Under the pieces are notes generated by a model. That model was not told where the DNA came from. It did no database searches and was given only the letters and a program-made list of their open reading frames with translations. From NCBI GenBank assembly GCA_050084515.1, contig CM114271.1, positions 21,080,001-21,144,000 of the forward strand: DNA of 64,000 nt, in the 5' to 3' direction. Both the position numbers and the translations under genes were made by a program. This document shows, one piece after another, positions 1 to 64,000 of the stretch. Source of the stretch: Blasia pusilla. Taxonomy: Eukaryota. How positions within the stretch are numbered: position 1 is the stretch's first letter; each line of letters begins with the position of its first letter.

Positions 1-1744
1 TCCGGTTCAATAAAGACTCGGAACGTCTTGCAAGTATTTGTGGCATTCAATCCGAGACGATCATTCTCGCACGAAATCGCCTCATGGACCAGCCTTGCTC
101 AGTTCATGTGGAGAAATTCCGTGACTTTCAGATCAATCAGATTCACCTTCATTATCCATTATCTCTACTGCAAGGAGTAGAGAGAATTGAACAAGAACTT
201 GTGGGAAACAGCGATCGGACCAGAATGTGATTGAACTAATGACTGCGTTGGCACACGCACGTTTCTTCTAAGCGAAGAAGGCTCTCAGTTTGAAAACATG
301 AACCAAGCGAATTATGATCTTCAGGGAGAGGAACAGATCATACCTCCGTCGTAAATAATCCTGGACTTCCCTCACTCGTTAACGGCTCCACACCTTCCTG
401 TCCACCGAGCGATATCGCTGATGAGCTTCTTGCGACGCGCTGCAATACCTAACCATTCCTCTTGACCATTTGGAATTCCGACGACCTGCAAGTAGAAAAT
501 TGGAAGAATATATCATCCAATTACGTGTAGAGCACTGCCAAGCGCTCTACGCGCTAGACGATCTGCAACTTAGATGGAGCGTGCAGACTGCGACGATGAG
601 GAGCAATATGCTGTTTTCTTTTCTTTCTCTATGCGGAAATGTGGAGAATAGGCCGTCCACGGAACGGAGTTCACGGAGGGGCCGCGGTGTCCCGCGTGAT
701 TCCGTGTATTCAATGGAATGCCAACGGAAACGAACGGTGACTGACGGTGTAATGGGGCGTCTCACGGAGCGTCCCGTGGAATCTTCCCGCTCTTTGCCAC
801 GGAGACGTGGACAGAATTTGTTTCTTATGGCCAACACATATATACTTCCCTCGGAGACGAGGTTGCAATGTCAACTTATCCTTAAGACGGATATGTCCAC
901 CCGCAATGTAGACTTGAGCTTGGGTTGGCAAATGACCCGTTGCCCATTCTTACCATCTGTTTTATTACCCGCACCAAGTCCGGACCTTGCTCATAGCGAC
1001 CCGCATCGAGTCGACACGTGGCCCACACTAAGCCCGCCTGGCCACGCAGAACCTACTGCGGGTCGGTGTAGGCCAAGCAAGGGCTTGTAGCCCACACACC
1101 CATTCGATCCCTTAATCTGAGTGCGTACTCGTTCCTGCATTGTAAAGCCCGTGCGGTCGACATGGTAACAAAAAAACTTGGTCGGGGACACGTTGATCAT
1201 GTCCGTTTTGTGCAACCTTGGTTTGAGACACCTTAATAGGCCCATCCACTTCCGTCACCGGTGAGCGATGGACGGGGATGAATTTGGGTCCCATGATATG
1301 TTGCGCGGGGTGCAAGGACAGGAATATGAGTTCATCTTTGACTAGGCTCTTACAAGGAAAAATGGGAACGGGTAATGATCCCGGACCTGTCAAACAAGAT
1401 CACGCTTTAGCGTCTACTCTCACACCCCGTTGGTTCTCACTGAGGAAATGGATTTGAGATCCATGAGTGTGGAAACTCATGAGGGAAAAAAATTGCAAGT
1501 CATTGAGTTTTTGAGTGAGTGTCCATCATAGCACCATATATAGAAGGAAGGAACATGTTTAAGAGATTTGAGTGGAATTGTTGAAGGAGTCATGATTCGT
1601 TTTTTTTTCCTCAAAGAGAGATGAAATGACAAAGTAGATTGGATATCATCTACATTCAGCCTTCTATGAGTGCTTTTTATCTAGTCTCCACTACTAGTAT
1701 TCTTGACTAGTACTTGAACCAAGAACTATTGCTCAACCTTGTTG

Positions 1745-2760
1745 GAGGAGTCCTCCCGACTCCTTGTTGAATCTCAAACAAGTGTTCATAACTTCATCAC
1801 AGATGCGTAGACCCATGTCTCTCAAGTTGCGTGGTGTGAGATTCTCTCCAACGGTAGGCTTTGGTTGTGACTCTAGTAAGATCTCCACATTGGCATTTGT
1901 CCACAAGTCATTTCTATTTGTCACAAAGTTATGGGGGATTGCACTACAAGTTATCAAACTCACTGCATGCTTGCTACTAGGTGCTTTAACCAAATTCGTT
2001 CTCAATTCACAAAGAGAATGCCACCTTGATTTAAGTACGCCATTACAATGCTCATTGACGACCGCGGCGTGTGCAAGGCAAAAATTGAAGTTCTGCTTGT
2101 CTTTGTTTCATGAAGCCATGCAAAAAGGAGGGACCAAATGAGGTAACGGTGAGTATCCACTACCCTCCATGAGGTAGTGACCTCTATCAAAATAGTGTGC
2201 TTGGTTCACCCCTTCCCACAAACCCGAACGCTTCAAGCATATATATGAAGTCTTGGACCGACCCTGACATACCTATGAAAAATACAAGAAAAATTGTGAG
2301 AATACAAGTTTTCTTAACTTGAAACAACATCTGAAATTCAAAGTTGGGAGGTGTTGAACTTGACCTGAGAAAATGAAAATTAAATGCATTTTGTCATCAC
2401 ATACAATTTGCACGTTCAAGGAGTAGTTAGACTTTCTATCATATTAGGTCTCTCTTAAGTTCTTTGGTCACTGACTTGAGCTTGAAAAGTATTCGGTCTA
2501 TCAACCCGACACAACAAGGAAATCCTTTCTCAACAAACTTGGAGGAAATTCTTGCACGCTCCAATTGATTTGGCCATTGGAATCTACTTTTGAGTACATC
2601 TAGCAATGCTTGCATATATGCACCTCCTCGTGTAGTTGATCATGGAATCTTGTTATGTTGGTGTATCAAATATGGGTGTGTGCAATAAATATGGTGTTTT
2701 GGAAATTGTAAATACCCATACTTTATGAACTTTAGAGAGTCGATGCATATCAATTAGCAT
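1745..2760 (-). pseudogene. Decayed PIF/Harbinger (HARBI1-like, DDE_Tnp_4) transposase
   Basis: Minus-strand translation across stops and frameshifts gives GFPCCVGLID (cf. GFPGCIGAIDGT), KSNYSLNVQIVCDDKM, and FNFCLAHAAVVNEHCNGVLKSRW (cf. R..IE..FG.LK.RW). Boundaries approximate. Confidence 0.7.
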
Positions 2761-3875
2761 GTAGTTGCTGCCAATGTAGAAGGAATATTGGAAGTTAAAC
2801 ACATGAGACAATGCCAAACCTTATAGCTTTATTTAAGGTTATAAATGCACATTTACAGGCAAGTTGTATTGAGCAGAACTTTCACGCGGGATTGAACATC
2901 TCCTCCACCACGTAGTGCTTCCTTTAGCTAGATGATCAATGTACTATTACCCACCTAGGAGCTACTAACTTGAGTGTGAATTTCTTGAAGTTGGGTGTGA
3001 ATAACGCCCATATTAGCTGCAATGCCATCAATATCCTTTTGCAAACCTCCAGCCTTTACTAAGATAGCACTCACGATAGTAACCAAATTGTGTTCCACGC
3101 CTTCACTAAGACAATGTTCTCTAAGAGAGGAGGTGATCACATCAATTGATCCAGCTCCTTGTTTATTGATCGACTGAAGCTCTTGACTAACATTCACCAC
3201 GAGTGGAAGTGATTTTCGGGGCGGGATGACATTTTTGAGTTGCGATATGAACAATAGATTCTATAGCTCCTAGTCTATGCTCCAAAAGAAACATCCAAAT
3301 ACCACATGCTTGTGTTTGTGCACAAGAAACTTGATCTTTGATACTCATCTTCTCAAAATCCATGGCAGACATCCCCATAAAAGCATCTCCACCTTGCCAA
3401 ACTATGAACTTGGGAACATTCCGAGGTGTGTGTTCAACCACATCATGATTGATTAAGCCCAAAAAAAAATCAACTTTGTCAATGATCCGTGCTCACCACA
3501 TACATGATTAGTGAATGTCCGGATGTTGCCTTGTGGCTCCACTATCCTATTGTAGTTTCCCATTTGTCTACTTCCCGTGAAGATACTAATTGGGTGTGTA
3601 TATCGCCTTGCCTTATTGGAAACTACTTGCACAACCCTAGCCTTCACCCATGTGGGAGAGAATGCCATATTGGCTACCCTTTAATTTTGCTCCAATATAG
3701 TCAATTTTGACACGCCCATCCCTTGCCTTGGCAACATGCTTGGAAACGCTTCGATTCAGACTAAAAATCAGCGTCCGTGCCTCCCTATCTTCAGCCGCCA
3801 ATGCTAACCCTTCTAAGGTTTCCCGCCTATTTCTACTCTTCCACCTTCAACAACTCCATGCAACCACATCCCGTG

Positions 3876-3982
3876 TGTCATGCGAATCCACATCGTCATA
3901 CAACATACATCGCTGACATACCATACTCACATACATACATAACATAGACGAGAGCATCCACAAACACAAGTGTACCACAACT
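3876..3982 (-). repeat. Element A repeat B2 (3' terminal)
   Basis: Direct copy of 4352-4458 lying outside the LTR-like A2 repeat; ends ...CGCATGACA in element sense. Confidence 0.9.
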
Positions 3983-4349
3983 GAAATCCGTGAAAGACCT
4001 ATTGTCATAAAACACTTATAGAATCACATACAATCGAGCCAAACCCACTCCATGATGGGAGAATCCAGGTCAAAGCTTGCGGAAACCACCATAGCCAAGA
4101 GCTCTACTCACTACCAAGGCTAACTCCCAACGCAATAGGCTCAACTCAAAGAACTAATTGTTCTTTGAGTGCACTCCACACTATATCCTCCAACCTAAGA
4201 GCGGGCCCTATTGGAAAAGTCACCCTCAACTGAGTAATCCCCAACCCTATGTATGAAACCGCATCTCTACCTGGACACTATGGCCCTACATAAGGTATGG
4301 CCTCTACTAGCACACTATACTCTACGACATAATCCGTATGGTCATGACA
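3982..4349 (-). repeat. Element A repeat A2 (LTR-like)
   Basis: Ungapped match to 22028-22395, about 25 mismatches in 368 nt by hand (~93%); starts TGTCATGAC in element sense. Confidence 0.95.
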
Positions 4350-4351
4350 CT

Positions 4352-4458
4352 TGTCGTACAAATCTACATTATCATACAACATACATCGTTGACATACCAT
4401 ACTTACATACATACATAACATAGATGAGAGCATCCACAAACACAAGTGTACCACAACT
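4352..4458 (-). repeat. Element A repeat B1 (internal)
   Basis: Copy of 3876-3982; joined to A2 by ...TACGACA-AG-TGTCATG in element sense. Confidence 0.9.
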
Positions 4459-4656
4459 CGTCCCCCTAACTGGCGGTTAGGTCCCTCTAACTCCCAGGTA
4501 GCCCTATACATCTACTACATGCTATACACCTTAGTGGGTGCACGAACCTACAAATCGATGGTCGATAACCTCCACCCCGAATGGTTGCCTACCGCAACGT
4601 ATCCCTGTGTTGAGCAATGGCAAGATTCTCCAACCAAACCAAAGATTCTCAAAGAT

Positions 4657-5330
4657 TCTCAGCCAAACCATCCGCCTCTAGATGATCTCGAGACGTGGTC
4701 CGATGATCAATCAACGCCTTGTCACACAAGACCTGAAACTCACCCTGAAAAAATGTACCTAGTAGTCGACAAGACGGTGAGTTGGTGCTTCAAAATGACT
4801 AAGCACTCTATCAAGAAATGCATACGCCGTTCCCTCACTTGCCTTGTCAGGTAATGCCACCAACTCAACCAACTTGGAGAAGTGCTCCACCATCACCAAC
4901 ACATATCGATGATGTCATACAGTCAACGGTAACGGTCCCGCAAAGTCCACACTCCAACGGTAACCCAGCCCCATAATAGGCAAGGGGTGTAACTGTGGTG
5001 TAGGGGCATTGAATGATGCCCTCACCCGGTCATAAACCATACAATGTGACACCAACTGCTGCACCTGAGTATGCATGCCATGCCACCAATACTGACCAAG
5101 GAGTAAGCTATACGTACGCTTTACCCCAAAATGTCCCAACTCCTCATGGGCATGTCACACAATGCGCTCTCTCTGAGCCAAATGCGGCACTACTCGTACT
5201 CTACCATCCTTCCACACACGGAGAATATGTGTTCCCTCCAATCGATACCTCTTAGCACGTCGAAGAACATGGTCTCGCTCCTTGGCACTCACTATGCCTG
5301 GCACCCTACTGGTCAGTAGGAACTCTAACA
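4657..5330 (-). pseudogene. Element A DDE integrase, truncated just after the catalytic E
   Basis: HEELGHFGVKRTY...CMVY (decayed HHCC), WSVDFAGP, ...DHRTTSRDHLEADGLAE; homology to element B is lost after this point (no C-terminus or PHD). Confidence 0.85.
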
Positions 5331-6960
5331 CCAATGCATCATCATGAATATCACGCTCATCCATACCACCATCTCCAACCTTAGGATCTGAAGGCTGGCC
5401 ATCTACCCTCTGACTAGAGTAAGATGTCATGTTGTCCTCTATACTAGAATCCACCCCTAACCAACATAAAAAGTCAGATGCATGCCAACCTATAACCATC
5501 TCCTCATCAACCTCGCCATGCCATCTAGCCCCAGTTGCATCCTCTTGGCTAGTACATGGGTTCCTACTCAACCCATCAGCATCAAGGTTGGAAACTCCAA
5601 GTCTATGTACCACATAGAAGTCATACTCCTGTAAGATAAGAGCCCACCGTGCAAGCTTCCCTATAAGCTTGTTAGACTCCATCAACCACTTGAGCGGCTG
5701 GTGATCAGTAACAAGGGTAAATTGTAAGCCAAACAAGTAACACCTAAAGTGTGCCACAACCCACACTACTGCCAAGCACTCTCCCTCATATGAACTATAG
5801 CGCGAATCCACTGCATTATTCGAACGACTTGCATAGGCCACCACAAACTCCATGTGCTCATCATCATGTTGTGTCAACACCGCTCCAAGTCCCAGCCTAC
5901 TCCAATCAGTGTGTAATTGAAATGGGCGCCCTCTGATAGGTCTCCTCAAGATAGGCGCCGTCACCAACTGGGCCTTGAGCTCCACAAAAGCTCTCTCTTG
6001 ATCATCTCCCCAGTGCCACTCCTGATCTGATTTCAACAATTGGTTCAAAGCCTTTGCCATAGCACTAAATCCCTTCACATACCTCCAATAGTAGTTCGCC
6101 AATCCCATGAATGCCCGAACTCTAGTCACATCTACCGGACAAGGAATAAGTGCAATAGCCTCCACCTTTGCTTGCTGAACTCCCAAACCACCTAGATAGA
6201 TCACATGACCAAAGTACTCAACATCCTCATGGAAGAACTTACACTTTCTTGGATGCAAACGTAGACCATGAGCTTTCAACCGCTCAAACACAATATGCAA
6301 ATGTATATGATGCTTCTCCGCGGTGTTATTGAACACCAAGATATCATCAATATAACACCGAACAAAATCCAACCCTACTAAGATCTTGTCCATCACTCTC
6401 TGAAACTCGGTAGGTGCATTCTTCAACCCAAAGGGTAAGAATTTCCACTGGTACAAACAATCCTTGCCATGAAAGTTGACACCCCAAAATGCTGTCTTGG
6501 CCTTGTCACTATCTTGAATTGGCAACTGATGGTATTGTGCCCCAAGATCCAAAGTATTGAAAATCTTTGCCTGTCCCACCACATCAAAGATCTCCTCAGG
6601 TGTAGGCATGGCATACCTATCGGCCTTGGTCTGGCGATTGATTGGACGATAATCTCCACACATCCGCCTATCTGTGTAGTTGCCATGCACATCCTTTCTA
6701 GCAGGCATGACAGTGGCTGATGCATACTCTCGATGCGACAACTCCACTAATCCAGCCTCCAAAAGGTCCAACGTCCTACTCTGAATCAGGTCCCTCTCCA
6801 TATCACTATATCAATAGGGACGACGGAAGATTGGCGAATCACTAGCCAAATCAATCCGTATACCGGGTCTAATCAAAGCACCCAACTCCTTCATGCTAAA
6901 GGCAAAACAACTCCTATAAGCACGTAGGAATTGTGTCAAGCGTCGTTTCTCACCTCCCCT
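5155..6960 (-). pseudogene. Element A reverse transcriptase + RNase H (548-aa ORF 5155-6801)
   Basis: RMCGDYRPIN, LPFGLKNAP, YIDD; RNase H LHTDWS, YEGECLAVV, TDHQPL, DADGLSR. Gypsy-type RT-RH-IN order. Confidence 0.95.
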
Positions 6961-7259
6961 AAGCTTGGGCCGAAGTAATGGCTCCCAAGTCTCCTTCACT
7001 GGCACACTAGAGGGAGAGGACGACGCCATTGGTTGCTAGGCAACCCCCTCACAAGATGGTACATCCTTAGCTACACCATCATCTGAGCAAATAACTCCTC
7101 CACCAGCATGAGCAACCAACTCCACATGCCCAGCCATTACATCCCATTTACTCCAAGGATGCAAAATACTATTCTCCTCGCCCCCAGACGATTTCTCTAC
7201 CGTTCCGATAGCCATCGAGCTCATCACAAGGGGTGGAAGAACCATAGACATAGTCCGAA

Positions 7260-8235
7260 GTTGACGCTGCTTGGCCATCCCAAGACTCAAAATCCAGGTC
7301 AAAAAATTCAGGTCCATGGCCTGACCCAACAGATGACGTCGTGAAGCCTAAAAAATGGAAGCAACCGCTGTCACACCAGTAGCAAATCCCATCGCACGCT
7401 CTCTCTCATCAGCGTTAGGCTCCACCAACTGTCGCACATGAGAATCCCATACAAGCCCGTGACCACCTTCCCTGTAGGCATGTGATGAGGGAAAACTCAC
7501 AAATATGGGTAGTGCCATCCTAGGTTGGCCCACACGACTCACCACTGCCATGGATGACCAATCAATAACCCTCACCACCTGAGAAAGTCGCCCAATATCC
7601 AAGATACTATCCACTGTAGGGCAAGGATCCCGCTGCACTGCATCATATGCTCGACGTAGAACCTCCCTAGGCAACAAGTTTGTCCACCACAAGCGTGGAC
7701 GATGTGCACGCGAGCCAACTCGCGCTGCATCCAACAACACCGCTGGTCCAGTCCAAGACCGCACCTCATGAACACTCGCCATCATCCGGGTCCGAGTGTC
7801 ACCCAACAATGGAACATTCTCTAGAATGTAAGTTGGAGCACATGCTTGATGAACCTGAAGATGTCGTAACACCTGTAACATCTCCCAAAACAATCGAGAC
7901 CTAGGGTTGTGTAATCCCTCACCACGACTAGCACGTGTATGAACATGACATGGCCATCTAGCAATCACCAAATCCACAGGACCAACCCTCTCAAGGTCAT
8001 GCGCCCCCAACAATGCAATGTGTGACGGCAAAGCACGCTGGTACCCACGAATAGTTGATGGCGGCAACAACTCAAGATATCTCCGCATCAACTGACCAAT
8101 ATATCGGGATGAGACTCTCTGGGCCGTCTCATCTCGCTCCACATACACGTATCTCCACACAAGAATACCGGCCTGCAACACTGCAGCCAAACCAGTGCTA
8201 ATCCCACCGAAGAGATCTAACACACAAATGCCCTC
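7260..8235 (-). pseudogene. Element A C5 cytosine DNA methyltransferase domain (DNMT3-like, unpermuted)
   Basis: Motif I VLDLFGGI, II YVERD, IV DLVIA(R)WPC, VI ILENV, VIII RAHRPRLWWTN, IX ERERAMGF, X LLGQAMD (after a frameshift in an A-run near 7350). Confidence 0.92.
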
Positions 8236-8394
8236 CGGCGGATACTACCATATAATGGGTGTAGTATCCAAAGGGGATAACCCAACTGGACCAGAAGTAG
8301 GAGTCCGCCATTGGACCTCCTCTTCCTTGTGAGGTATAATAGCCTCACACCAAGCCTCCTACACTAGGCGATCAGCCTCATGCCGAAGTGCACC

Positions 8395-8880
8395 TGTCAC
8401 ATCTGAGTAGCCGATAGGCCGAGATCTATCGTAGATAGGGCATAGGAGCCAACGGACTATCTTGATTGTAACTTTGTCCCATAGTGTCGGATGAGGTTGA
8501 GGATAGGTCCATTGTGTCAGGAACGTTGTTTCTGACAACTTTCATGTTGAGGTCGTTCACAACCGGATGACTTGTTGACCAGGTCACCCGCCCTTGGTAA
8601 CCTGTGCGCGCAGGTTACCAAGGGGAGAGTTATTTTTAGGGCAAGAGCCAAAAGGCTCTTCCCAACCCTATATAAGAGAGGAAGGTGGCTTTCCTAAGCC
8701 ATCTTTCTCATGTTGGGCCGTTGGAGCACCTCTCTTGTATGTGTGTGAGATAAGACTAGGGTGCTAGCGTCCGGATTCCTTGATAGCATAGGGTGGATAA
8801 GGCTCGATATGTCAATGTAGATTGAGGAGTGGAGTTTTAGGCCGGATGTGCCATTTTTACTACTCTTTATTTTTACATGA
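8395..8880 (+). repeat. Element B repeat A1 (LTR-like)
   Basis: Near-identical to 17325-17808; TATA-like CTATATAAG at ~8668. Confidence 0.95.
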
Positions 8881-9612
8881 GAAAGATGTCAGGGGGCTGG
8901 TGGGATTTGTTGTTTGCAGGTAGGCAAGCGAGTTGCCTTGGTCGGGAGCCTGTGGAGACGTTGGTTGGCGTTGTATTTGTCATTTTTCTGTTTGGAAGAT
9001 TGTGTGCGGGAGCGCTGCTCATTTTTCTCAGAATTTTGCGGGTAACGGATTAGAGTAGAGCAGCATCAGAGTGGCGGACAGGGTGCTTGAGTGTAGCACA
9101 GAGTGTAGCATTGACGGGAGAACGGCCCATGTCGAGAAAGGAGGGCTTTACCTTGCAGTTGCCTGGGGGCTGTTAAGTAAAGACGGCTAGCTAGGTCGCG
9201 GCCGGTCTAGGGTTAGGTCACGGGCGAGGGACCGGAGGACCACAAAGTTGGAAGCCAAGGGTCGCAAGGTTGCAGACAGGCAGACGAGACGAGAGAAGGA
9301 GCCGCGTGGCAATAGGGGGGGGGGCAGCGCATAGGGTCGTGTGCCCACATGCTGATGGCTGAGAGCCGGGCAGCAAGGCAGAGTATGCCGAAGCCGGGCA
9401 ACTGCATAGGGCAGCGAACGGGGTCCGAAGGAGTTGAGGACGCACAAGGGAATCCACAAGCTAGGGCGCCGGGTTGCGAGAGTAGTAGCCAGAAGCTGAG
9501 AGTGTGAAGCTGGGATTAGGGGTACAAACGCATAGGGCTACGTGCCCTCCACGGGCCCTGTAGGCCCAAGGCCGCGGTAGAGAGAGGGTCGCGGGAACTG
9601 AGGAGTTCCTAA

Positions 9613-10004
9613 GGATGAGGTTGAGGATAGGTCCATTGTGTCAGGAACGTCGTTTCTGACAACTTTCATGTTGAGGTCTTTTACAGTCGGGTGACTTGTT
9701 GACCAAGTCACCCGCCCCTGGTAACGTGTGCGCGCAGGTTACCAAGGGGAGGGCTATTTTTAGGGAAAGAGCCAAAAGGCTCTTCCCAACCCTATATAAG
9801 AGAGGAAGGTGGCTTTCCTGAGCCATCTTTCTCATGTTGGGCCGTTGGAGCACCTCTCTTGTATGTGTGTGAGATAGGACTAGGGTGCTAGCGTCTGGAT
9901 TCCTTGATAGCACAGGGTGGACAAGGCTCGATATGTCGATGTAGATTGAGGAGTGGAGTTTTAGGCCGGATGTGCCATTTTTACTACTCTTTATTTTTAC
10001 ATGA
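9613..10004 (+). repeat. Extra internal, 5'-truncated copy of element B repeat A
   Basis: GGATGAGGTTGAGGATAGG...TTTTTACATGA matches 8489-8880. Confidence 0.92.
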
Positions 10005-10668
10005 TGCTACCCCCCCCCTTCTTTTGGACGTGGTTGCGTGGGTGCGCATGGGCAACGTGGTGGAGTTGCAGGGGCTGAACGTGGTAGCGGAGTCCGACAT
10101 GGTACCACAGTTGGAGGGAGTGACGTGGTAAAGTCAGATGTAGTCGGAAGGGAAGACATGGTTGGGATCCGACCTGGGTTATATGCCGCGTGTGGGGATG
10201 GACGGAGAGGTTTGCGCGACATGATGTTTTTGGGGCGCGACCAGGCGTTGCGAGAGTTGACGATGGAGGGGCGGTGCGCATGATGCCGACAGGTTGTCCG
10301 CATTTGTTGACGGGAGGATCGACGTGTTGGTGCAGGAGAGTGTTGTGTTGCAGAGATTATCATATCACGTGGAGGAGTGTATGTTGACGGTGCAGCAGGT
10401 TGGAGGGCGTGATTAGGTTATCCATTCGAGTCCCTTTTCCCGCACTTGTCGTGTATGATTGAGAGTGTTGGGTATCGGGTAGTAGTTGGTGCTAGGTGGG
10501 TGCAGCGATGGTGATGAGTGTAGATTATTTTCATGTGTAGCATGTTGGTGGATATACGGCGGTTACCAGTGAAGAGCTACCTCGACATCCATCTGTGGCT
10601 GGATCGTCATCACTAGACACTCGGTTTGGTGATGAGATCGCAGACAGAGAGAGTAGTACTTGGGAGGA

Positions 10669-12990
10669 GATGGACGACATGGGCCATCGGGGCATGCGTC
10701 GTTTCTCGGGTGCAAAGGGCACCATCGACTTAGATGATTTTATCTAGGAGTTTGACACGTGGTGCGACTTCCAAGAGATACGCACCCCGACACGGTTCAA
10801 CCCTGTCATGGCATGGAAGGGGTTGTTCCAACACTTGGAGGGTCCTCCGATGGATGACTACATGGAGTTTTGATCACTATATTCAGTAGAGATCGATGCC
10901 TGGAGGATGTATTGGGCTCCAGGCATGTGTCCACTGGTGGTCGTGAGGCATATGATGGGATTGTGAGAGGAGAGAGACCCACACCATCAGCCCGATGACT
11001 AGATGGAGAGTAGGGTAGTGAGACAGGCGATGTGGTAGAGACCTCTGGTGGTAGAGGGCCACCTAGCTTCAGCCCCACAGTGGAGTTCTTCTGACAGTTG
11101 GGGAAGAGCTACCAGGGCGTACGCACTGACAAGCTGAAGGGTCTAAAGGATTTTCAACGACGATTGGGTGAGAGTCTGAGAGATGCATTCACACGCATGA
11201 GGAGGCTGATCATTGCTACGTACGGAGTGACTGAGGCGCAGTCACTCAAGTATTGGTACGGGGTTCTGGACCGAGAACTACGGAGGAGAGTCCGAGATGC
11301 GGTGCTGATTCACACAACGAGGCCACATTGAAGGTGGTCTTTGAGTTGTCTGAGCGTATTGAGCTCAACATGAGTGAGGAGCAAGTAGTGATCGCTGGAT
11401 TTTCTCGAGAGTCGACAGGTCCACGAGCGACGGTGACCCCACAGGTGCCACATCGAGCACCAGTACCACGAGAGCGGGCCAGTGTGCCCAGAGAGCAGGG
11501 CGGGTACCGTGAGCCTATGAGGCAACGACCCGTACCTACATATGTTGGTCTTGTTGGACGTGTGGAGGGGCCCATAGGCAAAGAGACTTCCCACAGCATG
11601 GAAGAGGACCACCAGCGCCTCCGATTGCTCAGGAGCCATAGAGGATGACCCCACCATAGCACTTGTGTGACTATTGCCACAGATATGGTCACACTAGGGA
11701 TAGATGTTTGACCTTTGCCGAGGGGCACGTCTAGAGGTATGCCGAGGGCCTAAGGGCGGTCGTCCTGGAGGAGGTCAGGGAGTCCTTCCTGGACGTGGTG
11801 GTAGAGGACCACCACCAGCCAGAGGAGATGGAGTAGGAGCACCAGAGCCAAAACTTCTCTCACACATCGATCAGTTGGAGCAGAGGATTGCTGCCATGAC
11901 GATGATTAGGGAAGGCACAGAGCTGGAGCAGCTAGTGTGACTCCAACTTCTACCTCTTACCCTAACCCGGGTGAGGATCTGCCAGTATGGGATTTATGTG
12001 TAGTGCAGCCCAGGTTGAGGCAGCAGCAATGGTGACTCGGGGTGCTGCGAGAGGCATTGAGCCATCGAGAGGTGGAGTTGAGATTGACCCACCAGAGGGG
12101 ACCGATGGGCGGCAGGCGAGGGTTCCACAATCATTCACATTGTCGGAGGCACTACACACTAGTGGTGCCTACAACTCAGGCACCTACGTTGACGTCACAA
12201 GGAGTTGGAGTGACAACTCCTATGCCGGCTTGAGTGGAGTCAGTGTCAACCATAGTGTTGGAGGTGGCCACCAGAGTGAGTCAGACTCCACTATTTTCTG
12301 CCATAGAGTTGGCGACGTTGGGAGTCGGACCAGTTGAGGTGTTTCGATTGGCGCCATGTTGTGTGAGCGTGGAGAGATGACTGCTTCTTGTTCAGAGGTA
12401 GTTGAGGAGGTGGTGGACTTGCCCTCAGAGCCGGTGCTCGGGATGTTTCCCACAGAGTCATGGCATGCGGCGGTGGCAAAGTTGGTAGATATGCCAGCTC
12501 GACCGGCCATAGAGCAAGCAGTGGTAACACTTGGAGTAGTGTTACTGGATAACCGAGCTGGAGTATTTTGCTTGGTTAGTCCGACAGGGATAGTATACCA
12601 CCCGTAGCGCGTCCTACTTGATTCGGGAGCGCAACCTTTGATGTTAGGGAAGGCGGCGTGTTTAGCGTTGGGATTAGGGAAGGCCGATATTGAGCCTTGT
12701 CCCTTCCAGATACAGACCTCGATTGGGGGCGTGTCATCCACGCAATATATGACTTGAAAAGAGATAGTTGTCAGAGTCCAGCCAGAGCATGCGATGGATA
12801 GTGCTATGGTGCGCACACGTTCGATTACTACACCAGCTGAGTCGTACAATATGTTGGTAGGAAGTACAGTGTTATATCCCCTAGGATTCATCCTAGACTT
12901 CTGGGAGGAGACCGTTGTTTATCGACCAGGGTGGCGGTCAGGTGACAGCCGGATGAGTCAGTTATCCTTGCAGTTTGCGGGACGAGGTGG
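10669..12990 (+). pseudogene. Element B gag (zinc knuckles) + aspartic protease
   Basis: EFDTWCD...AWKGLFQHLEGPPMD shared with A; CX2CX4HX4C knuckle CDYCHRYGHTRDRC at ~11666; protease LLDSGAQPLML at ~12615 and YNMLVG. Confidence 0.85.
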
Positions 12991-13074
12991 TCGATAACGA
13001 AGTGAGTCTGTGATCACGTTGGCGGTAGTGATCCTGCAACTAACACTTCCTAAGGTGAGTCTGTGATCACGTTT

Positions 13075-13790
13075 GTGATTGCTGGATGGCCATGTGAGGG
13101 TCATTCATCAGCTGGCCGAGGATTCGGATTGCAGGATCCGAGGTCAAGGATGTTTTGGGAGATGCTGCGAGTAGTATGACACTTGCAGGAGAGTCAGACA
13201 TGTTCTCCAACGTATATCTTGGAGAATGTGCCATTGTTGGAAGACACTTGTGCACGTGTGATGACAAGTGTGTATCAGGTGAGGTCCTGGTTGGGACCTA
13301 CTGTATTATTAGATGCGGCGAGAGTTGGATCACGTGCCCATCGTCCACGACTTTGGTGGACAAACCTGATACCATCAGAGGTATTGAGTCGAGCATACGA
13401 TGGAGTCCAGAGAGCACCACATCTCACAATGGATGCTATTTTGGGCTCAGGGCGTCGATCTCAGGTGGTGACACGGGATGATAGACCACCGTTGGCCATG
13501 GCCAATAGGGTGGGGGAGTTGAGGGCAGCCTTACCTACGTTGGTGAGCTTACCAGCATCCCATGCCTTTCGTCAGGGAGGGCAAGGCATGATTTGGGATG
13601 AGGTGACTGGAGCATTGGAGGAGCCTACAGCAGATGAGCGCGAGCGCGCCATGGGGTTCGCTACTGGTACTACGGCGGTGCCAGGGATGACTGAGGCATC
13701 CCGGTGACAGGTGTTGGGGTAGGCGATGGACCTCAACTGTCTCACATGGATAGTCAGCCTAGGTATGGCTGAGCAGAGACGGATGCGAGT
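13075..13790 (+). pseudogene. Element B DNMT domain, motifs IV-X only
   Basis: VIAGWPCEGH, ILENV, RAHRPRLWWTN, ERERAMGF, LG*AMD; motifs I-III are deleted. Confidence 0.9.
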
Positions 13791-14069
13791 GTCATCCATG
13801 CCGTCACGTCCACGAGTTGGACCATTGCCCTCGAAGTGGTCATACGAGGCATTGGTGGGGCGAGACGAGGAGAGATAGGCACCCATGGACTTCCTGGGAC
13901 GTCGTTCAAGCAGAGAGTGCAAAGGCGGCGAGAGTAGCACATGTTCATTTTTGGATGCGGAGCATAGTGTAGGAGGTCTGAGTGGAGTGGCTGTTGCGGA
14001 GGTTGCTAGGGTTGCTACATATCAACCAAAGCCGGAGGTTGCGTCCTCTCCGAGTGAGGTCACGATGGA

Positions 14070-15480
14070 GACTTGGGAGCCTGTGATAGGTCTCAAGTTG
14101 ATAGGAGGAGAGCGACGTCGAGTTCATAGGTTTCTGAGAGGGCATGTCAGTTGTTTTGCCTTCAGTATGAGAGACTTGGGTACGCTGAAGGGTCCCGGGA
14201 TACGAATTGAGTTGGCTAGTGATATGCCGATCTTTCGTCGACCCTACAGGTATTCTGATATGGAGCAAGCCTTGATTTGAGCAAGAGTCAGGACTTGTTG
14301 GAGGCAGGACTTGTGGAGTTATCACATGGGGAGTATGCATCTGCCACAGTCATGTTGGCAAAGAAGGATATGTGTGGCAATTGGACGGATAGCTAAGCGG
14401 ATCTGTGGAGATTACCATCCTATCAACCGATCAGATCGGTACGCCATGCCTACTCCTGATGAGATCTTTGATGCGGTAGGGCATGCAAAGATCTTCAGTA
14501 CTTTAGATCTCCGTGCTGGCTATAATCAGCTTCCTATCAAGTGGGATAGATCGGTTCGGGAGAGATTGCTTGTATCAGTGGCGGTTCTTACCATTTGGGT
14601 TGAAGAACGCGCCTGTAGAGTTTCAGAGAGTAATGGATAGGATTTTGGCTGGCTTGGATTTTGTACGATGTTACATAGATGATATTCTTATCTTCAGTTC
14701 CACGGTTGAGGAGCATGAGCGACACTTGGAGGAGGTGTTTCGGCGATTGCGGTTACATGGACTAAAGTTACATCCAGGCAAGTGCAGATTCTTTCAAGAG
14801 TAGAATGAGTACTTGGGACACACTATATACCCGAGTGGGTCAGGCGTTTAGCAGACGAAGGTAGAGGCTATTGCATAGATTCCACGCCCTACAGATGTGA
14901 GTCGAGTTCGAGTATTTCTTGGACTGGAGAACTTGTATCGACGGTATGTCAAGGGTTTTAGTGCGATCGCAAAGTCTTTGACCTTGTTGACGAGACTTGA
15001 TCAGGTTTGGTTATGGGGAGATGATCAGGAGAAAGCATTTCAGGAGCTCAAGGATAGGTTGACGTCCTCACCCATTTTACACAGACCGGTTAGGGGTCGC
15101 CCATTCCTGTTACATACGGATTGGAGCATGTTGGGTCTAGGAGCAATGCTTACTCAAAGGGATGACGAGGAGAGGGAGTTCGTTGTGGCTTATGCGAGCC
15201 GATCGAACAACATTGCAGAGGCAAAGTAAAGCTCCTATGAGGGAGAGTGCTTGGCTGTAGTGTGGGCCGTGGCACATTTCAGGTGCTATTTATTTGGAAA
15301 CTCTTTCACACTTATCACTGATCATCAGCCGTTGAGGTGGTTGATGGAGTCCGACAAGCTTACGAGAAAGCTTGCCAAGTGGGCTCTATTACTACAGGAG
15401 TATGAGTTGAGGTGGTTCATAGGTCAGGTCGGCTGAACCAGGATGCCAATGGGTTGAGTTGTAACCCATGTCCGAGTCAA
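14070..15480 (+). pseudogene. Element B reverse transcriptase + RNase H
   Basis: ICGDYHPIN, STLDLRAGYNQL, LPFGLKNAP, YIDD, LHTDWS, TDHQPL; several stops and frameshifts. Confidence 0.93.
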
Positions 15481-15699
15481 AGAGACAACACAGGAGCTCG
15501 ATGGCACGGAGAGAGTGATGAGGAGATGGTGCCCGGTTGGCATGCATCTGCCTATCTTTGTTGGTTGACTATGGCGTGTCACCACGGTGATGACTCGGTG
15601 GTGGGGTTGGATGATGAGTCTTTGGATCCGGAGGTAAGTGAGGGCGACTGGTGGTCGTGATATCCATGACGACGTGGAGGTTGTGGAGTTCTTGCGACC

Positions 15700-16920
15700 T
15701 TTGGCGTCATTGCGAGTCTGATGAGTGCTAGGGAGCGGGATCGGATCCTATAGAGAGCCAAAAGGTTCAGGTGGGAGGGGACTCACATTTTGCGGGTATG
15801 GGGAGATGGTAGGATATGAGTGGTACCTCATCCTTCCCAGCGAGCACGTGTACTACGACATGCCCATGAGGAGTTGGGACATTTCGGAGTAAAGCGTACT
15901 TACAGCTTACTCCAGGTTCAGTATTGGTGGTGCGGCATGCATATTGGGGTACAACAGTTTGTGGCCAGATGTATGGTATGTGACAGAGTGCGAGCATCCT
16001 TCAATGCTCCCACTCCGCAGTTACATCCTTTTCCGATTATGGGTTTAGGTTATCGGTGGAGTTTAGACTTTGCGGGACCTTTGCCATTGACGGGGCGTCA
16101 TCATAGGTACGTGTTGGTCATGGTGGAGCATTTCTCCAAGTGGATAGAGTTGGTGGCACTACCAGACAAGGCAAGCGAGGGAACAACTTATGCGTTTCTA
16201 GATTGTGTGCTTAGTCACTTTGGTGCACCGGCGGAGGTGTTGACTGACCAGGGTACCGAGTTCAGGGGAGAGTTTCAGGCCTTGTGTGATGAGGCGTTGA
16301 TAGATCACCGCACCACGTCCAGAGATCATCTAGAGGTGGATGGGTTGGCGGAGAGAGTGGTATAGACGGTGAAGAGAGGATTACGCAAGTATGGCTTGCA
16401 GCAGGGACAGTTGAGGGAGTGGGACCTACAGTTGCCACGGTTGGCTATGGGTTATCGCTTTAGTCGGCAGGCATCCTTGACGTCGTTTTCACTGTATTTT
16501 TTGCTCTTTGGGAGAGAGCCAGATTTACTTGCAGCGATTCGACGTGACATGGCGGAGGTGTTAGATCTTGATGATCCAGATGTGTGGGTACAAGCATGTT
16601 CTTAGAGGGCGGAGGTTTTTCGTAGAGTTATGCCTATGGCCTTTGAGAACTTAGCTATTGCCCAACATAGAGATACGTTGAGGTACGCGACCATTTGTGG
16701 AGGAGGTTATCATCCAAGGATTAGGAGGTTTCATCTTGGAGATTAGGTGTATTTACAGCAAGTGGCACCCACTAGCGCTAGATCCTTTGCAGGCGCACGA
16801 TCCCGTGTGTGCGCGAGGTATTACCGACCAGAGTCCTCATGTTGGAGGGACGGGATGGTATGGTTTGGAAGGATCATGTGCACAATTGTGTGCCATGTCA
16901 TCTTTCAAACGTAGATGGGA
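15700..16920 (+). pseudogene. Element B DDE integrase
   Basis: HAHEELGH...CMVC zinc domain; catalytic D-D-E in WSLDFAGP, LTDQGTEF and GLAERVV. Confidence 0.93.
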
Positions 16921-16961
16921 CGGTGGATCCGAGCTTGGCAGTAGTACCTACAGGCTTGAGG

Positions 16962-17108
16962 TGTATGTTGTGCGGATCTGCGAGGGATGTAGCCACCATG
17001 TTGGTATGTGATGGTTGTTCTCGAGGGTGGCAGATGTCATGTCTGACCCCCCTCAGACATGACATCTGCCATGTCACGGGATGATGGATGTGTCCGAGAT
17101 GTGTATAG
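16962..17108 (+). pseudogene. PHD finger at the C-terminus of the element B polyprotein
   Basis: CMLC...MLVCDGCSRGW(Q)MSCL...WMCPRC fits the C4-H-C3 pattern with His replaced by Gln and one internal stop. Confidence 0.85.
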
Positions 17109-17184
17109 GGTAGTAGGTCATGTCAGAGAGATGCGATATTTTATATCTGGAGTTGGGGGGATCCAACTGCCAGCTAGGAAGGCG

Positions 17185-17322
17185 GTTGTGTGATCTCCAT
17201 GTATTTGTATGAGTTGATTTTTGTACATGTGTGGATCGACCCGTGTTTGGGGAAGATCGGTGTTGTGTGGTGTAGATGTAACCAGCGATGTATGTTGTGT
17301 AGCGATATGTATGCGCACGATA
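17185..17322 (+). repeat. Element B repeat B1 (internal)
   Basis: 17282-17320 recurs at 17834-17872. The 5' limit is inferred from homology to the A-element B1 boundary. Junction to A2 is ...CACGATA-GC-TGTCAC. Confidence 0.7.
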
Positions 17323-17324
17323 GC

Positions 17325-17808
17325 TGTCACGTCTGAGTAGCCGAAAGGTCGAGATCTATCGTGGATAGGGCGTAGGAGCCAACGGACTATCTTGAGTGTA
17401 ACTTTGTCCCACGGTGTCGGATGAGGTTGAGAATAGGTCCATTGTGTCAGGAACATCGTTTTTGACAACTTTCATGTTGAGGTCTTTCACAGCTGGATGA
17501 CTTGTTGACCAAGTCACCCGCCCCTGGTGACCTGTGCGCGCAGGTTACCAAGGGGAGGGCTATTTTTAGGGGAAGAGCCAAAAGGCTCTTCCCAACCCTA
17601 TATAAGAGAGGAAGGTGGCTTTCCTAAGTCATCTTTCTCATGTTGGGTCGTTGGAGCACCTCTCTTGTATGTGTGTGAGATAGGACTAGGGTGCTAGCGT
17701 CTGGATTCCTTGATAGCACAGGGTGGACGAGGCTCGATATGTCGATGTAGATTGAGGAGTGGAGTTTTAGGCCGGATATGCCATTTTTACTACTCTTTAT
17801 TTTTCATG
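17325..17808 (+). repeat. Element B repeat A2 (LTR-like)
   Basis: Matches 8395-8879. Confidence 0.95.
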
Positions 17809-17833
17809 TAAAAATAAAGAGTAGTAAAAATTG

Positions 17834-17872
17834 CCAACGATGTATGTTGTGTAGCAAGATGTATGCGCACGA
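17834..17872 (+). repeat. Element B repeat B2 (truncated, 3' terminal)
   Basis: CCAACGATGTATGTTGTGTAGCAAGATGTATGCGCACGA vs CCAGCGATGTATGTTGTGTAGCGATATGTATGCGCACGA at 17282. Confidence 0.85.
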
Positions 17873-18227
17873 GTGGTCACATCAGCCGAGTCGTATGATG
17901 TACTAGTTGGAGGATCTATTGTACCCGATGGGTTTTTAGATGGACTACTAGACTGAGACAGCGTCTTATAGACCTGGTTGGCAGTCCAGGGATGGACATA
18001 TGAGCCAGGTTCCTTTGAGATTTATTTATGGGGCTTGACCAGGAGGGTCTTCCCCAACGGTGTTAGCATCTGTGGCTAGTTTTAGTGGAGTAGTCACTTG
18101 GCCATGAGACTTTTTGGAGGGTAATCTTTTTGCTATGGATTCTCCTGTGCATGAGGAGGTAGAGGAGGTCCCTAGTCTTGCAGCAGTGGCATCCTCATCG
18201 TTGGATGTGCCACTTTGGAGTTCATGT
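17873..18227 (+). other. Inverted segment of element A (protease C-terminus and spacer)
   Basis: Plus-strand VVTSAESYDVLVGG...VPLWSSC bridges minus-strand DSSRLGVP (ending ~18228) and GALRHEADRLV (starting 8394), in the same order as in element C. Confidence 0.85.
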
Positions 18228-20350
18228 AGGTACTCCCAACCGGGAGCTATCAGTTGCATGATCTGGTCTCAACTATACATACAACTTCTCCCGTGTCATG
18301 AATTGAGACCTATCATTGGCTCCTCCAAGTGATGTTTGAATCTGGAATGGGCAAGGCTCAAGCTCTGACCTCCGAATACCCAAACCAATACATGCCGCCT
18401 TTCCCAACATCAAAGGTTGGGCACCAGAGTCTAAGAAGACTCTATGTGGTCTGTCTTGTAGGACTCTCCAATCGGAATATCCCACTCCGGTTGTCCAACA
18501 TAGATACACCATGTGTAAGCCTCTCACAATCAATGGTTGGCTGGGCTGGTAATGCATCCATCTTCGCCACTGCTGCCTGCCAAGTAGCATTGGTACTCAA
18601 TGCTACACCTGACATAGAGGGTCGCTCCACCGCAACACCCTTATCCACCTCAACATGTATAGTAGTAACACCCCCACGTTCACACAACGTGGCTGCTAGC
18701 TGAAATACAGGAGCTAAGTCAACTCCTAAAGCCATCAGATCCGTGGTTGAAAACAATGGCGATCCCAACACTAAAGTTGCCATCCACGATATTGCACTCG
18801 ATGCTGCATCCGTGTCTACTACACGCGATGTAGATGCCTCAATCCCCACTGTAGGCTCAATAGGTTGCGTAGGAACCATGGATGGAGTCCTAAGGACCTC
18901 AAACAACAAGAATGACTGGGGAAGCCTAGCCTGCCTCCCAGCCTCACCCCTCTGTGGGTCCAACTCCACAGTAGCACCATATGGCTCTGACGCTCGAGTG
19001 GCTCCTCTTGTAACTGCAGCTGATGCCTCAATGTGTGTTGCAATCGCCATATAAGAGAGATCGTCCCCTCCATAAGAGGTGGAAGCCCCTGAACCCGAAC
19101 CTGTTCTATGCTGGATACCAGCCATAGTAGCCAACTTCTGCTCCAACTGCTCAATCCTGGCAGCCATAATTGACTTTGTCATAGTGGTAGGGGTAGCCGT
19201 TGTAGGCTCTCCAACCACTGGTCCATCTCTACCACCCCTACCACCTTGGCCTCTTGGAGCTACTCCACCACGGCCGCGGCCTGATCTCAACTCTGGATGA
19301 AGATCAAAGCAACGCTCTCGAGGATGACCTGGTCTCCCGCAATGATCACACTAAGTTAGGGCCGACTGAGGCCCATCCTCCAAAGTCCGTCTCCCATCCT
19401 CTTGGAGACAAAACCTCCTAACATGATCATCTCCACATGTCCAACATGATTGTCCTTGCTGCGGGGCAGCAAATGAAGGCAATGGTCTCTACGCAAGTGT
19501 CCCTCTAGGACCTGACTGAGGTCGTGTGTACCCCCCACGACTCTCACTACTACTACCACCATCACTACTACAAGACTGTGAGGTGGATTGCTGAACACGA
19601 GAAGTAGTAGTTGTATCCCTACTGAATGCGGATGTCACCACTCTCTCCTCCACCATGTTAAGCTCAATCTTCTCACATAGAGCAAACACATGGGTCAATG
19701 TGGGTGAATCATCCCTCATAAGAGTAGCATCACGTGCCTGCGACGCAACTCTCTCGCCCAAGATCCCATACCAAAATCGGATGCTCGAGCCTCGGTCACA
19801 CCTAGGTAATGAAATCAAGCATTGCATACGAAAGAGTGTATGCCTCACGAAGACTCTCACCGGTCTTTCGCTCAAATTCTTGAAGACTCTCAACTTCTCT
19901 GTCTTCACTCCTGATAGTTCTTCTTCAACCTCTTGAAGAACTCGCAACCGGTTGAACGATGATGGGGCACTAGTACCTCCACTAGTACCCCACCGGTACC
20001 TCCATGGGTACCCACCCGGCTCGCACTGCACCACTTGGTGGCATATTAGAGCACTACTACCAATACCACCATGGATGATAGACACATAGCATGGAGACCA
20101 ATATTATCTCCACGCCTCAATCTCAACAACATGATCCTTCCTAAACTCATGGTTATCATCCATGGGTGGTCCCTCCAAGTGCTGAAACAACCCCTTCCAA
20201 GCCAAGAAGGGTGTAAACAACGTGGCGTTCTGCAACATCTGCATATCACACCACGTATCAAACTCCTGAATGAAGTCCTCCAACTCAATGGTGGAGAGTA
20301 TTGTCGTGGGCCCTTCATGGCCCCATATATCCCGTCCATGTCCCAAATCA
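18228..20350 (-). pseudogene. Element A gag (two zinc knuckles) + protease N-half
   Basis: EDFIQEFDTWCD, AWKGLFQHLEGPPMDD; knuckles CWTCGDDHVRRFC (19408-19446) and CDHCGRPGHPRERC (19309-19350); RGG-rich linker; protease FLDSGAQPLML. Confidence 0.88.
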
Positions 20351-22027
20351 ATGGAGCTGCAACACTCAATAACAACATAGAAGACTCGGTGTTTGGAACA
20401 CCCTCGTCCTCCTCTTCATCAACCGTCGAAAGTGGGAAAGGTAGCCGATACTTCAATCCACTCCGTGTAAAACCACCACTGTCCGCACCACGGTCCTCAA
20501 CCAGATCAACAGACAACTCCGTAATGACCAATTCCGATGCCGCACCACCACCAAATCACCACCACTAAGTAACCAAGTGACGTCGATGTTGCTGTACTAT
20601 TCTAGCTCTACTAGCTATGGGTGTAGGCAACCTAACCTGTCATCACCACAAGAAGCCTCCCACGGTCTACTGGTTATCACTCCAACCTCACTACCGGTAG
20701 CATACAAGAGTAAAACTACTCTGGAAAGCAGCGTCAACCCTAACAATGGGCACGCAAGCAAGAAGCAATGATGGAGGGGATCCAAACACAGGAAGTCCAA
20801 CGACAACCCTCCAATCGCAAATGGAAATCAAGGTAACACAATCCACCAAACGTGGCGCCCCCTAAATCCACAGAACCCACCACACAATTCTAACGCAATA
20901 GCTACTCCGCCGCTGGTCGATGACGTGCTAGTCGGACTCGCAGCACCTGAAAATATCACATGCATGGAGAGGCTACACCGTACTATACGCTAGAGGTCCA
21001 TCAACCAAAAACCTGAGATGCATAAAGCGCCTAACACATCTCCGAACATCACCAAATGAGCTACACCAATGTGTACACTGGCATAATTAAGAACTCAGCA
21101 GTTAAGCATCTTCCAAGCAGAATAGCCCAAAGATGGGTGACCAATTATGCAATACTCAACTAAGAAATCTGCAAAAACTACCTCACGCCCAAGCAAGCAT
21201 GCTTGCTCGCTTGCTTCTTGCTCCTTACTCCGCCTCTCACGCCCACTCGCCCCGAGCTACCACGAGTTGCCTCGAAGCCTCAAAACGCCGAGACATGCCC
21301 CGTTTGCCATGCTTCGCTATGGAAAGAGGCCCAACCAGAGCGCCCCCAATGGGATAGGCTTTCCAACAACGGACGAATCACCAACCAACCAGCCCCTCCA
21401 ATCTGCTGTCCACCATAGCCACACCTTGAGCTAGTCCAAAATTTCGATCAGCAATCACTCCATAAATAGTCAACCAAAATTGAATTTGTTTCAACTAGAA
21501 TTCAATTAGCCGCCATAGCTATCTCTCCACAAAAATCAGCTACAACCAAAATCTGTACTCCGAGCTAAAAATCAGACAAACTTGCTATCCATACACCTCC
21601 AGAATCGTAAATCCGACAGCGCTTCCGCCCAGATTCATGCACACAGAAATCCGCAATGCTCCATACACTCAAGCAGATAGCTTCACATGAGATCACAATA
21701 CAGGTAGCAACAGAAACCTCTCACCCAATCTGGATGAACTTCAACAGAGCTTCCGCACTCCAAGCTCTCCACATCAGAAAACCGTCAAACACAAATCAGA
21801 ATCTTCAATCCTTGATAACTTCCAACTCCCTTGACAAAATCCGGTGATCTAAAGCGCGTTGGAAAGCTCTCAACAAGGCGCTTCTTTCCAACCAACCACG
21901 CACCAGATTCACACCTCCAACATAGGCCACAAGCCACAAACATCCACGGCTGAGTACATAATCAGCCCTAACCAGATCCTACTGATCCATGATCGAAGCT
22001 ACCATCGATCTACTCTAGTTATTTGAG

Positions 22028-22395
22028 TGAAATCCTTGAAAGACCGACTATCATAAAACATATATAGAATCATATACAATCGAGCCAAACCCACTCCAAG
22101 ATGGGAGAATCCAGGTCGAAGCTTGGGGAAACCACCATAGCGAAGAGCTCTATTCACTACCAAGGCTAACTCCCAACGCAACAGGCTCAACTCAAAGAAC
22201 TAACAGTTCTTTGAGTGCACTCCACACTATATCCTCCAACCTAAGAGCCGGCCCTACTGGAAAAGTCACCCTCAACTAAGTAACCCCCGACCCTATGTAT
22301 GAAACCGTATCTCTACCTGGACACTACGGCCCTACATAAGGTATGGCCTCTGCTAGCACACTATACTTTATGACATAATCCGTATGGTCATGACA
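22028..22395 (-). repeat. Element A repeat A1 (5' LTR-like)
   Basis: Matches 3982-4349; followed in element sense by CTCAAATAACTAG, not by a TGG-type PBS. Confidence 0.95.
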
Positions 22396-22741
22396 AGTGC
22401 TTCTTCCATGCATACAAGAAACAATCTATCTTGCATAGTACCTAACCCCTAAGAGAACACAACCGGCCATACTGGTTGAAAGTATTTCAAGTACCTGCGA
22501 AGGCGATGGAAGGGGCTCCCTAAGTAAGCTTAAATAGTTCCTAGGGGGCCGTTACAGGGATAAATAATTAATCCCTAGGGGACCTCTTAAGCAACTACCT
22601 CTATTTCATATAGAATTGACTCTCGCTTAACCCATTATTGGAGGTTAGGGCTGAATAGACGTTGACCTAATACATAATTACGCCCCCCTACAAGCAATAA
22701 TTAATTCCCCCCTCTCAAAGGGCTGCAAACAAGATTTTGGG

Positions 22742-25700
22742 TAAGGCTCGGATAGTACCGACATCCTTTGAAAGGTTTCCGGAAAATTCAAGATTTTCCG
22801 ATCTGCTCAACTCAGGCTCGGGGAGGAAACTGAACGGGAAAAGAGACTCGCCGGAATTCAGCAAGTTCAAGTCACAAACGCCAATAGTTTTGAGGAAAGC
22901 GGCTGGAATTTCCTCGCGGCATAGCCGAGGCTCGTCGACGGGTTTAGGGATTTTCCATTAGGGGGCTAGAGGCGCTGGGGAGCGACAGGTGTCGAGAGGG
23001 TAGTGGATAAGGGGCCGGGGTGCAATGTTCATCTAGCGGACCCTTCTAGGGTGCGGTTGATCCAACGACTGAGTCGGTTTCGAGACTCGGGAGAGAGGGA
23101 GTTGGGGCCCAGGGGAGTAGGGGTCGGGAGAGTTGGGCATTTGCTCATTTTGCTCCTCGCTGAATCATGCTCCTTGCTGCTTGCTCGTCGCTGAGTCTTG
23201 TGCTTACTCCTTGCCGCTTAGTGTTCCTCAAATCCTCGCTGCTCGACCTCTGCTGCTAGCTCGACACTGCTCACTCGACGCTCATCACTGTTGCTAGAGT
23301 AGGGGACTTGGGGCCCGAGGGAGTAGGGGTCGGGGAGAGTTGGGGAGTGGGGACTCGGTCCTCAATCCTCATTTTCTGGATCTTGCGCTTTTAACCAGCC
23401 TCATCACTCGTGATAGCCCTCTTTGTAGCTTGTTGCTCTTTGTTCAAAGATTAGTGAGTGGCTTGTTGACAGCCTGACACTCCTACTCGATTGTGACTTT
23501 CATTGGCAGCTTAGATTCTTTGAAGTTGGCTTCACTAGTTTGAGTCAAACTTTTTGGCAACATTTTCTTCTGGTTTTTCCTTTTGTATTGTGGGTAGTTG
23601 TTCTCTCTACCTCAGGGAGGCCTTTCCTTGAATCCTTGGGTGTTCATTGGCACACTCGGCCAATTAGACTCTAAACCCTTGAAACCGTCTGAGCCTAAGC
23701 CCTTTACAAAGGGTTTCACAATAGCGTGTATATTAGAGACTACAAAACTGAACTCTCAAAGTCCCTTATGGAGGATATATCAGCCAACAATGCATCTAGG
23801 GGTAAGAGACAAAAATCTCTTATTGATCTGGGGTTTTTGAGGAGGACTATTAGTGATCGAACCAAGTAGAAACCAACTCATGTGAGGAGATAGATTCTCC
23901 TTCGGATCTTGCCTCTTCAAAGACTAAAGAGAACAAAAGGTTTTGGAAAGACTCTTGGTATCAAGCTTTTGATTGGGTCCATTAGCCTCACACGGGGAGG
24001 GTATTTTGTAAAATGTCCAAGGACTCAGGAGGGAAATCTGTATTAACCACATTTGGAGCTATCAATGTGAAGATTTCTGCCTTCATAGACCATGGTAAAT
24101 CCAAGGAATATAAAAAGCTGGTTTGGGCTCAGTATAGTGGTAGGAAAACTCTAGAGAAAGCTATTGCAAGCACCAAAAGAAATTATGATTTAGCGGTGCT
24201 CAACCTATTTCGATCGAGGAGCATACTTCATGGCCAAGTATAATATTGCATTTTCCTCATTCCCTAGTCTCTATATATTACTCAAATCTGGATCTATGGT
24301 GCTCGTAAAATTGATGTATCAAGATAACAAGACATGAGTACATATGATAACATGTATTAGTTCAATTGGTATTACAAAGATTGTTGCTAGCTAGGGTTAG
24401 ACTTAGCCCCATTTATGGACAAATGGTGGATGAATCCATTGACATATCGGTAACAGGACACCTGGTTGCCTTTGTCACTTACCTTGATGAAGGTCAAGTG
24501 TGCACCTCCTTCTTAGGATTGGTCAAGGTTGAGGGCAAGGATCACGAGTCCATTTCAAATTGTTTAGTATCCTTACTTAGGGAATCGGAATTGGATTTTG
24601 AGAAGATGGTTGGTTTTGGGTCTGATAGGCCCAACCCTATGATAGGTACTAGGAATGGGGTAAGTACAAGTTTGAAGAGGAATGTTAATCCTTATATGAC
24701 AAGCGTCCATTGTGTGGCACATTGGACAAACTTAGCTGCTCTTGCTACAACAAAGAGCCCAAGGTGCAAGGAAATTAAGGATGAGGTGGATAACATTTTG
24801 AATTTTTATTTCAAGTAGAGTTCAAAGAGGAAGTCTGGTCCCTCTTCTCTACAAGAAGAGCTAAATGATTCTAGGAAAGTCATGAAACGTTATCACAAGG
24901 TCAGATGGCTTAGCAGGTGGCAAGCCGTTCCCTCTTTGTGTGATAGTTTAGAATCGGTCATGGTCTACTTCTCTATTGTAAATCCCAGGGATGATGATGG
25001 GGTAGCTTCACTTCTTCTAAAGAGGTTGAAGTCCTTCAAAATGATTTACATTTTATACTTTTTGGGTGACATACTTCGTTCTATTGCAATATTGAGCAAG
25101 TTATTTCAGATGAAATTTGTTGATATATCTAGCGTTGCTTCTATTGTTCAGATTGAGATAGCACGTGTTAGAATGAATTATGTACATGAAAGTGTAGATA
25201 TGAATGCCTATCTCATTTCTCAGTCTAGTGGTTTTCATCTCCTTCCGAACTATGGTCCTAATGATGGATATCTGAAGCGCTTGCAATTAGAGATAAGGGG
25301 TTCTTTCTTTCATTCAATCCAAATGGCTAGGGATGTGACAAGAAAGGATTTAGAAGACGCAATCTTTTTCAAAAGGAAGTTTGTTGAGGCCATATGTGTA
25401 GCTTTGCAAGAAAGGTTTGAAGACAATAACATCACCAGAGGTATTAAGATACTCAATCCATCCCAAATGCCTTCTACCATGCCTAGTTTAAGAGATTGGG
25501 GTGTGAGAGACTTGGAAATGTTGAGCTCTTTCTATGGACAGGAAAAAACATTGGATAGCAAGGTGAAAAGACCTCTTCTATATGAATGAATTCTTGTCCT
25601 TCAAGATTCATGCCATCATATAATGGAAGGAGAAGTCCTTCAAGGACTTATGGTGTATGATAAGTGGTAGTTTGAGCCTGAAGACTAAGTATGCTAATCT

Positions 25701-26421
25701 CAATATTTTAGGTGATATAGCCTGAGTCCAATGTGTATCAACAACATCATATGAGAGAGCTTTTAGCATTCAGAATGTCATTAAGAATAAGTTAAGAAAT
25801 AGCTGAACCTCTTAACACTTGGAAGCTTTGTTGAGGGTTAATATGGAGGGTCCAACTGAGAATTTTGATGTGGATGAGGTCCTCATTTCTACTATGGACA
25901 CATGGAAACACTCCAAGGAATATAGATTTGTGTATGCTAATCCATAGTTGTACATTGGTCCTCCCGTTGAAGTTGAAGCTCCTGCGGAAGGTGAGCTTAA
26001 CCCTAACCCTCTATGACTTCATTTCATTTTGCAATTGTTTTGGTAGTTCTTTATTTTCTGTAGATTCAAATCCCTCCTACAAAGAGAGTTCATTTTATGA
26101 ATACTCTTTGTAGGAAGGGTTTTTAGCACCTTTGGCCCCCAAATGGTAGGGGGAATTCTGATTCAACTCCAGCCAGCCGTTAACAAAAGAGGAGGTGAGC
26201 TAAGAAGGCTAATGGGGGACTTTTCTTTTTATCAAAACTAAACTAAAGGTTAGAAATTGGTGACAACAAAAATTGGCATGCCAATTCCAAGCCCATAAAA
26301 AAACTGGTGGCTCAAGTTACATGCAGGAAAGTAGAAAAATCTTGGGGAAAACCAGAAAACCTAAATTTTTTGAGGAGTCCCAGAAAAAATTGATTTACTC
26401 GAAAATACTGTCCGAGCCTTG
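22742..26421 (+). mobile_element. hAT DNA transposon, decayed
   Basis: TIR TAAGGCTCGGATAGTA (22742) vs reverse complement CAAGGCTCGGACAGTA (ending 26421), 14/16; 8-bp flanks ATTTTGGG/ATTCTCGG, 6/8; internal transposase. Confidence 0.85.
23930..25950 (+). pseudogene. hAT transposase (ZNF862-like)
   Basis: MVDESIDIS, GFGSD, SVHCVAHWTNLA (CxxH), VRWLSRW, and C-terminal dimerisation-like ST..ERAFS.QN.IK; stops and frameshifts. Confidence 0.88.
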
Positions 26422-27079
26422 ATTCTCGGTATTTTTCAGAGAGAACCTGCACATTTTAAATTTCAAATTTCAAAATTTCAAAATTTGAAAGTTTGAAAGT
26501 TCTTTTGCTCTTAACCCTAATAGTGACGCAAATGGAGCAAATGATGACTTGATAAGAAGGCCTCGATAAACCCGTAATGAGCGTGCAAAAGAGGGGACTC
26601 ATAAAGACCACAAGCAGCCCGGACATCGGGGAAATGGATTGGGAAAGAGGATCTAGTGTGGCTAGTTTCCGTTTAGGGATGAACTTTGCTCCATGGCACG
26701 CGTATTTGTAGCAGGGTCCGTGGAGTTTTTTTAAAAGAGGGGGTAAGTTTCTGGCAGTAGGTTGAATTAACCGGTAATTTTTAATTTTTAATCAGTTTCA
26801 AAATGGAATATTTGAAACTCTCGCGAAATTTCTGGGTTTTTCTTTAATTTTTCAGTAATTTTCCGAAATTTTATTTTTCTCCCCAGTTCACGTGGCTACT
26901 CTCATTTGCCTTTGCTAATATCTGAGACATTTTGAAATACAAGGTGCTAGAACCAAATTAGGCACCTAATAGGGGACGTAAGTATTCTTTTGACCTATTT
27001 CAAAAGAATTTTGAAGATAAAAACCAAATTTTTTTGATGTATGTTTAGAGTAACTTCACTTAAAAGAGATCTCATTCCA

Positions 27080-29172
27080 AAAACATTTCATTCCACTTTT
27101 TTACATTTAGGGACCCATAGGGAACCATTGATACATCAACAAACTCTTTCCAAAAATGGCTTCTAGGAACTAGATAGATGGGCAACATCACTAATCAGCT
27201 TTTTAAAATATCCTGAAAATAAGTCTCATGAAAGGGACCCCAATCCCTAATCCAGCTTTTCCTCCTCATCCAAAAACTTCACTTGGGTGCAAGTTACACA
27301 AATTTCCTGAATTTCTATCCAATAAAACATGTACCAAGATGAAAAAAATACCTAAAGTGTGTTATTATTCAAGTCAAGAAGTTGTTCAACCAACAAAACT
27401 TTCATAATCATCTATTTTCCTTTCTTTGGGCAATCCTAATAAATATTTAAATCTTTTGTCATTGTTCTATTTGCAACTTATTTAGTCTTAATCACAGGTG
27501 GAGAGTTGTTTTATAGGATTGTTACAATGTAGCAAGAAATGTTCGAATGCAATCACTAACAATTTGCTAAAATGAGCAAGGTTAGAGAACTTAGGGATCA
27601 AAACAGTTGCAAGGATCTTATGGAGCTTCCAAGACGGTAGGAAGCCAAAAAGTCCTCTTAGTTCCAATCTTTCCAAGTGACCATAAAGCTTAAATGATTG
27701 AAACATTGTTGGCACAATTAACCCGACACTTAGTAAAGAACAAAAGATGTGAAGGTGTAAAGATATATCCCAAAATGATTCAATCACTGAAGGTCGGATA
27801 TTTTCCAAGGTCTTTTACAACCCAACTATTTGGTCCCAACTTTGCTTGAAGGCAGGTTGATTCATTATCCTCATAGCACTAATCAAGTTGTTATGAAGAG
27901 GTACAAACACTCTTAAAAATTTTTTGGTTATCCTTCCCTGTCTGATTCCTCAACATTTTATTCTATGGAACTCATTAATCTCTCCTTCCAAATTTCAAAT
28001 AAGATATTGAGGTCTCAAGATGATGGTAGAATGTGATGCCAATTTGTAGAGAAAGTGGAGGATCATTTCACATGATCTATTACAAAATTCATTTTATGGA
28101 AGCTATTTTTTTCTTCTTACTACCTTGGTAGTAAGATGTTCAAATATAAGTTTGGAAGATGTTAGTACCATAGGTTAGCAAGAAGAAACAAAATAGCTTC
28201 CATAACAAAATTTTGTAATGGAGAATCTTGAAATGATGCCTCCACTTTGTTCAACAAATTGGTTATCACATTACCATCATCTTGGTCCTCCAAGGGTTAT
28301 TTGAAAGCGTTTACAACTGAATTAGGGGAGAGAGTTCCATAGAATGAAAGTTGAGGAACATAAACAAGGAAGGATCTAACGCCTTGTTGTTTCAAAAGAG
28401 AAAGTTTTGTGGTACTTCTTCATCACTTTAAGGATAACGTTCAATTTGCAAAGTTGCAAGACCACACTTCCTCTTAAAAGCCTTCAAAATGGGACTAAAT
28501 AGTTGGGGTTGAATGGAATTGGATGATCTTTACACCCTACATCTTTGTTGTCGGACTTAACCTTCAAAGGTCACTTGCAACCTTCTTTACAAACAACATA
28601 AACAAGAGTTTCAATCATTTAAGCTCATGGTCACCACAGAGTGGAAAGATTGGAACTTCATTTGGGCTATGGTAAGTTGGAAGCTCCATAAGATCCAAAG
28701 GCACTAGTTTTGATCCCTAACTTGCTCTAATTTTATCAACTCCAACAAATTGTTAGTGATTGCTATTTGTGAGAACATTTCTCTGGACATTGTAACAACT
28801 AAATAAAAGATTGACAAAGGATCCAGATGTTGTTCTTAATTGCCTTAGAGGGAAAATAGATGAACAAGGTGTTTTGTTGTTGAATATCTTGGAAGAATTC
28901 AAAGACAATCATTATCCCAAAGAAAGAGATTGTTTGCACTTTAGAAAGGTTCCTCCTAAGAACAATTTAAATGATATAATAACACCATAGTGCACAAGTT
29001 TTTTCATCTTGGAAAAGTCAAGGTTATAGGTGCCTTTCTAATAAATCAACAACTTTTATTAAAAAGCTTCAATGAATTTTGAAAATGGTAAGGATCCTTT
29101 GGTTCCCAATGAAATGGGAGGCACATTTCAAGAGTCAAGGATGAAGTGAAATGTAAAAAAAAGTGTGAAATG
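27080..29172. repeat. Long diverged inverted repeat (fold-back), ~1 kb arms, centre ~28145
   Basis: Several collinear reverse-complement blocks, e.g. 27678 GTGACCATAAAGCTTAAATGATTGAAAC vs 28608 GTTTCAATCATTTAAGCTCATGGTCAC, and 27551 AATCACTAACAATTTG vs 28746 CAAATTGTTAGTGATT. Confidence 0.85.
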
Positions 29173-29384
29173 AATCGCTATAGCCTTGGCCATGGATATG
29201 TTGAATATTTGCAAATGCAAGCTTCAAGTGCCAAAAGACTTACCAAGTCCAAAAGAACGGAAAAAAAATTTCAATTAGTATCTCAAAATAGAAATGAAGT
29301 CAAAGGAGCTTTTCCCTTCTTGAGCCTCTCAAGTACAAAAGGTTGCATAACCTCTGATTCAAAGTAAATAGGTTACTTCCATCC

Positions 29385-29615
29385 AATTTAGTAACATCCT
29401 ACTTATTTAGGTCCTCTACATGGCTAAGAGGCCAATTGATTCTTTTGAATGAATGTTGTACAAAGGATATTGTAGAAGATTGGTCAATCAAGATCATCAG
29501 ATGATCTTGAGGTTGACCAATCTTCTACAATATCCTTTACAACATTCATTGAAAAGAATCAATTGGCTTGGAAGGACCTATGGTATAGCTAAATGATAGG
29601 ATGAATTACTAAATT
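29385..29615. repeat. 230-bp hairpin (MITE-like or small-RNA precursor-like)
   Basis: AAAGGATATTGTAGAAGATTGGTCAA-TCAAGATCATC / GATGATCTTGA-GG-TTGACCAATCTTCTACAATATCCTTT, near-perfect around centre ~29499. Confidence 0.85.
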
Positions 29616-32224
29616 AGGTAGAAGTAGGATTTTTACTTTGAGCAGAAGTTTGTAGACAGGATAAGGGGAAAAGCTCCTTTGCTAGGGATTGAGCTATTAA
29701 TTGTAGGGTATGGGCAGATAGCTTGTGAGGGTGGCAAGCGACAAGAAGGGAGCAACACCCTAAGACAGGAAACTTGGAGCCAACTCTATGATACAACGGC
29801 TAGCTACAAAATAGAAATGAAAGAGAACAATAAACACAGGGACACGAAGGAAAGGTGAAGCAATCCCCCAAGATGCACAACTGATGCAGTCCGGAGCTCA
29901 AAGAAAAAGTGAAAGAGCCCTAAGCTCCAAGCAAGTAACTCAACAAAGGTGAAGCAACTCGGGCACAATGCAAAAGTGAAGCAGCCCACGACCCTAACTT
30001 AATGAAAAAGAGAATGAGGTTGAGCGAGCAGATTATGAAGAGTGAAACGGTAGCCCCGAGTCCCCAACCAACTGCCCCCGCACTACCTCCTAGAGCCACA
30101 CACTGGCACACAGTGTTGCCCAACCCCGAAAGCTGAAGACCCACTATGTCCGAGCTCCTGAGTTTCCTGAATCCGAAAGTGAAACACTTTGCCAACCACA
30201 AAGCTACGCGGCGTAGTACCCGCTAGCAGAAAAAAAAACTCGAGCAACTCGGGCTTGAACGGCCCGCCAATAAAGCAGTGTCGAAACGGAAAACTAAAGC
30301 AGCCTTGGGCTCAAAGCAGAACTGGAGCAGCCCTAGGCTCAATGCAAAAGTGACAGACCAAAGGTGAAGCAGCCGAGCCCTGACATGATGCAAAGGTGTA
30401 ACAGACCGCGGGCCCCAACTCGATCAAAATGAACTCACGAGAGGACGCATTTTGAATGAATGGAAAACTATAGCACCCCGGGTTGCTTACAAAGCAGCAA
30501 AACCAACACCTTGAAGAAAACGTTTTGACTCAATGCAAAACTTGAGCAACCCAAGGCTGATACAAATCAGCAAAAAAATGCTATGGTAGCCCAACCTCGG
30601 CACTATGCAAAACTGAAACAGCCCCCGAGTCCCAACTAGATGAAAGGCAACTCCCTGAAGAGCAACTCTATCTCAATGCATAACAGGAGCAGCTCGAGCT
30701 CGATACAGACCAGCAAGAGGGACTCACGGGAGAAAAGCACCTAGCTCCAAGGCAAAAGCTAGAAAGTCCCGGGCCCAAGCTCGATAAAAAAGTGAAGCAG
30801 CCCAACCGCGCAGATGTAGAGCAACTCAATAACGGAAGGACAATGTGCGAAGAAACAGAGTCAGAAAGAACAACCACACGGAAGCAAAGAAAATCTTCAA
30901 GAGAGAGAGAGAACGAGAGTGGAGGATGTGAAGTTGTGAACGACCCGAATAAGCCCCGCCCCGCACTACCCTCTGAGGCGCACTTCGGCCACACACTATC
31001 CCTTTGAGGTCCAGTCGAGATTCGAGAGTCGACAGTCGAGACTGCATAGTGGGGAGTGCGGACTCCGACGAGTGGACACTGGACTCCCGAGTCCGGACTC
31101 TCGAGCCTCCGGAGTCCAAAACGTCTGGGCCCAGTTGCCGCACCAGGCGGCTTGCCCTACGATGAAGGGCTCCGATCTCTTAGATCTGAGCCCTCCATCC
31201 CCAAGTGATAATAGATTCAGATTTCCGGGAACCGAAATGTTACTCCATTACAAACCGGCTTGTCTACATCTGTTCACAGTTGGAATCCGAGGGCTTTTCT
31301 CCCGTTTCGTCCGAATTCCGGTAGGTGTGATGCGAAATCCGGCTATTCCCGGCCAGCAAATCGCGGATTAATGTCGAAATACGTCGGAAATGTAACTGGG
31401 CATAATGTTGCAGCGACGGTAATTTCAAATTTCATCCAGCCAGGTATACTCTAAGCCCCGGTTCTCCCCATACATTGATTTGTAGACTTCCACGTAGCGA
31501 TTGTGCCTGTAGGCATTAGGGCGTCTCATAAATGTGTCTTAGGGTCGGACGTGCGAAGCCATAACTCTGTATATGGTCAAATTCCGTGCTCAGGTGCGGG
31601 CTACCGTTGGAGGTGGACGCTCACCTCCTACGGTGTATTTAAGTCGGAGGCCTTCAAACCTACGGAATCTCTAGATATATGGAAACCGTCTCTTGAAGGA
31701 CGGCCTCCAAGTGAGGCGCCCTATTGATTCCGGTAAAGCATGCCATGGAAACTGGCAAAATCGTACCAGTAATAGTTACGTGGAAGCTTGCTTGTAGACT
31801 GGAAGTCTACAAGCGGGCTTGCTCCATGGCGCAGCTTGATTCCACTTTTTTTCCTGGCATGGCATTTGTGAAAACTGCCCTCTTCAAAGGTGCCGATCGA
31901 TGTTGGGTTCGACCGATGTTACCAGGGGAATGGAGACGTTGATTGAGGACGATTAATTGGAGCAGAGCGGGGACTGGGATTCCTTCTCCTCTCTTCTCGG
32001 TCCTGCGGAGCCGGGTGATCCCGGGAGCCATCCTCGTCGTTTGCTGTTGTAGCCACAACAGCAAATGTGACCGTCGGAATGTCGAGACCTTGGATCCCTT
32101 GTTCAACAACAACTGCGATATCTTCGGCCGCACGTGAATCAGCGTGCGAGCCTTCTTGGCTGTCGGCCTCAGATAAATCAGCATGAGAACCTTGTTGGCT
32201 ATCTTGCATAGAAACCTGAGTGGC

Positions 32225-32510
32225 TTAAGTTGCCTCCATCTTAACGCTAGAGATGGATGCACCAATTGTAGCTCCAGTCTGAACATCAATGCCAAAATCT
32301 ACGTTTGCGACAGCAGGTGAATCAACTTTGGGCCTGTGACCGAAGAGTGCGTGCATCTGATAAAAGAAGGGGCACTTCTGGTTGAGCTTGTCTTCAAGTG
32401 GCACACATGCTCCAGTTTCGCCTTGGGGAAGCCCTGCTCCTGTATTATACATGAATTCCAATGCTACTTGTAGACTTTCACGTAACGATCGAACTTCTTA
32501 CGGAGAACAT
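32225..32510 (-). pseudogene. Fragment of a Myb/SANT-like protein of the kind associated with Harbinger elements
   Basis: KFDRY...TGAGL...LEDKLNQKCPFFYQMHALFGHRPKV resembles the CP.F..M..LFG.RP.V tail of such proteins (recalled, not searched). Confidence 0.45.
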
Positions 32511-35500
32511 CTCCTGTCAAGGATGGGAGATGCAATCGGCCTCCAATCGCATAATCCATGAATGGCTCTGAAGTTCTCAATCTATATAATATTCCAGAAT
32601 GTGCTCATAATCCTGATTGTTTATGGAGTACCTCGCTTTGTTTTGGGCTGAACCAATTTGCAAGGAAGAGAAGTAGATGGCAAACCTTTGTCAGCGTCGC
32701 GATTTTCCGTACCCTGAAGGAATTTCCCTATCCTGAAGATGAGGAAGCGGTGAATTAATTTGTTTCGAAAGGGGGTACATAAGAAACTACAATCAGGATT
32801 CAAGCGGCGATGAAAATTGCGGGAGATGATCTTACATCAGATCTGCAGCGCCAGAAATTTGAGCGAGAGTCCCAGAAGTTGTTGCTCCTAATGAGGCGCG
32901 AAGTTCTCAGGGAATTCGAGGAACAAGGATATGACATGCTGAGTGAGAACAAAAGTGAGAGCTTGTCCCTTTAACAGCATAGATTCTATCTCCGAGAAAA
33001 CATGTCTCGTCGGTGTATATCAAGAGGGCTTGAAGCTACATGCAGAGTCCTCCAAGTTCCTGGTTGAATTCAGAAAATCTATGCTAGAGGAGAGAAGACT
33101 TGCACGAGAATTCAGTGAGGAAGAGCAAGGGAGGATGGTGATAGAGATGGAGAAAATTCAAAGAGAATTTCACGAGGGAAAATCTTGAAGGAAGAACCCT
33201 GCCCAAGGTAGAGCTTATCAGATCTGGTTAATCCCCTTAAGAGTTGAAGGCTGTAGTGGAATTGACATCTACAACTGAGGAAAGCGGCGAGGACTAGAAG
33301 TCTGCATTCAGAAATCTATTGAGATTTTTCTGCTCGCTTCCAAGTTTCATCTTTTCATTGTCATATACATGTTAATAAATGTACAACTTCATTCAGGCCT
33401 CAAAGGGTGCGCACCTCTTTCAGTGGGTGTTTGTATTCAGGTACGACATTCGTTCTGAACTTTTATCTGAAGTCCGCCTGGTGCACGAGTCTTATTCACA
33501 ATAACCACCAGCAGCACCAACACTACCTGCATGTTCTAAAGATCCATCCAATCAAGTCCACAACAGGTTTCCTGATTTCTGAGGTCCTCAGTATTACTAT
33601 TTGCAACTTCACTCACACTTCAGTCATGGGCGGAGATTATAGGCTACTGGACATGGAGATCATCTCCTAACGTTTAAGCCTGCCAGCTCCTGAGTGGAGT
33701 GTTGCTCTTTTTGATGTCACTGAAAAGTCTGTGAGCATATGCTGAATTGAACCCTGACCCACATCTTCACACATTTTCCACTATCCTGTTATGGTATACT
33801 GGTCCTCCAAGTGAGGAGGTGTCAGTGGACAAGAGGGTTGATCCAGATGGTAGTGTGTTTAACAAATTCCTGGTGCCTAAGCGGATGCACCAGGGCCAAT
33901 TAGTTCACTGAGAGTGATTTTATTTTAGCCTTAAACTGTGCTCTGGAGCCTGCTCGGAATCAGTCTGTAAACTAGTTGAACGGAACCTTTCTGTGATGTT
34001 GAGGTACATGCGACAGACTAGAACAACTTGCTTTGCGAATTTAAGTGAAGCTTTGCCAATTGAAGTGAATCTCTACCATAACACGGCCGTGTCTGGACGC
34101 TTTCGTCTTTGTAGATTTTTTGAGCTAGAAACTTAAAAACCCACGGGCTGAAGTAGTCTACAGCTGCCTTATGAAGCCCGTCTATCTTTGTGATCACCAA
34201 GCTCTTCCAAGGAGATAAGAGGGCCCTAATAGAGCACATTCATCATAATAGTTGACAAAATTTCTCAGCGCGAATCTTCTTGGAGATTCGGTTGTCTCCA
34301 AGATCTCACAAAACTAAGTGCCTGTCGATCCTCCCAGCAAGGAAAATACATGTGCCCTCTTGAATGAGAGGGCAGCAGATGACCCTATTCCTCTGGTACT
34401 AGAAAGTGAAGAAACTTTCTAGCAAAGATGAAGAACATGAAAAGGTGGATATCTCAACAGTTTTTTCAGTCACTCCATAAACAATAACTGAAGTCAGCGG
34501 AGATCCCTAAACCGTAACTGAATACCACCAAGTCAACTATGACCCCGTTGAAAGCCACCCACATCATAGGTCCATGATCCGGTAGAGTAAAAGCCAAGCA
34601 TAGGCGAAGTTCTTTTCAGAGTGCAGTTATGCACAGTTTTCGAAGGAGAAACCTATTTCAGAGGTTCAGTACGCTGCTCTCCTTCTTGCTCCTGTCCTCA
34701 CTGTCAGTCTCTTTGAAATCACTGAGAGTCTAAATCTCAACCATTTCCATTTGAAGAATCTGATGGCTTGCAAAATTCAGATACCACTGGCTACAAGCAG
34801 GTGTACATACCTTCATTTATGTGACCCAGTAGACGCCAGGAAAATTGAAGCTTTATTGGTGCCCCGTAAAAATACGAGCCTGTCCATTTCGGAAAACTAT
34901 AAGCTGCAGTTCTTCCCTTACAACAGCCAAAACTAGTTCACTCATATTTGGTCTACATCCACTGCTTCCTCCTATCCTCTCTCCTTGTGGAAAACATGTT
35001 TACAGCCTCAAGTGTGCCCTGACTGTTGGTGCCATTGTGACTCTTATTCATACGATTATTGCCTAATTGATCTACAGTCTTATTTGCACTTATGATGTGT
35101 AGAGATGTTACTTTTGCAATCCGATTCCGAAACAGTTCAAGTAGTGCAAATAGGAATGGAAGGGTCAATGAGATTTGTAGGAGATGTACATAGGGTGACA
35201 AAGAAACACATGGGTCAGTTTGGAAATATTGTGAAATCTACTTTCACTCATTGTGAACTAGTGAGATTCCCATGGGGCATAAAGCTCAGGTTAATGAGAG
35301 AATGCTCGACTCCTACTAAAATAACAACACAGCATCCTGGATCGCAGTGCAGTTTGAGCTCTTAAGGCAAAGAAGCCAGAGTGACGAGCTATGCGATGCG
35401 CTCATCGTTATTTTCTTTGAAGGTAGAGACTTTTTCAAGCCCATCAACATATCACTCCAGGGCAAAAGTAAGGATGATAAGGACACGCTCTTATAATAGT

Positions 35501-37546
35501 AACTCTTGCTCTAGCTCCGATAAGTGTATTGGTCTCAGCTTGGCTAAGTATATCAATATTTTATCAGGTGACGAAGGATTTTCCTGATAGTTAGTCTGAT
35601 TCCTGCTGCTACCTAACAGCAGACGAGGGCGTAAGTGGATGCACATACGCTGGTACTGTTTTTCTGCGACCTTTTCATCTCACAGTCTGTCTCTGCAGGT
35701 GTGAACATTGTTGACTCATCCTTAAAGCAATCTGAGCAGAGCCTTTTATTCTACTCATGGCCCTATACCACCTAGCTGTACGAGTAGTATGGGTCTGATC
35801 TTGCAGATCTTCGTAGTAATCTGGAACATCAGACCCATACACCCTTTTATGCAAAACGTTTTGGACATAGAACTCCTCCCTAAGGTAACCCCGTGGTGGT
35901 GAGCGTCCATGGGAGGGCACAAATTCCTATGAAACTAGATTAGCGAGCACAACATCTGATTCTATCTGGATTTCCAACGCCTTCCAAGGCCACAACTCAG
36001 TCAAGCCGATGATGTACCAGTGCACAAGAAGACTGCATTTTTCCCTCTTACTAGGTCCTAATAGCAAGGGCTTTGCCATTCTATATTTAAGCGAAGATAA
36101 AATTAAACCCTCATATTGTTGTTCTCACTCCAATCTTCTGAGTGGGATTCAGTACGACGAGTCTGTTCTAGAACCTCAGAACCTGTGTCTATTGGCCCGG
36201 AACAACGGATCCATCATGGCAAGGGGTGGTGGGAGCGACCATTGAAAGGAACTCGAACCCTGGATGCTCGAACGTCGAGATATGGAAAGCTTGAAAGTGG
36301 ATCCCAAATGCTGCAGGCACTTCAATCTCCTCGTTCGGAGTAACATTCAGTAACTGTGAGGTCACGTTGAGCTGGTACAAGAGCTGCCAACTTGGAAGTA
36401 TCCTCACTGCATGGGGCTGCCTAGTAGAAGGAAAGTTCCAAACTTGTCCGATTGTGATCGGGAGTATTTGGACAATCCAAAATTTCAAATTCTGCATTAC
36501 TGGGAAGCCAAGCGACTTCTGCATTAGAAAGTGTTCCTAAGGGTTTGTCAAATAAAAGGGTAGGTTCTTATTCGTTACCCTTAACTCAGTCCTAACTCAG
36601 GCTGAAGCAAATTGAGCCAGGATGTGCATTCAGCTTTGGAAGCCAACAGAGTTTAGTGAAGCATGAGAAACGGGTGATCAATGCTTTAAGGCTCATGAAG
36701 CGGGTTCGACTTAAGACTGAAGTTTCATGTTTAACGAAATTCTTTTGAGCATGTTTATGAAACCAGCCCTGTGAATCTCTCGGTTGGTTATAAGCGATTC
36801 TAGTGCACTCCACAAGATAAGATTTTTCAAATACGTGAGGGTTACGAAGCTGTGAAATGTGTGCACATCGTGGTTTCCGTGACAAATCTGAACATCAATC
36901 AGGAGAATATCAGAACTTCCACATCTATCATATATGGGCAAATGCTGCCTGTGTCGTGCAAGACTCGCTGGGCTGTAACTACAAGAACCACAAAAAAACT
37001 TCCAAAAGGTAATGATTTCTGAATGGATGAATCAATCATAGATATAGAAATTTGATAGCATCACGCTGTTCTAAAAAGAACTGATACGGTAATCTGTTCA
37101 AGATTGGGAACCCAGGTTCCTATGGAGAATACTTATAGTTAAAATTGGAACATTCCCGTTGTTTATTGGTTTGTTTGTTTGTTTACTACACTACCTCCAG
37201 CTTGGTTGAATTTATCATGAGATTACGTGCTGTTCTTCTTTTTGGCGAGTCTTTCCCGCATGATACCTCCCATCACCATAAACAGTCGAGCTCCTTGTGC
37301 GCTTTCTGTTCTAAGCGGGTTCTTTCTGTCTCTCTGTCACATGGATCTGAGAAGCTCTTGTTTTTGAAGAGGAGGAGGGCCGTGGCTCCACCCGTTTGCC
37401 CTCGATCACCAATCACCTTAAGGTAGGCTGCAGAAGCTGCAGATGTGACGAACAAGACTCCCATCTATCGTCAAGCCCGCGCCTGTTCGTCCTCGGGTTA
37501 GTGTGTGAGACGGGTTAGAAATGAGTTAGGCAGCTCGAGTGGCGCC

Positions 37547-37745
37547 ATAGAAGGAGTGGGAGTGGCGCGGGCGCGGGAGGGATTGGACGTGATGCACGCG
37601 ATAGCGTCGCTGTTAAATACAAGATTAAGTCGACACTCGCTCTCAATTTTGGTCGCGCTCTGTGAGCACGGCGCGAATCCCGAGGGGCTAGCTTTGTTTT
37701 GTGAAGGAGATGCGCGTGGAGGCGTTAGCGCTAGAGTCCAGGACA
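37547..37745 (+). pseudogene. GIP1: Mitotic-spindle organizing protein 1 (MOZART1/GIP1) homologue, apparently disabled
   Basis: AREGLDVMHAIASLLNTRLSRHSLSILVALCEHGANPEGLAL-[+1 T]-FVKEMR matches the GIP1 pattern ARESL...SNILDTGLDRHTLSVLIALC..GVNPEALA.VVKELR. The expected start reads ATA at 37547. Confidence 0.8.
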
Positions 37746-40700
37746 AACACACAAGCTGAAGAAAATTGGGAGGACGTAGAGGGAGATACAGTAGGACGTT
37801 CTCTCTGTAGAATTGAGCGCGAGGTGAAGGAATGCTCCAACTTCCCTCATGATATACGTCGAAAGGAAAAAATAGGTGAGCGTTCGGTCTGCCATGATGT
37901 TGATCGATATGGGACGTCTGGAATTGTTTTGATACGACAGAGCGATTGTCGTCGTTCCTTGACATTCACATCGTCGTGACCACGTTTGTGGCTCTATTCC
38001 ACGAGTTCTCGGATCGTTTGCGCTACTTTTTCAATTTGTCTCGTAAACACGTCTCCAATATCCGCCAAGGTTTGAATCGAATCAGAGAGGAATAGTTGGA
38101 AAGACTTGACTGAAGGAGTCACACGCCATAGAAACATCAAGAGAGACTCGTCAAAATATTCTGACGTCTGGGACTCGATCAGATGTCTTCAGATATAACA
38201 ATAAGTGTAGAAAAGTCCGAGCTGAAGTCGAGCGGCGAGCAGGAAATAAGAATGGCCGGGAGAGGTTTCTACAGCAGAGGAATGTTAAGCTATCAAATAG
38301 GATCTGCCTGTAAAGAAATCGGATGAGAATTCGACCGGCGAAAAGGAGATAAAAATGGCTATTGTAGTGAGACTTCTTACTAAGTAGTGCATGTTGTAGC
38401 CTTGCAACCAGGATGGTGAGAGAGAGAGACCACGATGGTATTCGTTCCGTGAGGGAGGTGCGAGAGTGCACAGTTACTAATGTCTGGAAATGCCCCATCG
38501 TCCTATATTTAATCTGAGAGGATATGAATTGCGTTGATTTTGTGTTGTGGCTTTCACCATCGCAGGTTTTTTTTTTCCTTTTTTGCATCTATCGCCGAGA
38601 AGAGAGATAGACCGTGATAGGGATGTCAGCTGTGTTAAGGTCGTGTGGGGTTGATAGTACTTTCTAACAGAGAATTCATGACTGACTGCTCTACTTGTGG
38701 CCATGAAACGCAGAGGTAATCTTATAAGTAATAAGGCTCATCGTCCAGGAAATTTGTTTTAGTAGGGCCTTTCTTCCTGGCTGATACAGCAGATTCCTTT
38801 CACTCCTTTCTGGGGAATCTCGATCGCCAAGCTTGTCTACCTACGGATGTAAAGCCCTGGCCCGGCAAGGCTGTGTGGTTTGTCTCGATAGATGGAAGAC
38901 GGTGGATTGTTCCAACTTTGCTTTGCAGGCTTCCGTCGCTCAGCGATCTTCCTCTTATATTCACTTCTGAACTCCCAGCGCCTACTCCTGACGCTTGCTG
39001 CCCAACGGTAGGTCTGACAGTTGTATTCACGGAGGAACACAAGCTCTAAATCGAGTCTGCCCACGGTTTAATGACCGGGGCGCAGCATTCACAGTTCACC
39101 AACACTCTCTGGCTGCATTGACTGACACCCGGGTTGCATTCACCAGCACTCACTGTTCGTGAATCTTTAGCAAACGGATCTCAAGAACAGTCACTAGCGC
39201 TCACCCCATGCGACGGGAAAAACCGAGGCTTCGTGAGACCGCATGGAAGCATCGTGCTTTGCTCTAGTTAGAAAAAGATTGATCGCAATTCTCAACATCC
39301 CGTCGAAGTTTCGTCTCACCGTCGAAGAGTTATTGGCTAACATTCCGCAGCGTCCGCGAAATGCTCCGCTCTGAAATTTCAAGGCAATCACTGTCAGCTA
39401 GAAACCTCAGTTACTGATGCTGAGCTGATATCGTGGTCAACTTATCTGCGAATCGTCTCAGCAGACCGAAATCCACATCTCCGCTCGGCAGAGCTCCACG
39501 AATTGCTACACGACGAGGCGTATCGCCACTAGCCAAGTCAGCCTCCTACTGGCGGCATGTATTCTTCGAGGACAATGATAGAATACATCCCTGTGAAGCG
39601 CACAGTATCTTCTGCCGACACCGTGAGGTCTTTCGAGGTCAAGCGCACAGTGTTTCCTGACGACATAGGGACCCATATAGGGAGGTCTCTACCTGACAGT
39701 GGCCGTCTGAGATGTACGGTGCACTGTCCCCTAAGTCCTCGCTGTACGTCACCTACCATCCGTAATCTGCCTGGATCAATGCTCGGAAAGAACCGGCATT
39801 CTTTGTAAAAGCAGCCGGTTGAGAATGAGTGATTTCCGATTCAAGTCTGAAACTTTAGGAAATTTTCCGACGTGAAAAGTAGATTTTCTTTGTTAAATTT
39901 TTAAAAAACCGGCTACCATGGTGAAATTGCCGATTACCTTGATCTTTCTCTCGGAAAAGTACCGGTATGCGTCAAAATCCTTGCCGAGCACTGGCCTGGA
40001 TTCATAGTATAAGTGGCACAGAGCACCTATCCAGGGTATACGATTGCGTCTCTTATTGCAATGCACGATTACACGGAGTATCCACAGCCTAATGTTGCGG
40101 ATTTCTAAACCTACGAGAGAGGCTACGCCGCTTCTTCATTCAGATGCCTTCCGGTGCGAGAGTCTTCTAGTTTCCCTGTGAGTTTCCCAAGGTTGAAAGT
40201 AAGACAATACAGGTATAAAGTATCTTGAAATTTTGTGCTAGTGTGCGATCAAAAATCGAATTCGTAGGCCAGGACTGGTGTAGTCACTGTGGTCTACCAT
40301 CGCACGAGACGCACGCGCCACTACACCTTCTGTCGATTCATCGCCGTATTTCTTTCTTTCATTTTACATTCGTGTTTTCGGTGGTCCCAACCCAAAAGCA
40401 TTACAAATCCTGCATATGTACGTACGAAGTTGGACAGTCGGGACCTAATCTTTGCGTTTGAAAATATTTCGTTAGTCGTGTGACAAAGTATTACTCTGAG
40501 GTTTTCAGAATCCTAGTGAGTGTAGAAATCGTCCGGTAAAAAGTGGCGAGGAGTCGCTTATCTAGAGAATTGATTATTAGTTCTTGCTTCTTGATTGACG
40601 TCGATCAGAAAGCTGGAGGACATCAGATGAGATGGACCTCCGGAGTTCGAGTGGCTACAAGTCATGCCAACATGGCGTGTAGCCGGTACCGGTACATTGG

Positions 40701-41380
40701 GAGAATGGATGTGTAGCGGATCGTTAGGCTGTAAGGACTCGGGCGCAGTGCAGGCCGCCCAGAGCCCCAGACGTCCAAAAGCAGAAGCCTGCGCAGACCA
40801 AGGGCGTGTACACCGCTCTATGATCCACTAAGTGCTGAAAAGTACTGGCTGCTGCTGCCGCTGTTGTTGCTTTTCGTTGGCAATCAGAGAAGGTCTCGTC
40901 GTTCGCTCTTGAAGACTTCCGATGCGCTGAAGATCCGTGAGAAGCCAAGATACGACAGCAGACGACAGGACGACAACTGAGATTCTGAAAGATTTGTAGT
41001 CAGATGTGTACAGACCATTTATGGTGCGTCCTCATCTACTGAACGAAGGAAGCTTCGACTGTCCTGGGGCGAGGAACGTCCTTGTAGTCTATTCCTTCGC
41101 GTGCATGCGGCGAAGGACCTCCCTGGAGTCCCTTTTCTCGGGAAGTTCGGCTCCACGCGTCGGATTCGGAGCTAGTTGGAAGATTTTGGATCCGCTTAAG
41201 TAGACTGAGAATTCAGCATCGTGTAGGATTTTCAGCTCAAAATCCTAACGCTTGTGGCAGTTGCTCTGCGGCAGGATTTTCGTCTAGGGCATCGAAATTC
41301 TTGCGTACGTTCGTGAAGTCGAGTAAGTGGGCGCAACCAGGCTCGGAGGCGTTATCATTCGGACCTGTGGAACGGGAATC

Positions 41381-44300
41381 ATGAAACTGAGGCCGTTGGC
41401 CCTGAGTTTTGTAAATAGAAGGAAATCAAGGTGGGCAAGCAGTGGTGTTGATGATGAAGGCGACATCACTACTCAAGATGGTACGGTGGACAGATTTGGG
41501 CACCCGGCGTCGAGAAAGAAAACTGGTGGCTGGAGAGCGGTATCGTTTATCTTAGGTTCGAGCTCTTCCGAATTCTTTATGACAGATCTGTTCTGTTTTG
41601 TTTTGGTTTTTTGTGAAGAGCTGATTTGTCTGTGTGCTCAGAGTACCGGACTCTGCCACAATTTCAAAAATCAAAACTGCTTGTGGAGGTACTGGAGTGG
41701 GACATGAACCGGACAGGCTGATCGATATTTCGCTTCTTCCAAGACCTCTGCTGTTCTGACCGGATTTTTCTGATTCGTTATTCTGATATTCTTCAAAACT
41801 TCACTGCAATTTTAATATCAAACCCTTTTGCTTTTGTCGGAGAAAATCCGAACCAATGACCCGAATTTCACTTTTCCTTACATCTCCTCCCTTCCGATGA
41901 GATTCGAATTGATTTGATTCTCAAGAGGAATCTTCCAATACTGACGCAGTTGTGTTCGTTCACTGCAACCATGTCACAGCGGAACAGGGCATGGCAAACG
42001 TTGCCTTCTTCGGTGTCTCCATCAACCTGGTCATATATCTGACCACCGTGATGCATGAGAACAATGCATCAGCGGCGAATAATGTGAGCAATTGGAATGG
42101 AACGGGTTGGGTATTTCCCCTCATAGTCGCCTTCTTTGCGGACTCCTACTTGGGTCGTTTCTGGGGAGCCGTCGTGTCTTCTGTCATCTACACTCTGGTA
42201 ACGAATCTGTCTTTCAACTACCGAGTCCTGTGCATCCCGTTCTTCAGTCATAAAATCGTACGAACTCCGAATCGTGACGATCAGCCTTGAAGCCTGATTT
42301 GATCGTTCATTCTGGCATTAATCGATGACTAGTTTCTACGAGCCCCATAGTGTTAATATACGCGACGGTTGTTAGGAATTATTTTCGCAACTAGTCTCTT
42401 GAGAATGGCGCCGGAGTGACTGGTTTTGAAATTCTGAAGTATCCTCAACAGGATGAGCACATTCTGGTGTACAGCACAAGAGAATTAGTGACTGGATTTT
42501 AGCCTCAGAAAGGACTGGGTCTTCGACGAGTACATGGATTGTGAGCTTCAAAAGTGTAAGGGTTCCATCCGCTAATAAGGAAGTGACTACATGCAGGGTT
42601 TGGTAATGCTGACAGTAGCAGCAAGTGTCGACTCCTTGAGGCCTCCTCAATGCATCACCGAAGATACCAACTGCCAACATGCTTCGTTGGGCCAGACAGC
42701 ATTCCTGTATGCGGGGCTCTACGTAATGGATTTGGGAGCGGGTGGAGTCCAAGGCACCGTCATAGCTTTTGGAGCGGATCAATTTGACGAGGAGGATGAA
42801 AAGGAAACGGAGCAAAAGCCATCGTTCTTCAACTGGTTTTATCAGACGGTCGTAATAGGTTCTCTGATAGCGAGCACGTTCTTCGTATACATTCAGGAGA
42901 ACTTGAGCTGGGGACTAGGATGGGGCATCTCCAGTGGAGCGCAGATGTTGGGAACTTGGTTTCTAGTTCTGGGATTGCCTTTATATCGTTACCACAAGCC
43001 AGGGGGCAATCCTCTGTCGCGCATGTCTCAGGTGGTGGTGGCGGCCGTGCGAAAACGTCGACTTTCGATGAACGTGGACACCCTCTACGAAGTCGAGGAT
43101 ACAGAGTCTACCATCAAGGGTTCTAGAAGGATTCGACATAGCAACAAATTTCCGTATGTAAAATTTCGATGTCCCCGTTTCGAATGTGCTGTAGGAATGT
43201 GAGGCGCAGTGAGGAAGCCCATGTTGAAGGCCTACCGGGGAATTCGGCATAGCTTTGAAGTTCCTAGTATGCATCTAATTCTTCTGAGTTGTATTGCAAT
43301 CTTCTTACAGTATTCTACATATAGAGACACAAAGAGTTCATCTTATTTCTGGGATTGAATTCGGACTTGGTCTGCAATGCCATGTGCGTTTCTGGTCTGG
43401 CCGTCATCGTGAGCGATTGATTCATGTAGACTCGCCGTGTATTTCAGGTTTTTGGACAGGGCAGCTCTCCCGACCGAGAAAGAGAAGGAAGGGTTGGCCT
43501 GTGCAAGCCCATGGTCCCTTTGCACGGTCACACAAGTGGAAGAGCTGAAATTCCTGCTGCGTGTCCTGCCTATCTTCCTCACGGGCATAATGTACACCAC
43601 TTGCTACAGTCAGATGACGACTCTGTTTATCGAACAAGGGTACACGATGGATCGCAGCTTAGGCTCTTTCAAAATCCCCCCCGCCTCTCTCACCGTCTTC
43701 GAAAGTGTGAGCGTTATCTTTTGGGTCATCGTCTACGACCGTGTGTTGGTGCCATGCTTGCGCCGTCGCACTGGGAATCCACGAGGCATCTCAGAGCTGC
43801 AACGCATTGGCATTGGACTGGCCCTATCTGTGCTCTCCATGACTCTTGCTGCGGTTGTGGCGATCGAGCGTCTGCGCGTAGTGAAAGAGCATGGACTTGA
43901 GGACGACACCGAAACTGCTGTTCCCATGAGCGTCTTTTGGGAAATTCCACAGTATTTCGTGCTGGGTGCTTCGGAGGTGTTCACATACATCGGCCAGTTG
44001 GAATTCTTCTACGATCAAGCGCCAGATGCAATTCGAAGCCTTGGCATGTCCTTGTCCATGCTCACAAATGCATTGGGTAACTTCCTGAGTTCCTTGCTGC
44101 TGACCATTGTAAATCACATCACGAGGCAAGGTGGGAAGCCTGGTTGGATCGCCAACAACTTGAATCGTGGGCGTGTCGACCTCTTCTTTTGGCTTCTGGC
44201 GATTCTGAGTTCAATAAATCTCGTTGCTTTCATTTTCTGCGCTAAACGATACCAGTACATAGTCACAGAAGGGCCCATTAATAGGATTCCTGAAGATTCT

Positions 44301-44426
44301 TATATCAAGAAAACAGCCCAAGATCCGACCAGCGACCAGGTTAAGAATGCCAGTGTGGAATCTGCAGCTTCAGCTCCACATCGCGATTCTGCTCTTTCTT
44401 CAAATGCACATCATTCATCATCTTAG
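41381..44426 (+). CDS. NRT1/PTR family (NPF) transporter, NPF7-like, 4 exons, ~642 aa
   Basis: Exons 41381-41555, 41980-42197, 42597-43153 and 43448-44426 with GT-AG introns in consistent phase (1929 nt). Motifs TGGW, FFADSYLGR, AFGADQFD, FFNWFY, CTVTQVEE, EFFYDQAPD. Confidence 0.95.
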
Positions 44427-45949
44427 CAGCAACGGCTTGCACCTATATGTTCCATTCGGATCCTTCATGATCTCCGGGCCAACAGCACTTGGCAAGCTCC
44501 CTTTTCTCACGACGCTAGCAGATGTAGATGGGATATAGGCTCGAGACTTGGGAGCCAGAAGAGCGACGCGGTGAAGAGGACATGGAAGTTCCCCTTCAAG
44601 CTACTACGAATAAGCACTTCGCCGCCTCGGTGGCTATGGAGGAGTTAGGTCGGATCGGAAATGAACGAGTATACACGATATGTGTGAATCCGCCGGTCTC
44701 TTGTGGAACTGTATAAATCTCCCCCCATGTCCGAGCGGTCTAGATGCCACCAGCCACAATCCAACGAAGGAAGTGCAAGTTAGTCTTACGTATCGCAGTG
44801 CCGGAGCCTGCGTCCAGAAGACTCGATTGAGGTTTCTGGGCATTCTTCACATAGCCTTCATGTCTTGTTGGACCATATTTTTAGAGCATTTTCATCTCGT
44901 AAATGCCGTCTGTCCAGCTCCAATGGGTGAGCGCTTGGAGGACTACACATTGTAGCTAACTCCGGATGTAGACACAGACGATAGCGTTACATCTGCACCA
45001 GTATCTTCGGCACATACTCAGGCGTGCTCTCGCCGATTTTGCATGTGAAGGTTGTCGGAAACACGGCCATCCGCGCAGGAATTCCAGACTTGTTTCCCCT
45101 CGATCAACCGGCGTCCGTGACGTCGTCGTGAATGGATCTACTAATAAATACTGGGCACACTTGACTGGGAGACGCTCTGCTGGAGCCTTTTAACTTCGAA
45201 TCAACCCCCTCACAACTCCGACTCCTCCGACTAGGATGTGTCACCACCGCTCACTAAACATACGATCTTGCCTACGTGAAGCACAACAGCGACGAAACAA
45301 TGAGCCGCAATCGAACTCGAGCCCGCGAACCACCACACACCACACCGGGGCAACAATAATCGGACGATTCCCCGATCTTTACCGCCTCTACAGCCTATCC
45401 ACGTTCATTCCATCAGAAAGTTCACCACTCGGTCCCTTCCCACACGAATTTCCTCCCTTCCCGATGTGGCCGCGCACTGCTTTTGTGAAGGAAGAGTGTC
45501 GAGTATGGCCCGTCACACCATAAAAGCGATCCGTCGTTGTCCCGATCGATACTCCAAGAGAGCGACATACCACCATCGACGAGGACCACTCACCGACTAC
45601 GAGTCGTTCGGGCAGCTCTTATCATCGTGTACGTCTGCTCAGTCATGTCAATCTACTATGCTCAGCTTACCAGGAGAGCCTCAAAACTCGGGCTATTCCC
45701 GGAATTCCATTTCATTTTAACATCGACACTCTCCGAACGATTCTAATACTTCGACCTCTGTTTTGGGAAACTTCTGTCGAAGTAAGACTTTTCAGGGATG
45801 AAGCTAATTTTATAAATTTTCTTTCCATGGGAGGTTTTTGAAAAAAAGGAACATATCGTATGTTAATACATAGTATAGATTAAAAGGAGGGGCGGACTCG
45901 GGAGCGGGAGGGCTGCACGAGTGGAGACTGGGGATGGAGTAAGGGCCAT

Positions 45950-46855
45950 TGCGGGGCTCGAATGTGGTGTCGAGTATAATTCATATGTGAACACACACAA
46001 TTCTTTTAGTTTGATTATGTAACGGCCTCTAAAGATTTTTAAATGAAAGAATGAAAGTTCGTAGTTGTGTCACAATACCCTTCTATAAGGACTCAAATGT
46101 TCCCACGCGGTCAAGGCGGACCTATGTAAACACACGGAATTTGACAACGGAACGGCATCAAAAGAATTTTTAAATGAAAGTTTGTAGTTGTGCCACAATA
46201 CCCCTTTGATCGGGGCTCAAATGTGGGGTCAAGTAAAATTCCCATGCGGACAAGGCGGACATATGTGTTTACATATGTCCAATTATTTTAGCTTGGCAAC
46301 ATAACGTCCTCCGGGTGTGCCACTTTTGAAAGTTTGTAGTTGTGCCACAAGTTCCCACAACACCCCTTTCATCGGGGCTCAAATTTCGGGTCGAGTAAAA
46401 TTCCCACGCGGACAAGAGGGTCTTATGTACGGACATATGTAAACACACACAACCCTTTTAGCTTGACAATGTAACGGCCTCAAAAGATCTTTTAAATGAA
46501 AGTTTGTAGTTGTGCCACAACACCACTTTCATCGGGGCTCAAATGTAGGGTCGAGTAAAATTCCCACATGGACAAGGGGGTCATATGTACGCACATTTGC
46601 AAACATACACAACTCTTTTAGCTTGATAATGTAACGGCCTCAAAAGATCTCTTAAATGAAAGTTTGTAGTTGTGCCACAACACCACTTTCATCAGGGCTC
46701 AAATGTAGGGTCAAATAAAACTCCCATGCAGACAAGGGGGTCCTATGTACGGACATATGTAAACACACACAATTCTCTTAGCTTGAAAATTTAACGGCCT
46801 AAAAGATCTTTTAAATGAATGTTTGTAGTTGTGCCACAACACCCTTTTGATCAAA
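45950..46855 (+). repeat. Tandem repeat, about 6 copies of a ~160-bp unit
   Basis: GTTTGTAGTTGTGCCACAA, or a close variant, at ~46057, 46180, 46332, 46502, 46662 and 46821. Confidence 0.9.
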
Positions 46856-48694
46856 GTTAGCTCTCACACCTCTAACGTTACAATGGACTCTAAAAATATA
46901 ATTTTAAAAAATTTCTAACACTTATTGAGAAGGGGTGGGGAAAAGGGTTGCACCTTGGTTCATAAGCTCGTTCATAAGTCACTTCCAAATTCCAATACTC
47001 TCCATTTTTAACTCAAATCTTTGTTTTTCTTGGAAAATGAAAATAAAAATTTTAAGATCTTAAAGGAAATCACGAGATACTCAACTCTTCAAAAAAATTC
47101 AGAGGATTTTTTCCCAAGAATATTCTTACTCATCATGCAAGATTAGCAACTTTAGCTTAGTATGACTTATTAATTAACTTTTCAATCTAAAATTTAAAGA
47201 CATGGGATTTCTTAGTGAATTGTTACCAATTTGAAACTAAAATTTACCCGACTTGGCTCGTTCTCCTATTTCCATATGATGTGACACAAAGAAGATTAAT
47301 ATTTTTTACTTCAAACACAATTAGACTGTTAGAGTCTTGTTAGGGTATTCGGTATCCCAAATTTGAAAAAAAGAGAGTTGCAAAATGAATATTCAAACTA
47401 GATTGTCAAAGTATACAAATCCAAGATGGAAGTCATGGTTAGAGAAAGAAGTGAAAATTTTGACCTCTTAAGTGTCACTATCGTGCAAGCTAAGACTTGC
47501 CTTTCCCTCTTACGACTTTCATTGTGGGGTCCATTTTTCCTTTCTCAAAGTTGAGAACTTTGCAATTTTTTGTAAGATCTCCTTTTTGCCATCCCTTTTT
47601 CCACTTTGCAAGATATCATACTCTATTCTTCTTAATCTAAGGTTTTCACGAAAAGAAGCATTTTGCAATGCTTTTCTTCTTTGACTTTTCACTTAAATTT
47701 CTCAATCGAATTTTCAATTTTTCTAAAATGAATTCCACCTGTGATTTCAAAATTAATATGATGAAGAAATGAGAAAATTGGAAGCCCAAAAACTTTTCCA
47801 TATGTTTTTGATGTACGGGATGGTGCACTTCACTATTTTCTTAAGGCATGTAGTTATATATGAACTATTAATGAGTTATAATGTTCTCTTTTTTAATGTG
47901 TTCTTTCCTCAAGGTGGGCGCATCTTCTTTTAGAGTTGGAAAAAAAAATTTGTGAAAAAGCATGGGAGAATTTCTTTGTTGTTGATGGATTCTAAGTTCA
48001 TAAAATATTAATGGAAGGGAATGTAAAAGCTGGATATGGTTATGTGTATGTGAAGATTGGAGTAGTTTTTCATTGACATTATGCAAGTGGCACATGATTC
48101 TTAAATTCTTCATGCATCAGAAAATATTGATAGATTTTTTGTTAAATTCAAATACTTGATCAATATTGCAAGGAGTAAAAACTTCCAAAAACAATGCATT
48201 AAAAACTCTAGGCTTACAAAGGAATTTCGGAAATGTGAAAGTTGAAGAATACACACTTTTATGACTTGTCTTTTAATATGTGTTATGTACATGGCCATAA
48301 CCTCTTGAAGACGGCCATCCCTCAATTCTAAACATCATTGATTTCAAATCTTGTTCCGCAAAGTCTATAGTTTCTACTCATATTTAAACTTATAATTCTC
48401 CATCTCAACCAACATCCATTAGATCAAAGGTGATGAAGCAAATTGCGAGTTGTAGACACTTTAGGATTCAAGTTATGATATATATTCTTCTTTGAGACAT
48501 TTACATCCGGCTATATGGAACCATCCTCAATTTTCTCAAATTTACATTCATGATATTGAAAATAAATTAGAGAATCATGAAAGGGCTATATCTTATGATC
48601 TTTAAGTAAATAGCTCTAAAGGGCTATAAGAGATGTTAAATGAATACGATCCCTCTGTGAATATTTTCAACGGATTGCAAATGAGGAAAATAGT

Positions 48695-48985
48695 TATCAC
48701 ATCATAGTTGATTGATTAGTATAGTTCTACTCTATCACCAATGCTAAGATCATAGGATTGTTTGGATATGACTTTTCCCTACCCGATTGGATGAGGTTGG
48801 TTACAACTCCGTTGAGTAAGGATTAACTTTTCCAAACAACTTCTTTCTTTTTTATCAGGTCTTTTTTACCCAATAACCTACGTATGTAGGTTACCTATTT
48901 TGGCTATATATGGGGGGAGAGCTCTTTTAGCTCTTTTCGTGCGCATACATATCACTATCATTGATCAAACATACAACATAGCGCC
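48695..48985. mobile_element. Relic of terminal repeats from the element-B lineage
   Basis: 48755-48823 aligns ungapped (~65%) to repeat A of B, with TATCACATC at the offset of B's TGTCACATC start. 48937-48957 is a 20/21 reverse complement of the B-repeat end. Confidence 0.6.
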
Positions 48986-49048
48986 CTTATTTATTATGTG
49001 TTACCAAAATATATCCAAGAAATGAAAGTATTTCTCACAAACACAAAA

Positions 49049-49052
<4 letters not shown>

Positions 49053-49133
<81 letters not shown>
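49053..49133 (+). repeat. (CT)n microsatellite, ~40 units
   Basis: Read directly from the sequence. Confidence 0.98.
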
Positions 49134-49136
<3 letters not shown>

Positions 49137-52100
49137 AAACAAAAGCCAATCTCATGGTAAGAGGATTGGGTTACTCACAAGGTAAGAAGCATCATAGTGA
49201 GAATATATAATTCTTCACTTTCCTTCCTATTATCATTGGAGTAATCAAACATGGTTTTGTAAGAATCTGAGAAGAAATGGTTGTGATTGTCCTCGTCACA
49301 TTTGTTGTATGCACCATGTGGATACCAAGGTCGCACATGGAAAAAGGATCCACGGACTTATGTCCATCCCTACAATGGACATACCCGTGGACCGCCCCAA
49401 AGCGCGTAACGTAGACCCAGGCTGGCCGAGCCTATACCTATTTTGTAGCCCGCATGAATCCCCCGCGTAGCCTGCAAGGCGGGGTCAACTCTCATTGGGT
49501 GGGCCTACCACAGACTACTCTCGGGCTTCATGCATGCTACAAAATGGGTACGGGAGGGGGATCCATTGGGCATGTTTATGGACACGTCTGGACTTTTCCG
49601 TTTTCGTGCAATCTTGGTGGATACTCTTTGTCACGCTACAAGAGTCATGAGAGAGAGTGAGAGAGAGGTCTCATCTCATATCATCTCTATATTTAGACTT
49701 CAAGATTTAGTTGGTGAGTATGGTGTTCTTCGTGTATGGATTGTAAGAAAAATGTGTGTTGTATAACGAAGTGCATGTGCACGACATCCCATTGATCATT
49801 TATATTTTACTCATCTAGGCTAATGTTCTAATGTGCATTTTCAACTTTTAATTTAATTTTATAGTTTAGATTCCACTTCAAGTAATTACTCACACATAAC
49901 AAAATGAGAAAATTAGTTCATAATGTCTTACCCATTTCGTTACTTTATTGAAAGAGAATACTTGGTGAAGGAGAATACTATTGGTTGAGATCATGTTTTC
50001 ATGACATTCAAGGAGTATCTTGAATATGATGGAACACTTCAAAACCAAAACCATGGATGTAATGTAATGGATCTTACATATGAGGTGCCATTCATTGCAA
50101 ATGTCATTGGATCTTCTTTCAATTGCTTTGAAAATATTTTTTCTCTTGCTTTGGAAGCTTTGTTATGTGTTTAATTTTAATCATAGACTTTATTTACTAT
50201 GGAGACAAATTTACATGTAACTATTAATTCCACTAGCTTCTTCCACTTTTTCTCTTTTCCTTTCGCTTGAAAATCTTGCTACTTATTTCATTGTTTTCAA
50301 ATTCCCTTGCAGAAAACCAGGTTTCCATATAAGTTTAATCGCATGGATCGGTAGGAGTATGGAAGAAATTAACATCAAGATAGGGAAATTCAATCAAGTC
50401 CCTACAATTGATCTTTGGTAAATCATGAGAGCACCAACGAGTATAGTCAAGTGTGATGACAATTCTAAACCCAATGAAATTATGTCTAACTTCTCCCTCA
50501 AAGCACCGAGATATTTTTTAGGCACGAGTGTGTCACCCATCCAAAGGAAAACTTTTTACTCCATAAACTACTTCATCCAAATTTCATCTAGAATTTTCTT
50601 CATATGAGTTCTTCCATAATTAAAGATTGAAAAAAGTCTTCACATATGTTGTAAATTAAAATCAACCTCATTTCAACCCTCTCCTAAGAATATTGTTCAG
50701 AAATTTTCAAGAAAATGCTCATTATTTAGAAGTTACAAAATATAATGGATGATCTCTCGTTTCAAAAGATATAGTTAAAGCCCATGAAAGGAAGACAACA
50801 TGTGTTAGCCAAGCCTTAGGCCACATATCACCAAAGAGAGGGAACACTACCTCCTAATATCTCAAGTCAAAAGGAGGAAGAAAATGTTGAATTAAATGTC
50901 TGCATGTGATAGGTGAGGTGCACATCTATTTAGCAACATCCACTTTATTATAGTAACAAATCTCAAAAGACGACAAAGATAGGTAATAACATCTCAAAAG
51001 AGGAGGAGTCAAAAAATGCATGATGGAATGTAAAAAGAAAATGGCAACTAGCCAACACAAACACCAACTTAACAAGCTACACAATTGATGGCCTGAAACA
51101 AATTTGACAAGAATACTAGTGGTTGGTTAGACGTGAACTGACCACGAGGCGAGCGACCTCCCACCACTTCGGCACGACGTATCAATATTAAATCTTGAGC
51201 ACATTGTAAGGCCACTAAGATGCATTTCCAAAAATAAGTAGTGATTGTAGAGAGAGAAGGACTACGGTGATGATTCTCGAGGCAATGGTGAGCACATGTT
51301 TTAAGGAAAGTATCAATAGACACATACAAATGATTGAATACTTCCACTATAAAAGGAATAAATTCATCCATTGCATGTCTCACATCATAACTTAATTCCT
51401 TAATTCTTGCTGCTACTTTGGGGCCAAACCTTTGGTATGTACGGCTCAACATACCAAGTCACAACATGTTGGATCAATAACCATCGCATCACCCTTTGTC
51501 TGGAATCCATCACAAGACATAACAAGATCAAGTCTCTAACGAGAGGTTGCTTGTATGGTTGAAGGTAGGACATGAAGTTACTCTTGCCCAACGCTCAGGG
51601 GGGGTCACTATGTGAAAGGCTCTACATCACCTACGACGTTTTAGGGTCTGGGCCCCTAACTTCTAAGTGGAAAAAAAAATTTCTCACCCTTATGTACTTT
51701 AAAGGAGTCATTTTTCATTTTTGGTACCCCTAAAATTCTTTAAGTAAAGCAATCACTTGAAATAAATAAGGCTTTGAAAGAAAAGAAAAGAACCAAGTTA
51801 AGTTAACATCCAACATGTTGTCGTTACCCTATGAAAGAGGGGGATTCAACCCCTAATTAAGCAAGAAGCTCAATCAACCAGTCTGTCATCCCCCTAGCCA
51901 ACTCCCTCCCACTAACCTACTCACAATTCAATAATCTCAAGTACACTCTAAGCACAATCCATGAAAATATTGAATCCAACATGTCTCAAACATAAAAAAA
52001 AAAAAAAACTCACCAAGATCAACTCACACTCTAAATGTATGTAGTCAAAGCATGTAAGTCAACTGAATCAAGTACATATATTCTATCTTGTACCCCTGAT

Positions 52101-53499
52101 TTCATTGTCAACTTCACATTAGAAATCACCATTTCAATATCAATCCATTGCACATCTATTGCATCATAAGTGAACAAGGTTTTTTTGTTACCATGGTTGG
52201 AAGACTTGTACCAATTACACATGACACGATAAATGCTTCCCTTCTATCCAAGAGGAGGTACAAGTATGTCCATCAAGGCCAAGGCCCTACGACGTCTTGA
52301 CCAATGTGTATCATTCTTCTAAATCATTAACACAATACTCCCTAACCAATACTCTCTGTGAGTACGAATTTTCAAGTGTTTCTGGAGAGCTCAAAGATTA
52401 AAACATGATTGACAACAAGCAACAAAATTTGGTTCGCTGATCACTCTATACATAATTTTCCACAAGAGACGACATTGGTTTTAGCTTTCAATCATAGATT
52501 TTGTGTTGGAAAACTACGGACGTAACTGAATACTGAAGTTGAGTGCTTGTTGGAGGTTGGCACATGGTGGCATTACAAGAGGTAAACGCATGGTGCCTGT
52601 GTGGAGAAGCACAGGACTGTAGTGGAGAGATGGCAAGCAGAGGAAGATTTTTGTTGGGCGCATTAAGTTTCAAATATCTCTCTTACACGACCAAATCCAA
52701 TTTCCCCCACCACCAAATGTGAATCAAATGAGAGAGAGATCACATGCTTACTTGAATCAGCTTGAAAATAAGAGGGTGGATAACAATAAGCCAACCAATG
52801 CCGAACAATGGTGAACCAACTTCAACAATAAGCCAAAATGATAGACATACACGAACGATTCTAGAGAAGCACATTTTGTCCGTCCGAGCTTCCAGTATTA
52901 CAGGATGTAGATCCAATTGAGAAAAAAAATTGAAAGAGAACTGCTTCACAAGTAGGTGTTAGTGATCACAGATCGAAGAAAGTTTTTCAACATGTCCGAT
53001 ATTTGGGAAGAACTCAACAGAGGATTGATTGAAGCTTGCTCGATCATCAAATCTCCATACAAGCTGCATGCAACTCGCTTGCAAGCTCTTCTTTCGAGTG
53101 GCGGTTGTTTGTCTTTCCTTGGAAGGTTTTCCCCTAAACCCAAACCCGGTTAAAGTCTACTCGGGAGAAGTAGTGGGAAAATGGTTAAGGGGGGAAACCT
53201 TAAAAAAAAACTATCTTTTTCCCTCTAAATTTCCCTACAAAGAATCAAAGAATTTCGTACCTAGGGAGCAAAATTATTATATAAAATTAAATTTGAAATA
53301 AATATAAATAAATTTTATACAACAAATATGTATTATATATTTTTTGTGAGTATTAACCCTATCTTATGTGAATGTCTTCCATAGAAGGGAAACTAATATA
53401 AATACCCTATTGTTCTTTTAAGAGCGCCATAGAATAAATGAAATCTTATTGTTCTTCCACAAAACTTAATAAGTCTTCCGAGGGACGCAATTAAAAAAC

Positions 53500-54790
53500 C
53501 CTTTACTTTGTTGCACGTGATGGGGCATATTTGTGGAAGTGAGACCCCCGAGGCCCAACGGTGTATCCAACAATAAAAGCCACCGATATCGATGCTACTA
53601 CCTCTCTAATGACATCATCTATGGCCGTTCGTTCTCCACCATGTGCACATCGGAGAATATAGATATCCTTTGTATCAATGGGATCCCCGCGTACATAATT
53701 TGGCACACCTAACAAAAAAAGATGGGGAAGTCCAAGGAGTAACCGCAAAGTTTTCGAGAATATACTTCGACGAAGACGAAATGGAAGAATAAGAGGATTT
53801 GCAGTAAGCCATGCCCCCGCTCATGTACCCACACATGAACAAAGATGAGCTCAATGAGCGTGAGAGGATGCCTTAGAAAGAATGCTAGACAAGTTAATAT
53901 GGTGCAAATTCTCAGAGATATGCTCCTGAAGTCGATCAAGTCCTTCCGTAATCAATTCACTGAAAAGGGGTAGAATTGCTTGTGTAGTGAGAGGAAGAAG
54001 AGCTCGGGCATATCTCACTTGTTGTTGAATAACAAGTGCCCCTCCTCTTCATGGGCGACATGATCCATCAAGATAGGTGTATCTCCTTGGAGAAACATTG
54101 AAGTCATAATCGGTGCTACCAACACCCAACTCCCCAAAAGAGATGTTTTCTCCAAAAAAAGCGATTGTGGATGAAAGGCCACCCTCCAAAAGAAATAGGC
54201 AAGAGAGCTTGTTGTGAAGCCAAGACGCCATTCTCTCCCTCAAATGTATTTGGATCCAAAAAGTTGACCAAATTTATCAAGATAGAAGCGTCAAAAGAGG
54301 CCAACCGGTGTAAGAACGTTGAAGTAGGAGGACAACTGCAAAGAAGGTAGGAGAGATGTCGTAGAAAACATAAGAAGAGAATTTCATAAGCCACTTGGGG
54401 ATTCCCTAGATGAGGTAACAAATTGAGTCATTCTACGTCTTTCAAAAGGGCCTCATCTAAGGACTTGGAGACATATTCGATGAAGCCAATTACGACCCAA
54501 GAACCCTAACCCCTTCAACATAGACGGGAAAATCAGGAATAGGCAGGATGAATGTTCAAGGAAGGCATGGAGGAGACCATACCCGACATTTACTAGGTTA
54601 GACTTTAAGGTTTAAGTAAGAGAGTTGCTCCACAAAATAGCTATAAGCAAGAACCACTTCAAAAAGAAGACCTATAATGTGAGTATCATCAGCAATAGAA
54701 AGGAAAAGACAAGATGGAAATGCTTGGGCTGATACTCGAAGGGCAAAAAAATATACAATGGCAAGTAGTGGGCAACCCATGGGATTACTA
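53500..54790 (-). pseudogene. Non-LTR retrotransposon remnant (CRE-like, RT plus C-terminal region)
   Basis: MGCPLLA...SIADDTHIIG...LNLKV..SKC (RT core), QALLPISFGG, RLLLGLPH, and ILRCAHGGERTAIDDVIR (decayed Zn finger before an RLE domain). Confidence 0.7.
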
Positions 54791-57700
54791 TATTCTCCGG
54801 AAGTAGCTTGAAGAAGGCTTATCCATAGCCAATAAACGATAAGCCCCTAAGAGCCTGGAGATAGAGAATGGGAGACGACCTCCCGCAATATATGCACACA
54901 CCTTATATTGTCGTGCGCTTATTCTCCTTGAATGTAAATCTTTAATGTTGCGGAAGCGTCCGTTCAGTAGGACATGCTCTCATTGCTAATCTGCACCCAA
55001 ACAAGTTAGTCGGGTCTACATCAATCAACATTCTATCTCATTGATCTCTCGACTCAACCTCTCATCAAGCTCAACCTTCCTAGTTTCTCGCTTTACAACA
55101 CGGGCAAATCTCTAAAGACTTGGGACATACTTTCTGGTCAGTCGAGGAACCTTAAACGGCATTTGCACGTTTGACAGTCCCAACTGTCCAATGGACCTCC
55201 AATGAGTCCCTAACTGAGACTCACTAAAATGAGTCGTGGCTTGGAACCCAAGTGTGGCTTTCGAAATCCACTCCCTTGGATCAAGTTTGGGTTTGGAGTT
55301 CCAACATCCAACTCTCGTTTCATTCCATGCCTTGAGCCGCCCTATGGCACCCTAAGATGGGGTTTGGGTCCCAAGAATCCTTGGAGACACTCCCCCTTAT
55401 TATTATTTTTGGGGATCTCCGCCCTCCCCCTAACTTTAGGGAACTTTTTTTGGCCCTCAACCCAACTCCCTATATAGTTTTTTTCGGCAAGTATCTTAGT
55501 CTATGCTTGTACGTTTGCTAAGATCTTTGGTGCGTTGGAACCGGCTTTGCATAAGCTTTTCAATGTTACCTTACTTGTCCCACACGCATCTCGAGACTAA
55601 ACATTATGGCCTAAGGCACAGTCAAAATCCCTACAATATTCGCGTTCCAAATCTGATCCTCACCTCTTTAGCAACCAACTTTCCTAGACTCAACTCATCT
55701 CAACTCTTGGTTCACATTTGGTACAGGCTTTCTAATCGCGACTATTAACGCATGAAACACGCAAGCTCTATTCGCGGTTTTCGTCTCTTGGACTCATCCA
55801 AGAGATCTCTCCAGAGCGCAACCATCGTAGCGTGAGCCCGATTAAATTTTAATGTTCCGTTTGGCATTGGTTTGGTTATGAGGGTCGCGCCATACATAGA
55901 GAGACAAAGCCACTTACCGAATTTGTCGAGATCAAGCAATCGCGGAGATGCTCAGAAACCATCCCTACTAGCATGATTGCTAACAAGCGAGGAGTATGAA
56001 GAAAAACCCTTGTGAAAACCTCCAAGTCAAGATCCAGTGTATAATCTTCCTCAAATGATGATGTACATCATCACTTGAAAGAGGGTAAAGAGCTTCTAAA
56101 CGAACCTTTGTATCCGCACTTGGAACCGCCAATAAGAGAGGACCCAAACTTCAAACCGCACTCGAAAGCTCACCAACTTGCACCAAAAGTAGACGACGTC
56201 GAAGGCGCTGTTGTATCGGACATCTCCCATGATTGGCATGTTGAATGGAATGAGCCGTAACTAACACCTCTGCTCAAAATGAATGCTCATTCAATGATTG
56301 CTATGAGGGAATGAAATCGTAATGTTGGGTCCAACCCATAACAAAAGATCAAAAAAAACAAGAGGAATCTCTTGACCCAATGATATACTCAGATCACACT
56401 ATAAAAATGTGTGTAATTGCATTCAAAAATCTATGAGCAAACTTTAGAGAGAATAAGCTTCAAAGATCCCAAGAACTTTGATGAACTCCATATTACATGG
56501 AAAAAAGAAGACCCCAAACTTCAAGTTTGAGAAGATGGACACATTAGACCTTCATTTGAAAAAAATTGGAATACATTGAAAGTGATTACAAACCAAATCT
56601 TCAAAGTCCCTACATCTCCTCCATAGTTCTCACTATGGAGGTGAACGAGGGACTTCGCTTAAAGAGTAGAAATGAAGAAGAAATAATAAGAAAAATAAGC
56701 CCATCCAAGGGGTGTTCGACCACATAAAGACTCTTATACACTTGAACACTCAAGAAGGGTTTATGTCACTTGGCAAAGGTTTATGTGCCAGAAATAATAA
56801 TCCTGTTGATTTGGATCCACCGGACATGATTTTTCGGATTAACAAGGAGATGGCCCATGTAAAATGTTAAAAGTTTGTACACAAGCCAAAGGAACCTTCC
56901 GGTCGGGTATGCAAAGCTCCACAACTTAAGTGCGAAAGCGCAGTAGGTGAAACTCTAGATAACCCCCATTGGAATATGGAAGGTAAGAGGTGCACTCGAA
57001 GGGTTTCAAAAGTTCAATGAGAAACTAAAGGATGAATTACACCATCAAAATGGGACAAATGTTCTAAGTTTCAAGCACCAGGGAAGGAACAGAAATAGCT
57101 TTTGCTGTTGGTGCAAAACTGTGAATCCACAGGAATGCTTCCAAAAGGATTTATACTGCCACAGTCCAGAGTCCTTTGGGAAGGGACTTCTATTCAAGTC
57201 TACTATACATCTACTCCCACTGATGTAGAGATACTAAGCAGGTCGGGACTCATAACACCAGTACCACAGGTCAGGTTGGCACTGGGAGTTTAAGATAGTC
57301 TTTCGCTGGTCTGTCTTCACTCACATTACATCCATGTTCTCTTCTTCCTGAGTTTGTCCCTATAGAAATGAAAACTTGTTGCAGCAGTCATGACCATGAC
57401 CAGATGCAAGACCTCAAGCAAGGCTAAAAACAAAGGTTACATACTGTGGCCACTTCAAAGTATTGACAATAATCCCAGAAGATAGCTGTGAAATTTTACT
57501 CCCGATTGAACTTCTTCTAGACAGCAGAAAGTGGAGGTCTTTCCGTGAGAGTACTCAACACCTAGACGACACATGCCCACAATATTCCATTCTTTGGACC
57601 CATACCAAAGGTGTAGCTGGCCAACAAACGATATTTTGACAAGATGCAAGGGGATCCTTGCACTGCTCCAGTTCAGACATTGTGTCAAATCGGTATACAA

Positions 57701-57817
57701 ATGGAGAACATCCTAGATTCTCCAGTTTTGTTTCTCTTTTTCAACTCTTACTCTTACTACTTCTACTACTCGCAAATATTATCAAAACTTTGCTTCAGGC
57801 CAGAATTGTCGAGGCCC

Positions 57818-59018
57818 TCAATTCTCTAAGATGCCTAGAATGTCGTCATCCCGGTATAGAACAAACCTGTACCCATAACAAGAAGCGCACAAACCAAAAC
57901 GCCAGTCAAATAAGTGGCAGTAAGAACCATTACACAATGCCTCAACATGTCAGTAAGAAGTAGCTGGCCTGGCACGGACTAAAATGTACAATATACAGAA
58001 GGGCAAAGAAAGGTCAGGAACTTCAATTGGGAGTTCCTTTGGTATGGATCTAACAGGAACTTCAATTACTTCAGCTGAAGTTCATCATAGAAACTGGAGA
58101 TCCATCCACCTATGGTTCACGCAGCATCAATGAACAATACCTGGAAGGGATTTTCTGTGAAATGACTTCGATTCCAGAGGAGTAACCTCCCCTCACAATA
58201 ACGGAAGTTTGCCTATCTAGTGTCCAATTTTCAGAGGGGGAGTAGGTACACAAGAATCTGCGACTCAAATTCTGATTAGCCGAAAATGAAGTACTGTCAC
58301 TTGTGAAGGTAAAGGAAAGGGTTGACTCACTCTTTCTCCCCGAGCTTAAGTGCAGTTCCACCATATTCTGGGAGCATGACAGTGTCACCTTCCTTCACAC
58401 TAACAGGTAGAATGTTTCCATCCCTTGTCCTGCCCCCAGGACCCGTCGCAATGACAATACCAGAATTGACCTGGACACAGGAGGCCATTCCATTCATGCG
58501 CCACCAGGGTAAGAGCTCCACAAAATCTCGAACAAACAGAGATAGCTAACTCAGCCAGTGTCGCCAAGAACACCACTCATATACAAACACTACGACGAGG
58601 GATGCATTGAATTTCACTGAACGGGTGATCCCAGTTCCATCACTTGATAAGAAAGCTGAGCATTAAGAGGCTGGCTGGACTGTATGCAAAGACCGGAAAA
58701 CACTCAAACGCAGTGTAAATGAGATTAAGCCCCAGCAGCAATCCAAGGACGGACAACACAAAATTCCGTGTACTATCAAAATCCTTCTACCTCATCAGCA
58801 GTTCCAGACAGTAGTTACAGATCTAATCTCCCAGAACTCACGGCACGAAACACAGTGCCCTTCACGAATCCGAAATGAAACCTAGGGGTAGAAGCACGAC
58901 CACAGACCTTCGTGGCAGCCGCCGATTCTGGCAACAAAATACCACCGGCGGACTTCGTCGGCGGCACGACCTTCTCCACCAGGATTCTGTCCAACAGAGG
59001 GATCAATCTCTTCGCCAT
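57818..59018 (-). CDS. CPN10: 10-kDa chaperonin (GroES family, probably mitochondrial), 3 exons, 99 aa
   Basis: Exons 59018-58908, 58470-58331 and 57866-57818 with GT-AG introns (300 nt): MAKRLIPLLDRILVEK...GGILLPE...GPG...VKEGDTVMLPEYGG...LYRDDDILGILEN*. Confidence 0.95.
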
Positions 59019-59629
59019 CTCCCCCTCTCTCTCTCTCTGCTCTCGGCTCCGCTCCGATCGGCTCCGATCGAATCACTGGCAGCTCGAAACTTGCTCCTAA
59101 ACCCCTCCACCGATTCGTGATCGCCCCGGGCTTTCCAACCTGGGCTCTGCTGGTCCTCTACGCACACTAAGTTGCCCTAATCGTTGAAATCTCTGAACGC
59201 ACTTCCGGGCAAATACTGTACGAAACTTCGAGGCCCTTCGCGTCTCTTCTCCACTACTTGACACAGAAGGAAAGCAGCAGAGACTCACAGAGTCGCCCGG
59301 TGGGAGAACCCCAGATCCGAGGGTTCCGGACCTCACTGTGAGGGAGGCTTCTAGAGGCCGTTGCACAGTCAGATGGTCAACTTGGACACGTGTTCAAGGT
59401 AAGCCTTTCGATTGGCCCTTTCCTCCGGAAAACTATTCTCTTCTCGCCACCACGCTGGCGAAAACGCTCTTTGCCATTGGCCAGATCTCGTGGACCCAAG
59501 AGTATGAGAAATCCAGATGGGTTCCAAAACCCTAACAGAACCGGGTCACCGTTGTTCGTATGATGCAAAGCTCCTTCATTAAGGGAATATTGGACTACAC
59601 TCTTGCACAACCTCACAAAGTCCCATATT

Positions 59630-62600
59630 GTAGCATCGGGATATTCATTATCTCCATGGAGACTATGTTGTGCATATGCATATTGCTACACAAGAAAGTT
59701 GAAGTAGGCATTGCTTATACGGCCAACTCCATTCTCGAATCTACATATCGTCATCAAGCCATATCCACCCTATCTCCATGGAAACTATGGATAAATCAGC
59801 GAGATCTAGTAGAGCGCCTTCGGAGATACTCGAGAACACTCTCAAGAGGTCGAGGATGACTTGTTGAGGCCACGGGTAACCTGAGAGAACACGTTTCCCC
59901 TTCGTCTCGGCTCATTTGGAGCCATATACCAAAAATTTACTATTTTAGGTAAGTTTCCATTTGGAATATAGTTGACTTTCCACTTTGGGAAGTTTCCCTT
60001 GACCCGCTACAGTAGGTCAAGAGCGAAGGAGGTGAGCACAGGTTACCGAGGAGAGAGCTTGAGAGAGGGAAGGGGATATACCTCCAAGAGAGAGAGCTTG
60101 AGAGTTCATTCTCTCTTTGTTGAACCTCTTGGCATGAGGCGGCGGAGCTATGGTCCTCCTTGCCTTGTGTGTGTAACCCAAGCCTCTCATTAGGAGAGTG
60201 GATTCGGTTTGACATGAGAGAGTGTGCACACCATGGAGAGATTGGTGTGAGACATTGATGTGAGATTGGATAGATTTACAAAGAAATTTATGTGTGTTAC
60301 GTTAACGATCCAGGTTCAACCCCATGGTTGAGTTCTTTGTTGAGTTAAGGAAGAGCTTCCTGGGGGTACGGACTGAGAAGTTGCGGAGCATCCATGACCT
60401 CCAAAGGCGCCCAGGTGAGAGTTTGCGTGAAGCCTACACTTGCTTGCATCGGTTGATTAACGTCACTCAAGGGGTGATAGAGTCTCAGGCTATCCAGTCA
60501 TGGTACGTGATATTGGACTGAACCCTACAGACACGGTTGCCGGAGGGAGTGCTTCTAATGAACACCTCACTTACCTTGAGAGATGTTTTTAGGACCGCGG
60601 AGAACATTGAGCGCAACATGGCGGAGGAGAGCGTCGCCACCATGAGTTCTAGGCGAGAGTAGTCACGATTGCCTACACCACCAGTGCAGCAACGTGGATT
60701 CTGAGATAGATGTGTGGCACCACGAGCTCAGGGAGGATACCGGGAGGCCGTGCCTTAGAGACCTACGCCTTCATATACGGCTTAGTAGCAGACGCCTGCG
60801 ATTATTTGTTGGGCATGTGGTGGAGCCCATCATGAGCGCGATTGCACTCGTCAGGGTCATAGACATGTGCCTCAAGATGGAGAAGAAGATGGTCCTGCAC
60901 CAGGAGGTTTATCAATATGACTATTGTCAAAGGTACGATCACACACGCGCCAGGTATTTCAGCCTACATCTTGAGTTACGTCCGGACCGAGGGCCATAGA
61001 GGGCACCAGAGCGAGTTGCCAGTCCGGGTGGGCCTAGAAGTCGTGCATGAGGTGATTCCATTGGGGGAGGAGGAGCTAGAGTTGCCCAAGGGGATGGTGG
61101 AGTTGCCACTGGAGGAGGTGGAGTCCCACCACATAGACGCGTCGAGGAAGACGTCGAGCGTGAGGCTCGGATGGTTGCTTAGATACAGCAACTACAGCAG
61201 CAGATTGCCACTATGGCCTTGAGGTTACCCGATGTCAGATCCACAGCATCGACATCTTATGGCGCGGTCGGAGATATGGACAATCCTAGTTGGATATGCG
61301 CGATTGTCAGTTGGAGGCAACCGTTGTTGTTATACGTGGAGCGACCGCCAAGTTGGATCCACAGAGGGGGGAATCCAGGAAACAAACTCGGCTTGCTCAG
61401 TCTTTCACGTTGTCCGAGGCGATGAGGACCCCATCGATGGGTCCTTATGAGAGTTCCCAGAGAGTTGATGTTTTTGGTGTATAGGCACAGAGGGCAATGG
61501 GAGAAGCGAGTGTGACGACTCCTATTGCTAATGCTCATGAGGAGCATGTGTCGAGCACATTATTGGGGGCAGCCACTATTGTGTACCGCGCTCCTTTCTT
61601 TTCTGCTTCCGATGTTATGACGTTGGGAGGAACGCCCGCCAAGGTTTTTTGGCTAGCCGCTACACTATGTGAGCGTGGAGTTGGTGTTCCTGCGTCACAC
61701 TCATGGGTGATTGCAGAGGAGGTGATGGACCTACCCTTGGAGCCTATGCTTGGGCTGTCCACGTGATATTCCTGGCAGGCTACGACTGCTAGGATGGCGG
61801 AGATGCCAGCTAGACCCGCGATAGCGTGTGCCATCACTGCTCTTGGTGTTGTATTACTTGATAATTGGGGATAGGTCTTCCAGTTGGTGACTCCAATAGG
61901 TACAATTTTTAGTCCGCAGCGTGTCTTGTTGGATTCGGGAGCGCAACCCTTGATGTTGGAGAAAGCGGCATTCAAAGGATTGGGCTTGATGAGAGCCGAT
62001 GTGGAGTGTTGTCCTTTCAGGATACATACATCCTTGGGTGGAGCGAGTACCACACACTATATCACCCCACATGAGGTTGTGGTGAGGATTGGCTCGGGAC
62101 ATCCTACATATGAGTCTGTGGTGTGAGCCAAGGCGATAGTGACCGGTGCAGAGTCCTACGACGTCTTGGTTGGTGGAACAATATTGTACCCGATTGGGTT
62201 TTCCTTGGATTACTGGGAGGAGTCAACATCCTACAGACCAGAATGACAGTCGAGTGATCGGCGCCTTAGCTCATTACCCATTCGATTCATCGATGGAATG
62301 ATCGAGCAACGGCCAAGAGAGATGGCGACCTTAGCGGCATTTAGCAATGGCCATCACTTGGCCTAGTGATTTCATTGAGGGACATGTCCATGCATAGGAC
62401 ACTCCCGTTCGTGAAATTTTTGTGGGGAGGAGTGTCATGGTAGCTGCATCATTCCGTGGAGGAGAGGTGCCGCTTTGGGGCTCGACTGAGGAGCTTCGAC
62501 GCTTAGTCGTTAAGCATGTGCAGACTACATGGAGCAAGACGTTTGCACAAGAGCATGATGGGTCAGAGGACCCCGAGGTAGCCAAAAGTGCTACTATGAC

Positions 62601-64000
62601 CCCTTTGGACACCACTCCAATTATGTGGTGCATCCCAGAGGAGGGTATTCACGTGTTGGATCTCTTTGGAAGGATCAGTTTAGTTGTTGTTTTGCAGGCA
62701 ACAGTACCTGTACGTTAAGATTGATGATGTTATGAGGTGCACTTCACGTCACCATATAGCGCAGTTATGCCTCCAATTTCCCGACTTCTTCTTTTTGTCC
62801 GCCATGGAGGGGTACCAAAGTTCCCTACTGAGGGACATTTTATTGTTGGGACGCACGACTTGGAGCGGGTAGGGATCATAGACTTGGTCATTGCTGGTTG
62901 GCCGTGTGAGGGTCAGTCGAGTGTTGGACAGGGTAGCGGACTCTCCGTCCATGTTATTTTGGGAGATGATGCGGATCTTGCAACACTTATAAGAGCATCG
63001 GTCTTGTTCTCTAGGATGCATTCTACAGAATGTGCCAATTTTGGGCAATTCAAGGTCCCAGGTGGTGACGAGTGCACATTAGGTACGTGCATGGATCAGC
63101 CCGGCACTGTTATTGGATGCGGCGCGTGTAGGTTCACGAGCACATCATCCACGTCTTTCGTGGACCAACTTTATGCCACATGAGGTTTTTTGGAGGGCTT
63201 ATGCGAGAGTGGAGCACCCCTCCCATTTGTTGGTGGATTCTATTCTTGATCCAAGTCGCCGATCATAGGCAGTACGACACGATGATCGACCTCCGTTGAC
63301 TATGGTCAACATGATTGGCATGCCACGAGCAGCTTTTCCCACATTGATGAGTTTTCCCGCTTCCTATGCATTCAAGGAGGTAGGGCCTGGCTTGGTTTGG
63401 GATGACTAGGTACAGCGGTTGGTGGAGCCCAATGCCAATGAGCGAGAGTGAGCGATGGGATTCCTCACACGAGTGATGGCAGTACCGTCACTATAAGAGG
63501 TATCATGACATCATGTCTTGGGTCAGGCGATGGACCTAAAGTGCTTGACATGGATTTTCAGCTTAGGAGTAGTTGAGCAACGTTGTTTGCGGATGCGACA
63601 GATCACAGTTGTTGCATTGGTGAGCCCCATGCCTACCAAGATGGTTGAGGAAGTGGCTAGGGACGAGACTCGAGGAGATCGACACATCAAGGGTGATCGG
63701 GAGAGACATCCTTGGACTTCTTGGGATGTTTTGCAGGTATGCCACAAGATAATAACCACAGCATCGAGCGTGGTTCCGGGTACTACACGTGGAGATCCAA
63801 GTTTGCAATTGGTTGTAGGGGAGCAATTGAGTCATGTTGTCCGAGATGGGGTTGCACCATAGCAACCACCGACACCCGCGCCGGAGAGTCCTATTCTAGT
63901 AACGATGGAGACTTGGGAGCCAGATATGGGCCCTAAGTTGACAAGAGGAGAGCGGCGCCGGATACACCAGTTTTGTAGGAGTTATTGGAGTTGTTTTGCA
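59630..64000 (+). mobile_element. Element C: third DNMT-carrying gypsy-like copy, running off the window end
   Basis: gag homology from ~60320 (GVRTEKL...RRPGESLREAY), protease VLLDSGAQPLML at ~61920, DNMT, then pre-RT ETWEP. The 5' limit is uncertain; GGATGACTTGTTGA...GGTAACCTG at 59854 matches repeat A of B. Confidence 0.85.
62641..63590 (+). pseudogene. Element C C5 DNA methyltransferase domain
   Basis: VLDLFGRIS, DLVIAGWPCEGQ, LQNV, RAHHPRLSWTN, NERE*AMGF, LGQAMD; several frameshifts. Confidence 0.88.

Follow-up and report, generated by a model that had tools for sequence, protein, structure and literature searches.

Retrotransposons of the Ty3/gypsy type in a 64,000-nt stretch of Blasia pusilla DNA (hereafter the window) carry split direct repeats, arranged A1-internal-B1-NN-A2-B2 with NN as a two-nucleotide spacer, and the same A...B-A-B arrangement recurs in their relatives as a conserved design of the lineage, not an accident of two copies. 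In LTR retrotransposons the repeat generated by reverse transcription and the ends used by the integrase coincide; here the two appear to be one module out of register. We propose, at a probability of about one in two, that the inserted copy is a circular permutation of the reverse-transcribed cDNA, in which A2/B2 would represent the joined cDNA ends and the palindrome CA-NN-TG an internal integrase site. The layout on a Gypsy body has already been published for a relative, and the interest lies in the possible mechanism.

Elements A and B, the latter nested within the former, are both old copies with repeat identities of 93-94% (Table 1). The internal junction of element A reads ...GACA of B1, AG and then TGTCATG of A2, while its outer ends read TGTCATG... 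and ...CATGACA. The preliminary description of this DNA had placed all four repeats of element A where we find them and had read the B1/A2 junction as the two termini joined over 2 nt, and both observations are borne out; in agreement with its statement, a repeat comparison gave no alignment between the A repeats of the two elements. For element B (junction ...GATA, GC, TGTCACG) the A1...B1-GC-A2...B2 layout that it gave stands, but B1, taken there as 39 nt, probably begins straight after the purine tract at about 17185 judging from the sequence, and is therefore some 138 nt long; the inverted copy of the A end and the third A copy are additions to that picture. The degenerate integrase region of element A is 76% complementary to a stretch of element B that spans most of its H2C2+rve ORF (15820-16362).

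Table 1. Features of the three elements in the window; a slash within a sequence marks the A1 end, and minus-strand features are read on that strand.
Feature	Position	Strand	Remarks
Element A, whole	3876-22395	minus	layout A1-internal-B1-NN-A2-B2
A: TSD, 3' side, CACG	3872-3875	minus	three of four bases as in CACT of the 5' side
A: B2	3876-3982	minus	ends ...CATGACA, right integrase end; B1/B2 107 nt, 92%
A: A2	3982-4349	minus	begins TGTCATG; A2/B2 joint at 3982; A1/A2 368 nt, 93%
A: spacer AG	4350-4351	minus	between B1 end (CA) and A2 start (TG), palindromic CA-NN-TG; sequence reading
A: B1	4352-4458	minus	repeat comparison, sequence reading
A: polypurine tract (..TTAGGGGGACG)	4459-4470	minus	abuts B1 on its 5' side
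A: integrase region, degenerate	4784-5291	minus	H2C2 domain 4918-5154, PF17921, E 6.7e-13
A: RT and RNase H ORF, 551 aa	5158-6810	minus	RVT_1 9e-28, RT_RNaseH 8e-34
A: Dnmt3-like cytosine methyltransferase region, degenerate	7351-8244	minus	PF00145, E 0.001, 19 bits, below the cut-off of 22
A: 5' internal part, leader and gag-like ORFs	17873-22027	minus	no Pfam match
A: putative self-priming primer-binding site (CA/CTCAAATAACT)	22017-22029	minus	across A1 end
A: A1	22028-22395	minus	begins TGTCATG, left integrase end; repeat comparison
A: stretch complementary to putative primer-binding site	22190-22201	minus	inside A1
A: TATA-like GATATAG	22227-22233	minus	inside A1
A: TSD, 5' side, CACT	22396-22399	minus	
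Element B, whole	8395-17872	plus	related, same layout, nested within element A
B: A1	8395-8879	plus	A1/A2 ~486 nt, 94% identity
B: promoter/priming region	8669-8888	plus	
B: TATA box	8669-8676	plus	
B: CATCTTTCTCATGT	8700-8713	plus	31 nt past TATA box; perfect complement of 8875-8888
B: ACATG/AGAAAGATG	8875-8888	plus	crosses A1 end
B: third A copy, partial	9613-10004	plus	
B: RT	14507-14800	plus	
B: RNase H	14879-15433	plus	
B: integrase (H2C2+rve)	15820-16362	plus	
B: PHD	16782-17081	plus	weak match
B: purine tract	17174-17184	plus	
B: B1	about 17185-17322	plus	probable start
B: spacer GC	17323-17324	plus	
B: A2	17325-17808	plus	
B: inverted copy of A end, 25 nt	arms 17780-17804 and 17810-17834		directly before B2 remnant
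B: B2 remnant	17834-17872	plus	last 39 nt of B
Element C	from about 60314 to 64000	plus	third, more distant relative; runs past window end

Well-preserved copies read A1, leader/gag/PR/DNMT/RT/RH/IN/PHD, polypurine tract, B1, 2 nt, A2 and B2. Pfam profiles place RVT_1, RT_RNaseH(_2), Integrase_H2C2 and rve in order in element B, in loci L045 and L058 and in the relatives P0001 and P0069; the Ty3/gypsy Pol order of PR, RT, RNase H and an integrase with an H2C2 plus rve (DDE) core is present, and full-length relatives end in a C-terminal PHD finger. Over 250 aa, this element's methyltransferase region in element A shares 69% identity (E 3e-119) with a Marchantia protein, P0004, which passes PF00145 at 29 bits; the methyltransferase motif is PCH in element A and PCQ in the Marchantia relative. 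The nearest proteins to the RT of element A come from liverworts (Calypogeia and Marchantia, 76-79% identity), and Klebsormidium proteins are among the matches to the window RT at 42-48% identity. By these sequence comparisons, the elements classify as Ty3/gypsy LTR-type retrotransposons of a streptophyte lineage with a Dnmt3-like domain in Pol.

The insertion signature is that of a DDE integrase, TG...CA ends with a 4-bp target-site duplication (TSD). Across ten full elements the TSD is perfect in six, matches at three of four bases in two and at two of four in one, and is not recognisable in element B (0/4 bases); a control with shifted flanks gave a perfect match in 12 of 900 comparisons. 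These 4-bp duplications differ from the DIRS-type outcome, in which a junction trinucleotide marks each end and no such duplication arises. A search with E up to 0.05 or 0.01 returned no Phage_integrase-type (tyrosine recombinase) match in 145 window ORFs (60 aa or longer, from all six frames, covering elements A, B and C) or in 53 ORFs (at least 90 aa) of the full-length relatives L045, L058 and L076, and the preliminary reading of an rve-type integrase without a tyrosine recombinase is supported. The layout is typical of tyrosine-recombinase retrotransposons, the PAT-like/Ngaro group in which TOC1 of Chlamydomonas is also placed, and the elements could in principle be mobilised in trans by a recombinase that genuine DIRS, PAT or Ngaro elements of that genome supply, with the integrase as a passenger. 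The conservation of the integrase domain across clades and the lack of a tyrosine recombinase in any element examined make this very improbable.

The census of relatives covers 79 related loci on public metagenome contigs, as distinct from copies in the source genome. The family is widespread there, a relative being encoded by 529 of 603 candidate stretches (bryophyte-like metagenome contigs). Scored over many copies, as the preliminary description had suggested for layout and TSD alike, B1-NN-A2 is kept in 23 distinct elements and the complete B-NN-A-B in 17, next to the perfect TSDs in six of ten given above. The 23 elements form three clades, with RT identities to the window of 38-84%, given as only 40-50% across clades. 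The spacer measures exactly 2 nt in 22 of these 23 elements, the junction being deleted in the remaining one, L008. Every 5' end (18/18) runs from flank into A1 and then the internal part, A1 being neither followed by a B nor preceded by one of its own clade, and the 3' end is B-NN-A-B; two identical LTRs, one per end, are absent, and so is the conventional arrangement with A+B at both ends that the preliminary description had itself raised as the counter-case. Copies ending at B1 make up 8 distinct loci, several of them with perfect TSDs. Inside each element the A1/A2 and B1/B2 identities are similar (for example 93/92, 92/94 and 91/92%), which fits sequence pairs that were both identical at insertion. 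The form counts exclude L020, L022, L034, L035, L036, L042, L050, L052 and L064 (no B found or 3' sequence too short) and take the apparent duplicates L009/L010, L007/L012, L054/L055/L061, L048/L049 and L066/L067 once each, as judged from matching repeat offsets and identities without a formal test.

The age and nesting of the window copies, together with obvious rearrangements in relatives L008, L009, L013, L035 and L075, could suggest that conventional A+B LTR elements were merely altered by tandem insertion, deletion or assembly error. Such an accident is hardly credible, since the layout, the 2-nt spacer and the boundary between polypurine tract and B recur in 23 distinct elements of three clades, and since none of the 18 5' ends has a B after A1. 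Three further readings of the repeats were rejected: A as the whole LTR with B unrelated, because B2 bears the integrase end and the TSD; a canonical A+B LTR that has lost its 5' B, which the 5' ends contradict; and an A-internal-B element (Form-2) inserted beside a solo A-B, in view of the 2-nt spacer and of a TSD that encloses the entire unit.

Two sequence signals bear on how the cDNA is bounded. In all 32 loci listed, the sequence directly adjoining B1, and not A2, is a G-rich purine or G-run tract. At the other boundary, the interior of A is complementary to the sequence across the A1 end, perfectly so over 14 nt in element B and over 15 nt in L057, 13 in L076, 11 in L055, 13 in L012 and 11 in L018 and L069, with none of 300 shuffles equalling the match in each case; by eye, and not by computation, the pairing in L018 and L069 extends to 21/22. 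It begins 31-33 nt past an invariant TATA box in three sequence-distinct groups, and the paired sequences are unlike between clades while the pairing register is alike. In a 10-copy alignment, 91% of cells pair, against 36-62% with the partner slid. The putative primer-binding site of element A, an old copy, pairs over 12 nt with one mismatch, its longest exact run of 7 nt being matched by 109 of 300 shuffles; the pairing is cleaner in L018, L069, L012 and L029. Complementarity is weak in several old copies, with exact runs of 6 nt in L045, 5 in L078 and 7 in each of L053, L041 and L060. The third clade (L048, L053) lies outside the set with demonstrated pairing. Within the L055 clade covariation is near zero, one pair having changed on both sides, no better than shuffles, and support for the putative priming helix comes from the comparison between clades. 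An ARAGORN scan of the window and of 20 loci yielded no tRNA genes, and TGG follows neither the A1 end nor the B1-NN junction. The complementarity at the A1 end fits a putative Tf1-like self-priming site. Self-priming is on record for Tf1/Sushi and has been predicted for plant elements of the Tcn1 clade (PMC6317226); the present elements would resemble both in showing no visible tRNA-type primer-binding site and in having a predicted RNA 5' end complementary to a site by the 5' repeat. Compared by features, not by phylogeny, they differ from Tf1/Sushi and Tcn1, which have ordinary identical LTRs and a chromodomain, in their split repeats and C-terminal PHD finger.

Transcription was assessed with reads from three raw RNA runs labelled with the same species, mapped to positions 3500-9600, a region chosen to avoid long internal repeats and not including A1. 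Sense-strand reads cover the internal part, polypurine tract, B1, NN and A2 at a depth of 93-170, and the depth drops to about 40 in 3908-4111 and about 1 in 3704-3907. This profile fits an RNA that ends near the end of A2, without B2, while the fall may partly reflect divergence. The reads are 90-99% alike, and nearly all of them must therefore stem from other copies; a depth of around 100 from runs sampled at only 6-12% marks the family as both abundant and transcribed in the source organism.

With the polypurine tract abutting B1 and the likely primer-binding site positioned across the A1 end, the LTR set by reverse transcription would be B-NN-A. In the mechanism that we propose, a promoter inside A would start transcription about 31 nt past its TATA box, and the first 9-15 nt of the RNA would pair with the site across the A1 end and prime the minus strand, as in Tf1-type self-priming. 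The plus strand would begin at the polypurine tract and hence at the first base of B; together with the minus-strand site at the A1 end, this would yield a linear cDNA of the form (B-NN-A)-internal-PPT-(B-NN-A), whose ends are the start of B and the end of A. The integrase would act away from these ends, at the palindrome CA-NN-TG within the LTR, opening that of the upstream LTR and inserting both halves, and the natural cDNA ends would be joined, whether earlier in the form of a 2-LTR circle or later through host end-joining. The expected product is A-internal-PPT-B-NN-A/B (the slash marking the joined ends), so that the genomic copy would be a permutation of the cDNA with A2/B2 as the sealed 'circle junction'; copies ending at B1 would be dead-end by-products or later B1 x B2 recombinants. 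That the integrase recognises sites within the LTR that reverse transcription sets, that every inserted copy is permuted with a sealed A2/B2 joint, and that integration naturally proceeds through a built-in 'circle junction' is a tentative conclusion, to which we give slightly less than an even chance.

Several irregular copies can be read in the light of the permuted cDNA. L013 consists of B1-GC-A2, the primer-binding-site sequence and an inverted A(1-176), with ...CATGACA at the flank, as would be expected of a fossil of the predicted plus-strand strong-stop DNA, B-NN-A-pbs, snapped back through the pairing. At the A2/B2 joint of element B the end of A is intact and runs into the 25-nt inverted copy, and about 96 nt of B are missing; L075 has an A truncated after 74 nt and a complete B start. 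Irregularity exactly at this joint is the pattern that would be expected of ends joined after resection.

The same product could arise by linear copy choice, in which the ends are never joined. Here the minus strand would be primed just 3' of B1 on NN and the start of A2, copy B1, switch to a short B stretch at the 3' end of the RNA and continue through A2, B1 and the internal part, a second jump via the A overlap giving A-internal-B-NN-A-B directly. The 2-nt spacer after ...CA does resemble the usual gap between U5 and primer-binding site, and the copies ending at B1, with their perfect TSDs, would be products made without the switch. The conserved complementarity, however, sits at the A1 end and not after B1; no primer was found for the start of A, which begins TGT, whereas a tRNA 3' end would call for TGG opposite it; and the B overlap is doubtful at an RNA 3' end where depth is already falling near the end of A2. 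Copy choice also leaves unexplained the exact start of B at the polypurine tract and the primer-binding-site sequence after A2 in L013, and we consider it unlikely, even though it accounts without extra assumption for the missing reciprocal permutation.

This reciprocal form, A-B-NN-A-internal, was seen at none of the 18 5' ends, and a 2-LTR circle would give it as often as the form observed. For the permuted cDNA its absence might be explained kinetically, if the upstream LTR became double-stranded first, which is a conjecture. The preliminary description had suggested a circular cDNA opened at the junction by the integrase; a replication route outside the textbook scheme is retained from it, and the opening of a junction fits an LTR defined by polypurine tract and primer site, but a plain circle is at odds with the missing reciprocal form. 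The same objection applies to the two-junction circle of a DIRS-like route, by which a sub-genomic transcript would be copied into a single-stranded cDNA that regains its ends and is circularised on a B1-NN-A2 splint, akin to the internal complementary region of DIRS-1, before the integrase linearises the circle. That region has been shown to be essential in DIRS-1 and the repeat layout equals that of PAT-like/Ngaro elements (PMC7192593), and B1-NN-A2 is indeed covered by RNA. Yet both boundaries are already accounted for by the canonically placed polypurine tract and putative primer-binding site, and the 4-bp TSDs and the TG..CA termini indicate that the integrase acts on ordinary double-stranded DNA; such a route seems rather improbable, a little more so than copy choice.

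The preliminary description had regarded the layout as unprecedented outside tyrosine-recombinase elements, which does not hold: the legend to Fig. 4c of de Mendoza et al. (2018, Nat Commun 9:1341, PMC5890265) already gives the repeat structure of KnitGypsy-Dnmt3 from Klebsormidium nitens as that of a DIRS retrotransposon, and a 2026 preprint (10.64898/2026.05.21.726589) names the element Gypsy-DNMT3 of streptophytes. This figure legend and a one-line mention in the preprint are the only accounts of a split layout in integrase elements that we found in the portions of the literature consulted. The main sections of the 2018 paper, supplementary figures aside, describe neither a polypurine tract, spacer, TSD or priming site nor a model of replication, and our literature search found no published mechanism for the split layout. 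The window elements share with KnitGypsy-Dnmt3 the Gypsy domain set, a Dnmt3-type methyltransferase in Pol upstream of RT and DIRS-like repeats on a Gypsy body, and differ from it in host, which is liverwort-like and not Klebsormidium. Search matches (42-48%) and this shared architecture, rather than a tree, suggest that they are its relatives.

Two other systems offer partial parallels. PAT-like and Ngaro elements of the DIRS order have the same split direct repeats, A1...B1-A2-B2 (PMC7192593, Fig. 1 legend), and there too the internal junction repeats both outer ends joined; in the DIRS model given in that source, the circle inserts by site-specific recombination with one copy of the junction trinucleotide at each end and no duplication. 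These are tyrosine-recombinase elements, in contrast to the DDE integrase, TG..CA ends and 4-bp TSDs of the present lineage. Integrase cleavage of palindromic LTR-LTR junctions has been reported for foamy virus and HIV-1 (PMC1180852, PMC1905944), and a CA...TG palindrome made from both integrase ends and cut internally, as proposed here, would resemble that of retroviral 2-LTR circles. In retroviruses the junction exists in circles only and its role is debated, whereas here the palindrome is permanently present in genomic copies and RNA, with 2 nt between CA and TG. Troyka (PMC12440569), having CG..CG termini and 3-bp TSDs, was dismissed as a precedent.

If the proposed permutation is correct, integration of an element with a DDE integrase would require its own cDNA ends to be joined together, and one explanation would cover the split repeats of both the DIRS-order elements and the present Gypsy lineage. 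The lineage could then be a missing link, the split repeats of PAT and Ngaro arising from ordinary polypurine-tract and primer-site rules. There is also a practical consequence: standard LTR finders, which search for a pair of identical terminal repeats, will annotate these elements wrongly, and may report B1...B2 or A1...A2 as the two LTRs or assign the elements to DIRS. The 5' end of element C was not located by a pattern search and a reading of 58300-59020; a weak aspartyl protease match lies within this element at 61875-62123.

Comparison of the window with itself located the repeats of its retrotransposons (see table) and recovered the split A1-internal-B1-NN-A2-B2 arrangement of element A just where the preliminary description had placed it, NN being a 2-nt spacer (AG) and the termini reading TGTCATG at the start and CATGACA at the end. 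For element B, nested in A, the A1/A2 pair and the GC spacer stood and the right-hand repeats had to be redrawn: B1 very likely starts at ~17185, directly past the purine tract, and is longer (~138 nt), while B2 is a remnant of the last 39 nt, with the A end repeated in inverted orientation over 25 nt just ahead of it. Element B also holds a third, partial A copy within its leader (9613-10004), which corresponds to A positions 96-486 with 95-96% identity to A1 and A2, is not followed by the primer-binding site (pbs) sequence, and could be the trace of faulty template switching or of an incomplete insertion. Element C extends past the window end, and its 5' end was looked for within the window and not located.

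Repeat pairs of window elements A and B
Feature	Coordinates	Strand	Length	Identity
Element A, A1/A2 pair	22028-22395 / 3982-4349	minus	368 nt	93%
Element A, B1/B2 pair	4352-4458 / 3876-3982	minus	107 nt	92%
Element B (nested in A), A1/A2 pair	8394-8879 / 17324-17808	plus	486 nt	94%

Scoring the layout in many copies, as had been suggested at the outset, bore the design out. Public metagenome contigs scanned with an RT-RNase H alignment gave 79 loci (38-84% identity), which were scored by self-comparison and reading of the junctions. B1-NN-A2 is present in 23 distinct elements, 17 of them with the complete B-NN-A-B, five irregular (window element B, L009, L075, L013, L008) and one (L029) cut off by the end of its locus; another eight distinct elements stop at B1 with unrelated sequence adjoining (L003, L012, L016, L045, L041, L056, L063, L073), all counts leaving out nine loci with unclear layout. 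The spacer from ...CA to TG... is exactly 2 nt in 22/23, the L008 junction being deleted. The design is common to three sequence-distinct clades (those of element A, L055/L058 and L048/L053), with element B as a fourth variant, and this recurrence rules out that the A...B-A-B layout is an accident. Locus L009 (2936-7396, = L010) is a 4.4-kb derivative in which gag, PR and DNMT are missing, as A1 lies only ~630 nt upstream of RT, and in which B2 is cut after 56 nt. Direct contact between an element of one clade and the B or A repeats of another occurs at L055:2737-3200 and at L068:5075-5602; it may reflect nesting, as with element B in A, or preferred insertion into relatives.

A six-frame Pfam scan of 145 window ORFs matched RVT_1, RT_RNaseH, Integrase_H2C2 and rve and, weakly, an aspartyl protease, a C5 DNA methylase (weak in this copy) and a PHD finger; three full-length relatives have the same Gypsy domain order and a clear C-terminal PHD finger. 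No tyrosine recombinase was found among these 145 ORFs or in 53 ORFs of the three relatives, in keeping with the initial reading of an rve-type integrase. The PHD finger follows the integrase in L045 (12552-12902, E 4e-8) and L076 (12448-12795, E 1e-9), in the place where chromoviruses carry a chromodomain, and may be a chromatin-targeting module. The top protein matches of the element A RT-RNase H ORF come from liverworts (Calypogeia 76%, Marchantia 79% over 77% of the query), Klebsormidium and Closterium proteins ranking after them. At 69% identity, 7351-8244 matches the DNA_methylase-passing part of the Marchantia protein Mp_2g26090 (P0004); it reads WPCHVH in place of WPCQGH in the Marchantia relative, so this old copy carries an altered catalytic PCQ motif.

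Ten elements show both of their ends, and in these the 4 nt immediately flanking the A1 start were compared with the 4 nt flanking the last B end. The target-site duplication, whose length the preliminary description had wished to see scored across copies, is 4 bp: it is perfect in six of the ten (L058 CCAA, L076 TTTA, L053 AATA, L012 TACA, L045 TACA, L041 TTTT), matches at three bases in window element A (CACT/CACG) and L055, at two in L078 and at none in window element B, which has an irregular right end, while shifted flanks gave a perfect match in 12/900 comparisons. Together with the TG..CA ends and the rve domain, these duplications are the mark of a DDE integrase, not a tyrosine recombinase. 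The TACA shared by the unrelated insertions L012 and L045 may be coincidental or point to a weak preference in target.

Start sites of reverse transcription can be predicted for both strands. For the plus strand, a G-rich polypurine tract (PPT) adjoins the first base of B1 in 32/32 loci, and the match of RNA reads from an expressed subfamily ends exactly at 4458, the PPT-B1 boundary. For the minus strand, the sequence crossing the A1 end can pair with an inner stretch of A. Element B has a perfect 14-nt pairing of 8700-8713 with 8875-8888 (0/300 shuffles); in the L055 clade, AGTTTTTCTAGAATT is complementary to AAT/TCTAGAAAAACT in a run of up to 15 nt (0/300 shuffles in L057, L076 and L055); and the element A clade has exact runs of 10-13 nt across the boundary (0-2/300 shuffles in L012, L018, L069 and L029), which in L018 and L069 join by eye into a 22-nt stretch with 21/22 matching. 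The complementary sequences are unlike between groups and their register is alike, the inner stretch starting 31-33 nt past a TATA box that does not vary among the ten copies aligned. In this alignment 91% of cells pair, versus 36-62% with the partner slid, within-clade covariation is not above shuffles, and in several old copies, window element A among them, no more than a weak match is left. The arrangement resembles the self-priming of Tf1/Sushi and Tcn1 elements, as described in the available portion of PMC6317226.

Sense-strand RNA depth is 93-170 over the internal part, PPT, B1, NN and A2, ~40 at 3908-4111 and ~1 at 3704-3907. This profile agrees with a transcript ending near the A2 end, without B2, and is only suggestive because nearly all reads come from copies other than the window's (90-99% alike). 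Each of the three RNA runs has reads (16-39) that link 4630 to 5391 across 23 other letters, which means that most of the integrase region is missing from an expressed family member. Reads that go back 289 from 4316 to 4028 indicate that part of A is tandemly duplicated in expressed copies, and 24 RNA molecules from two runs start at 4188, just 5' of the stretch pairing with the A1 end.

Should plus-strand synthesis begin where B begins, and minus-strand synthesis where A ends, the reverse-transcribed repeat would be B-NN-A and the linear cDNA (B-NN-A)-internal-PPT-(B-NN-A). The genomic copy, A-internal-PPT-B-NN-A/B, would then be a circular permutation of this cDNA, with the A2/B2 joint formed from its two termini and the integrase ends sitting within the repeat as the palindrome CA-NN-TG. 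The similar A1/A2 and B1/B2 identities inside each element fit such a permutation, and the RNA depth profile agrees with it suggestively. Large irregularities fall exactly at the A2/B2 joint with one side intact, the pattern expected when resected termini are joined. Window element B keeps its full A end, next to which stands a 25-nt hairpin copy, and lacks ~96 nt of B; L075 keeps its full B start, its A being truncated after 74 nt. Locus L013 runs B1-GC-A2, pbs sequence, then an inverted A(1-176), 94% complementary, with ...CATGACA at the flank; it fits plus-strand strong-stop DNA (B-NN-A-pbs) whose 3' end snapped back on the complementary A stretch.

The first proposal, a circular cDNA opened at its junction by integrase, agrees in part with these data: the PPT at B1 and the A1-end pairing would put CA-NN-TG inside the repeat, and cleavage of palindromic LTR-LTR junctions by retroviral integrase is reported in the portions available of PMC1180852 and PMC1905944. 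A 2-LTR circle cut at either palindrome, however, would be expected to yield A-B-NN-A-internal-B and the observed form with equal frequency, and own-clade B lies upstream of A1 in 0/18 5' ends, against 10/10 upstream of the A2 start. Because this reciprocal form is absent at 5' ends, we infer a variant in preference to the plain circle: integrase would take the palindrome in the upstream repeat, which would become duplex DNA much earlier than the downstream copy, both palindrome halves would be inserted, and the natural cDNA ends would then be sealed by the host. Elements ending at B1 can be two-site products, 1-LTR circle products or later B1 x B2 recombinants.

The layout has a precedent outside tyrosine-recombinase elements, for which the preliminary description had called it typical: in the part of PMC5890265 available, one figure-legend sentence gives the same split repeats on the Gypsy body of KnitGypsy-Dnmt3 of Klebsormidium. 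The liverwort elements are thus new representatives of a layout already in print. A 2026 preprint, in its accessible text, mentions 'Gypsy-DNMT3' of streptophytes; the consulted portions of this preprint and of the main text of PMC5890265 contain no polypurine tract, spacer, target-site duplication, priming site or replication model, and full-text searches of the literature found no further report of such repeats on integrase elements. A summary of the DIRS-order layout and of the DIRS-1 model is given in PMC7192593 (available part). Overall, the original observation is confirmed and its interpretation borne out in part, and the structural features set out above point towards a non-canonical integration route, one not previously described and directly testable.

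Elsewhere in the window, two ORF pieces of a POT/PTR2 peptide-transporter gene (42579-44426; PF00854, E 3e-35 and 1e-59) are probably two exons of a host gene. Self-comparison also showed a tandem array at 45982-46853 (period roughly 160 bp, 70-80% identity among copies), and an AT-rich region holds self-complementary palindromic stretches at 27930-28375 (~450 nt) and 29349-29650 (~300 nt) that are 75-80% complementary.

Follow-up and report, generated by a model that had tools for sequence, protein, structure and literature searches.

The 64,000-nt window (the whole stretch of DNA that was analysed) contains three diverged copies of one Ty3/Gypsy family that carries a C5 cytosine methyltransferase (DNMT) domain. 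We consider it likely, with a probability of roughly 0.8, that all three derive from insertions, now decayed, of a single bryophyte Ty3/Gypsy lineage in which a DNMT3-type domain is a fixed and selected part. Copy 1 lies on the minus strand, and copies 2 and 3 lie on the plus strand. All three copies in the window are pseudogenes and unable to make the enzyme. To our knowledge, retrotransposons that carry the silencing enzyme of their host are rare, and have so far been described in dinoflagellates and one charophyte alga.

The copies were located by a tblastn search of the window with the 298-aa ORF of copy 1 (8244..7351, minus strand). Copy 2 was matched at 13066-13689 (64% identity, E 3e-85, query residues 90-297) and copy 3 at 62702-63493 (45% identity, E 7e-63, residues 31-297); beyond copy 1 itself and these two matches, no further place in the window was found. 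The C-terminal piece of the domain, which holds motif X (7347..7039), was found again by tblastn at 13696-13818 and 63512-63733. Mapping by tblastn with the Marchantia polymorpha gene model P0122 placed the DNMT domain 3' of the protease and 5' of the reverse transcriptase (RT) in all three copies, bearing out the earlier note, which had described three copies with C5 methyltransferase motifs at the same place between protease and RT. The coordinates given there deviate by no more than about 60 bases; that the first copy lies on the minus strand had been left unstated.

Copy 1 begins with a 368-bp terminal repeat, A1 (22028..22395, minus strand), which is 93.2% identical to its 3' counterpart A2 at 3982-4349 and starts with TGTCATGACC, as do the A repeats of metagenome copies. 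The Gag and protease region (18231..20298, minus) matched residues 18-704 of P0122 at 52-73% identity in two frames. A 375-bp piece of the linker between protease and DNMT (17873..18248; P0122 residues 707-832, 66-77% identity by tblastn) is inverted, so that it reads on the plus strand, and adjoins copy 2, which is nested in copy 1. The rest of the linker and the DNMT3-like domain, identified from translations and by tblastn, occupy 7039..8391 (minus), with three in-frame stops at 8361, 8247 and 7350. Motifs I-IX are contained in the ORF 8244..7351, and motif X and the C-terminal tail in 7347..7039; the motifs read FGG (I), PC (IV), ENV (VI), RxR (VIII), ERERAMGF (IX) and LGQAMD (X). The domain is followed by a conserved in-frame stop TAG at 7036..7038 (minus), in the context GCC TAG CAA CCA ATG. 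The RT and RNase H follow in the frame of the DNMT at 5158..6987 (minus; Pfam RVT_1 9e-28, RT_RNaseH 8e-34), with one stop at 6813 and an open 551-codon ORF at 6810..5158. The decayed integrase (4541..5193, minus) was found by tblastn with 80% identity to that of copy 2, and also with P0154; its frame is lost past about 4765 and the C-terminal part is missing. From 8391 to about 4765, a single frame can be followed through the linker, the DNMT, the RT, the RNase H and the integrase, with seven in-frame stops and no frameshift. The 3' terminal repeats (3876..4458, minus) consist of B1 (4458..4352), A2 (4349..3982) and B2 (3982..3876), and the two B repeats are 91.6% identical over 107 bp.

Copy 2 (plus strand) starts with a 486-bp A1 repeat at 8394..8880 that is 93.6% identical to A2 at 17324-17808, and has an extra partial A at 9613-10004 that is 95-96% identical to both A repeats. 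Its Gag and protease region (10670..12985) matched P0122 residues 1-760 by tblastn in several frames. A deletion of about 200 codons has removed the equivalent of P0122 residues 761-964, including motif I, and the DNMT domain (13066..13833; tblastn and translations) therefore lacks its N-terminus; motifs IV (PC), VI (ENV), VIII (RxR), IX and X are retained, and three in-frame stops are present. The position of the conserved stop (14020..14022, a coordinate counted from the ORF) reads TAT, followed by CAA CCA. RT, RNase H and integrase follow at 14074..17105 (tblastn; Pfam Integrase_H2C2 5e-16, rve 3e-15), with the remnant of a PHD finger at about 16962-17105 that scored below the Pfam cut-off (16.7 bits, E 0.0074). 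The 3' repeats span 17286..17872 and comprise B1 (17286-17320), A2 (17324-17808) and B2 (17838-17872), where the two 35-bp B repeats are 94% identical (E 1e-12). The target-site duplication of the nested copy is not readable because of the 375-bp inversion at its right edge.

Copy 3 (plus strand) runs off the end of the window. It has a decayed Gag and protease region at 60315..62348 (tblastn, P0122 residues 135-779, 43-60% identity) and a DNMT domain at 62699..63751, identified by tblastn and from translations, that is broken by frameshifts and stops. PC, an RxR-like sequence and LGQAMD are present, motif I is damaged, and QNV replaces ENV. The conserved in-frame stop TAG, followed by CAA CCA, is at 63860..63862, and a tblastn match to the RT begins at 63914 and continues past the window edge.

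Taken over the family, the element has the layout repeat A, leader, Gag (CCHC), protease, linker, DNMT, UAG-CAA-CCA, RT, RNase H, integrase-PHD and B-A-B, with a DNMT that comprises motifs I-X and a tail of about 100 residues and an integrase that carries a PHD finger at its C-terminal end. The Pfam domains RVT_1, RT_RNaseH, Integrase_H2C2, rve and zf-CCHC were found in the family and their order was taken from tblastn; the DSG motif of the protease is visible in translations. The order of Gag (CCHC), aspartic protease, RT, RNase H and DDE integrase with H2C2 finger is that of Ty3/Gypsy elements. Two identical flanking LTRs, by which such elements are also recognised, were not found. A regular LTR pair was considered for copy 1 and rejected: the repeats are split, in that the 5' end has A alone and the 3' end has B-A-B, and B is absent within 400 nt of A1. 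Four of 20 long loci had the A-coding-B-A-B layout of copy 1, with shared termini; in copy 2, an A stands at either end and the 35-bp B pair flanks the 3' A. Split repeats of this kind together with a DDE integrase present a replication puzzle.

Relatives were found in Marchantia, Riccia, Calypogeia, Sphagnum and the alga Closterium, and copy 1 groups with the Marchantia polymorpha copies. An exhaustive profile search gave 9844 matches at E<=0.001, the best 150 of which were all element-type long proteins or fragments. All three window copies carry the domain, as do 104 confirmed metagenome stretches and many bryophyte gene models, which agrees with the proposal in the earlier note that it is a heritable feature of the family and no chance capture. 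A set of 80 metagenome loci was drawn from nine data sets and may stand for few plant species; the loci were selected by DNMT patterns and so cannot give the share of an RT-defined family that carries the domain. None of the 80 is fully open, and a single locus (L034) is nearly so, with one extra stop 5' of the DNMT.

The decayed copy 1 domain alone scored 19 bits against the Pfam DNA_methylase model (PF00145; E 0.001), compared to a cut-off of 22, and copy 2 gave no match to this model. The less decayed relatives scored above the cut-off, with 35.6 bits for P0122, 35.1 for P0124, 45.5 for P0147 and 49 for the L034 ORF. The domain contains FxGxG, PC, ENV and RxR sequences, which we take to be motifs I, IV, VI and VIII, respectively. 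These catalytic motifs are invariant or nearly so among 23 and among 15 aligned relatives, and FGG, PC(Q), ENV, RxR and residues of motifs IX and X are near-invariant despite only 35-48% identity among relatives; the PC, ENV and RxR residues, whose absence the earlier note had named as a refutation, are in place.

With phmmer, copy 1 matched DNMT3A in the PDB at E 1.5e-9 and DRM at 0.02-0.5. The family profile matched DNMT3A at 7e-22 and DNMT3B and 3C at about 1e-19, followed by DRM (1e-10 to 2e-8), M.HaeIII (2e-6) and DNMT2 (1e-4); DNMT1 was absent from the 53 PDB matches of this profile at E<=0.01. The DRM match covers motifs I-IV only and aligns with the C-terminal half of the DRM, which is circularly permuted, whereas the cellular DNMT3A, 3B and 3C share the linear I-X order and are the best matches among solved structures in both sequence and fold. 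In Foldseek, every chain listed down to rank 50 was DNMT3A, B or C, some of them from entries with DNMT3L. The fold match itself is weak (TM 0.31/0.44) because the predicted structure is poor, with a mean pLDDT of 50 and values below 50 in the stretch between motifs VIII and IX. Judged by its sequence, the domain is therefore classed as DNMT3-like with linear motifs I-X, and not as a DRM, the same assignment that had been made in the earlier note. It differs from the cellular enzymes, being only about 20% identical to DNMT3 and DRM, intronless and without PWWP or ADD neighbours. It also has, unlike cellular DNMT3, the C-terminal tail of about 100 residues and a longer, family-specific VIII-IX stretch of about 100 residues that is conserved in the family and is without counterpart in solved DNMT3 chains.

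The domain has been under purifying selection, with dN/dS of 0.07-0.22 between subfamilies, similar to the RT, and the neutral ratio that the earlier note had named as evidence against its own reading was not seen. Between copy 1 and metagenome copies, dN/dS was 0.11-0.22 for the DNMT and 0.13-0.23 for the RT. Within the window, copies 1 and 2 gave 0.16 for the DNMT versus 0.10 for the RT, and the DNMT gave 0.07 between copies 1 and 3 and 0.18 between copies 2 and 3.

The earlier note had placed the domain inside the polyprotein, packaged with RT and integrase. Instead, it forms the end of the Gag-protease frame, and a conserved in-frame stop (UAG in copies 1 and 3) separates it from the part that encodes RT, RNase H and integrase. 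Its synthesis would therefore go along with that of Gag and exceed that of RT and integrase. The stop occupies the same column in 53 of the 56 metagenome loci that span this place. At 55 sites the stop was TAG in 37 and TAA in 18, and the next codon was CAA in all 55. Copy 1, copy 3 and L034 all have UAG-CAA-CCA, although their DNMT residues are just 45-62% shared. UAG_CAR_YYA is the type I readthrough motif of tobamoviruses in the account of Firth & Brierley (2012; PMC3542737), and the TAG CAA CCA of these three copies fits it exactly. CAA CCC follows the stop at 51 of the 55 metagenome sites, which fits five of the six motif positions and misses the last base, and the most distant copy (L070) has a different context, TAG TAG CCA. 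The frame of L034 stays open for 766 codons past the stop. Consistent with a terminus at this place, the Marchantia models P0121 and P0122 (Gag-protease-DNMT) terminate no more than two codons from the conserved stop, and 39 of about 55 type-A proteins end 3' of the DNMT. An in-frame UAG 5' of the polymerase is likewise found in the type I tobamovirus and gammaretrovirus gag-UAG-pol arrangements treated in PMC3542737. The stop of the bryophyte element differs in lying 3' of both protease and DNMT rather than 3' of Gag.

Sister copies are transcribed on one strand over this region. In three raw RNA-seq runs under the same species label, 2837-3137 reads per run matched 4500-8391 at a likeness of at least 85% and covered 30 of 30 bins, and just 6-19 reads per run were at least 99% alike. 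In the three runs, plus-strand placements of the first mate outnumbered minus-strand ones by a factor of 10-100, a strand reading that presumes the usual library type. Among the sequencing runs listed as containing window 5158-8391, none is recorded as RNA, and the RNA evidence is that of these three runs. The depth of the DNA contig over the stretch was very high in run X1; this is not read as copy number.

These features suggest a most likely way for the enzyme to be produced and used. A single genomic RNA would be translated mostly as Gag-protease-DNMT, and a few ribosomes may pass the leaky UAG to yield a long form that also contains RT, RNase H and integrase. Gag would then assemble both forms, placing many DNMT domains per RT in the particle, and the protease would free the DNMT, which might carry out de novo methylation of the new element DNA or of the landing site. 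That the DNMT is catalytically active is suggested by analogy with the retrotransposon DNMTs of de Mendoza et al. (2018; PMC5890265), which, in the passages of that paper on these enzymes, methylated CG de novo in assays. The full proposal is that an abundant and transcribed Gypsy lineage of liverworts and peat mosses makes a DNMT3-type enzyme at Gag-level amounts via a leaky UAG, and that the enzyme, if active, both pre-methylates new insertions and is a hidden source of de novo methyltransferase activity in the host nucleus. We put this forward tentatively and, taken as a whole, regard it as doubtful. If it were true, host methyltransferase mutants would not remove the transposon-made activity, in a genetically tractable land plant.

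We considered the possibility that the arrangement is a one-off chimera, either a host DNMT3 gene broken up by transposons or an assembly artefact, since a nested copy and a small inversion break up copy 1. However, the three window copies have junctions, frame and stop in common, and these are found again in dozens of metagenome loci and in the gene models from several bryophyte genera. The domain also has neither introns nor PWWP or ADD neighbours. This recurrence across the family refutes the chimera, to which we give next to no credence. It is somewhat less far-fetched, but still quite improbable, that the family has kept a domain that does not methylate, such as a pseudo-enzyme or a binder of SAM, nucleic acid or a host DNMT3 partner. 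The conserved VIII-IX stretch that has no solved DNMT3 counterpart, together with the low confidence of the predicted fold, would be compatible with such a role. Near-invariant catalytic motifs in proteins that are 35-48% identical are not expected of a dead fold, however, and the de novo CG methylation by related retrotransposon DNMTs (passages in PMC5890265) also speaks against it.

A third alternative concerns the stop, which might not be leaky at all: DNMT and RT could be two cistrons, expressed through splicing, re-initiation or an internal start, or the stop could be an inactivation inherited from a dead master that was moved in trans. Every copy examined is decayed, and CAA CCC, the most frequent context, differs from the readthrough motif in the last base, as would suit this explanation. 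Yet the stop has stayed in the same column across subfamilies with saturated synonymous sites (dS 1.6 to above 2.5), while over the same span the RT 3' of the stop has held a dN/dS of 0.10-0.23, and the frame beyond the stop has therefore been translated throughout. The frames on either side of the stop are also always in register, and RNA depth was even across it (bins 6970-7229), with no joint reported there. We thus think a non-leaky stop unlikely, and a leaky one remains the preferred reading. Somewhat better placed, although still improbable, is the idea that the enzyme acts chiefly on the host genome or RNA, for example by marking landing sites or disturbing host silencing. If made with Gag, the enzyme would be abundant and need not remain in the particle; a PHD finger, a chromatin reader, is part of the integrase in the bryophyte family and its algal relatives; and passages of PMC5890265 discuss that the Dnmt3 of such elements may act on the genome by accident. 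On the other hand, the same passages report the methylome of K. nitens as not unusual.

The Gypsy-DNMT3 kind of element is already known from algae and is here extended to land-plant lineages, namely liverworts and peat mosses. No report of such elements from bryophytes or other land plants was found in full-text literature searches that covered main texts, in keeping with the earlier note, which named no characterised land-plant family. The dinoflagellate and charophyte examples mentioned in that note are likewise correct: de Mendoza et al. (2018; PMC5890265) describe elements of dinoflagellates and KnitGypsy-Dnmt3 of Klebsormidium nitens. The available text of PMC5784723, PMC11982613, PMC6453930, PMC8566409 and bioRxiv 10.1101/363937 holds no mention of transposon-borne DNMT3 in bryophytes. 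PMC12344493 and bioRxiv 10.64898/2026.05.21.726589 refer, in the passages concerned, to retrotransposon DNMT3 'in streptophytes', citing earlier work only. In Marchantia polymorpha, Riccia, Calypogeia and Sphagnum, close relatives have been annotated as if they were ordinary genes, and lists of bryophyte 'DNA methyltransferases' include transposon copies. What benefit a transposon draws from a methyltransferase of its own can now be asked in organisms for which genetic and methylome tools exist, and a DNMT in the Gag-protease frame next to a tobamovirus-like candidate leaky stop is a testable expression design.

KnitGypsy-Dnmt3 is, as described in PMC5890265, the most similar in its parts. That description, rather than sequence, is the basis of the comparison, and no protein named as K. 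nitens was among the relatives found by our protein searches. According to the passages on it, KnitGypsy-Dnmt3 also has a Gypsy-type domain set with DDE integrase, a non-rearranged, intronless Dnmt3-like domain with conserved catalytic residues in its coding region, and an A-coding-B-A-B structure, 'the same as that of a DIRS retrotransposon' (figure legend). Its copies have Ka/Ks < 0.2, compared to dN/dS of 0.07-0.22 between bryophyte subfamilies. The same passages name a 'Pol polyprotein ORF' and hold no mention of a position between protease and RT, of UAG-CAA-CCA or of a PHD finger. The hosts differ as well: liverworts, Sphagnum and Closterium for the bryophyte family, and a charophyte alga for KnitGypsy-Dnmt3. 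SymbioDIRS-Dnmt3 and SymbioLINE-Dnmt of Symbiodinium are, in the account of PMC5890265, likewise retrotransposon-borne cytosine methyltransferases, and the former shares the Dnmt3-like domain and A-coding-B-A-B repeats. They differ, in the same account, in being DIRS (tyrosine recombinase) elements or LINEs, with unrelated RT lineages and dinoflagellate hosts.

Green-algal Gypsy elements have a homologous DNMT at 35-40% identity to the window domain (E 1e-38 to 1e-49), and likewise Gypsy RT, RNase H and integrase followed by a PHD finger. Their order is RT-RNase H-DNMT-integrase-PHD, as seen in MNEG_11595 of Monoraphidium neglectum, CYMTET_8324 of Cymbomonas tetramitiformis and many metagenome proteins. 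The DNMT thus sits 3' of RNase H, inside Pol, whereas that of the bryophyte family sits between protease and RT. In a DNMT tree of 73 rows, the green-algal and bryophyte-type layouts were split by a single branch with an SH-aLRT of 98.

A tblastn search of the whole window with the 298-codon ORF at 8244..7351 (minus strand) matched exactly three places: the ORF itself, 13066–13689 (E = 3e-85, 64% identity) and 62702–63493 (E = 7e-63, 45% identity). The next ORF, which holds motif X (7347..7039), was found again at 13696–13818 and 63512–63733. Two models served to map domain order: P0122 of Marchantia polymorpha (1278 residues; Gag, protease, DNMT) and the related P0124 (protease, DNMT, RT). 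In all three copies the DNMT domain lay 3' of the protease and 5' of RT, which bears out the arrangement claimed in the earlier note and adds that the first copy is on the minus strand.

Copy 1 (3876–22395) is split by copy 2, an element on the plus strand (8394–17872) nested immediately 5' of the copy 1 DNMT domain. In copy 1, a single frame (8391 to ≈4765, minus strand) spans the linker, DNMT, RT, RNase H and integrase; it has seven in-frame stops (8361, 8247, 7350, 7038, 6813, 5157 and 4917) and no frameshift upstream of the integrase. Its Gag-protease part, separated by the nested insertion, lies at 20298..18231 (minus strand). At the right edge of copy 2, the adjoining 375 bp of copy 1, a linker piece (17873–18248), is inverted, and the repeat end recurs as an inverted stretch of 26 nt at 17809–17834. 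No target-site duplication could be read at the edges of copy 2, which has lost ≈200 codons, including motif I, and contains several frame changes. Copy 3, which runs from ≈60315 past the window end, has stops, frameshifts, a damaged motif I and QNV in place of the ENV of the other copies. The enzyme cannot be encoded by any of the three. The outer repeats are 93–94% identical in both copy 1 and copy 2, and both insertions are therefore old.

Pfam DNA_methylase matched less decayed relatives at 35–49 bits, above the cut-off of 22, while copy 1 alone scored 19. Against all solved chains, copy 1 matched DNMT3A and DNMT3B best (E = 1.5e-9 to 8e-8), and DRM much more weakly (0.02–0.5). A profile of 23 family members gave 7e-22 for DNMT3A, ≈1e-19 for DNMT3B and 3C, 1e-10 to 2e-8 for DRM, 2e-6 for M.HaeIII, 1e-5 for M.HhaI and 1e-4 for DNMT2; DNMT1 was not among its 53 hits to solved chains. 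The DRM alignment was limited to profile positions 52–178 (motifs I–IV) against DRM residues 225–350, the pattern that a circular permutation would give, whereas the DNMT3A alignment was collinear, with motifs IX–X recovered as a second, weak stretch. The domain is thus DNMT3-like with linear motifs, unlike DRM, as first proposed. None of the catalytic residues is missing from the family: across two alignments, of 23 and of 15 relatives, FGG, PC, ENV and RxR showed little or no variation, and the same held for the ERERAMGF and LGQAMD blocks. For the ORF of L034, a metagenome locus and the least broken relative, the AlphaFold2 model was poor (mean pLDDT 50, core 65–88). DNMT3A/B/C made up all chains listed to rank 50 in a Foldseek search with this model, at low TM, a predicted fold match that lends weak support to the DNMT3 identity.

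At E ≤ 1e-10 the protein collection yielded 246 relatives of about the same length and 42 that were longer, with named relatives in Marchantia polymorpha (many), M. paleacea, Riccia sorocarpa, Calypogeia fissa, Sphagnum (three species) and Closterium. In a metagenome scan 104 stretches were confirmed, and the 80 retained as loci made 81 sources together with the window; a single alignment covered DNMT residues 12–285 in 39 of them and RT in 18, and dN/dS was calculated by the Nei–Gojobori method for the 12 least broken. Between copy 1 and the loci L034, L008 and L006, DNMT ratios were 0.11, 0.22 and 0.17, with RT at 0.23 for L008 and 0.14 for L006; L034 against the others gave 0.15–0.18 for DNMT. 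Within the window, copies 1 and 2 gave 0.16 for DNMT versus 0.10 for RT, and DNMT ratios were 0.07 for copies 1 and 3 and 0.18 for copies 2 and 3. Close, decayed copies gave 0.34–1.0 among themselves, as expected from post-insertion decay, and pairs with locus L070 were saturated and yielded no ratio. The DNMT ratio is therefore not neutral, either between subfamilies (0.11–0.22) or within the window (0.07–0.18). The domain is present in 3/3 window copies; the share of carriers among the metagenome loci is biased, since the domain itself served as the bait. We conclude that the DNMT domain is a family feature kept under selection.

Copy 1 has an in-frame TAG ≈100 codons 3' of motif X, after which RT follows in the same frame. 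This junction was spanned by 56 of the 80 loci, and the stop fell in the same column in 53; in two of the remaining three (L031 and L075) it was displaced by an alignment gap, and the third, L070, has two stops 19 codons 5' of the RT leader. Pattern searching gave 55 sites, 37 with TAG and 18 with TAA, all followed by CAA and then by CCC (51), CTC (2), CCA (1) or CCT (1). Copy 1, copy 3 and L034 have TAG CAA CCA in common, though they share only 45–62% of DNMT residues; copy 2 reads TAT CAA CCA. The Marchantia models P0121 and P0122 terminate within two codons of the stop, P0124 spans it only by skipping ≈95 residues, and 39 of ≈55 stored proteins of this layout are Gag-protease-DNMT or protease-DNMT with nothing 3'. 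The conserved stop places the DNMT in the Gag-protease frame. Directly 3' of it, L034 has 766 open codons (RT, RNase H, integrase). RT retained purifying selection while synonymous sites became saturated, and the frame behind the stop must therefore have been translated; readthrough would be the simplest route. The UAG-CAA-CCA after the DNMT fits UAG_CAR_YYA, described in PMC3542737 as the type I motif for readthrough in tobamoviruses and further plant viruses. L034 also has one extra in-frame TAG (3192–3194), 19 codons 5' of the DNMT start and absent from the Marchantia models and copy 1, which is probably a private mutation.

The 5' end of copy 1 carries a single repeat A (368 bp), and the 3' end carries B (107 bp), then A, then B. 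Among 20 long loci, the full A-coding-B-A-B set was present in four (L029, L063, L048 and L067; element spans 8966–9318 bp), a partial set, as contig or state permits, in five (L007, L037, L043, L016 and L079), and none in 11. In the four complete loci and copy 1, A begins TGTCATGACC, B begins GTTGTGGTACA and finishes CGCACGACA or a near variant, and no B was found within 400 nt of the 5' A. Copy 2 has A at each end, with a 35-bp B pair flanking the 3' A. It also has an extra partial A in the leader (9613–10004, 392 bp), 732 bp past the full 5' repeat and 95–96% identical to both full repeats. Figure legends in PMC5890265 describe DIRS elements as 'A-coding region-B-A-B' and state the same layout for the Klebsormidium elements (KnitGypsy-Dnmt3). 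That the bryophyte family has this odd split layout too is the strongest ground for placing it with the Klebsormidium elements.

When the DNMT part of P0154, a related protein, was the query, 113 long proteins were found. Of the 390 stored proteins, 174 are ordered RT, RNase H, DNMT, integrase, in most cases with a PHD finger; Monoraphidium and Cymbomonas models are among them. In the window family the DNMT lies between protease and RT; the DNMTs of the two layouts are 35–40% identical. A rapid maximum-likelihood tree without outgroup was built from 73 DNMT domains: copy 1, L034, all 34 window-layout proteins in which 270 residues or more were covered, and 37 of the 170 with the other layout (three picked, 34 random); Closterium rows were too short and were excluded. 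One branch split the two layouts (SH-aLRT 98). In this unrooted tree, seven M. polymorpha rows formed the sister group of copy 1 (93), and all of these fell together with Calypogeia in a group of ten rows (98). This placement and the named relatives suggest a liverwort as host. The PHD finger is a chromatin-reading module, and chromoviruses carry a chromodomain at that place. It is clear in P0152, a Marchantia model of the window's layout; alignment to P0154 placed a remnant 3' of the copy 2 integrase (16962–17105, plus strand; 16.7 bits, below threshold). The integrase of the family terminates in a PHD finger, of which the window holds only a remnant.

Three RNA-seq raw-read runs, with the same species label as the best DNA match of 5158–8391, gave 2936, 2837 and 3137 reads on 4500–8391 at ≥85% likeness, covering 30/30 bins at a depth of ≈30–170. 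First mates fell on the plus strand 10–100 times as often as on the minus strand, and only 6, 19 and 7 reads were ≥99% alike. Assuming the usual stranded library, this means that the reads are sense transcripts of sister copies, not of copy 1 itself. None of the three runs showed a drop in depth at the conserved stop. In all three, 16–39 reads skip 760 bases of the copy 1 integrase region (4630–5391), with 23 other letters between; the expressed sister copies are structurally unlike copy 1 there.

The three insertions are real, dead and ordinary-looking, and the family they reveal is unusual. DNMT-bearing retrotransposons, mentioned in the earlier note, are indeed a described kind (PMC5890265), and two later texts (PMC12344493 and bioRxiv 10.64898/2026.05.21.726589) refer back to that paper when they speak of DNMT3 in retrotransposons 'in streptophytes'. 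No account of a land-plant element was found by full-text searching or in passages of bryophyte methylation papers, where a listing in supplements or subscription journals could have escaped notice. Marchantia models are already in databases, one named DNA (cytosine-5)-methyltransferase by a source. What is added to the known kind is its occurrence in land plants, a DNMT inside the Gag-protease frame 5' of a putatively leaky stop motif, and a DDE integrase together with split repeats.

Elsewhere in the window, a PTR2/NPF-type transporter gene has two exons at 42579–44426 (plus strand; Pfam POT family, E = 3e-35 and 1e-59), and the first exon of a chaperonin-10 gene (58815–59072, minus strand; Pfam Cpn10, E = 2e-6) lies immediately upstream of copy 3. 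These cellular genes are consistent with a plant, without narrowing the host further. At 24351–25589 (plus strand), within AT-rich sequence, two ORFs adjoin; the first matches DUF4371 below threshold (20.7 bits, cut-off 32.1) and may be a transposase relic. AT-rich DNA also holds a tandem-like array (45982–46853, unit ≈130–160 bp) and two self-reverse-complementary stretches (27930–28375 and 29349–29650; 76–79%).

Follow-up and report, generated by a model that had tools for sequence, protein, structure and literature searches.

In Blasia pusilla, genomic copies of a set of Gypsy elements have the layout A1-internal-B1-NN-A2-B2, in which a conserved 40-nt motif forms the last 40 nt of repeat B, and in which the right and left ends of the element meet, 2 nt apart, at the B1–A2 border as the palindrome GACA-GC-TGTC. 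From the positions of the primer sites it is likely that the functional LTR of these elements is the unit B-GC-A, such that the integrase att sites lie inside it as a ready-made palindromic end-to-end junction. With an integrase site inside the terminal repeat, the inserted copies would be circularly permuted.

Layout and termini of the elements

The window, by which is meant the whole stretch of 64 kb that was analysed, holds two decayed nested Gypsy elements, element B (8395-17872, +) lying within element A (22395-3876, -). Element B opens with its A1 repeat (TGTC..., 8395..8874, +) and a primer-binding site (PBS; 8875..8888, +), which is 14/14 complementary to a predicted self-primer at 8700..8713 (+), ~30 nt downstream of a TATA box (8669-8675). 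The 5′ leader of this copy is unlike that of the other copies, and an additional partial repeat A is seen in it at 9613-10003. Further along are a C5-methyltransferase-like domain between protease and RT (13072..13776, +; broken in this copy, with a counterpart at 7348-8244, -), the integrase H2C2 zinc finger and DDE core (15820..16365, +) and a C-terminal PHD finger region together with the end of pol (16872..17109, +; E 0.003, below the Pfam cut-off). The polypurine tract (PPT; 17176..17184, +) reads AGGAAGGCG here and AGGGGGGCG in most copies, and is followed directly by the first base of the 138-nt B1 repeat (17185..17322, +). The 40-nt motif (17283..17322, +) is the end of this internal B1, its last ~8 nt being the right att half, and a segment complementary to the spacer and the start of A2 (17272..17286, +) is the lower stem of a possible hairpin. 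The 2-nt spacer GC of the att-att junction GACA-GC-TGTC (17323..17324, +; GACA is GATA in the window copy) leads into A2 (17325..17804, +), which contains the left att half TGTCAC, a TATA box and the R-U5 equivalent. At the right-hand side the A2–B2 join is aberrant (17805..17834, +), with an inverted duplication of the A end and ~100 nt of B2 gone, and the B2 remnant that forms the right end (17835..17872, +) is shortened and rearranged, without its terminal CA and target duplication (TSD). By comparison with the loci L051, L055 and L062, the adjoining segment (17872..18224, +) is an inverted piece of the interior of element A, and it was through this local inversion of 17872-18224 that the right duplication of element B was lost.

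Element A, all of it on the minus strand, has A1 at 22028..22395, a PBS at 22017..22027 with its partner site at 22191-22201, and a PPT at 4459-4467, directly after which B1 begins (4352..4458, internal motif copy 4391-4352). There follow the 2-nt spacer (4350-4351), A2 (3982..4349) and B2 (3876..3982), the last being the true 3′ terminus and ending in GACA. The two copies of its TSD read CACT (22396-22399) and CACG (3872-3875).

Across the genome, the 30 best copies of the B end have B (~138 nt), then A (480 nt), in most cases a second B, and then unique flank. The same layout recurs in family A, in family C, which was located by the junction pattern (121 matches vs 0 in the control), and in family F, which was located through pol DNA without use of the motif. 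Some loci are variants of it. In three (L022, L094, L009) the B end is joined inverted a few bases into A2, or a third A lies beyond B2, forms that insertion or autointegration close to the junction could have produced. In four others (L057, L202, L207, L212) the flank comes directly after B1, without A2-B2; these are possibly one-LTR-circle products or B1xB2 recombinants, of the putative form A-internal-B, and such single-B forms on metagenome contigs may be assembly collapse. The 5′ ends of two of them, L057 and L212, were not found within 9.5 and 9.2 kb, respectively.

The termini of the elements are TGTC...GACA, outside which a perfect 4-bp target duplication is present in 21 of the 30 copies with both ends (family B 11/18, family A 4/5, family C 6/7) and a 4-bp duplication with one mismatch in 3 more; both ends had been recovered in 30 of the 39 copies that were extended upstream, and a 5-bp duplication was found in none of the 30. 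The distant relative L297 also has a 4-bp duplication. At the B1–A2 border the spacing is exactly 2 nt in 141 of the 148 joins measured. The spacer is GC in 92/157 and AC, GT or AT in 57/157, changes that would be expected from deamination of a symmetric CAG/CTG site, and the consensus of the whole junction is (C)ACGACA-GC-TGTCA(C/T)G. In retroviral chemistry the integrase removes a dinucleotide at the att ends, and GACA-GC-TGTC has the geometry of two such ends. In this regard, the end of the 40-nt motif is probably the right-hand integrase end, with a predicted cutting site inside the terminal repeat.

Conservation of the 40-nt motif

Positions 17283-17322 match the reverse complement of 3876-3915 at 32/40 positions without gaps, the first 16 being identical. 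The reported partial recurrence near 48937-48957 is confirmed by an exact 17-nt match at 48937-48953 on the minus strand, the window holding 3 matches where 0.01 are expected; the site is a probable decayed B end of family-C-like type (48937..48957, -). It lies within a wider remnant (48937-49197, -) in which a decayed family-C-like A piece (49002-49197) is followed by the B-end remnant. The original prediction placed the motif at the 3′ terminus of its elements, which is the case for element A (3915-3876, the B2 terminus) but not for 17283-17322, which belongs to the internal B1 of element B. Similarly, its description of the repeats as otherwise unalignable holds for positions 41-300 of A and -100 to -41 of B, where no alignment rises above shuffles (z ≤ 1.9; worst pair ≤ 2.8), but not for the start of A, the first ~10 nt of which (TGTCAY) are common to the families and positions 1-40 of which align weakly between some of them (z up to 5.4). 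With one copy taken per family, the last 40 nt have identities of 72-95% (z 8-17) among families A, B, C and F, above the 71-74% found for pol DNA between families. In other words, across four families of this genome the motif is indeed more conserved than neighbouring non-coding sequence.

A set of 80 metagenome loci, of which 65 were examined, yielded 49 rows after the removal of 10 without PPT or core and of 6 duplicates; these rows are redundant and represent some four lineages. Where integrase identity is at least 74%, the upstream 30 nt of the motif are kept (22-27/30) in 12 of 14 rows. They are partly kept in L241 (integrase 71%) and fully kept in L250 (integrase 63%), while the 33 other rows, all at 56-63%, score 6-14/30. 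Of these 33 distant rows, 31 nevertheless end in 6-7 of the letters CACGACA (script minimum 5), and the junction GACA-GC-TGTCAYG recurs in distant metagenome relatives, the commonest distant lineage having three ACGACAC units in tandem where the upstream 30 nt would be. Distant relatives thus keep no more than the last 7-10 nt, which makes the size of the att core ordinary and leaves the remaining 30 nt as accessory sequence. The idea of a recognition site longer than a typical att site therefore applies to one lineage, but not to the relatives at integrase 56-63%, where it fails in 33 of 34 rows. A selected cis element with a role for the integrase is supported as far as the last 7-10 nt are concerned, these being both the 3′ terminus beside the 4-bp TSD and one half of the palindromic junction. 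A role of the motif in priming is not upheld, as the primer site and PPT are located elsewhere; the motif region had itself been considered as the primer site, and was dropped once the proper PBS and PPT were found. The probable position of the att ends inside the reverse-transcribed LTR was no part of the original prediction.

The upstream ~30 nt are most likely a lineage-limited accessory signal. They may tentatively be regarded as a subterminal integrase site and, with slightly less confidence still, as the top of a stem-bulge-stem pairing with the start of A while the DNA is single-stranded. In the near lineage the bases just 5′ of the motif are complementary to the spacer plus the A start of their own family, and representative copies fold into a stem, a 6-7 nt bulge and a stem. 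Cognate duplexes have -10 to -16 kcal/mol vs -5 to -8 for controls, the specificity of cognate over non-cognate pairing being partial. Folds of the whole region are no better than shuffles (z +0.4 to -1.8), and the motif hairpin is absent from the distant lineage. The lineage-limited distribution of the upstream 30 nt would also suit a history, confined to the motif, of recent exchange between co-packaged families without selection, as would the 95% identity of families B and C over the last 40 nt when the remainder is unalignable. This is nonetheless rather unlikely, given that the four families diverge by 5-28% within the motif, each with complements to its own A start, and that a partly diverged form is kept at an integrase identity of 71% (L241). 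One group of metagenome loci (L221-L244) has a B repeat and motif very near those of family A, with an integrase 74-80% identical, on contigs of other organisms, for which horizontal transfer is possible.

Primer sites, the A2–B2 join and a proposed route of integration

In families A, B, C and F, as in the metagenome relatives, B1 is immediately preceded by a G-rich tract. At the other border, the first 12 nt 3′ of A1 complement a site ~30 nt past the TATA box at 10 or more of 12 positions in 28 of 29 copies, and at 11 or more in 25, a level reached by 9 of 7800 random 12-mers. The sequences of PBS and partner are unrelated between families A, B and C and the distant L297 (13/13 complementary), and the PBSs do not start with TGG; in L250 the match is degenerate. 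Judged from sequence, this complementarity at the A1 border is a signature of self-priming of the Tf1 type. In family A (22191-22215, -, in the element A of the window) and in L225, its moss-metagenome relative, a copy of the PBS sequence stands just 5′ of the predicted self-primer, so that a short inverted repeat marks the predicted start. With a PPT at the start of B1 and a primer site at the end of A1, reverse transcription should give an LTR of the form B-GC-A, and the att-att junction therefore falls inside that LTR. The ends predicted for such a cDNA would have no TG or CA in common.

The A2–B2 join links exactly these two predicted ends. Counted without joins for which the second anchor was not found, off-length forms make up 31/124 at A2–B2 against 29/406 at control points in A (p 4e-7); with both common family-C forms taken as normal the count is 20/124 (p 0.004 vs controls), and by the strictest count 18 (p 0.018 vs controls). 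At B1–A2 the figure is 7/148. Primer remnants are retained at A2–B2 in single copies: L104 has 7 nt of the PPT, another copy 9 nt of the PBS, and L189 the PBS together with 159 nt of leader. Rare variants common to B2 and its own B1 exceed all 300 shuffles in families A, B and C (34 vs 6.4, 17 vs 5.4 and 34 vs 9.0, respectively), so that in these families B2 was recopied from B1; the older family F has no such excess. An indel-rich join with occasional primer remnants resembles the end-joins of cDNA. Alternatively, the join could be made by a jump of the RT between cDNA ends (a template jump, rolling-circle-like), the integrase then nicking the junction of the new strand. Most A2–B2 joins are exact (44/48 in family A) and one adjoins a T run, which, like the p of 0.018 by the strictest count, weighs against the end-joining reading. 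The exactness of most joins and the 1-nt microhomology forms in families A and C (TTTCA/AGTTG; TTTA/ATTGG, 12 vs 11) speak for a jump, but the retained pieces of PPT and PBS and the larger deletions suit ligation at least equally, and we regard the jump as unlikely.

The route that we favour, in which the ends of the cDNA are joined, would run as follows. The RNA would start ~30 nt past the TATA box of A1 and prime itself just 3′ of A1, and the plus strand would initiate at the PPT just 5′ of B1. The linear cDNA would then be BA-internal-BA, with ends that lack att sites. The scars at the junction suggest that its A end is next joined to its B start, whether in a 2-LTR circle or, once the cDNA has been inserted, through repair by the host. 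Finally, at the junction in the 5′ LTR the integrase would cut after each CA, the cuts being staggered by 2 nt so that the GC is lost, and insertion with a 4-bp stagger would give A-internal-B-GC-A-B with a TSD, which is the end product seen in the genome. Joined cDNA ends plus a cut at the 5′ LTR junction thus yield exactly the observed layout, whereas a cut at the other junction yields A-B-GC-A-internal-B.

This other permutation was found at none of 75 loci chosen by the junction alone, 73 of which have pol upstream and 2 unrelated sequence; the census began with 90 junction-pattern loci, of which 76 distinct ones were classified, one being a chance match at a B2 end. This is the main difficulty, since a finished cDNA or circle holds two identical junctions, and the route therefore requires an asymmetry, which counts against it. 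The 5′ LTR may become double-stranded first, a hairpin may hide the other junction while it is single-stranded, or the element's own methyltransferase may mark the CpG-rich motif. A jump of the RT might supply a strand asymmetry of this kind, although on its own it leaves the disuse of the other junction unexplained. In its widest form the proposal, to which we would give a little less than even chances, is that the att sites of a widespread bryophyte and algal Gypsy clade have been relocated to inside the LTR, and that the clade integrates obligately from end-joined circular cDNA by cutting an encoded palindrome, one of the two junctions being chosen with the help of the 40-nt hairpin or of methylation by the element's own methyltransferase.

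At 85% likeness, three RNA runs from one study contain 778-943 reads, the majority derived from other copies. Reads over pol have a strong bias to one strand, which fits sense transcription, and a sharp transcript start is absent from the predicted site in all three runs. A total of 21 reads span the A2–B2 join, 11 on one strand and 10 on the other. Such reads might indicate replication more like that of DIRS and PAT elements, in which the RNA runs through B2, priming of the minus strand takes place at the 40-nt motif or close to it, and the ends are restored from the split repeats; the folding of the motif with the A start in the near lineage, at the energies given above, would also accord with this. 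Half of the spanning reads are antisense, however, and the hairpin and 30 of the 40 nt are missing in distant relatives. Moreover, such a scheme accounts neither for the self-complementary PBS at the A1 border, nor for a B start exactly at the PPT, nor for the primer remnants at A2–B2, and we consider it very improbable.

Relation to known elements

Pol comprises protease, C5-methyltransferase-like, RT, RH, H2C2/DDE integrase and PHD domains. The order PR-RT-RH-IN with H2C2 and DDE is that of Ty3/Gypsy elements, the best PDB match is Ty3-G, and TG...CA ends with a TSD of fixed length (4 bp, 21/30) likewise belong to this class. Its identical terminal LTRs, with a PPT before the 3′ LTR, are not seen, the arrangement being A1...B1-A2-B2 with the PPT 5′ of B1 and not of A2. 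The split direct repeats are those of DIRS, PAT and Ngaro elements, and a PBS complementary to the predicted RNA 5′ end is a Tf1-type feature. No tyrosine recombinase was found in the 12 ORFs scanned, and a DDE integrase is present. The CG...CG ends and 3-bp TSD of Troyka are not found here.

The match of the methyltransferase domain to PF00145 is weak (Pfam E 0.001, below cut-off), and most relatives carry PF00145. Relatives with the domain come from Marchantia, Calypogeia, Sphagnum, Riccia and Closterium and from metagenome proteins; among the matches listed (42 and 120, most entries being without an organism name) none is named for Klebsormidium. In two distant proteins (P0034, P0035) the methyltransferase lies between RH and integrase, compared with its position between protease and RT in the Blasia elements, and this change of position is domain shuffling within the clade.

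The closest parallel is KnitGypsy-Dnmt3 of Klebsormidium nitens, for which a figure legend gives DIRS-like repeats (A-coding-B-A-B) with Gypsy domains (de Mendoza et al. 2018, PMC5890265). It shares with the Blasia elements a Gypsy Pol with a cytosine methyltransferase and the A-coding-B-A-B repeats, but the text of PMC5890265 gives no termini, TSD, PBS, PPT or mechanism, and the two are likened by layout and domains only. Gypsy-DNMT3 is mentioned once in the text of a 2026 preprint (10.64898/2026.05.21.726589), and Gypsy-7a of Chlamydomonas, with PHD and LTR subparts (PMC9940879), is a lead only. The A-B-A-B layout is therefore already known, and its mechanism is apparently undescribed; in a search of openly available papers, no account of termini or mechanism was found for the clade.

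Tf1/Sushi and Tcn1 elements also have a PBS complementary to the predicted RNA 5′ end and not to a tRNA, but are described with ordinary paired LTRs and terminal att sites, and the Blasia elements have a PHD finger, not a chromodomain (PMC4600332, PMC6317226). PAT and Ngaro elements share the A-B-A-B layout, and their junction is believed to reflect that of a circle, but they are described as using a tyrosine recombinase, in contrast to the DDE integrase, TG...CA ends, 4-bp TSD, PPT and PBS found here (PMC7192593). Troyka resembles the Blasia elements as an LTR element with atypical ends; these are CG...CG with a 3-bp TSD, and it is reported from animals only (PMC12440569). As to chemistry, HIV-1 integrase tetramers cleave the palindromic 2-LTR junction in vitro (PMC1905944), and in retroviruses linear DNA is held to be the sole precursor and circles are regarded as dead ends (PMC3148978). 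The likeness would be in the palindromic CA-spacer-TG, cut by a DDE integrase, and in the end-joined cDNA (PMC1905944, PMC3148978). As described, the retroviral junction is a side product made by ligation, whereas in the Blasia elements the LTR itself would encode the att junction, with the ligated join at another place. At circle junctions of the IS3/IS30 type a DDE enzyme likewise acts on abutted ends with a 2-3 nt spacer, although these are DNA transposons, in which the junction is built in each cycle and there is no reverse transcription.

Retroviral-type integrases are taken to act solely on linear cDNA that has att sites at its termini, and integration of 2-LTR circles is considered disproven for retroviruses. 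If the proposal is true, a successful family in which every copy is permuted would be a natural system where the circle-junction route is the normal one, that is, natural circle-based integration by a retroviral-type integrase, testable using short oligonucleotides. Such a system would also point to the way in which ordinary LTRs gave rise to split direct repeats, and would account for these abundant bryophyte elements being missed or wrongly delimited by LTR finders.

Elsewhere in the window, a third, C-like element of the clade (59791-64000, and L133) runs beyond the window's end, with its A2 at ~67264-67748 and further copies of A and B beyond that. A 158-nt mini-element of a further family (49629..49786, +; TGTCACG...GCACGACA) has both family termini, the flanks TCTT/TCCC and 2 weak relatives genome-wide, and is possibly a deleted solo A-B of another family. 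Rfam gave nothing near gathering scores over 16900-18000, and no tRNA genes were found in the 64-kb window. Tandem repeats with a unit of ~160 nt occupy 45982-46852, and an exon of a PTR2/POT transporter gene lies at 43413-44426 (+).
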